Assembly (NCBI GenBank): GCA_030149205.1 | Contig: JASBSB010000003.1 | Location: forward strand, 90,001-122,000 | Direction: 5' to 3' | Source: Candidatus Heimdallarchaeota archaeon | GTDB taxonomy: Archaea > Asgardarchaeota > Heimdallarchaeia > Heimdallarchaeales > Kariarchaeaceae | DNA length: 32,000 nucleotides | Shown: one piece after another, positions 1 to 32,000 of the stretch | How the letters are laid out: every line of letters begins with the position of its first letter | Position numbering within the stretch: the stretch's first letter is position 1 | Made by a program: the position numbers and the translations under genes | Notes under the pieces: generated by a model | Told to the model about the DNA's origin: nothing | Database searches by the model: none | What the model saw: only the letters and a program-made list of their open reading frames with translations

Positions 1-936
1 TGGCCCACCTGGTAAAGAAAATCCTTGAACTTGGAATGATCCATCAGATACAATAAGATTAACCTGATACCATATTCCTGGAGCTGCTAATCCTAAGTGC
101 ATGTCGTTTGAAACAATGGGGTTCCCAGATACTGTATGTGCTCCTCCTACCACCCAGTCATTTGATCCAACCCCAATTGAAGTCCGATCAAAGCTTCCAA
201 ATAATGCTGAAAGAGGGTTATTTGGTAGAAGGGCTTTCAGCTTAGAAACATCTTGTTTTGTTAGGTTACCAACATAGTTAGATGCAGGTCTGTAGGTAAT
301 AGGAATTATATCAAGTGATTTTGCACCACCTACTGCTTTAATCATATCTAATCTTCTTAGTTCACTTTGCAAACCTCCAAAGGCAAGGTCATATGACATA
401 ACACCCTGAACCGCCAATGAATCTGCCACTGTCCATAGTTTTGGACCTACACCTAAAACTTGGAATTCCAGGGGAAGAGAATTCTTGTGGCTGGTTATGT
501 AGTCATTAAGTCCTTGCACGTAAGATGCGACTAAATCAGTAACATTACTGGGTAATCTTTGTTCTGTCGCAATTGCTGCTCGTTTGATACCAAGTTTTCG
601 TAGAAAGATATCCGCAGACAACTGACTGGGACCAATAATTCTTGAGAGTTCACCATTCGCCACGGAACGATAGAACTCAAGTTGCCATAGTCTATCTCTT
701 GCAAATTCATATCCTTGAGCATAGACCACATCTTTTAGTGTTTTTCCAACTATGGTTGGGATCCCTAGCTTATCACGATAAACAGTTACAGAGTTGGTAA
801 GATGAGTTGAGCTTACTTGACCAAATGTGTCATAGCTGTTATTTAACCCTAAATATATCCCCCCAGATAATATCATAATCAAGGCGAGGAACACAACCAA
901 AGTCCACTTACTAATAACTTTGATTAGATTCGTCAT
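1..936 (-). CDS. Penicillin acylase family (peptidase S45, Ntn-hydrolase), N-terminal membrane anchor; runs off the window start (3' partial)
   Basis: Hand translation from ATG at 936 gives 312 open codons to position 1: MTNLIKVISKWTLVVFLALIMILSGGIYLG (hydrophobic anchor), VTVYRDKLGIPTI, AQGYEFARDRLWQLEFYR, and beta-subunit start GVG-SNDWVVGGAHTVSGNPIVSNDMHLGLAAPGIWYQV (nucleophile Ser codon at 165-163). Not in the ORF track, probably because the stop lies outside the window. Confidence 0.93.
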   Translation of the reverse strand, partial: MTNLIKVISKWTLVVFLALIMILSGGIYLGLNNSYDTFGQVSSTHLTNSVTVYRDKLGIPTIVGKTLKDVVYAQGYEFARDRLWQLEFYRSVANGELSRIIGPSQLSADIFLRKLGIKRAAIATEQRLPSNVTDLVASYVQGLNDYITSHKNSLPLEFQVLGVGPKLWTVADSLAVQGVMSYDLAFGGLQSELRRLDMIKAVGGAKSLDIIPITYRPASNYVGNLTKQDVSKLKALLPNNPLSALFGSFDRTSIGVGSNDWVVGGAHTVSGNPIVSNDMHLGLAAPGIWYQVNLIVSDGSFQVQGFSLPGGP

Positions 937-1143
937 TGTTTAATTCTGGAAATTGAGTTTATAAAATTAATCTTAACCGAATTACGATTCTAATTGATTT
1001 TTATACGAAATTTAGGGTAAAAATTTACAGAAAATTATAGTTTTAGAAATCATTTCATTCTAGCAAAACTATTCCATTTTTTATACATTAGACCTAATTT
1101 TGATGTAAGTACATAAAGAAAGAATATCGTAAAGAACTATGAA

Positions 1144-1836
1144 ATGACTTTAGGTACTGAGGATATTATTGTCCACAGAGGTATGGGGAAGCCAGAAAAT
1201 ACCATCTCCTCCTTTGAAAAAAGTATGAGTAGGGGTTACCATTTTGTTGAACTAGATGTTCATCTCACACTCGATGAAAATTGGATTGTATTTCATGATT
1301 TTGAATACTCCAAGGGGAAAAAGATAGAAGAATCTAATACTCAAGAAGTTAAAAATTCGAAGGAGTATGAAGTACCACAGCTTACTGAGGTTTTAACAAA
1401 GTTACCAAAGTTAAGGGTAAATATCGAACTTAAAGTACCAAAAAATGATGAAAACTCATTTAATATTGGTAAAAAGTTTGGTAAATTTATAGACTCATAT
1501 TTTTCAGTTGAAAGAGGCTACATCTCATCTTTTAATTCAAAAGCCTTGAAAGGTGTGAGAGCCTCAAACCAAGAGGTGAAACTTTCATATTTGACCACAA
1601 GGCCAAAGCCAAGTGAATGGGAGTTGTTAAATCGAAAAATTGATCTCTACTCGGTAAATCCATTGTTTATTCTATTAAGAGAAAAGCATGTTATCTGGGC
1701 ACACAAAAATAATCTTGAGGTACATCCATGGGTTGTAAATCACAGAAGAATGATTCTTCGAATGATGCGCTTGGGAGTTGATAAGCTTATCACAGACAAG
1801 CCAGACCAGGTAAAATCAGTCATTGAAACTACGTAA
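1144..1836 (+). CDS. Glycerophosphodiester phosphodiesterase (GDPD family)
   Basis: IIVHRG, ELDVHLTLD..WIVFHD, NIELK, VHPWVVN and LITDKPD motifs. Confidence 0.92.
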   Translation: MTLGTEDIIVHRGMGKPENTISSFEKSMSRGYHFVELDVHLTLDENWIVFHDFEYSKGKKIEESNTQEVKNSKEYEVPQLTEVLTKLPKLRVNIELKVPKNDENSFNIGKKFGKFIDSYFSVERGYISSFNSKALKGVRASNQEVKLSYLTTRPKPSEWELLNRKIDLYSVNPLFILLREKHVIWAHKNNLEVHPWVVNHRRMILRMMRLGVDKLITDKPDQVKSVIETT

Positions 1837-2042
1837 CTGTATCTGATGTGCAGAAGTGGTTCTATAATTGATATATCAGAGAGATAGAAATTAGAAACTG
1901 TGTTTGTGGTTTGTATTAAATACAATGAAATGATCTCTGCTTCTCACAATTATTGCGTATAGGAATTATTAAACGAAAAGATACCTGTCTCATTGTATCC
2001 CTGATTTTTTGGGTTAAATTTATGCTAATTAGATTAAGATGT

Positions 2043-3371
2043 TCAACTCGCCTCAACACTCAATTGTTGAAATTTTCTTATTAGCGGAAGAAAAATCAGT
2101 ATCCCAATCAATACCAAACCTATTGCCACGTAAAAAGTTACACGATATGCATTTACATCAAGGTACCCCTGACCAATCAGGTAATCCGCCAATGGCCCTG
2201 TTATTGCAGAACCTGCAAGTCCAAATGAAAGCATAAAACTTGCATTATAGATCGCAAATAATCTTCCTCTCATCTTCGGTGGGATAGAGTATGAAATTAA
2301 TGAATAACTTACCACCTGAATAAGAATCTGACTGCTGCCAATCAAAGCTGCGGCAATCAAAGACAGGGTAAAATTGGGAACAAAACTTAGAACGACCAAT
2401 CCAACAATAGATAATAGGGATCCTATCATAAACAAATGAATCTCCTTTCCAACAAACTTATACCTATAAAGGAGTAAACTTACGACCAAAACTGCAATTG
2501 AACCAATATTCCTATACAACCCCAATTCAGGTCCACCCGCATTAAATCCTGAGTTTGAGGCGAGGAATAATTGAGTGATTAATATAACCGAGTTTCTTCC
2601 AAAGTTGATAAAAATTAAACTAACAATAAAGGCCACAAACAACCATTTTAAAGGAAATTCAGAGAAGCTCTTATCTGAAACCAAGTTTTCTTCGATCGAT
2701 GTCTCATCCCTTAAAGCTCTTGCTCTTTCATCATTTAATGTAAGTTTTACAAACAAAGCAGTGAGGATCATAATCACTGCTGGAACATAGAATAGAATTC
2801 CATTTTCAAATCCCATTCCATCCTGGTAGAGAAAGCCACCAAATAGAGCACCAAGTATCCCGCCAAACCCACCGACAATCGAAAGCATAGCCATAAGAGA
2901 CGTTCTTTCTTTGGGTAAAGTTAGATCTGAGATGATTGTTGACCATCCTACGTTGGAGAGACTCCAAGGAATTTCAATTAGCGCTAATCCAAAAATGATC
3001 GCAAATCCTGCTTCTGTTAACCTGTTTTGATTTAAAAAGTAAAGTTGAACACCAAACACAAGAAAATGACCGAGACCAGCGATGAATTCTCCTAGAGTAA
3101 TGAATAAAACAGGTCGATGATATTTATCTAACAATCTCCCCCAGAAAAGAGTCTGAGCAGTAGTGTTAGTAATCATCCCCGCAGTTGCAAGCAATGTTAC
3201 CTCAAAGGTTGATAATTTTAATAACTCCTTAAGATAAACACTGACAAAGGTATAGAAAATCGCTCTTCGCAGGAAAGCAAGAAGCTGAAAAGTCGATAAT
3301 CCCAGAATCTCCCCCTGCTTAATAATGGTAAACTGCTCACCAAAAACAAGTTTATTCCCAAGTCTCAACAT
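2043..3371 (-). CDS. MFS transporter
   Basis: About 12 hydrophobic segments; MFS loop motif WGRLLDKYHR; ERTSLMA and MRGRLFA loop motifs; AGAGGAG SD-like sequence upstream. Confidence 0.88.
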   Translation of the reverse strand: MLRLGNKLVFGEQFTIIKQGEILGLSTFQLLAFLRRAIFYTFVSVYLKELLKLSTFEVTLLATAGMITNTTAQTLFWGRLLDKYHRPVLFITLGEFIAGLGHFLVFGVQLYFLNQNRLTEAGFAIIFGLALIEIPWSLSNVGWSTIISDLTLPKERTSLMAMLSIVGGFGGILGALFGGFLYQDGMGFENGILFYVPAVIMILTALFVKLTLNDERARALRDETSIEENLVSDKSFSEFPLKWLFVAFIVSLIFINFGRNSVILITQLFLASNSGFNAGGPELGLYRNIGSIAVLVVSLLLYRYKFVGKEIHLFMIGSLLSIVGLVVLSFVPNFTLSLIAAALIGSSQILIQVVSYSLISYSIPPKMRGRLFAIYNASFMLSFGLAGSAITGPLADYLIGQGYLDVNAYRVTFYVAIGLVLIGILIFLPLIRKFQQLSVEAS

Positions 3372-3464
3372 ATCTCTCCTGTTACTATGGTTAAAATCTT
3401 GTTGAAAGCTCTAAATGAAATTATAGAATCTTAAGCAAGTGTATAAGTAAATTGCACAGATTCA

Positions 3465-5603
3465 TTGCAACAAACTATACTTTTTATTGCAATGTTCATT
3501 GACTCTCATGTGAAATTATCAACGGAAGACATCTCCCATCTTTTCTATCCCAAGTCTTTGGCCATAGTTGGAATAAGCAGAAGAGAAAACTCGCTTGGAA
3601 AAAATCTATTTGATAACTTATTAGCTTCAGGATACAATGGGAGCATTTATCCAGTAAACCCTAAAATGGACGAATTTGAGGGGTACCCTGTCTTTCACAA
3701 ATTATCAGATATACAAGGGGAGGTAGAGCTTGTTGTTTCACTTGTCTCACGAAAATATGTTCTATCACTCGTTGAGGATTGCATTTCAAAGAATGTTAAA
3801 GCTTTGGTCATTATAACCTCAGGATTTGGTGAAATTGATGAAGAAGGAAAAATCATTGAAGACAGAATCCTTGCTCTAACTAATAAAAACAAGATCAGGG
3901 TAATTGGCCCTAATTCTATGGGGGTAAGAAGTGAACTTATGGATTTAAGTTTTAGCCCAGTCAGAGGAAAAGTTGGGGATATTGGGTTTATTTCTCAGTC
4001 AGGTGCTATTGGCGCTGTTACAATGAATCACACCAACCAGAAAGGTGTTGGTCTCTCTAAGTTTATCTCAATTGGGAACAAGAGAGATCTAGATGAGAAT
4101 AACTTGTTAGAGTACCTAGCAACAGATGACTCAACGAAGGTTGTGATGATGTATCTTGAATCCATAAAAGATGGAAATTTGTTAAGAGAACTGTTTAACT
4201 CTAACCCTTTGAGTAAACCAGTAATAGTTGTAAAAAGTGGAAGAACGTCTGAAGGATCCAGAGCTGCAAAATCACATACGGGAGCTGTTTCTGGTAGAGA
4301 TGATCTAATATCTACCATGTTTCATGATCTAAATATTATTCGGGTTAGAGGTATTAAAGAGATGGTTGATGTTGCCTATACATTTAAGAAATCATTACTT
4401 CCAAGTGGGGACAGAATTGGTATAATTTCCAATGCAGGAGGTCCAGGGACTCTAACAACTGATGAGGTTATTCAACGTGGGTTGCGCGTCCCTCTACTGA
4501 CTGGAGACCTGCAGAGAGAGCTCAGAGAAGTGCTACCTGATGAAGCAAGCACACAAAATCCAGTTGATGTTCTACCATCTGCAAGTCCTGAAACCTATAG
4601 GCATTGTATTGAAGTATTACAAAATTCTGATGAGGTAAACATAGTTATTGTTCTTCTACTCCCACCTGTTTTATACCCAATTCAGGACATGTTAAATACA
4701 ATTAACTTGATTAAAAAAACTAAACCAGTAATCGTGGTTGCTATGGGATGTGAAGGGACGATTTCTAATTATGTGTCTTATAGCTTTCCAATATTTTATA
4801 CTCCAGAAGAAGCTGCAATTGCTGTGGAGGCTTTATCTAGGTTTACATTGAATCAGAAGAAACTTACAACACGTAAATCTTCTTTTTCTGGAGGAATTCC
4901 AAATCATATGATTGAAATTGTGGAACGGATCTTAGTACAGAACAAAGGTATTGTGAAACAAGCTGATATCTCTGAGATTTTTTCTCAGTATAACATCCCT
5001 GAGGTTCCATCTCAAGTTGCGAGTAATGTTGATGAGATTACAAAAATTGCTGATCTTTTTGGGTATCCTGTGGTCTTGAAAGCTCAATCTGAGAACATTC
5101 TCCATAAATCAGATAAAGATGCAGTTAAGCTCAATATACAAAATGAGATTGAATTAGTAGAAGCATTTTCTGAATTAATACAGATTTATCGAAGTTTGAA
5201 TATCGATTCTAACGAAGTTATCATCCAGAAACAGATCAACACATATTTTGAACTGGGTGTGGGAGGAATAAGAGACCCAAATCTTGGCTCTTTTGTTCTT
5301 GTTGCTCATGGAGGGAAGTACATTGAGATCAACAATGATTCACTTTTACATTCTGCGCCACTCACTGTTTCAGAAGCCTTGGAAATGATTAGATCATTGA
5401 AGATTTATCCAAGAATTCGGGGTTATCGAGGAGATAGAGGAATGGATGAAACTACTATCGCCGAAATTTTGGTCAATCTCAGCCTTCTAATTTCAAATCA
5501 CAAAAATATAAAGGAGATCGATTTAAACCCAATAATAGGATTTGATAAAAATCTGTATTGTGTAGATAGCAGAATTATTTTATTTGATTCAATGGAATTA
5601 TAA
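3465..5603 (+). CDS. acdAB: ADP-forming acetate/acyl-CoA ligase, fused alpha (CoA-binding) and beta (ATP-grasp) subunits
   Basis: PKSLAIVGIS, IYPVNPK, IGPNSMG, SQSGA, SIGNKRD, AAKSHTGA (phospho-His), NAGGPG, NPVD, ILHKSD (beta His), EIDLNPI. The real start may be downstream of the TTG at 3465. Confidence 0.92.
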   Translation: MQQTILFIAMFIDSHVKLSTEDISHLFYPKSLAIVGISRRENSLGKNLFDNLLASGYNGSIYPVNPKMDEFEGYPVFHKLSDIQGEVELVVSLVSRKYVLSLVEDCISKNVKALVIITSGFGEIDEEGKIIEDRILALTNKNKIRVIGPNSMGVRSELMDLSFSPVRGKVGDIGFISQSGAIGAVTMNHTNQKGVGLSKFISIGNKRDLDENNLLEYLATDDSTKVVMMYLESIKDGNLLRELFNSNPLSKPVIVVKSGRTSEGSRAAKSHTGAVSGRDDLISTMFHDLNIIRVRGIKEMVDVAYTFKKSLLPSGDRIGIISNAGGPGTLTTDEVIQRGLRVPLLTGDLQRELREVLPDEASTQNPVDVLPSASPETYRHCIEVLQNSDEVNIVIVLLLPPVLYPIQDMLNTINLIKKTKPVIVVAMGCEGTISNYVSYSFPIFYTPEEAAIAVEALSRFTLNQKKLTTRKSSFSGGIPNHMIEIVERILVQNKGIVKQADISEIFSQYNIPEVPSQVASNVDEITKIADLFGYPVVLKAQSENILHKSDKDAVKLNIQNEIELVEAFSELIQIYRSLNIDSNEVIIQKQINTYFELGVGGIRDPNLGSFVLVAHGGKYIEINNDSLLHSAPLTVSEALEMIRSLKIYPRIRGYRGDRGMDETTIAEILVNLSLLISNHKNIKEIDLNPIIGFDKNLYCVDSRIILFDSMEL

Positions 5604-5693
5604 CCATCCACTCATTTCTAACTAAGCAATTATTTAGACTTAAACCTTTAAATTAATATACATTTTATTGCTTTTTGTTTTATGGTGAGCTAA

Positions 5694-7523
5694 GTGTTAA
5701 TAGGAATTGAGGCTCAGCAAAAGGGAACACTTTTGTTGGGAAATGAGGCAGTAGCCCAGGGGTTATTAGATGAAGGAGCAACATACTTCGCAGGGTATCC
5801 CGGTACCCCTTCAACAGAAATTATTGAATATGTTTTCAAAACAAATAAAAGTGAATCAATAGTTGTTCATTGGTCTTCTAATGAGGCTGTTGCCTTTGAA
5901 GAAGCAGCTGCTGCTGCGATATCTGGAGAATATGCAGTATTTACCGCAAAACACGTGGGATTGAATGTCGCAGCTGACCCATTTATGACACTAGCTTACA
6001 TGGGTGTAAGAGGTGCAATGGTGATTTGTGTTGCAGATGACCCATCAATGCACAGCTCACAAAATGAGCAAGACACCAGATGGTATGGACGGTTGGCCCA
6101 TTTACCAGTGTTAGAACCTACTGACCCAGAAAATGCCTATGAATGGGCTAGAAGAGCGTTACAACTCAGCTACAAAATCAAATTACCGGTAATCCTTCGA
6201 CTGACAACCAGAGTTTCACATGGGTTATCTTCGATTAAATTTGCCCCACCTATTAGTAAACCCAAACAGGATTACACAAAGGATCCCTCCAGGTTTGTTT
6301 CATTACCATCCAACGCAAGAAAAAACAAACTTCGATTAAACAAGGCCTTTTCCGAGGTTGAAGAGGAAATCGAGAATCCTATCTATTACAAGAAATCCTT
6401 ATCAACTCCTCAGCATAGTTTAGGGATAATAAGTGCAGGTACTGCAGCCAGCTACTGTGAAGAGTTACAGGCTGATCTTCCATTTGACCTCTTTATCTCA
6501 TATGTCACACATCCTCTTCCAAAAAACGCATTAACAAAATTTATGCAACAACATTCAGAAATTTTGGTGGTTGAAGAACTTGATCCTGTTATTGAAGGTG
6601 ATTTGAAACAATTAGCTTATGAGAGAAAAATTGAAACTAACATAGTTGGTAAACAATATATCCCCCTAAACTACGAATTAGGTCTAGAGAACATAGAAAA
6701 TGCAATAAGAGATCTTTTGGGGCTAGAAAAACCAGAGGTAATTGAGATCCCCTTAAACAATTCAGATATTATCGTCAGACCCCCAACCTTTTGTGCAGGA
6801 TGTCCACACCGTGCGACCTACTATGATTTAAACAAAGCATTAAAGCATCAGGATGTGATTTTCTCTAATGACATTGGATGTTACTCGCTTGGAGCTCTTC
6901 CCCCGTTTAATGATGCGGACTCACTTCTCTGTATGGGAGCAAGCATAGGAATGGCAGTTGGATACTCGGAAATTTTCCCAGACAAAACAATTGTGGCAAC
7001 CATTGGTGATTCGACATTTTGGCATTCTGGGGTAACTGCACTTTCAAATGCAATTTGGCATAATTCCAATATTCTTGTTGTAGTGATGGATAACTCTACC
7101 ACAGCGATGACAGGTACTCAAGAGAATCCTTCAACGAATAACACCCTAAACATTTTGGAGACTGCCAAAGGTATGGGAGCATTAGCCTGGCAAGTTAACT
7201 CCTTTGAGAACAAGGAATTAGTGCAGATAATCAGAGAGAAGGTAAAGTTACCGGGAGTTAAGGTGTTAGTTGCTAAGCAACCTTGTGTCATTTATGAAAA
7301 TCACTTAAACAAAGAAAGAGAGATACCACCAAAGGGGGTCATTAAGGTCGATATGGATAAATGTACTCTCTGTGAGCTCTGTGTCTCTGATTTGAACTGT
7401 TCTGCTCTTAGTTTACAAAACGGTGAAATTATTGTAGATGGGGCACAATGCAATGGATGCGAATTCTGTGCAACCATATGCCCTCGAGACGCATTTTCTT
7501 TGGAGGTAAGGACAAATGAATAA
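5694..7523 (+). CDS. iorA: Indolepyruvate:ferredoxin oxidoreductase alpha subunit
   Basis: LLGNEAVAQG, YPGTPSTEI, KHVGLNVAADP, DDPSMHSSQNEQD, FCAGCPHR, TPP motif GDSTFWHSG...DNSTTAMTG, C-terminal 2x[4Fe-4S] Cys motifs. Confidence 0.95.
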   Translation: MLIGIEAQQKGTLLLGNEAVAQGLLDEGATYFAGYPGTPSTEIIEYVFKTNKSESIVVHWSSNEAVAFEEAAAAAISGEYAVFTAKHVGLNVAADPFMTLAYMGVRGAMVICVADDPSMHSSQNEQDTRWYGRLAHLPVLEPTDPENAYEWARRALQLSYKIKLPVILRLTTRVSHGLSSIKFAPPISKPKQDYTKDPSRFVSLPSNARKNKLRLNKAFSEVEEEIENPIYYKKSLSTPQHSLGIISAGTAASYCEELQADLPFDLFISYVTHPLPKNALTKFMQQHSEILVVEELDPVIEGDLKQLAYERKIETNIVGKQYIPLNYELGLENIENAIRDLLGLEKPEVIEIPLNNSDIIVRPPTFCAGCPHRATYYDLNKALKHQDVIFSNDIGCYSLGALPPFNDADSLLCMGASIGMAVGYSEIFPDKTIVATIGDSTFWHSGVTALSNAIWHNSNILVVVMDNSTTAMTGTQENPSTNNTLNILETAKGMGALAWQVNSFENKELVQIIREKVKLPGVKVLVAKQPCVIYENHLNKEREIPPKGVIKVDMDKCTLCELCVSDLNCSALSLQNGEIIVDGAQCNGCEFCATICPRDAFSLEVRTNE

Positions 7524-8154
7524 CCTCCAGATTAACATTGTTGGAGTTGGTGGCCAGGGAACTATAAGTATAGGCAGACTCCTTTTACAAACAGGACTGA
7601 TCCAAGAATACAACATAAGAGGAAATGAAACTCATGGGATGAGTCAAAGAGGCGGTTCTGTTAACTTTCAAGTCAGAGTTGGACAATTTAAGGGGGTCTT
7701 GATCCCTAATTCAGGTGCAGATATCATTTTGGCCACTGAGCCCATGGAGGCAGTGCGGTGGATCAACTCTTTAAAGCCAGATGGAATCGTAATTTCTGAC
7801 AAACACGCAGTCATTCCCGCTATTGTTAATGTGACAAAACAGAAGTATCCAAAATTAGAGAAGCTGATAGACTATGTTAGAATGAAAACAAATAATATCA
7901 TTTTGATCCCCGCCATGAAAATAGCAAGATCATACAATAATGACAAAGCCGCAAACTTGGTGCTCCTTGGAGCTCTGCTACAGGTGACTCCACTCTTTGA
8001 TCCAAATATCTTACGATCACTAATCAAGGAGAAATGGCCTAGAATGGCTGAGTCTAACACCATCTGTTTTGATGCTGGTATCAGATACGTTCAAACCAAT
8101 TATCCAGATTATGTTAAGAATCGCTCTAAGCTTATTCAAGATAACCCAGTATAG
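7516..8154 (+). CDS. iorB: Indolepyruvate:ferredoxin oxidoreductase beta subunit
   Basis: GVGGQG, ETHGMSQRGGSV, EPMEAVR, ANLVLLGA motifs; 8-nt overlap with iorA and GGAGGT SD-like sequence. Confidence 0.95.
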   Translation: MNNLQINIVGVGGQGTISIGRLLLQTGLIQEYNIRGNETHGMSQRGGSVNFQVRVGQFKGVLIPNSGADIILATEPMEAVRWINSLKPDGIVISDKHAVIPAIVNVTKQKYPKLEKLIDYVRMKTNNIILIPAMKIARSYNNDKAANLVLLGALLQVTPLFDPNILRSLIKEKWPRMAESNTICFDAGIRYVQTNYPDYVKNRSKLIQDNPV

Positions 8155-8194
8155 ATTCTTCCGAGCTTAAATGTAGATTCTTCCGAGTTTAAAT
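8152..8194. repeat. Tandem direct repeat, 2 x 21 bp, period 22
   Basis: TAGATTCTTCCGAGCTTAAAT (8152-8172) and TAGATTCTTCCGAGTTTAAAT (8174-8194), 20/21 identical. Confidence 0.9.
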
Positions 8195-8213
8195 AGTAAA
8201 GCAATGATTTACT
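8188..8213 (+). promoter_or_regulatory. Putative archaeal promoter (TATA box) with a downstream inverted-repeat operator candidate for the small-ORF/polB2 operon
   Basis: TTTAAATA at 8188-8195, 22-29 nt upstream of GTG 8217; AGTAAA-N7-TTTACT at 8195-8213. Confidence 0.5.
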
Positions 8214-8216
8214 GCT

Positions 8217-8453
8217 GTGAGTAATAGGGCACGGATGTTAGCTAGAGAAATCAAAGAGAAATTTGAACCAATAATAAGAACCTCAAACTATTCCAGCCTG
8301 TTAACAGATGCACTTGAAGTTGTTGAAAGTCAGGAGCAACCAACAAAGGATGATTTTTACTGGTTGCTTTATACCATCTCAACACTACTTGTGGAAAAGA
8401 TTCAACTGTTAGAAGACCAGCTTAAAAAATGTGAGAGCAATGAAAAAGATTGA
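8217..8453 (+). CDS. Small helical protein, probable PolB2-associated accessory protein (arCOG07300-like by position)
   Basis: 78 aa, amphipathic-helix and coiled-coil pattern (LLVEKIQLLEDQLKK); overlaps the start of polB2. Confidence 0.65.
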   Translation: MSNRARMLAREIKEKFEPIIRTSNYSSLLTDALEVVESQEQPTKDDFYWLLYTISTLLVEKIQLLEDQLKKCESNEKD

Positions 8454-10755
8454 GGGATGGATATACGCGATCTATTTTAAAGGAGAAAAAACCTTTGTCT
8501 GGGTCAAGACACAGGAACATAAGACAGTCATGCTTCGTCTAAATTACACCCCATTGATCTATGCGAAACATGACAAATCTCCTGATATCTACCATGAGGA
8601 CATTGTGGGAGAAACCACGGTTAAAAGAAGGATAAACAGCACAGACAAGAAGGTATATCCTGTTTTCAAGATAAGTACAAGGTCTCCAAAACATTTTCAG
8701 GGGGTAAGAAAATATCTGTTGGCCAACAATTTTGAGCTTTTTAACAGTGATTTGAATATGAGACAGAAGTTTTTCTTAGACACTGAATCTGCTCCATTCC
8801 TGTATTCCAGAATCACTGTAGATATTGATGAGACATTTACCATTGAAGTATTAGAGAAACCCGGAACGTCACTATCGAGATTACCTGACTTTTCATTTCT
8901 GAAGTTAACACCAAAAATTAAATCTCCACCAACAAGATTTCCAACAATGGATGATACACTTGAAGAGATGGAGCTTCAATTTAGCACCAGTCATGATACA
9001 GACCTGTTGATAGAAAGTATTGATACCTCCCCTCTAAATACGGCACTACGAATTAACGAAACACATCCATCACCAGCTTCAATTGAACATTTCAGGTTGA
9101 TCGGGACTGAACAGGATATTCTTGAGAGACTTTTTCAGTTGTTACAAGATTTGGACCCGGATTTTTTGTTAGTTAAAAATGGAGACAACTTTAACGTCCC
9201 CTTTCTCTATCACAGAGCAAAGGAAAATCAGTTGGAGGATTTTTATCTTGGAAGGATCCCCTCAAAAGTCTACAAAACAGGAAATGGGCAGAGTTTTGTG
9301 ACGTATGGGGCAATTCAGTACAAGTCTGCACCGCTGTATCTTCCCGGCAGAGTCTATATTGATGTGAAGAATTCATTTTTTGTCGGTGAATCTGGCTTGT
9401 GGGGGGTATTAGAGCTATCAAGAATGTCCGGTGTTCCTGCAGATCGTTGTGCCAGAAACTCTATAGGGACTGTGCTAACTGCCATTGAATGCCGTGTGGC
9501 AAATGAATCTCATCCACAGATACTCATACCCGAAGGGAAGGCAAGATCAGAGCAGTTCAAAGAATCATTGCAGCTTTTGTCAAGTGATAGTGGGGGACTC
9601 ACCTATCCTGCAACACCAGGTATCTACGATCAGGTTTGGGGAATTGATTTCACATCACTGTATCCCTCAATCATGATGAAACACAACATTGGAAACGAGA
9701 CTGTATTGTGTGATTGTTGCTCACAAACATCAGATATCACAGTCCCAGAAACCGCATATCACATCTGTCAAAAACAGACAGGGATTGTGCCAGAGGCAAT
9801 GAGAGTGATTCTCAGGAGACGGATGGAAAACAAGTTCCTTAAGCTTCAAAACATTCGACACAGACGTGCAATCAAAGGCAGTGATTCTGCACTTAAATGG
9901 ATATTGGTGGCATGTTTCGGATATTTAGGCTTCAAAAACTCTAGATGGGGAAGTATTGAATCACACCAAGCAGTCACTGCCTATGCAAGACATTACCTGA
10001 TTTTTGCCAAAACAATCTGTGAGAGGGAGGGCTATCGAGTTGTTGCTGGGCTAACTGATTCATTGTTCATTCAGGCGGTTGATCCGCAAAAAAACTCCAT
10101 TACAGAGGTCGAAAAGTTGGTTTATCTGATTTCAAAAGAGACTGGATTCTCAGTTTCTATTGATGGGTGCTTCAACTGGATTGTGTTTTGCCACATCAAA
10201 AATTTTTCAAATATAGCTGCCCTCACAAGATACTTTGGGGCATATGACAGTGGAAAGTATAAGATTCGTGGAATTGAAAGCAGAAAAAGGTCAACTGCAA
10301 AATTCATAGCTGAATTTCAGGAAGAGTTATTGACGCTGTTCCTACAGGCAAAAGACAAAAAACAGTTTATTCATCTCATACCCACAGCAGAAAAGATATT
10401 GGATCAATGGATCAAAGAGCTGTATGCGTGGAAGATACCTACCAAAAAGCTGTATGTGAGATACAGAAGTGGAAAAGGAGCGAGGGGGTACAAATTTAAA
10501 ACCTTACAGGCTCTTGCAGCAGAAAGGTACAACCTTTTGGGAAGAGTGATTGAGCCTGGGCAAAACATGAAATTCATAGTTGTAAACAATTTGAGCAAAT
10601 CAACACAAAGCATAAGGATTGAAGACGAGGAGATAAAAACCATCGACTTTCAATGGTATGAAAAACTGTTAAAAAATGCATATCTTGATCTTGTTGAGAC
10701 AGTGATAAATCAAGAGAAGTCATTTGTAATACAGTCAAGCCTACTAAATTTCTAA
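8431..10755 (+). CDS. polB2: Family B DNA polymerase, archaeal PolB2 clade, degenerate proofreading exonuclease
   Basis: Motif A DFTSLYPS, motif B KWILVACFGYLG, motif C AGLTDS (first Asp of DTDS lost), Cys-rich insert CDCC...VPETAYHIC, YKIRGIESR; ExoII reads NGDNFN rather than NxxxFD. Alternative ATG at 8440. Confidence 0.88.
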   Translation: MRAMKKIEGWIYAIYFKGEKTFVWVKTQEHKTVMLRLNYTPLIYAKHDKSPDIYHEDIVGETTVKRRINSTDKKVYPVFKISTRSPKHFQGVRKYLLANNFELFNSDLNMRQKFFLDTESAPFLYSRITVDIDETFTIEVLEKPGTSLSRLPDFSFLKLTPKIKSPPTRFPTMDDTLEEMELQFSTSHDTDLLIESIDTSPLNTALRINETHPSPASIEHFRLIGTEQDILERLFQLLQDLDPDFLLVKNGDNFNVPFLYHRAKENQLEDFYLGRIPSKVYKTGNGQSFVTYGAIQYKSAPLYLPGRVYIDVKNSFFVGESGLWGVLELSRMSGVPADRCARNSIGTVLTAIECRVANESHPQILIPEGKARSEQFKESLQLLSSDSGGLTYPATPGIYDQVWGIDFTSLYPSIMMKHNIGNETVLCDCCSQTSDITVPETAYHICQKQTGIVPEAMRVILRRRMENKFLKLQNIRHRRAIKGSDSALKWILVACFGYLGFKNSRWGSIESHQAVTAYARHYLIFAKTICEREGYRVVAGLTDSLFIQAVDPQKNSITEVEKLVYLISKETGFSVSIDGCFNWIVFCHIKNFSNIAALTRYFGAYDSGKYKIRGIESRKRSTAKFIAEFQEELLTLFLQAKDKKQFIHLIPTAEKILDQWIKELYAWKIPTKKLYVRYRSGKGARGYKFKTLQALAAERYNLLGRVIEPGQNMKFIVVNNLSKSTQSIRIEDEEIKTIDFQWYEKLLKNAYLDLVETVINQEKSFVIQSSLLNF

Positions 10756-10837
10756 AATTTTGTACGGAAAATCGCTTGATATTCTTGGTTATGCTAAAAG
10801 ATTTTAAAAGTAGGAGGAAGATATATCGTGAGGAAAA

Positions 10838-11548
10838 TTGCAGCGCTGTAATATATGTGGGGAAGAACAAGAGGAAAACGCGAAATTTTGTCAGAAATGT
10901 GGAAATAAATTAGAAGTAACAACGACTAAAAATACAAGCATTCAATCAGTTGCGTCAAAGGAAATTGATAAAGAAACAACAAAGGAAACAGAGCCAAAAA
11001 CCTATTTAAAAAATCAACAAAAAGTTCATGCACAAACAAATCAAAATCAGAATGTTTTCAACCCTATGTTGGAATATAAAGAGGGAAAAAGTGGTGCATA
11101 TTACTTAAATTTACCATCTGCATTGAGAATTGCAGTGCTAGGAGAGATTATCATAGGGTTTTTAGATATTGCAGGAAGTTTAATAATGTTAACGTTGTAT
11201 TTAGCATTAACACAGGTACTAAAAACACAGATAAACTTACCAGGAGTTGATTTTGTACGAACTTCTTTTACTGTGATTGTTGTCGTTACTATAATTATCT
11301 CAGGTCTAAGGTTTTACAACAAAAAGTCCAAACTAAGGTATAACATCTATTTAACAACTATTGGAGGATATTTGCTCATGAAACTAGTTTTTACGATAAT
11401 TGATCAGAACATCTTTGAACTAATCAACTTTTTAATAGCATTCTCCTTGTTTAATCTTATTGTTGTGATTACAGCAGATACTAGGGATTGGTTTGAAATG
11501 AGAAAAAAATTGGATGTTGGTTCTGTGAAGGGTCAGACAAGATATTAA
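10838..11548 (+). CDS. Zinc-ribbon-containing membrane protein
   Basis: N-terminal CNIC-x10-CQKC, polar Q/N/T/E linker, about 4 C-terminal TM helices. Confidence 0.75.
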   Translation: MQRCNICGEEQEENAKFCQKCGNKLEVTTTKNTSIQSVASKEIDKETTKETEPKTYLKNQQKVHAQTNQNQNVFNPMLEYKEGKSGAYYLNLPSALRIAVLGEIIIGFLDIAGSLIMLTLYLALTQVLKTQINLPGVDFVRTSFTVIVVVTIIISGLRFYNKKSKLRYNIYLTTIGGYLLMKLVFTIIDQNIFELINFLIAFSLFNLIVVITADTRDWFEMRKKLDVGSVKGQTRY

Positions 11549-11583
11549 ACCCAGTAACAATATTATTTTGAGATTAGACTGAA

Positions 11584-12516
11584 ATGAGGTTTGAGGAGGA
11601 TTTTCGAAAAATCAACATATTGGTTTCAACCTTTTATCAGCTAATTAAACACGAAACTAACCTAAATGCTATTTTGAAGATTCTTTCAGCCCAATTACTA
11701 GATTATGAATTTCGCAGGGTTAATCAAACATTTATCTACCAAAGATACCGAACAAAAATCAGAGATAAAAAGATTAGCAGAGTTATTAATGGATACGCAG
11801 TGGGAATAAAGGTTCTTTATAGATTTTTTGAGGAAAATAAGAATCTCCCCCTCCAATTGGCCTATGTATGTAATTCTTGTGGAGAACTGTTTGAAACAGA
11901 CTATACAATTGAAGATGTCAAACTGCCTAGCTTGGAGGGTACAGGATTGCTTTTAACAATTGAATCAAAAAATTTTGTATTTGATCTAACAAAATACAAG
12001 AGAGCACCTACCTATTCGAATTTCCTGGGAAATGATGAATTGTTTCTATTGCTGCTCTCAAAATCAACAGTAATCATTTCCTATTACAGGAAGGATGATA
12101 GTGACGTTCACAATTTATTTAGGTTTAAGAATCTTGGTGAGACTAAGACGGTTGATCAGAATGTGAGCGGAGTGGGAGCTACAAATGTAAACAGGCAAGA
12201 AAAAACAATAATAAACCAGAAAAAAGTTGTAAAACCGTCTATATTTGAAGAGATCGAGGCCAAACAACAGATCTTAAAAGAAAAATTGTCTATACAGCTT
12301 AGAAATGGGAAATATGCTGGAGAAAGCTTTTATTCATTAATAGGATCTAAACCAAGGTATATTATTCAACTGCTGGAGGAGGAAGATCCAACAGAGGAAC
12401 TAAGTGATTATATTTCAGATGTAATAAAATTAGGTGTAGAAATTAATTTTGATGGTTTTCCAGAGCTTTTGGAGCTAAGAAGTCTTCTAAGAGAACATGG
12501 CTTGAGCGGGAATTGA
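11584..12516 (+). CDS. Hypothetical protein (single CxxC; C-terminal GKYAG..L...P.YI motif)
   Basis: 310-aa open frame; stop codon lies inside the antisense tRNA-His T-loop. Confidence 0.7.
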   Translation: MRFEEDFRKINILVSTFYQLIKHETNLNAILKILSAQLLDYEFRRVNQTFIYQRYRTKIRDKKISRVINGYAVGIKVLYRFFEENKNLPLQLAYVCNSCGELFETDYTIEDVKLPSLEGTGLLLTIESKNFVFDLTKYKRAPTYSNFLGNDELFLLLLSKSTVIISYYRKDDSDVHNLFRFKNLGETKTVDQNVSGVGATNVNRQEKTIINQKKVVKPSIFEEIEAKQQILKEKLSIQLRNGKYAGESFYSLIGSKPRYIIQLLEEEDPTEELSDYISDVIKLGVEINFDGFPELLELRSLLREHGLSGN

Positions 12517-12580
12517 ACCCACGACTAGAGAGATTTGCAGACTTCCACAATCTCTTATGTTACCCCTACACTATCAAGCC
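12498..12580 (-). tRNA. tRNA-His(GUG) with a 12-nt intron at canonical position 37/38
   Basis: Minus strand: GGCTTGA TA GTGT AGGGGTA ACAT A AGAGA TTGTGG [AAGTCTGCAAAT] C TCTCT AGTC GTGGG TTCAATT CCCGC TCAAGCC A. All four stems pair (7-bp acceptor, 4-bp D, 5-bp anticodon, 5-bp T); spliced loop UU-GUG-GC; CCA not encoded. Confidence 0.9.
12533..12544 (-). other. tRNA intron (12 nt) with a bulge-helix-loop splicing motif
   Basis: U32-U33-G34-U35 pairs with intron GCAA (4-bp central helix); the 3' splice site sits in a 3-nt bulge A-U/C38; the 5' site G36-G37/A is in a loop. Confidence 0.8.
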
Positions 12581-12606
12581 TATTAATATCAACAACACAA
12601 TGTAGA

Positions 12607-12616
12607 TTTAAATAAA
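12607..12616 (-). promoter_or_regulatory. TATA-like element upstream of tRNA-His
   Basis: TTTATTTAAA on the minus strand, 27-36 nt upstream of the tRNA 5' end. Confidence 0.35.
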
Positions 12617-12775
12617 TTATGAAAGAATCCTAACTAATAAAGTCGAAAGCTTAGGAGATTGTAAATTAATCAGTTGAATATATTTTTGTATTTTGTTTAT
12701 TTAAATTGCATGTTTCGAAGTTTTCATTAATAGAACAAATTGAATAGAAATAAGGAACGAAAGAGGTAGAATTGA

Positions 12776-13993
12776 TTGGAATTAGTAAGTGATATATCGA
12801 GTTCTTATGAGTTAAAATCTGGAGAAATCCTCTTAGTTTCTTTAGCGCAGTTTGCTGTTGGGGGAGTTTCTGTGGTGTATCAAAGTTTTGTCAATAGTCA
12901 GATGGCCTTTTCTGGATGGACTCCTGAAACAATAACTTATTTTTTTGGATTTGCGGTTTATTTTGAGGTGTTAAGGGTTGCTGCGGGGTATTTCAGTGAT
13001 AAATATAAAAACATAAAAACATTTTTTCTGGTTGCTTTTGTAATATCACTGACGTCAATTATTTCGATTTCATATGTCTTATCACCTCCCAACAACCTCT
13101 TGCTACTTTTATTCTTAATTTTGTTCTCAATCGGTTCTGCTGTGATGAGCACACTCATAGACAGTTATGTAACTATGGCTTCATCACCCCAAACTCGAAA
13201 CAAGGTCGCAGGAGTAATTCAGTTTGCCAGATTATCTGGATTTGCCTTTGGTGGGATATCAGGTTTCATTTTATATCCAATGTTAGACTTTAACACCTTT
13301 ATGTCGGTCTATTTTGTTATCTATTTGGTCTTCGGGTTTGGAACTTTTATCCAGATTAACAATGACGTTGTTGTGAAGTCCACCCGATCAGTCTCATTTT
13401 CAAATATCGGACAATTGCTAGGGAAGAAAAATGTACAACTCATTTTATTATTTCTGATCTTGTATCCGATAGGGCTGTTTATGCAGGACAACATTCTTGA
13501 ACCTTTTGCAATTTTAAGTTTAGGGTTTTCAAAAGAGGGAGTTGGCAGATTGTCTGCAATCTGGACAACATTAACCCTGATCTTCGTCCCTGTAGGTATC
13601 AAACTTGGTAATAAATTTGGGAAGAAAAAAACCATCTATTTTGGTGAAATTTTTTCAGCTATGGGGTTAGTCCTGATCGGATTGTCATCTTCACTTAAAT
13701 CAGGAAGTTTGCTCTATCTAGGGTTGGTGCTTTTTGGTGTTGGAGCGGGAATCTATAGTGTACCTGGAATAGCGCTTATGTTTGACATAAGTAATGCTCA
13801 ATTTGAGGGGATATCTTTTTTGCTTGCCATCTTCGGGATGGTCGTAACTATCTCTCGTGGAACTTCAGGTATAATTGCAGGATTTTTACTTGGTATATTT
13901 AATAGTTACAGCCTAGTATTTTATCTTGAAGCCTTTATTGCTGTATTGTCAATTTTGCCAATTTATCTGATATCCAATAATCTCCAAGAATAA
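12776..13993 (+). CDS. MFS transporter, BCD/PucC-like family
   Basis: About 12 TM segments; LRVAAGYFSDKY and LFMQDNILEPFA..LG resemble the PucC/LhaA G..SD and QD.ILEPYG motifs. Confidence 0.72.
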   Translation: MELVSDISSSYELKSGEILLVSLAQFAVGGVSVVYQSFVNSQMAFSGWTPETITYFFGFAVYFEVLRVAAGYFSDKYKNIKTFFLVAFVISLTSIISISYVLSPPNNLLLLLFLILFSIGSAVMSTLIDSYVTMASSPQTRNKVAGVIQFARLSGFAFGGISGFILYPMLDFNTFMSVYFVIYLVFGFGTFIQINNDVVVKSTRSVSFSNIGQLLGKKNVQLILLFLILYPIGLFMQDNILEPFAILSLGFSKEGVGRLSAIWTTLTLIFVPVGIKLGNKFGKKKTIYFGEIFSAMGLVLIGLSSSLKSGSLLYLGLVLFGVGAGIYSVPGIALMFDISNAQFEGISFLLAIFGMVVTISRGTSGIIAGFLLGIFNSYSLVFYLEAFIAVLSILPIYLISNNLQE

Positions 13994-14041
13994 ATTCTTC
14001 TATCAGAATATATAAGAAGTTAGACGAGAAAAATAAATTAT

Positions 14042-14407
14042 ATGGTTGAGTTATCACTTTCATTCTCTGCACCGACCAAGAATGAATTTACAATCACAGA
14101 AAATGCAACAAATCAGATTATGAAACTCCTCAAGTTGGAGAACTTAAGCAATTATGCCTTTAGAGTTAAAGTAACACCAGGAGGTTGTGCAGGATTTCTT
14201 TACGATTTCGAATGGATCAATGAAAATGATCTTACTGATCAATTGGTATTTGAAAATGATGGAGTAAAGGTCGTAATAGGTCAAGCAGATATGCGATTAA
14301 TAAACGGTAGCACTTTAGACTTTATAGAAACCCTTGCTGCAAGTAAATTCGAAATTATCAACCCCAATGCTCAAGCGACATGCGGTTGTGGTAAGAGTTT
14401 TGCATAA
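14042..14407 (+). CDS. A-type Fe-S cluster carrier (IscA/HesB/ErpA family)
   Basis: GGCAGFLY, GSTLDF and C-terminal NPNAQATCGCGKSF with three conserved Cys. Confidence 0.95.
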   Translation: MVELSLSFSAPTKNEFTITENATNQIMKLLKLENLSNYAFRVKVTPGGCAGFLYDFEWINENDLTDQLVFENDGVKVVIGQADMRLINGSTLDFIETLAASKFEIINPNAQATCGCGKSFA

Positions 14408-14457
14408 TTGAGAACCCTATCGAGCTGTTTTTATAAATTAGTGAGGAGAAAATCTTA

Positions 14458-14637
14458 ATGAGTACAAACATTAAGTTGGAAACGTGTTATACTTGTAACA
14501 AAGAGATAAGTCCCACAGTTAAAGGAAGTACTAAATTTGATTGCCCTAACTGTGGAACTAAAATAATTAGATGTCATACCTGCAGAAGACTTGGAAACAG
14601 GTACAAATGTATCAATTGTGAATTTGTTGGACCCTGA
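14458..14637 (+). CDS. HVO_2753-like (DUF1610) double zinc-finger small protein, 59 aa; not in the ORF track
   Basis: MSTNIKLETCYTCNKEISPTVKGSTKFDCPNCGTKIIRCHTCRRLGNRYKCINCEFVGP: four CxxC motifs ending in F.GP; GAGGAG upstream; sits directly before EF-1beta as in many archaea. Confidence 0.92.
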   Translation: MSTNIKLETCYTCNKEISPTVKGSTKFDCPNCGTKIIRCHTCRRLGNRYKCINCEFVGP

Positions 14638-14647
14638 GGTGTAAAGT

Positions 14648-14926
14648 ATGGGCGAAGTAATGGTTCAATATGACATAAAAGGCAAATCACCAGACACTGA
14701 TATGGATAAAGTAGCAGAGAAAGTCAGAGAGAAATTACCTTCTTTAGATACCAGATTTAAAATGCAGTTGGGAGTTGAAATAAAACCATTGTTTTTTGGT
14801 ATCAAAGCAGCAGTGGCTCAGTTCATTCTTCCAGAGGAAGATGGAGTACAAGATAAACTCGAAGAGTGGTTGTTGAAACAAGAAGGCGTAGCAGACATCG
14901 AATTATCGTTTACTACTAGACTGTAA
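14648..14926 (+). CDS. ef1b: Archaeal translation elongation factor 1-beta
   Basis: MGEV start, PLFFGIKA motif, EGVADIE; 92 aa; GAGGTG SD-like sequence; synteny with the Zn finger. Confidence 0.9.
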   Translation: MGEVMVQYDIKGKSPDTDMDKVAEKVREKLPSLDTRFKMQLGVEIKPLFFGIKAAVAQFILPEEDGVQDKLEEWLLKQEGVADIELSFTTRL

Positions 14927-14986
14927 TAATTCAGAATATGATGATATTAAAAGAGAACTTAATAAAAAACAAAATGAAAGATAACT

Positions 14987-16870
14987 GTGTTTAATTGGAA
15001 CCATTGGTTTTATGTAAAATATAATAAAGATGACACTTTAAATTTTAATCAAATAGTTCCATTACTCCCGGAAGTCAGCAATGAAGAGGTTAGAAATCAC
15101 AAAGAATCAATAGAACTCCTTTTAGAACAATCAGATCAAATTATGGAGTTAAACTTAATTGATGAAAAAAACTTCTTAGGTCCATTTCAATTTGAAAACA
15201 TCGCATTGTTTCGTTCAAAGGAACCCAATTCGACCCAAGTTTTGGTATCTTTTGATTATGACACCCACGACTATTGGGTTCCCAAAACCTATTTTCATAA
15301 TAATTTAATAGGGAATTTTAAAGGTTACAAAGAACTTGAACAAGCTAGGTATGAAAAACTAAATATCATAGCCTCACCGTCATTTAGAGATACACAGAAT
15401 CCCATCACAGACCTTCTGGAAACAGAGCCCAGGACAAAGTTTATTCCTCTAGAATTAGATACCGCTGTGACTAATGAGAACAGTAAATCTGAATTAGAAG
15501 AATTTGTAAATCTTCTGGACTTATATTATGAACGCTTGAGAATCTCAAAAGGGGAGTATTCAACATTGAAATTCCTTAGGACTACACTTGACCAAGTAAA
15601 AAAAAAGATAGAAGAACAAAACAATGAGGGGGAAATCTACCTAGTTTTGTTAAACTTGTTTGATGCTCTTACCTTTCTTCATTTTTCACCTAGTCATCGA
15701 ATCAAAATATGTCAAACTATTAAACTTATTTTGAATACGTGTCAAGGCTATCTTTCGGAAACGACAAACTATGTATTTCAATTGTATTATGCAATTTTCA
15801 GTAACACCAGTATTGAACTGAGAGAAGATCTTGTGGAAAATTTACCTGTTTCACTTCATCTGATGTTAGATCTATTTTCAGAAAAAACACACACCCTGGA
15901 GTCATTACTCAATTTAACTGAAAGATATGTGAGTTCAGAGGTTTATTATAGAGGATATCCACTATTGAACGAATTAATTGGAAATCATTATTTTGACCTA
16001 GAAGATTTTGAAAAAGCTCAAACCTATTATTCCTTAGCAAAGAGCTATCTTATATTTCAGCAGAGTAATTCTTCTAAAAAAATGCTTTTAGACTCTTTAA
16101 TTGTCAATTCTATGGAAAAAACCATAGTCCAAATTCACCATGCAGCTCTGTATGCATTAAACACACTCAAATTAGAGGAGGCCAAACGATTTAGCTGGAC
16201 AGGTTTACTTAAAGTCTTGGAGTTGTTTGAAAAGGCATCCCAAACCGAGAACCTCAACTTAATTTCGGTGAATGATCTATTTGAGACCTTGAGACTATTT
16301 AAGAGAATCCTGGTTCTTGAAGAAAATGAAATGACCCCAGTGATTGATCTCAAAATAACATTGTTGATTGAGGAGTTAAGTGAAATATTTGAAAAACAAA
16401 CTTTAACTCTGAATACAGACTTTTTCGAGATGCATAGGGAGTCACTTAGTTTCATTGTTCCCAGAAGTCCCATTCAGTTTTTGTTTTTAACCACCGATGG
16501 TCGATTGTTATTTAATATAGTTGGATCACACCCCCCAACTCTGGTCAACGATTCTAAAAGCCATCTATTAGCAGGAGTGTTGACTGCAGTCAGAAGCATA
16601 TTTTTGGAAACAAGTTTTGGCGCGGACTCTTCATTACATGAGATCAATGCTGGAGAAAATATTCTCTTTATAGATGCTCTGGAGGGTGTCGTGGTTGTGG
16701 CATCAAATAACGTTATGAATGATAACCTGCGAAGCTTTGTTAGAAGTTTAACAAAAAATATCATGGTGAATTTTGGTAAGATACTGAACGATTGGGACGG
16801 TTCATTAGATTCAATCAGTATGGTTCAAAAATTCGCACTTTCAAGTATTGAGGAATTTATTAATGAATAA
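14987..16870 (+). CDS. Helical/TPR-like protein with a C-terminal longin/roadblock-like domain
   Basis: TPR-like LIGNHYFDLEDFEKAQTYY; C-terminal FLFLTTDGRLLF...LLAGVLTAVRSIF...LHEINAGENILFI...VVVVAS...WDG pattern. Confidence 0.6.
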   Translation: MFNWNHWFYVKYNKDDTLNFNQIVPLLPEVSNEEVRNHKESIELLLEQSDQIMELNLIDEKNFLGPFQFENIALFRSKEPNSTQVLVSFDYDTHDYWVPKTYFHNNLIGNFKGYKELEQARYEKLNIIASPSFRDTQNPITDLLETEPRTKFIPLELDTAVTNENSKSELEEFVNLLDLYYERLRISKGEYSTLKFLRTTLDQVKKKIEEQNNEGEIYLVLLNLFDALTFLHFSPSHRIKICQTIKLILNTCQGYLSETTNYVFQLYYAIFSNTSIELREDLVENLPVSLHLMLDLFSEKTHTLESLLNLTERYVSSEVYYRGYPLLNELIGNHYFDLEDFEKAQTYYSLAKSYLIFQQSNSSKKMLLDSLIVNSMEKTIVQIHHAALYALNTLKLEEAKRFSWTGLLKVLELFEKASQTENLNLISVNDLFETLRLFKRILVLEENEMTPVIDLKITLLIEELSEIFEKQTLTLNTDFFEMHRESLSFIVPRSPIQFLFLTTDGRLLFNIVGSHPPTLVNDSKSHLLAGVLTAVRSIFLETSFGADSSLHEINAGENILFIDALEGVVVVASNNVMNDNLRSFVRSLTKNIMVNFGKILNDWDGSLDSISMVQKFALSSIEEFINE

Positions 16871-17008
16871 TCAATTATTAATATTAAAATTAGATATAAA
16901 GCATTAGGGATACTGGAAACTAATCTAAGAGATTATTAAATTAAATAGTTATCTGCCAATTTTAATAAAAAAGATATTTTTATAAGTGGTCTAAATTCAA
17001 TAATTTTT

Positions 17009-17986
17009 ATGGTATTGTTATTTACGATTTTATGGGGGATATTTCTACTTTTAATGCTGGCTTTATCGTCTGAACTTTTAGCGAAGGGGGCAATATTGTT
17101 AGAACACAAATTTGGTAGCGGTTTTGTCGGATCTGTGGTTTTAGGATTTATTACAATGTTACCTGAGCTAATATTTGTATTGGTTGCAGTTAGGTCAAGA
17201 GAGATTGACGTTGCTTTAGGGTCTGCGGTCGGTGGAAACATTTTGCTTTTTACAATAGGCCTCGGTGCTGTTATTATACTGGCATATTGGAGACATAACA
17301 AAGTAATTGAGCTTCCTTTTACGATTAAGGATGATCTTTATTATCTTGTTGCTTCATCTCTTTACCTCCTCTACGCATCGTGGGATGGTTTTCTTGACAT
17401 CTATGAAGGTATTGTTTTAGTTTTGTTCTATGTCATTTTTGTTATTCACCAGTATTGGGAAGCAAAACGTCATCATGTTGAACCAGAACATGGAGAACCT
17501 CTCCCACGTAAAAAGGTGATAACAACAATAGTATTGTTTTTTGTAGGAGCAATCGGTCTCGTCATAACAGCAGAACCATTTGTTCATGTGATTGTTGAAG
17601 TATCTCATGAAACAGGTGTACCTGCAATGTTTCTTGCATTGGTAATTTCTCCTTTTGCATCTGAACTCCCTGAAAAGATAAATGCGTTTATTCTAACTAT
17701 GAATTCCATGGTAGGGGCTGAAATGGCAATTGCGAATTTCGTTGGATCCAAAATCCAAGCAAATACACTACTATTTGGTTCAATGGTCTTTTATTTTGCA
17801 ACATTAACAGGAGGTGGTAGTGTTGAAGTTGGAAAAAACTTCCTGCAAGTGATGTTATCTATAATATCCACATTAGCAGGTGTTTGGATCCTTTATGATT
17901 ACAAACTTAAATTAAAGGAAGGATATGTTGTGTTCCTGTCTTATATAATAATTGTTTTTGCAATTTATGCTAACGGAGGAGTCTGA
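17009..17986 (+). CDS. Sodium:calcium antiporter (CaCA family)
   Basis: About 10 TM segments with two alpha-repeat motifs, GFITMLPE...GSAVGGNI and FASELPE...ANFVGSKI. Confidence 0.88.
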   Translation: MVLLFTILWGIFLLLMLALSSELLAKGAILLEHKFGSGFVGSVVLGFITMLPELIFVLVAVRSREIDVALGSAVGGNILLFTIGLGAVIILAYWRHNKVIELPFTIKDDLYYLVASSLYLLYASWDGFLDIYEGIVLVLFYVIFVIHQYWEAKRHHVEPEHGEPLPRKKVITTIVLFFVGAIGLVITAEPFVHVIVEVSHETGVPAMFLALVISPFASELPEKINAFILTMNSMVGAEMAIANFVGSKIQANTLLFGSMVFYFATLTGGGSVEVGKNFLQVMLSIISTLAGVWILYDYKLKLKEGYVVFLSYIIIVFAIYANGGV

Positions 17987-18034
17987 ATACAACAGAGTTT
18001 AAAACCCCTTTATTTTGAATATAATTAACTACTT

Positions 18035-18934
18035 ATGAACCCCTTCTTTTTTTTGGATTTTTCTGAGAGCTTTGATATAGGAATAATTCAAAGCATAAAG
18101 TCGGTTACTGGCTCTAATTTAGTTATGTTTACGCATGAATCCTTTTTTGAAATCATGGTTGACAAGGTAGCAGATCGTCTTATAATTTACGCACCAAATC
18201 CAAAACTGGTTGAGGAACATCTACAAAACATCTTTCTAATGCTAGCTTCTCAGACTCAACTCGCAATATTGATTGATGCTCAAAATAGAAACCTTAAAGA
18301 CTCTGTTGAACTTATTACAAATACATTACAAAAAGCTGGTTTTAATTCAGAGTCTGTGTTGATTGAAGAGGTGGATACAAGATTCAAAATGAAGCTTGAA
18401 TCTCTTAAGGAGTTTTTCTGTGAACAACAAAGCTCCAATCTTAAACCAATATCACAAGCTGATGAGACGGATCAGATTAGAATATTTTTCTCGAAAATAA
18501 CTGAGTCTGGTCCAAGTATAATTATGGAAGATGCAAGTAGTGATTCAACACTTGGAATTGATAAATCCATGCTTTTGAGTTTAGCAACGAACCTCTCAAT
18601 AATTTTCGGACAGGGTCACCAATATGTTGAAGGTGTGATAACCCTACCTCTTAAACAAAAAATGAGCCACAAGATCATAGCTTTGACTTTAAGACTTCCT
18701 GATCAGTCTAATATAGTGGACAAACGATTGGACATTGGGGCTGGATTATTGGGTCTTATCATCCCAAACAAGCAGTTTGAAATTTTCATGAATAACTATA
18801 TACAAAAGGAAAAGGGTTTGCTTAAACATTTTAAATCATATTTTGATTTCTCCAATCTTCAGAACAGACCTTTATCTGAGTTAAAGGGAGAAATGATAGA
18901 TATACTTTCTACTTCAATATCGAGGAGCAATTGA
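18035..18934 (+). CDS. Hypothetical protein, possible C-terminal longin/uDENN-like domain
   Basis: 299-aa ORF; FFSKITESGPSII...LSIIFGQG...TLPL...IIALTL...DKR..LLGLII beta-beta-alpha-beta-beta-beta pattern. Confidence 0.5.
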   Translation: MNPFFFLDFSESFDIGIIQSIKSVTGSNLVMFTHESFFEIMVDKVADRLIIYAPNPKLVEEHLQNIFLMLASQTQLAILIDAQNRNLKDSVELITNTLQKAGFNSESVLIEEVDTRFKMKLESLKEFFCEQQSSNLKPISQADETDQIRIFFSKITESGPSIIMEDASSDSTLGIDKSMLLSLATNLSIIFGQGHQYVEGVITLPLKQKMSHKIIALTLRLPDQSNIVDKRLDIGAGLLGLIIPNKQFEIFMNNYIQKEKGLLKHFKSYFDFSNLQNRPLSELKGEMIDILSTSISRSN

Positions 18935-18977
18935 AATCTAACTAGAGGTTTTTTACAATTAAAAGTTATATATAGTT

Positions 18978-21656
18978 GTGAAAAAAGTTCGAAAGCTAAT
19001 TGGGGTCTTTCTAAATTGGAGAAGAATAGATTCCGATTCTTTCGAAGTAGATTTTTATTTGGTACCTTTTTCACAATCTCTTATTAAAATTAAACCAATT
19101 TTACGGTCAGATATACTATTGGATCTTCGTCCATCAAAGCTTCATGCGATGAGAACTAGAATCCACACTGGACACCTTAAAAAACCGATGACCTTTAAAG
19201 CATATAAAGAGAAGAACTTCAGAAATCTTGAGATAGTTGGAATTTCAAAGCAAGACAATATAGATCATCTTGATTTGTTTTTAAAGTTTTTAACTGATAA
19301 TGGGCTTCCACCACCAAAATGGTTTGAGCTCTGTAAATTCTGTATTTCAAAATACAATCTTATAAGTATAATAACTCCTAAAACTGCATACGAATATTTT
19401 GGAAATAAAGTCTGTTATTATTGCGCTTTAGAGGAGATAAAGGATGATTTCAGAAGAAGGGGATTAGAGATTACTGAGTCAACCAACAGCTTCATTACGC
19501 AACAACTTAGAAGAACGAAATCAGTAGATAAAACTGTGGACCTTGTAACCAATCGAAGGTCTCTGGTCGACAACATCGCACCCTCATTGTTTGATGTAAT
19601 ACCAGCAGACAATACCACAACCCCAGTAAATCTGAGAAAATGGTTCAAAACAGGAAGATTTAATGATAAAGTTCCAGAAAATCTAATTAAACACTGGGAG
19701 GGTTTAGGGTACACACAACTACTTCCAGCTCAACTCTTAGCACTCAACAATGGCCTTTTAGATTTGGAACATTTGCTAGTTGTAGCAGGTACATCTTCAG
19801 GAAAAACCTTTATAGCGGAAATTGCAGGTTTAACACAATGGATAAAGAAACAAGCAACTTTTATCTTTCTAACCCCATTGGTTGCACTTACCAACCAAAA
19901 GTATGAGGATTTTAAGAAAAAATACAGACCATTAGGTGCTAGAGTAAGCATCAGGGTTGGAATGACGCAGATAGAAGTCAATGATCAAGACAAGGTTATT
20001 GTAGATGGTCGGATTAAGGGTGCTGATATAATAGTTGCTACCTATGAAGCTTTTGATTGGATATTGAGAAGTGGTGAATACAAGAAAATATCTAATTTAG
20101 GTTTGGTAGTAATAGATGAGGTTCAACTGTTAGGGGATGAAGAACGCGGTCAGGAATTAGATGGAATTATCGCTAGAACAAAACTATTATTTCCACATAC
20201 ACAAATTATTGCACTTTCAGCAACAATTGGAAACAGTCAAGAATTGGCTGAAGACCTCGAAATGTCATTAGTAGAATATAATAAGAGACCAGTTGCAGTA
20301 GAACGATATATAACACTTCTTGAAAAAGATGAGGAAAAAATATCTTTAATTGCAGATTTAATTAAAAAAGACTCTAAAATCAAATCCAAGGAAGGATATT
20401 TCGGTAAAAGCTTGGTCTTTACAAATTCAAGAAGAAGAACACAAGAGATAACTGTTTTTCTCAGATCTGAGGGTATCAGAGTTGCGTATTATCATGCAGG
20501 TTTGACATATTATGAAAGGAAACGAGTTGAATCAAGGTTTGAGAAAGGAGAAATTGATGCTATTGTGACCACCGCAGCTCTTGGAGCAGGGATTGATTTT
20601 CCGATTTCACAAGTTATTCTTGAAAGACCTGCGATGGGAGTTAGGTGGTTAACAGTTGCTGAATTTTATCAGATGTTAGGGAGAGCTGGTAGGTTTGGAT
20701 ACCATTCAGTTGGTAAAGTACATTTATTACTCACACCGGGTTCGAAAATCTACGCGGGTATGAATGGAACTGAAGACACTGTTGGATTTGACCTCTTAGT
20801 AAAGGAGGTGGAACCCATAGATCTGAACATTGATTTTCAAAGTGAGGCTGAGCAGGTATTAGCTTTTGTTGCAACTCAATCAAAGACTAACTCAAAGAGA
20901 ATAAACCTATTCTATGAAAAATTAGTCTTTGAAACTAGACAGATACAAGAGATCATTAAAGTTTTGAACCATTTCAAAATGATAAGGAAGGATCGCTCAG
21001 AGGTCTATTTGAGCTTGTTGGGAAGAGCTACAGCAGAAAGCTTCCTTACTCCAAAACTCGCCTATCAGGTAGCTGTGGACACATTAAATAAGTCTGTGTT
21101 GGATGTAGCACTTAGTTTAACACCCTTCGAATCTTTGCAACTTTCTTCTAGAGCCCACGCAAGACTCGAACAAACCTTCAAAGCAAGGGTAAGCACAAGG
21201 TTCTTTAATGATACAGTTTTAGAACTAATCTCAGGGAATAGAAGCAGCAACCATACCATATCAAAATCGTTTTCGTTATTAATCAATAAATGGATAAAAT
21301 TATTTTTTGATTGTCAGTGTAAAGAAAATCCATATTGTGAACATCCCCAGATTAAAGCTTCAAAATTGATTCTAAATTTAAGAATGAAAGAAAAACTAAA
21401 TCCTGTTCAAATTAACAATATCCTGATCCAAAAATATGATCTCATGGCATATCCTGGTGACCTGTTTGCCTGGTTAGAAACTGTTCTTCATTCATTAGAA
21501 AGCATTTCTAAACTGGCTACTGCGATGAAAAAGGATGAAATCGCAGATGAGGCAAAAGAACTGAGAAAAGAAATTAGTCAAGCTCGAGGGAAACGTGGTG
21601 TTCCCAAGGGCCGGAAATCTAGAAAAAGACCACAAAAATCAATAAAATCCAAATAA
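18978..21656 (+). CDS. Archaea-specific SF2 (DEAD/DEAH-box) helicase, COG1202/DUF5814-like
   Basis: AGTSSGKT (motif I), PLVALTNQK, DEVQ (II), SAT (III), YHAGL, QMLGRAGR (VI), C-terminal CQCKENPYCEH, basic tail. Confidence 0.9.
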   Translation: MKKVRKLIGVFLNWRRIDSDSFEVDFYLVPFSQSLIKIKPILRSDILLDLRPSKLHAMRTRIHTGHLKKPMTFKAYKEKNFRNLEIVGISKQDNIDHLDLFLKFLTDNGLPPPKWFELCKFCISKYNLISIITPKTAYEYFGNKVCYYCALEEIKDDFRRRGLEITESTNSFITQQLRRTKSVDKTVDLVTNRRSLVDNIAPSLFDVIPADNTTTPVNLRKWFKTGRFNDKVPENLIKHWEGLGYTQLLPAQLLALNNGLLDLEHLLVVAGTSSGKTFIAEIAGLTQWIKKQATFIFLTPLVALTNQKYEDFKKKYRPLGARVSIRVGMTQIEVNDQDKVIVDGRIKGADIIVATYEAFDWILRSGEYKKISNLGLVVIDEVQLLGDEERGQELDGIIARTKLLFPHTQIIALSATIGNSQELAEDLEMSLVEYNKRPVAVERYITLLEKDEEKISLIADLIKKDSKIKSKEGYFGKSLVFTNSRRRTQEITVFLRSEGIRVAYYHAGLTYYERKRVESRFEKGEIDAIVTTAALGAGIDFPISQVILERPAMGVRWLTVAEFYQMLGRAGRFGYHSVGKVHLLLTPGSKIYAGMNGTEDTVGFDLLVKEVEPIDLNIDFQSEAEQVLAFVATQSKTNSKRINLFYEKLVFETRQIQEIIKVLNHFKMIRKDRSEVYLSLLGRATAESFLTPKLAYQVAVDTLNKSVLDVALSLTPFESLQLSSRAHARLEQTFKARVSTRFFNDTVLELISGNRSSNHTISKSFSLLINKWIKLFFDCQCKENPYCEHPQIKASKLILNLRMKEKLNPVQINNILIQKYDLMAYPGDLFAWLETVLHSLESISKLATAMKKDEIADEAKELRKEISQARGKRGVPKGRKSRKRPQKSIKSK

Positions 21657-22595
21657 CTAAAGTTCTTCTGCCAAAGTAATGGGTTCGCTCATTTTAATTG
21701 CCAAATCATTTAGGTCGATTTTTCTAGTTTGAATGTTATTGACCAAACCTGATCGAATTAATCGATTAGTAACTCTCTGTGCTTGATTTGTATCATTTGG
21801 ATAAAATTTAATTATCGAACCAGTTTTAATGTAATGAGGCCAAATCTCACGTAATTCATGATCTGTTAACGATCTTTTTGGAATTGCATTTATTTCATAA
21901 GAATAAGGCAATGATTCCGTTAGTTCTTTTATTGATATAGTTTGGTTAGATATTCCTCCAGGTTTTAATATTAAGATTTCACTACACAATCTCTCAATAA
22001 CGTTACTGTCATGATCCACAATTAATAGAGTTTTATTTTGAACCTTATTGGAAAGGTATTCTAAAACTTCTTCCTTACGATTGACATCTAAACCGAGAGT
22101 AACCTCATCCAAGAAGAGAATCTCACTCCTTTCCTTCATAAGCCCAATAGCAAGTCTTGTGATGGCTTTTTGTCCCTCACTAAATGTCTCTGCTCGTTTG
22201 TCTATGATATGAGTCATGTTCATATCTTGGATAAATTTGTAGGCGTCCTCAGTAGAACTATTTTGGACTTTTGCAAAAAAGTTTAGATTCTCTTCTAAGG
22301 TTAATTTTCGCTGAAAGTCTAATCCTGCCGATACAAAAACCACTCTTTCTTGAATTTCTCTTGTTTGTTTACGAAGATCCAAGTCAAGTATTTTGCAATC
22401 ACCTTCGTCTGGTAGATATAGAGTTGATAAAACTTTTAACAAAGTGGTTTTTCCAGAACCATTGCCACCGGTCACCGCAAGTTTAGCGCCTTTTCTTAGC
22501 TGAAAACTAATATCAGTTAAAATTTTGATGGGAGCTTGACCGGGAGATCGAAAAATCTTGGATAGGTTTTTACAGGTTATAGCGTAATTTACCAT
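21657..22595 (-). CDS. ABC transporter ATP-binding protein (export type)
   Basis: Walker A GGNGSGKT, signature FSEGQ, Walker B ILFLDE, H-loop VDH. Confidence 0.9.
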   Translation of the reverse strand: MVNYAITCKNLSKIFRSPGQAPIKILTDISFQLRKGAKLAVTGGNGSGKTTLLKVLSTLYLPDEGDCKILDLDLRKQTREIQERVVFVSAGLDFQRKLTLEENLNFFAKVQNSSTEDAYKFIQDMNMTHIIDKRAETFSEGQKAITRLAIGLMKERSEILFLDEVTLGLDVNRKEEVLEYLSNKVQNKTLLIVDHDSNVIERLCSEILILKPGGISNQTISIKELTESLPYSYEINAIPKRSLTDHELREIWPHYIKTGSIIKFYPNDTNQAQRVTNRLIRSGLVNNIQTRKIDLNDLAIKMSEPITLAEEL

Positions 22596-22605
22596 TTTTT
22601 GTCCC

Positions 22606-23535
22606 TCAATAAAATTCTATGGTACCCCATTTTCTGCTTACCTTTGTTAACATTCCTGCAAAAACAATTGAAATTAATACAAAAATAATTGAAACAATCA
22701 ACATAAAATGTATGGTTGGGTCTGTGATTCCAAAATTTGTTGCGTTTAATCCAAACAATTGGTTGAAGCCCTCAAATGGTAGACCATCCTTTGAACTTAA
22801 TCCACCATTTTGTAGTGCTGATTGGGTAGGAACTGAAAATATCCATCGTAGGGATTCTAGTGCATATGTTGGAGGAAACCATATAAGCAAGTTAGAGAGA
22901 GGTTTCCCAAACAAATGAATGCTCTTATCAAATGAAAAAATTGGTACAATACCACCTGAGGCAAAACGTACCACATAGATTCCAACTTTATTAAACGTTG
23001 TAGTTTTTTTAAAAATTAATGAAACAGAGGTAAAAATCAGAGTAACCCCCATCATGAATATCCATGCGATGATGAAGACAATTGTAGAAGAAACAATCAA
23101 AGTTAAAGAACTTGGATATACCCCTTTGAAGACTAAGGGAGGTATTACAATTACAAATAACACAATCATCCACCTTGCTGTTGCGGCTATATATCTACCA
23201 ACGATTAATAGCACTGGAGACACTGAATTGGTGACTAAAAAGCCCATTGTTCCTAGCTTGTTTTCCTCAATAATCGCGTCTACTGTTGATTCCATAACTC
23301 CAGAGAACACAGTGTAAAATCCTGTAGCAACTAGGAAGAAGGTGATCATTGAATAAGGTACCCCTGAGGGTGAAGCAGTGGCATCCCAAGCAGCACCGAG
23401 TAATACAAACACTAAAACATTTACCGCAGTCCATGTTATTTCAACTATTATCTGAAACTTGTAGCGAAGGTCTACAATTAGATTCCTTTTGATGACTGCG
23501 TTAAGCATTCTTAACTCGGAGAACAAAGCGAACAT
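22606..23535 (-). CDS. ABC-2 type transporter permease
   Basis: About 6 TM segments; EENKLGTMGFL and FPPTYALESLR motifs; 10 nt upstream of the ATPase on the same strand. Confidence 0.85.
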   Translation of the reverse strand: MFALFSELRMLNAVIKRNLIVDLRYKFQIIVEITWTAVNVLVFVLLGAAWDATASPSGVPYSMITFFLVATGFYTVFSGVMESTVDAIIEENKLGTMGFLVTNSVSPVLLIVGRYIAATARWMIVLFVIVIPPLVFKGVYPSSLTLIVSSTIVFIIAWIFMMGVTLIFTSVSLIFKKTTTFNKVGIYVVRFASGGIVPIFSFDKSIHLFGKPLSNLLIWFPPTYALESLRWIFSVPTQSALQNGGLSSKDGLPFEGFNQLFGLNATNFGITDPTIHFMLIVSIIFVLISIVFAGMLTKVSRKWGTIEFY

Positions 23536-23693
23536 CTTGATTTATCTAAAATTATTTCCAACACAAAGATATTTTAATCTAAGCCTAACAATCCTGAAGA
23601 ATTATCACTGAAATACTAATTGCAAAAAATGATGTTTATCTTAAGTGGTGTTCATACGAAACGGTTATTTTAAGTGAGTTTGGCAGTATAATT

Positions 23694-25229
23694 GTGTGTG
23701 TTGCAATATTAGATTTTGGCTCTCAGTACAGTCATTTAATAGTCAGACGAATTAGAGGTTTAGGATACAACGCTTTTCTTTTACCTCCGTCAACCACCTA
23801 TAGTCAATTGAGGAAACTAAGTGTGAAAGCAGTAATACTATCTGGAGGGCCACAGGATGCATATATCCAAGGATCCTTGAGGGTGGATCACAAAATTTTG
23901 GATTCAGAGCTTCCTCTTCTTGGAATTTGTTATGGACACCAATTATTGACTATTCAATCAGATGGACTGGTTGAACGTGGTGAAAAGGCAGAATACGGGA
24001 TTGCAGATGTTAAAATCAATAACAAAAATTCATTGTTCAGAGGGATTAAAACTGACTCCATCCAAGTTTGGATGTCGCATTCAGATAAGGTACAGTCACC
24101 TCCTAAAACTGCAAAGGTCCTAGCATCTAGTGCAACAGACATGTATACAGCTTTAGAATTTACACCAACCCGCTTTAGTGTTCAATTTCATCCTGAGGTA
24201 TCTCATACTGAATTTGGGTTAAACATATTAAGCAACTTTATGGAACTTACAAAATGTGAAAAAAATTGGAATCCTTCTCAGATATATACTGATATTCATA
24301 ATTCTCTACTAGGTAAAGAAGGTAACATCCTAATGGCAGTGTCTGGAGGGGTTGATTCTACAGTAGCAGCTGCATTAATAAATGAGATTTACCCTGATAA
24401 CCTGTATTGTGTGTATGTTGACACAGGATTAATGCGTGATGGAGAAACCGAGTATGTCAAATCAGTGTTTAATAAATTACACATAAATCATCTTTTCATT
24501 GTTGAGGCACAAGACCTCTTTCTTAGTCGCTTAAAGGGAGTTAAAGACCCAGAGCAGAAAAGAAAGATCATTGGACAGACATTTATAGAAATTTTTGTCG
24601 ATGAATCTAAAAAGTTAGAAAAACAATTTGGAAACTTTTCATATCTTGGTCAGGGAACAATTTACCCTGATAGAGTTGAAAGTTCCTTTGATAAAGATGG
24701 AAATTCAAAGGTTATAAAATCACATCATAATGTTGGTGGATTGCCTGATTATCTACCCTTTGACCTAATCGAACCTTTGAAAGAGTTATACAAGGACGAG
24801 GTAAGAGAAATAGGTAAGAGACTCAAATTGGATGAAGAATTTTTGTCAAGACAACCATTTCCTGGCCCAGGACTAGCTGTTAGAATTTTAGGAACAATAG
24901 ATGAAGAAAAATTAAATATAGTTAGGAAAGCTGACAAAATATTACACGAAGAATTGAAACGGAATAACCTGATTGAAAAAGCTTGGCAATTTTATGCAGC
25001 CCTGTTACCTATAAAAACAGTTGGAGTAAAAGGGGATGCCAGAAGTTATGAAAACTCAATTGTAATAAGAATAATCGATTCTATTGATGGGATGACGGCG
25101 GATATTATTGACTTACCCAAAAAAGAGGCTGTGAGAATTTCATCAAGAATTGTGAATGAAATTGATGGAGTGAACCGTGTATTCTATGATATCACACAAA
25201 AACCACCAGCAACTATTGAATTGGAGTAA
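23694..25229 (+). CDS. guaA: GMP synthase (glutamine-hydrolysing), fused GATase and ATPPase
   Basis: ILDFGSQY, GICYGHQ (catalytic Cys), QFHPEV, SGGVDS PP-loop, KSHHNVGGL, PFPGPGLAVR, KPPATIE. Confidence 0.97.
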   Translation: MCVAILDFGSQYSHLIVRRIRGLGYNAFLLPPSTTYSQLRKLSVKAVILSGGPQDAYIQGSLRVDHKILDSELPLLGICYGHQLLTIQSDGLVERGEKAEYGIADVKINNKNSLFRGIKTDSIQVWMSHSDKVQSPPKTAKVLASSATDMYTALEFTPTRFSVQFHPEVSHTEFGLNILSNFMELTKCEKNWNPSQIYTDIHNSLLGKEGNILMAVSGGVDSTVAAALINEIYPDNLYCVYVDTGLMRDGETEYVKSVFNKLHINHLFIVEAQDLFLSRLKGVKDPEQKRKIIGQTFIEIFVDESKKLEKQFGNFSYLGQGTIYPDRVESSFDKDGNSKVIKSHHNVGGLPDYLPFDLIEPLKELYKDEVREIGKRLKLDEEFLSRQPFPGPGLAVRILGTIDEEKLNIVRKADKILHEELKRNNLIEKAWQFYAALLPIKTVGVKGDARSYENSIVIRIIDSIDGMTADIIDLPKKEAVRISSRIVNEIDGVNRVFYDITQKPPATIELE

Positions 25230-25238
25230 ATTCAAAGC

Positions 25239-26006
25239 ATGAATCCGCAAAGAATTCTAATAGTTGGGCATGTTAGTCTCGATGTAATAGGGGGAGAAAA
25301 GAGAGTGGGAGGCCCACCATATTACATCCATAACACTCTAAAAGGTAAAGGACATGAGCTGACTATTTTTACCTCATATGGTAAAGATTTTACCTATGAA
25401 TTTCCAGCAAACGTCAATGTTATTCTAACCCCAGCTAAAAAAACCACTACCTACGAATTCTCTGAAGGTGATGATGAGTCAGATGATCGAACTCTTCGTT
25501 TGAGATCAAAAGCATCTCAACTCGAATTTAGTGATTTTAAGGAAAAAGGGCACTATGATTGGGTTATAATATCTGGTATAGCGGGTGAAATCAATATTGA
25601 ATCCCTTCTTGAATTTACAAAATTAGGTGAACGAAGCATCCTTGATTTACAATCTGTTACCAGACAATTTAATTCTAATAACAAGGTAGTGGTTAATCCC
25701 AATATAATTGACGTCAAGGATCTAATGGATAATTTCTTCCTTATCAAAGGCTCAACTGGAGAAATTGATATTAACAACATTGAAGAAATAACTACGAATA
25801 TACTCATCACAAAAGGAGAAAGGGGTGGGATTCTTTATACAAACAATGATTATTTTGATCTTAAAATTGACGGTGATGTTAAACCATATTCACAAACTAT
25901 TGGAATGGGAGACAGGTTGATAGGGTTAATACCTCATTATTATGTGGATAAACATTCTTTGGTTGTTGCAATTGAAAAATCTATGAAGCAACTGCTTAAT
26001 CTTTGA
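25239..26006 (+). CDS. PfkB/ribokinase-family kinase
   Basis: GHVSLD, GGPPYY, ITKGERG, TIGMGD (variant anion hole); 9 nt downstream of guaA. Confidence 0.8.
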   Translation: MNPQRILIVGHVSLDVIGGEKRVGGPPYYIHNTLKGKGHELTIFTSYGKDFTYEFPANVNVILTPAKKTTTYEFSEGDDESDDRTLRLRSKASQLEFSDFKEKGHYDWVIISGIAGEINIESLLEFTKLGERSILDLQSVTRQFNSNNKVVVNPNIIDVKDLMDNFFLIKGSTGEIDINNIEEITTNILITKGERGGILYTNNDYFDLKIDGDVKPYSQTIGMGDRLIGLIPHYYVDKHSLVVAIEKSMKQLLNL

Positions 26007-26033
26007 TCAATTTACTTTAATTAATGTTTAGGA

Positions 26034-27458
26034 CTATTCAAGGGCTTTTACTCTAGGATCATTTAAAATTTCTTGTAGGAGCCCAGCAAAGGCATTTGCA
26101 ATTTGAGTTGAGTTGGCTCTTGGTACATAACCCATTTTATTCATCCTAAACCAGAATTGATTCATTATGTACTCTCTGTTCTTTTCAAAATGCTCCTGAG
26201 GGTTTTCAGTGAATTCTTTGTAATATCTGACATCTATAAATAACACTAGAAATTGAGGATACTCCTTCATAATTGGATAGAAGAAGTCATTTAAGAAATA
26301 TTCCCTATACTTTTCCATATGAGGGATATCCTGTTTTCCAAACTCTTCTAAGGCTCGTCTTCTAAGAATCGTTTCAATGAGTCTTTTGGCCTTGATTCTT
26401 TGTTCTCCCATAAATGGTCGATTAAAATGGATAGCTTCAAAGATCATTCTATCCACGTTTGCCCTCAATGATTCTGTTGCTCCCTGTCTTGGTTGTTTTA
26501 CATTCAATAAGTTTTGGCTTGCCTCTTTTGATTCTTTCTTTTGTTTTATTGCTTCATCAATCTGAGGTTGTACCATCAATTTTACTTTGTCGTAATAAAC
26601 TTCAAATATCTGTGATTTGGTTAAATCCCAATATAAATCATCTCCGGAACTTAACGGATAGGTATTTGACAAGTTTTCATAAAGGTCAAATATTGATATA
26701 TTCTCTAGATTTTCTCTTGTGATTCCTTTGAATCCGTAAGAGATGTGAGCAATAGCATATCTTAGGTCTAATTCAACTCCACTTGATTTGTAAAGTTGAT
26801 AGATATGATCAATCAAGGGGATCAAATGTTCTCTAATAAGAATAGAAGAAATTGCCAAGGGAATTCGCTCATTTACATTATGAAGAATTAAATCTTTGAT
26901 AAATAGATTAATTGCAGACACATTGAAAATATTTGCCTGATAATACGCACTTAATACTTTGACTAATGGGGTTTCACCTTTGTTTGCATTCGAAGTTCGT
27001 TCTTGCCATGTCGGTGTGTTAATCGATTGTACGAATTTTTTTGGGATTGGTTTTAGATCTGACCTTCCTTTTACCTCAATTTGCTTTTCTTCAATTTGTT
27101 CAGGTTGAGTAATTTCTTCAGATACCGGATTACTTTCCTCAATCTCCTTCTCATCAGTTTCGGTGTTGTAAGATGATGGTATAATGGTACTTAGGTAATT
27201 TACGTCCTTAACAAATGATGTGACATCATAATCCACCAAAGACTCATCAGTAAGGCATATCCCGTATAATGCTGCAAGATTCCTGATTTCTCTGTCTTCA
27301 TAGTTTAAATGTTGTTTGATTTTTTCAACAAGTGAGTTTACATATTCCCCTTGGGTGGTTTGAAATACCTCAATCCTTGAAGAAATCGAAGTGAACACTT
27401 TTGCATATTCTTCTGTTATTTCATTTTGTAGATTTCTGCTGACACTCAAATTAAGCAC
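26034..27458 (-). CDS. Hypothetical, predominantly alpha-helical protein with an acidic linker
   Basis: 474-aa ORF with an 8-nt overlap to the upstream gene; no recognised motif. Confidence 0.7.
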   Translation of the reverse strand: MLNLSVSRNLQNEITEEYAKVFTSISSRIEVFQTTQGEYVNSLVEKIKQHLNYEDREIRNLAALYGICLTDESLVDYDVTSFVKDVNYLSTIIPSSYNTETDEKEIEESNPVSEEITQPEQIEEKQIEVKGRSDLKPIPKKFVQSINTPTWQERTSNANKGETPLVKVLSAYYQANIFNVSAINLFIKDLILHNVNERIPLAISSILIREHLIPLIDHIYQLYKSSGVELDLRYAIAHISYGFKGITRENLENISIFDLYENLSNTYPLSSGDDLYWDLTKSQIFEVYYDKVKLMVQPQIDEAIKQKKESKEASQNLLNVKQPRQGATESLRANVDRMIFEAIHFNRPFMGEQRIKAKRLIETILRRRALEEFGKQDIPHMEKYREYFLNDFFYPIMKEYPQFLVLFIDVRYYKEFTENPQEHFEKNREYIMNQFWFRMNKMGYVPRANSTQIANAFAGLLQEILNDPRVKALE

Positions 27459-28713
27459 CCCTTTCTGGTATATCGTCTATATTAGAATATTGCCCTATCT
27501 GTTCAAGATCAATTTTATCTGTTAAAATCCAATCATTTATAATTGAATTCCGTAAAATCTTTTCTAGTGTGTAACCTTTTTGGAAACCTTCAACTAAGTC
27601 TCTATTCAAAGTGACACTTGCTAAAGAGGAAACCAAAACATCTTCAAATTTAGAGCCCCCAAATTTTGAGTCAGAGATTGAGACAAATAAATTTACATCC
27701 CCATTATCAACTCTATAGTTGCATTGTAGTTTAACAAAATCCTCAAAATTTAATTTTGAAGAGTAAAAGGCCTGTGAAGGTACAGTAACTAATTCGCTGA
27801 AAAATTCGGGTGCAAGTCTATTGACTGTCAGAGAGATATTCCTAGGCATAAAAATCCCAGTAAGATACCCAAGGTAGGTTGATGGATCCTGTTCTTCTTC
27901 TGACTCAAATAATGTCGCAAATTTTGGAGGTTTTAAAAATTGAATGTTTTTAACTTTAAGAATAGGGGGAGAAGTCACCAACCCTCCCTTACAATTGGGA
28001 CAAATTGTAATATCTGAACCTTCAATATCCTTTTCTGTGAAGGACATCCCACAATCACCAACACATTGGACCTCCCCAAAATCAGGTGTCATTTGAACAT
28101 ACAATCCTAAATACATGAAGGCAGGTTTCTTGACAGTTTTTGGCTGATCTCGAAATGATCTCTCTGAGAAAATTTTGTAATGCATAAAACCACCAAGATG
28201 ATCCACATCTCTTTTGCAAATTTCAAATTTTTCTTCGTTATCAATTGAACCTATTTCTTCCTGCTTTCCAGCTCTCCTGAACACACCTGCAAGAGCTTTG
28301 CTCATGAAGTCAATTTCTTCAAAAGTAGATTCTAAATTTAAATCAGCATATGGGGTCGATAAATAGTTAAAGACATAAACATTGTTAGTATATGCTTTTT
28401 GAACATAAATATGTGGCAATAGTTTTGTTTTAGCTTCGTTTAATCTAAAGGTAGAATACACTACTGATCTAAAGATGTGCTTTTCAAATCCAAACAAGGA
28501 TTGTAAATTTAACTGACCAAAGGCTTCTTCAACCTTCAGTTTTGCTACCTCATCGCTTACAATGTCCTCGCCACCCAATAACAAAGGAAAATTCATTGGT
28601 AGCCCTGAACTTTCATCTAACATGGAAAATGTGTATAGATTTATGGAGGTTCTTTCCATCTGGATACTTACGGGAAGTTCAGTCTTGTCCGCTTCTGAAT
28701 TTTCTGAAATCAA
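27451..28713 (-). CDS. Hypothetical protein, putative tandem longin-like domains with an inserted Zn ribbon
   Basis: LYTFSMLDESSGLP...GQLNLQSLFGF (repeat 1); FMYLGLYVQ...DPSTYLGYLTGIF...VNLFVSIS (repeat 2) interrupted by CVGDC-x16-CPNC; TTGA overlap with the GTPase stop. Confidence 0.55.
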   Translation of the reverse strand: MISENSEADKTELPVSIQMERTSINLYTFSMLDESSGLPMNFPLLLGGEDIVSDEVAKLKVEEAFGQLNLQSLFGFEKHIFRSVVYSTFRLNEAKTKLLPHIYVQKAYTNNVYVFNYLSTPYADLNLESTFEEIDFMSKALAGVFRRAGKQEEIGSIDNEEKFEICKRDVDHLGGFMHYKIFSERSFRDQPKTVKKPAFMYLGLYVQMTPDFGEVQCVGDCGMSFTEKDIEGSDITICPNCKGGLVTSPPILKVKNIQFLKPPKFATLFESEEEQDPSTYLGYLTGIFMPRNISLTVNRLAPEFFSELVTVPSQAFYSSKLNFEDFVKLQCNYRVDNGDVNLFVSISDSKFGGSKFEDVLVSSLASVTLNRDLVEGFQKGYTLEKILRNSIINDWILTDKIDLEQIGQYSNIDDIPERGA

Positions 28714-29225
28714 ACTTTTTCCTCCTTAATCATCTGTTCTGAAAGATACTCAAATGCCTCTGAAATACCAAGATTCTTTAACGCAGAAGTTTCAAAATAT
28801 GGAAGATTTAATTCCTTGGCAAATGATAGAGCCTCATCTTTGCTCACTTTTCTGGCCACATCTAGATCGATTTTTGTGCCAATCAAACAAATTTTTGCGT
28901 CTGGAATTTTTGATTTAGAAGTATTAAACCAATAATCGATCTCCTCAAATGACTTTCTGTTTGTTACATCAAAACAAACTAACACACCTTTCCCTCCTTT
29001 ATAATAAGTTTCAACAATTTTGCGAAATTTTTCTTGGCCTGCAGTATCCCAAATGCTTAATCTCAATGCAGAACCGTCTTTTAATTCTAGGTTCTTAAGC
29101 ATAAAATTGGCACCTACTGTCATGAGGTGACTTTCTTTAAATCCACCCGTAGTATATCTGGTAGCAATACTAGTTTTTCCAACCGCACCTTCACCAATGA
29201 TAAGAACTTTGAAAGTTTTAACCAT
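28710..29225 (-). CDS. Rab-like small GTPase (Ras superfamily), no C-terminal prenylation motif
   Basis: G1 GEGAVGKT, G2 HLMTVG, G3 WDTAGQE, G4 GTKID, G5 ETSAL; RabF-like VGANF, RLSIW, KFRKIV, YYKGG, LVCFDVT. Confidence 0.95.
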   Translation of the reverse strand: MVKTFKVLIIGEGAVGKTSIATRYTTGGFKESHLMTVGANFMLKNLELKDGSALRLSIWDTAGQEKFRKIVETYYKGGKGVLVCFDVTNRKSFEEIDYWFNTSKSKIPDAKICLIGTKIDLDVARKVSKDEALSFAKELNLPYFETSALKNLGISEAFEYLSEQMIKEEKV

Positions 29226-29344
29226 CTACGATAATAGTTAAGGATTCATGGATTAAAACCTTTATTAAAAATTTCATCGTAATATAGAGTTCTTTTTCTA
29301 CATTGACTTAATTTATACCTTGAATATCATTAAACTCTGTAAAA

Positions 29345-30574
29345 TTGTTTAGAAAATTTATTAAGTGGTTTTCGTATATGTTCTTGATGAGCGACGAATT
29401 AGTTTCGGAAATGTACAAAGACTTCAACATTCCAAATTATTTCGTCCCCGTTTTTAGAGATATGGGTATCAACTTTATATGTTTTATAGAATTTGATATT
29501 GAAATCGGTCAGGTAGTTTATATTTCTGAAATTAAGACAGGGTCAGAATATATCAATGAAATTAGAAATATAGGCAAGCTTTCCCAGGTTTATGCGGGTG
29601 TTGCAGAAAACAATATTGATGAATTTTCAGTTTCGGATCTTGAGAAAATAGTAGTTGCCCGGCTCGACGTAGAAACTGAAACCTATGCACAGACTGTGAG
29701 TGTTTTGCTTGTGTCTTGCCTTCCGACTTCTGAAACATCAGAAATTCAAAAGATCGCTCAATCTACTTTGACTAAATCTAAAGCCAGACCAGATTTAATC
29801 CCAAAATTGTTTTATCAAAAATTGCAAGAATACAACTTCAAAAAGTTAAGTGTTATCAGACTAAAAGGAGACCAACAGAAGCTTAAAATCAATAGTTCTT
29901 CCAGAATAACCGAGGAATTAAATTTTCAATTTATAAAAGCTTTTTTGTTAATTGACTTAAACACAAATGTCGTAGACTTAAGGTTCTTTCCACAGTCCAT
30001 TAAAGACAAATCAATTGAGAGCATAGAATTTTTAAGCCTATTAGTCGATTATCACCAGACCGTGAGACCCTTTGAAATGCGAACAATTATTTTTAACAAT
30101 ATCCCCTTTCAGTACTTGTCATCTGATAAAAACACTATTGTTGTGTTATATTTTTCGGAAACAGAAATTTATGGAACAGCACGATTTACAGAGATCTCTG
30201 AGGGTATTATTAAGATAATTTATGATAATTGGAAAGATGCTTCTAAAATAGAACAGTTACATTTGTTCGAGCTATTTGATTTAACTTTGACTAAAAAAAT
30301 TCCTTTGGCTTCCATCGAAAAGTATGCACAAATTAGTTTAAGAAGTGAGAGAATTATTCCAACAATAAATCATGACATGCTATTTGATTTAAAAATTGAA
30401 ATTGATCCGCTCATAAATTCACAACTTTGGGCCAACCTTAAAAGTCTTAATGGTGAGGAAAGTGTACATGAGCTTACACAAGCCTGGAATAAGAACATAC
30501 TACAAACTATTTTATTACTAGAATGGGCAAGGGTACGAAATGTCTTAAGTTACGTGGATAAAGCAAAACGTTAA
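29345..30574 (+). CDS. Putative longin/uDENN-domain protein with a C-terminal winged helix (NPRL2-like architecture)
   Basis: INFICFIEFDIEIGQVVY N-terminal strand-turn motif; C-terminal IIPTIN...LKSLNGEESVHELTQAW...LLLEWARVRNVL. Alternative ATGs at 29378 and 29387. Confidence 0.5.
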   Translation: MFRKFIKWFSYMFLMSDELVSEMYKDFNIPNYFVPVFRDMGINFICFIEFDIEIGQVVYISEIKTGSEYINEIRNIGKLSQVYAGVAENNIDEFSVSDLEKIVVARLDVETETYAQTVSVLLVSCLPTSETSEIQKIAQSTLTKSKARPDLIPKLFYQKLQEYNFKKLSVIRLKGDQQKLKINSSSRITEELNFQFIKAFLLIDLNTNVVDLRFFPQSIKDKSIESIEFLSLLVDYHQTVRPFEMRTIIFNNIPFQYLSSDKNTIVVLYFSETEIYGTARFTEISEGIIKIIYDNWKDASKIEQLHLFELFDLTLTKKIPLASIEKYAQISLRSERIIPTINHDMLFDLKIEIDPLINSQLWANLKSLNGEESVHELTQAWNKNILQTILLLEWARVRNVLSYVDKAKR

Positions 30575-30632
30575 TCAGTAAAAATTCTAGAAGACTTATT
30601 AAGTCTAGAGTTCATTTTTAGATTTAGGTTAT

Positions 30633-31604
30633 ATGGGTAGTCTAGAGAAATTACCGACTAATTTGAAGATTGCTGTAATTCAGTATTGTAAGTGGTTAAT
30701 GAAGCATAAGCTAGATACACCAATGGAAACCCCTGCAATGATAGGCAAAATCTTTTACGAGAAAAATTGGTCAGATAAATACATTCCAGTTGTAGAATAT
30801 ATCTTCAAATTTTTGGTTCTATTTGAAATTCTTGAAGAATCCGGTGATATGTTTTCTTTGAGGGTACAAAACTTAAATTTGTTAATTGATAGATTGTACA
30901 CAAGTATTAGTATTAAAATCGTGGTGGATCAGCAACCTGTATATGTCTTTATTGAACTACTCCTGAATTCCTTAGATGTTGAACTAGATTGGGACCAATC
31001 AATTGTTGACATTGAACAACACTCACTTCTTTGGGAAAGTGTTATTGACCCTTATGCAGACTCAATTGCATTAGTTGCCCATGAAAAATTAATTAATAAA
31101 AATTCGATAACTGATGATATTTCTGTGTGCATAATTGGTGAAAATCTCTACAAAATAATTGAAGCAATTGCAAGTACAACTATGTACCCCGAAAACGTCG
31201 ATATTGTAGTCCCAAATAAATTAAGGAAGGATCAATTAATATCACAAATAGAGTTAAATTCTGAGCTAAGTGATTATTTACCTCGTATTAAGTTGTATGA
31301 GGACGATTCATCAAAGAGTTACGAGGTGATTGTTGCATTCTGTTATTTTGGGTTATATCTTGAAGAATCTAATGCTTTTAATCTTATAAGAGCAAGATCA
31401 CATCCAGGAACTGAAGTGTTGTTTCAGATTTGTAGTACTGACCAACCTACCTTTGGATTTGAACCACTTCTCAAACTAATCAAACAGTGGAGATTTGCAC
31501 TATCAACAAGCAATTTTAAAACCAAATTTTCAAATTTGGGTTATTCCAAAATAGAAACCGCTGACGATGACAAGAAAATATTTACAATGGAATTTTCACC
31601 CTGA
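30633..31604 (+). CDS. Hypothetical protein, possible degenerate class I methyltransferase fold with an N-terminal winged helix
   Basis: FLVLFEILEESGDMFSL (wHTH wing-like), SVCIIG, SYEVIVAFCYF, HPGTEVLF; the GxGxG SAM motif is absent. Confidence 0.45.
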   Translation: MGSLEKLPTNLKIAVIQYCKWLMKHKLDTPMETPAMIGKIFYEKNWSDKYIPVVEYIFKFLVLFEILEESGDMFSLRVQNLNLLIDRLYTSISIKIVVDQQPVYVFIELLLNSLDVELDWDQSIVDIEQHSLLWESVIDPYADSIALVAHEKLINKNSITDDISVCIIGENLYKIIEAIASTTMYPENVDIVVPNKLRKDQLISQIELNSELSDYLPRIKLYEDDSSKSYEVIVAFCYFGLYLEESNAFNLIRARSHPGTEVLFQICSTDQPTFGFEPLLKLIKQWRFALSTSNFKTKFSNLGYSKIETADDDKKIFTMEFSP

Positions 31605-31612
31605 ACTTCATA

Positions 31613-31999
31613 TCATTCTCCTAAATTGTTGATATAAAACGCAAGAGCAGCTAACAACAATGTTAATCCTGCTACCCAACTAAGTGGAAGAAGTGTGTCA
31701 ACACCCAACTTGCCTTTTAGAATAATTCCAAACAGAGTAACTTCGAAAGTTGCTCGCATGACTGCAGCAAATAGTAAAAATTTTGTATTGATTTCTACTG
31801 CATTGATAAAATAGAAAATGGAGAAAGATTCTATGAATACTATACTTAAATAAAAAATACCCACGTTTATCTCCATCTGATAAAATGGCAAATGAAGTAA
31901 TACCTCAATCAAACTCCATAATATAACAGTTGCAAAAAATTCCTCTTTGTTAAAAGTACTCTCTCCATAATCGTAAAGAATTAACCATTGCGACCCAAC
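31613..31999 (-). CDS. Integral membrane protein, 5' end outside the window
   Basis: The frame of the 31613-31912 ORF stays open upstream to the window end (VGSQWLILYDYGESTFNKEEFFATVILWS...), so the TTG at 31912 is probably not the start; several hydrophobic segments. Confidence 0.65.
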   Translation of the reverse strand, partial: VGSQWLILYDYGESTFNKEEFFATVILWSLIEVLLHLPFYQMEINVGIFYLSIVFIESFSIFYFINAVEINTKFLLFAAVMRATFEVTLFGIILKGKLGVDTLLPLSWVAGLTLLLAALAFYINNLGE

Positions 32000-32000
32000 A

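What the first reader, a model, noticed from the sequence alone, without database searches (positions are those of the whole stretch)
12498..12581. tRNA-His with eukaryote-type identity elements: A73 and no encoded G-1
Seen: the base after the acceptor stem is A (12498), the base before G1 is A (12581), and the spliced anticodon loop is UUGUGGC. Established: most bacterial and archaeal tRNA-His have C73 paired with an encoded or templated G-1; eukaryotic cytosolic tRNA-His has A73 and receives a non-templated G-1 from Thg1; some alphaproteobacteria use A73 without G-1. Inference: this lineage either has a Thg1 able to add G-1 opposite A73, as in eukaryotes, or a G-1-independent HisRS. Either bears on the origin of the eukaryotic tRNA-His system.
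Basis: partly seen in the sequence, partly recalled or inferred. Interest (0 to 1): 0.65.

Follow-up and report, generated by a model that had tools for sequence, protein, structure and literature searches.

The report
Histidine tRNA without its extra G
This Asgard archaeon's only histidine tRNA lacks the extra 5' G and partner C that mark it in almost all archaea, and no enzyme that adds the G was found, so its charging enzyme probably recognises the tRNA by another rule; the likeness to eukaryotes looks convergent rather than inherited.

Summary
Confirmed. Window 12498-12580 (-) is a genuine tRNA-His(GUG) with a 12-nt 37/38 intron, A73 and A at -1. It is the only His tRNA found in a 93.5%-complete Kariarchaeaceae-like Asgard genome. 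The state is lineage-wide: 48 genomes of this order and a sister order have A73 (G at -1 in one), as do Hermodarchaeia and one Loki family; Hodarchaeales and 47 other Asgard genomes keep G-1:C73. Thg1 was found in 0 of 83 genomes of the class. The Heimdall-group and Hermod A73 genomes share one HisRS clade with a ~58-residue helical insertion and Thr replacing the G-1-binding motif-2 Arg. Best reading: RNase P cuts at +1 and HisRS charges without G-1, mainly through the anticodon (inferred, ~0.75). It works like the Caulobacter and trypanosome systems but is not the eukaryotic Thg1 system; trees reject grouping this HisRS with animal cytosolic HisRS. I found no paper describing a G-1-less system in archaea, though a 2026 paper notes A73 in unnamed archaea. 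This scan found the same trait before in other Asgard genomes.

The parts
12498..12580 (-). tRNA-His(GUG) gene, 83 nt with intron, 71 nt spliced, CCA not encoded
12498..12498 (-). Discriminator base A73
12581..12581 (-). Position -1 is A, not G; cannot pair with A73
12545..12580 (-). 5' exon (positions 1-37)
12546..12548 (-). Anticodon GUG, inferred main identity element
   Evidence: role inferred by analogy with PMC4338351 and PMC3064791
12533..12544 (-). 12-nt intron at 37/38 with a relaxed bulge-helix-bulge
   Evidence: pairing read from the sequence; endonuclease genes
12498..12532 (-). 3' exon (positions 38-73)
12607..12612 (-). TATA-like hexamer about 27-32 nt upstream of G1; would give a leader of a few bases (weak: AT-rich spacer)
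   Evidence: sequence; not tested against chance for archaeal promoters
11584..12516 (+). Convergent 310-aa ORF without Pfam match whose last 19 nt overlap the tRNA 3' end; not part of the mechanism

Best explanation
The gene makes this archaeon's only histidine tRNA. The precursor is spliced, RNase P cuts at the ordinary +1 site because A-1 cannot pair with A73, CCA is added, and no G-1 is ever added. The mature tRNA starts at G1 and is charged by a divergent HisRS (G000 contig C4, 42467-43984, minus) that does not need G-1 and relies mainly on the GUG anticodon, possibly helped by a clade-specific helical insertion in the domain that clamps the acceptor stem. Shown: gene anatomy, single copy, lineage-wide distribution, no detectable Thg1, HisRS clade and residue changes. 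Inferred: the cleavage site, absence of G-1 in the mature RNA, anticodon dependence and the role of the insertion.
For: A73 in 48 of 49 readable genomes of this order and a sister order (the other has U73); -1 is T 28, A 17, C 2, G 1, so it is unconstrained. Thg1 in 0 of 83 class genomes, 0 of 19 Hermod and 0 of 14 of the A73 Loki family, while it rings in 14 of 201 phylum genomes and the control. Internal control: G009 has no encoded G-1, keeps C73 and has a Thg1-like gene. One HisRS clade (100/99 support) joins families f1, f2, f4, f6 and Hermodarchaeia; it predicted A73 in f6 before I found those tRNAs, 9 of 9. 113 of 113 clade homologues lack the motif-2 Arg that binds G-1 in T. thermophilus (Arg115; mostly Thr) and the GG dipeptide of the G-1 pocket (PMC4357726). 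Four bacteria with the nearest outside HisRS keep a charged motif and G-1:C73. In Hermodarchaeia the tRNA sits directly before hisS. RNase P RNA is present. At least 29 of 42 tRNA-like genes share A73, so the discriminator cannot identify His.
Against: No biochemistry or 5'-end data. The residue signal is only suggestive: the other G-1 arginine (Arg122 equivalent) and Gln117 are kept in this enzyme, Thermoplasma HisRS also lacks the Arg, Hodarchaeales lack the Arg and GG yet keep G-1:C73, and G-1-independent T. brucei HisRS keeps GG. The match between A73 and HisRS clade is not one-to-one: Loki family f26 has A73 with two other HisRS types and G086 has U73 with a long-branch enzyme. Kin are not independent, and G000 is 93.5% complete.
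Confidence: 0.75

Rival explanations
1. An extra -1 nucleotide of any kind is kept (RNase P cuts at -1, or transcription starts there) and HisRS reads its phosphate rather than the base.
For: T is the commonest -1 base and could pair with A73. A. pernix HisRS accepts A-1 and C-1 (PMC9976931). The Arg122 equivalent is kept. C. elegans keeps an encoded G-1 opposite A73 (PMC4338351).
Against: This gene has A-1 opposite A73; -1 takes all four bases across kin; T-1 is just as common in this genome's other tRNAs (23 of 42), so a free -1 base would not single out His.
Confidence: 0.1
2. G-1 is added without template, as in eukaryotes, by a Thg1 too divergent to detect or by an unrelated guanylyltransferase.
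For: A73 without encoded G-1 is the eukaryotic gene pattern; absence from incomplete genomes is not proof.
Against: 0 of 83 class genomes including closed ones; unfiltered profile search of this genome negative; archaeal Thg1 needs C73 and adds U opposite A73 (PMC3245924); HisRS changes point away from G-1 use.
Confidence: 0.08
3. The HisRS is a tolerant dual-mode enzyme that still prefers G-1 but charges the G-1-less tRNA well enough, as reported for C. elegans HisRS.
For: Arg122 and Gln117 equivalents kept; dual recognition exists (PMC9976931); A73 arose with at least three HisRS types in Asgard archaea, so the barrier seems low.
Against: No G-1-bearing substrate is apparent in the cell to maintain such a preference; the pocket residues changed across the whole clade.
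Confidence: 0.06
4. The gene is a pseudogene or assembly error and a canonical G-1:C73 copy lies in unassembled DNA.
For: The genome is 93.5% complete in 12 contigs.
Against: Intact cloverleaf; the same state in 47 relatives, including the closed Ca. Heimdallarchaeum endolithica chromosome; no C73 His tRNA turned up in any genome of the clade.
Confidence: 0.01

Closest known systems
G-1-less tRNA-His with divergent HisRS in Alphaproteobacteria (Caulobacter crescentus; PMC3064791)
   Same: A73, no encoded G-1, no G-adding enzyme needed, a HisRS with lineage-specific inserts that co-occurs with the tRNA type.
   Different: Archaeal host; G1-C72 rather than the G1-U72 that Caulobacter prefers; the large insert is in the insertion domain, not the anticodon-binding domain. 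Caulobacter HisRS itself was not in my trees.
G-1-independent HisRS of Trypanosoma brucei and Acanthamoeba castellanii (PMC4338351, PMC3561963)
   Same: Same broad HisRS subfamily as the trypanosomal enzyme (202-214 bits versus 128 for human; top fold matches); motif-2 Arg absent; Watson-Crick 1-72 pair.
   Different: T. brucei has U73; no 58-residue insert; the protist and giant-virus-like group I could sample is rejected as sister (p-AU 3.5e-5), though trypanosomal sequences themselves were not in the tree.
Eukaryotic cytosolic tRNA-His / Thg1 / HARS system (PMC3245924)
   Same: A73 and no encoded G-1 in the gene.
   Different: No Thg1 found; HisRS rejected as sister to animal cytosolic HisRS (p-AU 5e-78); the mature tRNA is predicted to lack G-1.
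Canonical archaeal tRNA-His (encoded G-1:C73, or C73 with a Thg1-like protein)
   Same: Archaeal tRNA body and 37/38 intron; 74% identical to a Thorarchaeia-type G-1:C73 tRNA-His, so probably native.
   Different: A73 instead of C73; neither encoded G-1 nor Thg1-like protein.

Membership tests
Archaeal intron-containing tRNA-His(GUG) | Cloverleaf with GUG anticodon after removal of a 37/38 intron | tested here: met
Canonical prokaryotic tRNA-His identity | C73 | tested here: not met
   A at 12498
Canonical prokaryotic tRNA-His identity | Encoded G-1 or a Thg1-like protein | tested here: not met
   A at 12581; no Thg1
Eukaryotic Thg1-dependent system | A73 without encoded G-1 | tested here: met
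Eukaryotic Thg1-dependent system | Thg1 gene present | tested here: not met
   0 of 83 class genomes, control rings
Eukaryotic Thg1-dependent system | HisRS of the animal/yeast cytosolic lineage | tested here: not met
   AU test rejects the grouping with animal enzymes; PDB ranking
Eukaryotic Thg1-dependent system | G-1 on the mature tRNA | not testable with these tools
   needs 5'-end mapping
G-1-independent His systems (functional class) | No G-1 source in the genome | tested here: met
G-1-independent His systems (functional class) | HisRS altered at G-1 contacts | tested here: inconclusive
   Arg115 and Arg7 equivalents and GG changed, Arg122 and Gln117 kept; changes not diagnostic
G-1-independent His systems (functional class) | Efficient charging without G-1, anticodon-dependent | not testable with these tools
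   needs in vitro aminoacylation
Alphaproteobacterial (Caulobacter) pair | G1-U72 first pair | tested here: not met
   G1-C72; PMC4338351
Alphaproteobacterial (Caulobacter) pair | HisRS of the same clade, with the anticodon-domain insert | tested here: inconclusive
   no insert in the anticodon domain against other HisRS; Caulobacter sequence not available for the tree
Trypanosomal-type HisRS | Same clade as the G-1-independent protist enzymes | tested here: inconclusive
   same broad subfamily; sampled protist group rejected as sister; T. brucei and Acanthamoeba not in the tree

The most novel reading that the evidence does not exclude
The archaeal host of eukaryotes already had an A73, G-1-less tRNA-His of this kind, and Thg1 was recruited later to put G-1 back without a template; this would reverse the published view that A73 arose in early eukaryotes. 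Not excluded, because the tRNA can descend separately from its synthetase and two Loki genera pair A73, no G-1 and no Thg1 with a HisRS from the side of the tree that holds the animal enzymes.
Probability: 0.12. Interest if true: 0.8.

Novelty: new variant of a known kind. Interest (0 to 1): 0.55.

Why it matters
Reviews treat C73 as the archaeal state and place the switch to A73 in early eukaryotes (PMC3245924); archaea without an encoded G-1 are expected to use Thg1-like proteins (PMC4338351). Several Asgard lineages break both expectations, which would extend G-1-independent histidylation to the third domain, with at least three HisRS backgrounds. It makes testable how easily this near-universal identity element is lost, since closed genomes and probably cultured Loki strains carry it. 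The pair may also be orthogonal in E. coli, as the Caulobacter pair is. It does not by itself explain the eukaryotic system.

Tried and rejected
BLAST of the tRNA across the phylum was too insensitive; patterns and a His-trained covariance model replaced it. His tRNAs were not recovered for families f7, f11, f12, f15, f21, f22, f24 or for closed genome G248, so their state is unknown. A loose pattern on f6 and f8 gave only chance hits. The AU test under the mixture model did not finish; I used LG+G4 on pruned sets, leaving out long-branch rows such as G086, and the protist group was chosen after seeing a tree. I had no reference for trypanosomal, Acanthamoeba, yeast or Caulobacter HisRS, so they are absent from the trees. 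The fold search of the insertion domain matched only other HisRS insertion domains clearly (best Z 9.0, 103 of 161 aligned); nothing stood out for the extra helices. No survey outside Asgard archaea was possible: no handle on other archaeal phyla. Ardell and Andersson 2006 was not held. Searches for Asgard tRNA-His, Thg1 or HisRS identity found no describing paper. The sigma-70 promoter scan is not suited to archaea. Constraint of A73 by the overlapping ORF was rejected: it is a third codon position and A73 is lineage-wide.

Full report
Observation. The minus strand at 12580-12498 carries a tRNA-His(GUG) found by ARAGORN and Rfam. G1 is 12580, the base before it is A, the base after the 7-bp acceptor stem is A, and CCA is not encoded. 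A 12-nt intron at 37/38 (12544-12533) leaves a 71-nt tRNA with loop UUGUGGC. Two splicing-endonuclease genes, RNase P RNA and a class II CCA-adding enzyme are in the genome. A census of 42 tRNA-like genes that allowed T-loop introns found one His tRNA and no C73.

Host. The genome is 3.3 Mb, 93.5% complete. Its HisRS is closest to proteins named Kariarchaeaceae and Heimdallarchaeota LC_2; a genome of the same order is Ca. Heimdallarchaeum endolithica, by identical chromosome length. Family f5 is Hodarchaeales. Family f16 is Hermodarchaeia by contig matches to named records. That f6 is Gerdarchaeales is my inference.

Distribution. In the class, 48 genomes have A73: f1 8, f2 29, f4 2, f6 9. One more (f3) has U73. 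Their -1 base is T 28, A 17, C 2, G 1. Sixteen genomes of f5 and f28 have C73, 15 with G-1 read directly. Outside the class, Hermodarchaeia have A73 (11 genomes, T-1 in the 10 read) and the Loki family f26 has A73 without G-1 in 7 genomes, two of them closed; by length one of these is probably the cultured Ca. Lokiarchaeum ossiferum (from memory, untested). Forty-seven genomes of eleven other families have G-1:C73. One genome has C73 without G-1 and carries a Thg1-like gene, the expected archaeal alternative. So the base is not an error, and the trait is patchy but lineage-wide.

No Thg1. PF04446 finds nothing in this genome, in 83 genomes of the class, in 19 Hermod genomes or in 14 f26 genomes, while it rings in 14 of 201 phylum genomes and in M. 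acetivorans. A profile built from 12 Asgard Thg1-like proteins, run without filters on all six frames, gives a best E of 0.1. Archaeal Thg1 in any case needs C73 and adds U opposite A73 (PMC3245924).

The synthetase. The single hisS lies on another contig. It belongs to a strongly supported clade with f1, f2, f4, f6 and Hermodarchaeia. This grouping predicted A73 for f6, which was then found in 9 of 9. The clade shares about 58 extra residues in the insertion domain (111-116 versus mostly 36-58 residues over the same span; an f8 protein has an equally long insert elsewhere), confidently modelled as helices (pLDDT 94-95). In the T. thermophilus complex this domain clamps the acceptor stem, and G-1 is held by Arg115, Arg122, Arg7 and a GG pocket (PMC4357726). 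Here Arg115 is Thr, Arg7 is Asn and the GG is broken, while Arg122 and Gln117 are kept; 113 of 113 clade homologues lack Arg115 and GG. These changes fit loss of G-1 but are not diagnostic, since Thermoplasma and Hodarchaeales enzymes also lack the Arg. Four bacteria holding the nearest outside HisRS have G-1:C73. In Hermodarchaeia the tRNA ends just before hisS, which suggests that the pair can move together; direction was not tested.

Mechanism. With A opposite A, no eighth pair can redirect RNase P, so cleavage should be at +1 (established rule, PMC3064791). With no G-adding enzyme, the mature tRNA starts at G1. A73 is shared by most tRNAs here and the acceptor pairs vary across the clade, leaving the anticodon as the obvious determinant, as shown for Caulobacter, T. 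brucei and Acanthamoeba. I put this at 0.75. Rivals are a retained -1 base (0.10), an undetected G-adding enzyme (0.08), a tolerant enzyme that still prefers G-1 (0.06) and artefact (0.01).

Relation to eukaryotes. Among solved structures this HisRS is closest to Thermoplasma and trypanosomal enzymes (221, 214, 202 bits) and far from human (128). The Hodarchaeales HisRS scores best against human (216 bits), yet goes with G-1:C73. AU tests reject joining the clade with animal cytosolic HisRS (p 5e-78) or with the sampled protist and giant-virus-like group (p 3.5e-5), under LG+G4 on pruned sets. A73 in f26 goes with two further HisRS types. The simplest reading is repeated, convergent loss of G-1:C73. 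Inheritance of an A73 tRNA by eukaryotes from an Asgard host is not excluded (0.12).

Novelty. G-1-less histidylation is known in alphaproteobacteria and some protists. Reviews give C73 for archaea. A 2026 reconstruction says in one line that both C73 and A73 occur in archaeal tRNA-His, without naming species in the text held (PMC13433404), so A73 in archaea is not wholly unreported. I found no description of a G-1-less, Thg1-less archaeal system or of this HisRS clade, within the limits of the library. Earlier notes of this scan reached the same reading on Hermod, Heimdall and Loki genomes; they are not independent support. Verdict: real, a new variant of a known kind, interest 0.55.

Noticed in passing
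G000:C7:80327-81940 (L451:128-1741, minus), about 8 kb before the window: Class II (bacterial/eukaryote-type) CCA-adding enzyme; the archaeal class I family was not found in this genome. Already described for Heimdallarchaeia in bioRxiv 10.64898/2026.05.29.728689.
   Followed up: partly
L253, L254, P0121 (Hodarchaeales hisS): Hodarchaeales HisRS scores best against human cytosolic HisRS among solved structures and groups with Woesearchaeota and Nanoarchaeota enzymes, yet pairs with G-1:C73 tRNA.
   Followed up: partly
L257 (G165), L432 (G249): Two Loki genera carry the Hodarchaeales-type HisRS with an A73, G-1-less tRNA-His and no Thg1; a natural contrast pair for finding what removes G-1 dependence.
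   Followed up: partly
L025 and L258 (G086, contig C30): tRNA-His with U73 and no G-1, as in T. brucei, 6 kb from a long-branch HisRS.
   Followed up: no
L139-L145, L154, L155: Hermodarchaeia tRNA-His, with several introns, lies directly upstream of hisS; G089 also has the two genes about 1.5 kb apart.
   Followed up: partly
window 11584-12516 (+): 310-aa ORF without Pfam match whose last 19 nt run antisense into the tRNA 3' end.
   Followed up: no
G000:C2 near 372817 and near 3549 (minus): Two near-identical elements of about 253 nt that passed my tRNA-like filter but do not look like tRNAs; possibly a repeated structured RNA.
   Followed up: no
L444:3366-5504, L445 (P0162): Ankyrin-fused HisRS next to a ubiquitin gene on intron-less metagenome contigs, probably a giant virus; it groups with protist HisRS such as Amoebophrya.
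   Followed up: no
window 8431-10755 (+): Family B DNA polymerase-like gene, 774 aa, with modest Pfam scores.
   Followed up: no
G000 tRNA set: Many tRNA genes have T-loop introns and almost none encodes CCA, unlike most relatives in the order; T-loop introns were noted earlier by the scan.
   Followed up: no

Follow-up and report, generated by a model that had tools for sequence, protein, structure and literature searches.

A Rab-like GTPase operon encoding a tandem-longin, zinc-ribbon protein and its partner in Heimdall-type archaea, and its separate longin neighbor

The close packing of a Rab-like GTPase gene with genes for longin-type proteins in a Heimdall-type archaeon raises the question of which of these neighbors, if any, acts on the GTPase. 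The genomes of Asgard archaea carry genes for dozens of small GTPases of eukaryotic type, along with many longin and roadblock proteins, and the matching of regulators to GTPases is largely unknown. Reading cognate pairs off Asgard genomes is difficult; one structural study notes that gene layout is seldom informative, as these genes do not usually form operons (PMC10933270). In this study, we analyzed a window of 32,000 nucleotides from Candidatus Heimdallarchaeota archaeon (contig JASBSB010000003.1), to which all positions below refer. The genome holds about 27 Ras-family genes, and the locus singles out one candidate pairing among them, that of a Rab-like GTPase with the two proteins that we call X and Y. 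X is an undescribed double-longin, zinc-ribbon protein, and Y is its obligate neighbor. All three proteins are soluble and tractable in size.

The four open reading frames that an earlier note had listed for this region are present and tightly packed (Table 1). The one taken there for a Rab-like GTPase is indeed of that kind. It matches Pfam Ras with 172 bits (E value of 8e-51), and its best 60 matches among PDB sequences are all Rab, Ypt, or Sec4 proteins (E values of 2e-37 to 1e-32), with Rab21, Rab10, Sec4, Rab35, and Rab8 as the top solved relatives (1e-37 to 1e-35). Judged by these matches, the eukaryotic family to which the protein appears to stand nearest is Rab. The nucleotide-binding motifs G1 to G5 are intact (P-loop GEGAVGKT, switch I Thr36, DTAGQE, TKID, and ETSAL), and DTAGQE carries the catalytic Gln of DxxGQ. 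TKID replaces NKxD in the window protein; NKxD is found in 14 of 15 aligned orthologs. The C terminus reads KEEKV, and the last 80 residues lack Cys, so that there is no C-terminal Cys prenylation motif and the protein is Rab-like rather than a Rab in the strict sense. The tree of the operon GTPases contains two family clades, with SH-aLRT values of 99 and 100, which group with the GTPase of a locus from a different class (L030) and leave out all 17 scored paralogs of the window genome; the branch uniting the two family clades reaches an SH-aLRT of only 80.

Gene junctions within the minus-strand operon are tight. The GTPase stop codon TGA and the X start codon TTG share the four nucleotides TTGA, as reported earlier. 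AAGGAGG lies 8 nt upstream of this TTG, and the start is supported by X residues 18-30, which are kept in all homologs; the deposited form of 390 aa, which begins at Met31, is too short. The 8-nt overlap proposed between X and Y exists if Y starts at GTG but not if it starts at an in-frame TTG three codons on, which would leave the two genes 1 nt apart. X and Y are tightly coupled whichever start is used. A search for sequencing runs covering this 4.5-kb stretch listed none with RNA.

Table 1. Features of the GTPase operon and of the divergent Z-D unit, with positions in the window
Feature	Position	Strand	Basis or remark
Y, 474-aa protein	26034..27458	-	Alignment of homologs; adjoins X in every locus examined
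X, 420-aa tandem-longin protein, family without a Pfam model	27451..28713	-	AF2 model and exhaustive structural search
X longin domain 1, residues 17-188 (predicted)	28150..28665	-	DSSP of model: beta-beta-alpha-beta-beta-beta-alpha-alpha
X longin domain 2, residues 197-395 (predicted)	27529..28125	-	Structural matches
Zinc ribbon of X (predicted), Cys217, Cys221, Cys238, Cys241	27991..28065	-	Between the first two strands of X longin domain 2
Rab-like small GTPase, 171 aa	28710..29225	-	Pfam Ras 8e-51, best PDB matches, ortholog alignment
AT-rich divergent intergenic region	29226..29344		TATA-like boxes for both transcription units, by sequence reading only
Z, longin-longin-winged-helix protein	29345..30574	+	AF2 model; probable start ATG 29387 (395 aa)
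D, 323-aa protein, downstream partner of Z	30633..31604	+	Outside the GTPase operon; no Pfam match

The suggestion that the gene adjoining the GTPase encodes a longin protein is supported by structure. On the basis of an AF2 model of good quality (pLDDT 84.4, pTM 0.84), we confidently predict that X consists of a pair of longin domains, the second of which is interrupted by a zinc ribbon. The DSSP order beta-beta-alpha-beta-beta-beta-alpha(-alpha) fits residues 24-183 and 199-378, and in an exhaustive structural search of the PDB about 37 of the 38 chains at a Z of at least 5 belong to the longin or roadblock type. The scores stay moderate (Z 5-7.7), and the best match aligns 135 residues with an rmsd of 4.4. 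Domain 1 matches the Lokiarchaeal Roadblock-Longin protein 8yqg_B (Z 7.7), C9orf72-SMCR8 (7.6), FLCN-FNIP2 (7.2), MON1A-CCZ1 (7.2), Ccz1/Mon1 (6.8-7.0), sedlin (7.0), and CPLANE (6.8), and domain 2 matches AP-3 sigma/mu (6.5-6.6), synbindin (6.4), and, of DENND1A, only its longin (uDENN) portion (6.5). Foldseek against the PDB gave no longin match at E<=0.001, with PAS-domain matches at 2e-3 and worse and CPLANE and GATOR1 near 0.02; a shape search of the ESM Atlas reached a TM of about 0.2, and the X family profile matched zinc fingers only among PDB sequences. Pfam likewise recognizes nothing in X beyond weak zinc ribbons, with weak Zn_ribbon matches in 8 of 17 family members. The first three Cys residues of the ribbon are nearly invariant across homologs; the fourth is missing from three close homologs, and one genus (L018) has deleted the whole ribbon. 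Neither domain has a GP motif before its second strand. In domain 1 the loop between strands 1 and 2 reads SG(L/I/M)P in the window's family and is unconserved in a second family, and in domain 2 the zinc ribbon occupies that site. Arg147, Glu184, and Arg371 are nearly invariant in X.

In Y, an N-terminal segment and a C-terminal region of about 300 aa are conserved, and an acidic linker occurs only in genomes of the window's family. It has no match in Pfam, and no Pfam family recurs among 21 Y members. The family profile found nothing in the PDB at E < 0.02, and the ESM Atlas returned no usable match for whole Y, its C-terminal 310 residues, or a homolog. Profile-profile comparisons among the X, Y, and Z families detected no kinship; since Y lacks profile similarity to X, a longin-longin heterodimer is not indicated. 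We also considered the DLR and YPQ motifs of Y as the Arg and Gln fingers of a TBC RabGAP and dropped the idea, as the motifs lie about 170 residues apart instead of about 35, and the searches hit no TBC chain.

The proposal that the three same-strand genes form a conserved, coupled unit fared well across genomes. The order GTPase-X-Y, on one strand, recurs in 13 other nonduplicate loci from two families, whose flanking genes differ between the families. Identities across these loci span 31-70% for the GTPase, 21-62% for X, and 23-49% for Y, and the order persists down to X identities of 21-25%. It is kept in every examined locus of two of the three X-holding families of the order, except in one genus, in which two complete genomes carry X-Y with no GTPase gene alongside. 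X and Y are adjacent in all 26 loci examined, mostly overlapping, and 10 of these loci come from other Asgard orders and classes; the X-Y pair is thus the old core of the operon. A GTPase gene is absent beside X-Y in nine of the ten loci outside the order, which, together with the exceptional genus, indicates that X-Y does not need a GTPase gene alongside. In the second family a spacer of 33-133 nt separates the GTPase gene from X, and translational coupling between them is therefore lacking there. The L030 locus provides an independent link of X-Y to GTPases in a different class: Arf-like and Rag-like GTPase fusions lie upstream of X-Y, and a Ras-family GTPase fusion and a V4R (TRAPPC3-fold) protein lie downstream.

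We consider it probable, with moderate confidence, that the locus comprises two independent modules lying head to head and that X-Y binds and controls the operon GTPase. The first module would be the minus-strand operon of the soluble Rab-like GTPase, X, and Y, a protein family of about 450 aa. X and Y are an ancient, translationally coupled pair that most likely forms a stable complex and that, in this order of Heimdall-type archaea, has been joined to one particular GTPase ortholog. The complex most likely binds the GTPase via the longin platform of X and sets its nucleotide state in the manner of eukaryotic longin GEFs and GAPs. Longin heterodimers of eukaryotes are Rab GEFs or Rag/Arf GAPs (PMC12290439), and the common longin fold alone shows neither function nor direction. 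The GP motif of GAP-type longins is missing from X, and for this reason we lean weakly toward an exchange factor over a GAP. Complex prediction for X and the GTPase with alignments gave scores of 0.13 and 0.07 (threshold, 0.32), which speak neither for nor against binding. If X-Y is a GEF or a GAP, multi-longin control of Rab-type switches would be older than eukaryotes, and the operon would offer a biochemical entry point.

X-Y could instead sense the GTP-bound GTPase and relay its signal as an effector or scaffold, with no control of exchange or hydrolysis. The missing GP motif is compatible with such a role, the matches of X include non-catalytic adaptor longins (SNARE longins, AP sigma/mu, and SRX), Y is as large and well conserved as an output module would be, and X-Y is retained in many lineages with no adjacent GTPase. 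However, among eukaryotic multi-longin proteins that bind a Rab or Rag GTPase or are encoded alongside one, GEFs and GAPs predominate (PMC12290439), and we rate the effector role as unlikely.

The divergent 409-aa gene, which we call Z, had been proposed as a longin-type partner, and the protein is of that type. Its AF2 model (pLDDT 84.6) points to two longin domains and a winged helix, VIA-align matches it to longins and winged helices, and all 11 Foldseek matches at E<=1e-3 are Mon1-Ccz1 or NPRL2/3-type chains, the NPRL2/3 chains at E values of 2e-4 to 9e-4 and probabilities of 0.84-1.0. The likeness to NPRL2/3 is structural only: Z and 14 homologs found no match in Pfam at E<=1, NPR2 (PF06218) included. 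The family carries a GP motif just before strand 2 of longin domain 1 in 13 of 14 aligned homologs, and Arg92 of the same domain is kept in 14 of 15 in terms of sequence position only. The window copy has GQ in place of GP. The distance given earlier between this gene and the GTPase reading frame, 119 nt, applies to a TTG start at 29345; the start that aligns with homologs leaves a gap of 161 nt.

The earlier note went further and joined all four genes into one self-contained switch, in which X and Z would be longin regulators of the GTPase and Y a possible effector. In such a switch one regulator could, for example, act as GEF and the other as GAP. Several observations would fit this arrangement: by structure Z falls among the multi-longin proteins of the NPRL2/Mon1-Ccz1 class, its family has a GAP-type GP and Arg, it shares the divergent promoter region of 119-161 nt with the GTPase in the window, and in a same-genus genome it lies 14 kb from the operon, within one 15-kb neighborhood. 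Nevertheless, the genomic context speaks against it. Homologs of Z are present in 32 of 41 related genomes, and only in the window genome, 1 of the 15 Z loci, does Z adjoin the operon; at the other 14, the surroundings of Z are free of GTPase genes out to about 4 kb. A distance of about 1.9 Mb separates Z from X in two complete genomes from the order, and Z is followed instead by D in 13 of the 15 loci, from two families. The window copy of Z no longer has the Pro of its GP motif, and same-genus counterparts are only 27-31% identical for Z compared with 62% for X. The head-to-head arrangement stems from recent local inversions in the window lineage. Z and D would then constitute the second module, an NPRL2/folliculin-like longin unit placed beside the first only by those inversions, and we regard the four-gene switch as quite improbable. 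Setting Z-D apart from GTPase-X-Y averts the testing of a wrong four-component model.

Less probable still is that the linkage means co-expression only, with X-Y serving a process in which small GTPases play no part and the GTPase gene joined by chance in the ancestor of the order: the loci with no neighboring GTPase and the uncoupled spacer of the second family would agree with this, but the gene order outlasted deep divergence of X across two families, L030 shows another association with GTPases in a different arrangement, and no other fold is used as often as that of X for handling small GTPases.

The GTPase-X-Y module shares features with several known systems. One of them is an Asgard operon that encodes a DENN protein and a Rab-like GTPase together with a LAMTOR1-like roadblock (Liu et al., bioRxiv 10.1101/2020.10.19.343400), likewise a conserved Asgard cluster in which a Rab-like, not Rag, GTPase accompanies proposed regulators of the longin/roadblock superfamily. 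In contrast to that operon, taken by its description only, no roadblock gene is adjacent in the window or in the loci of the first family, the partners are a zinc-ribbon tandem longin and Y, and Pfam DENN matches none of X, Y, and Z and has no real match in the whole genome. The tri-longin Rab GEFs (Mon1-Ccz1, Fuzzy-Inturned/CPLANE, and BLOC-3) have in common with X-Y several longins per chain, a Rab-type client, here a candidate, and probably a two-subunit unit; unlike their subunits, the 420-residue model of X has two longins and not three, carries the zinc ribbon insert, and shows no sequence similarity. With the longin GAPs (GATOR1 NPRL2-NPRL3, FLCN-FNIP, and C9orf72-SMCR8) and the GP-motif longins of Asgard archaea (PMC12290439), it is the Z family that shares a GP motif and a nearly invariant Arg, whereas X has no GP motif. 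Z differs from these complexes in its two longins plus winged helix, its lack of a DENN domain and of a Pfam NPR2 match, and the GQ of the window copy. Pairs of the MglA-MglB type, a Ras-like GTPase and a roadblock GAP in one operon, are of the same kind in that a GTPase is encoded with a roadblock/longin-superfamily partner, whose regulatory role is predicted here; however, this GTPase is Rab-like with the catalytic Gln of DTAGQE rather than MglA-like, and its partners are a double longin and a second large protein rather than a 15-kDa roadblock dimer.

In a broader and doubtful extension, X-Y would be an archaeal forerunner of the multi-longin Rab exchange factors (Mon1-Ccz1, BLOC-3, and CPLANE), already paired with a Rab-like client ahead of the origin of eukaryotes, and the clustering of Arf, Rag, and Ras GTPases with a TRAPPC3-fold protein at L030 would reflect an ancestral hub of GTPases and regulators. 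Finally, the intergenic region between the two modules contains candidate TATA-like boxes, picked out by eye, at TTTATTAAAAA near 29262 and TTTATA near 29313.

We established identities, folds and synteny in this region, and the genes make up two modules placed head to head: GTPase-X-Y, in which a small GTPase gene is followed by genes X and Y, and Z-D, in which the opposite-strand gene Z is followed by D. The earlier note had joined the GTPase and its longin partners into one self-contained four-gene switch. The four ORFs that it listed in 26034-30574 were recovered exactly, as were their junctions: TTGA is common to the stop of the GTPase gene and the TTG start of X, X and Y overlap by 8 nt at the GTG start of Y, and Z lies 119 nt from the GTPase with its start at TTG 29345. 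AAGGAGG is found 8 nt upstream of the TTG of X, an alternative in-frame TTG three codons on in Y would place X and Y 1 nt apart, and the start of Z that agrees with the homologue alignment is ATG 29387. The deposited X protein (390 aa) begins at Met31, without approximately 30 conserved N-terminal residues; because residues 18-30 are conserved in all homologues, we consider the long TTG start correct. In all four proteins, every hydrophobic segment is too short to span a membrane.

Genes of the two modules and related loci
Feature	Sequence	Coordinates	Strand	Description
Small GTPase	window	28710-29225	-	171 aa; complete; Pfam Ras, E 8e-51
X	window	27451-28713	-	420 aa
Y	window	26034-27458	-	474 aa
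Z	window	29345-30574	+	409-aa ORF
D	window	30633-31604	+	323 aa; no known family; next gene after Z
627-aa protein	window	14987-16870	+	no Pfam match
X-Y among GTPase fusions	L030 (G397:C51)	171-9192	one strand	other Asgard class
Ras-like fragment	L003	5824-5991		55 aa; between GTPase and X

The GTPase is Rab-like, as first proposed: its best 60 solved-structure matches are all Rab, Ypt or Sec4 proteins, headed by Rab21, Rab10, Sec4 and Rab35 (E ~1e-37 to 1e-35). The P-loop, switch I Thr, DTAGQE with the catalytic Gln, TKID and ETSAL are intact. The protein has no C-terminal cysteine and is therefore Rab-like, not a prenylated Rab. It is one of about 27 Ras-family genes in the genome. In an alignment of operon-GTPase orthologues, only the window's protein has TKID at the NKxD position; the operon GTPases of a second family of the same order carry ADSGSQE in place of WDTAGQE, so that the DxxG Gly is Ser, and Pro at the Ras Gly12 position (GxPGVGKT). 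The Ras-like fragment at locus L003, seen in one genome, is probably a relic of a tandem GTPase duplication.

X is a longin protein, as the earlier note had suggested. Its 19 homologues in a set of 5.8 billion proteins, one of them named by NCBI as Heimdallarchaeota archaeon, all lack a Pfam domain. An AlphaFold2 model built from a 17-sequence alignment (pLDDT 84.4, pTM 0.84) consists of two beta-beta-alpha-beta-beta-beta-alpha units, residues 17-188 and 197-395; in the second unit, a four-Cys ribbon (Cys217, 221, 238 and 241) separates strands 1 and 2. Not all members keep the zinc ribbon intact: one genus has lost it by deletion, and the fourth Cys is missing from three close homologues. Foldseek returned no match to the model at E<=0.001. 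In an exhaustive VIA-align search, 38 chains had Z scores >=5, and approximately 37 of them were longin or roadblock domains. The first domain matched a Lokiarchaeal Roadblock-Longin protein (7.7), C9orf72-SMCR8 (7.6), FLCN-FNIP2 and MON1A-CCZ1 (both 7.2), sedlin (7.0) and CPLANE (6.8), and the second matched AP-3 sigma/mu (6.5-6.6), the longin part of DENND1A (6.5) and synbindin (6.4). The scores of these model-based matches are individually moderate, and the list is uniform. The Y family co-occurs with X; Pfam, PDB-profile and ESM Atlas searches found no relatives of Y, and no profile similarity of Y to X or Z was found.

Contig look-ups and whole-genome searches, with duplicate loci not counted, showed that the order and strand of GTPase-X-Y are kept in 13 further loci, spread over two families of the order, at identities to the window as low as 31-38% (GTPase), 21-25% (X) and 23-29% (Y). 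The two families have different genes around the operon; in the second family these are radical SAM, GNAT and enolase-superfamily genes. X and Y overlap or abut nearly everywhere, while the GTPase and X are separated by -11 to +2 nt in 4 of 5 other loci of the window's family and 33-133 nt in the second. A profile search found X in 51 of 400 genomes of the phylum, sporadically in other classes. Y directly follows X in all 10 distant loci fetched, only one of which (L030) has an adjacent GTPase, and X-Y lacks its GTPase neighbor in one genus of the order, represented by two complete genomes. The core of the conserved operon is X-Y. At L030, X-Y is preceded by Arf-like (386 aa) and Rag/Arf-like (365 aa) GTPase fusions and followed by a Ras-family GTPase fusion (320 aa) and a V4R/TRAPPC3-fold protein (475 aa); Y is short (286 aa), and the region also holds a histidine kinase fragment. 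A tree of 48 GTPase domains placed the operon GTPases in two clades, one for each family (SH-aLRT 99 and 100), which group weakly with each other and with the L030 GTPase (80); none of the 17 included paralogues from the window's genome falls inside this group. Relocated GTPase candidates of the GTPase-less genus are weakly sister to it (81).

The best-supported mechanism for GTPase-X-Y is one in which X and Y would form a complex whose longin platform binds the operon GTPase and sets its nucleotide state. A GEF role is slightly favored, because X is without the GAP-type GP motif. That X-Y is an effector rather than a regulator is a serious rival to this mechanism. In Asgard archaea, GTPase genes as a rule do not share operons with longin genes (Tran et al., PMC10933270), which makes this GTPase-longin pair useful. 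A predicted Asgard operon comprises a LAMTOR1-like roadblock protein, a Rab-like GTPase and a DENN protein (Liu et al., 10.1101/2020.10.19.343400). GTPase-X-Y differs in composition, with no roadblock gene adjacent in the loci of the window's family and no detectable DENN; the two may still be the same operon. What is new is how X folds, that X-Y is a pan-Asgard core, that a second association with GTPases exists at L030, and that Z-D is a separate unit.

A 627-aa protein is encoded 9 kb from the operon in the window. At four other loci of the window's family (L001, L002, L003 and L004), its homologues lie directly after Y or within ~1.3 kb of it, so that this protein is a possible fourth component with loose linkage.

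Z also has longin folds, as anticipated, but its proposed role as divergent partner of the GTPase operon was not supported: it is a putative longin regulator belonging to another unit. Among 41 related genomes, 32 have Z, and it adjoins the operon only in the window's; the two are 14 kb apart in a same-genus genome and ~1.9 Mb apart in two complete genomes. D directly follows Z in 13 of 15 Z loci from two families, making Z-D a conserved two-gene unit, and no GTPase lies within ~4 kb of Z in the 14 other loci. Two same-genus genomes carry the same ~20 genes as window 12000-32000 and beyond, including a helicase, an ABC ATPase, guaA, a Na/Ca exchanger and an aldehyde dehydrogenase, reordered by several local inversions; there the helicase gene follows Z-D, whereas in the window it is 8 kb away.

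A full HMMER scan found 22 relatives of Z. Its AF2 model (pLDDT 84.6) has two longin/roadblock domains (12-154 and 180-302) and a C-terminal winged helix (312-393). The best VIA-align match is the Lokiarchaeal longin (Z score 8.7), and all 11 Foldseek matches at E<=1e-3 are Mon1-Ccz1 or NPRL2/3-type chains of GATOR1/SEA (probability 0.84-1.0). NPRL2, C9orf72 and Fuzzy are among the closest clusters in the ESM Atlas, with TM only ~0.3. In 13 of 14 family members, GP immediately precedes strand 2 of longin domain 1, and an Arg is conserved in 14 of 15, a signature known for folliculin, NPRL2, SMCR8, C9orf72 and one class of Asgard longins (PMC12290439). The window's own Z has GQ at this position, and its identity to same-genus counterparts is only 27-31%, compared with 62% for X and 60% for the GTPase. 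The low identity and the lost Pro suggest that this Z is evolving fast or under relaxed constraint, or is a paralogue.
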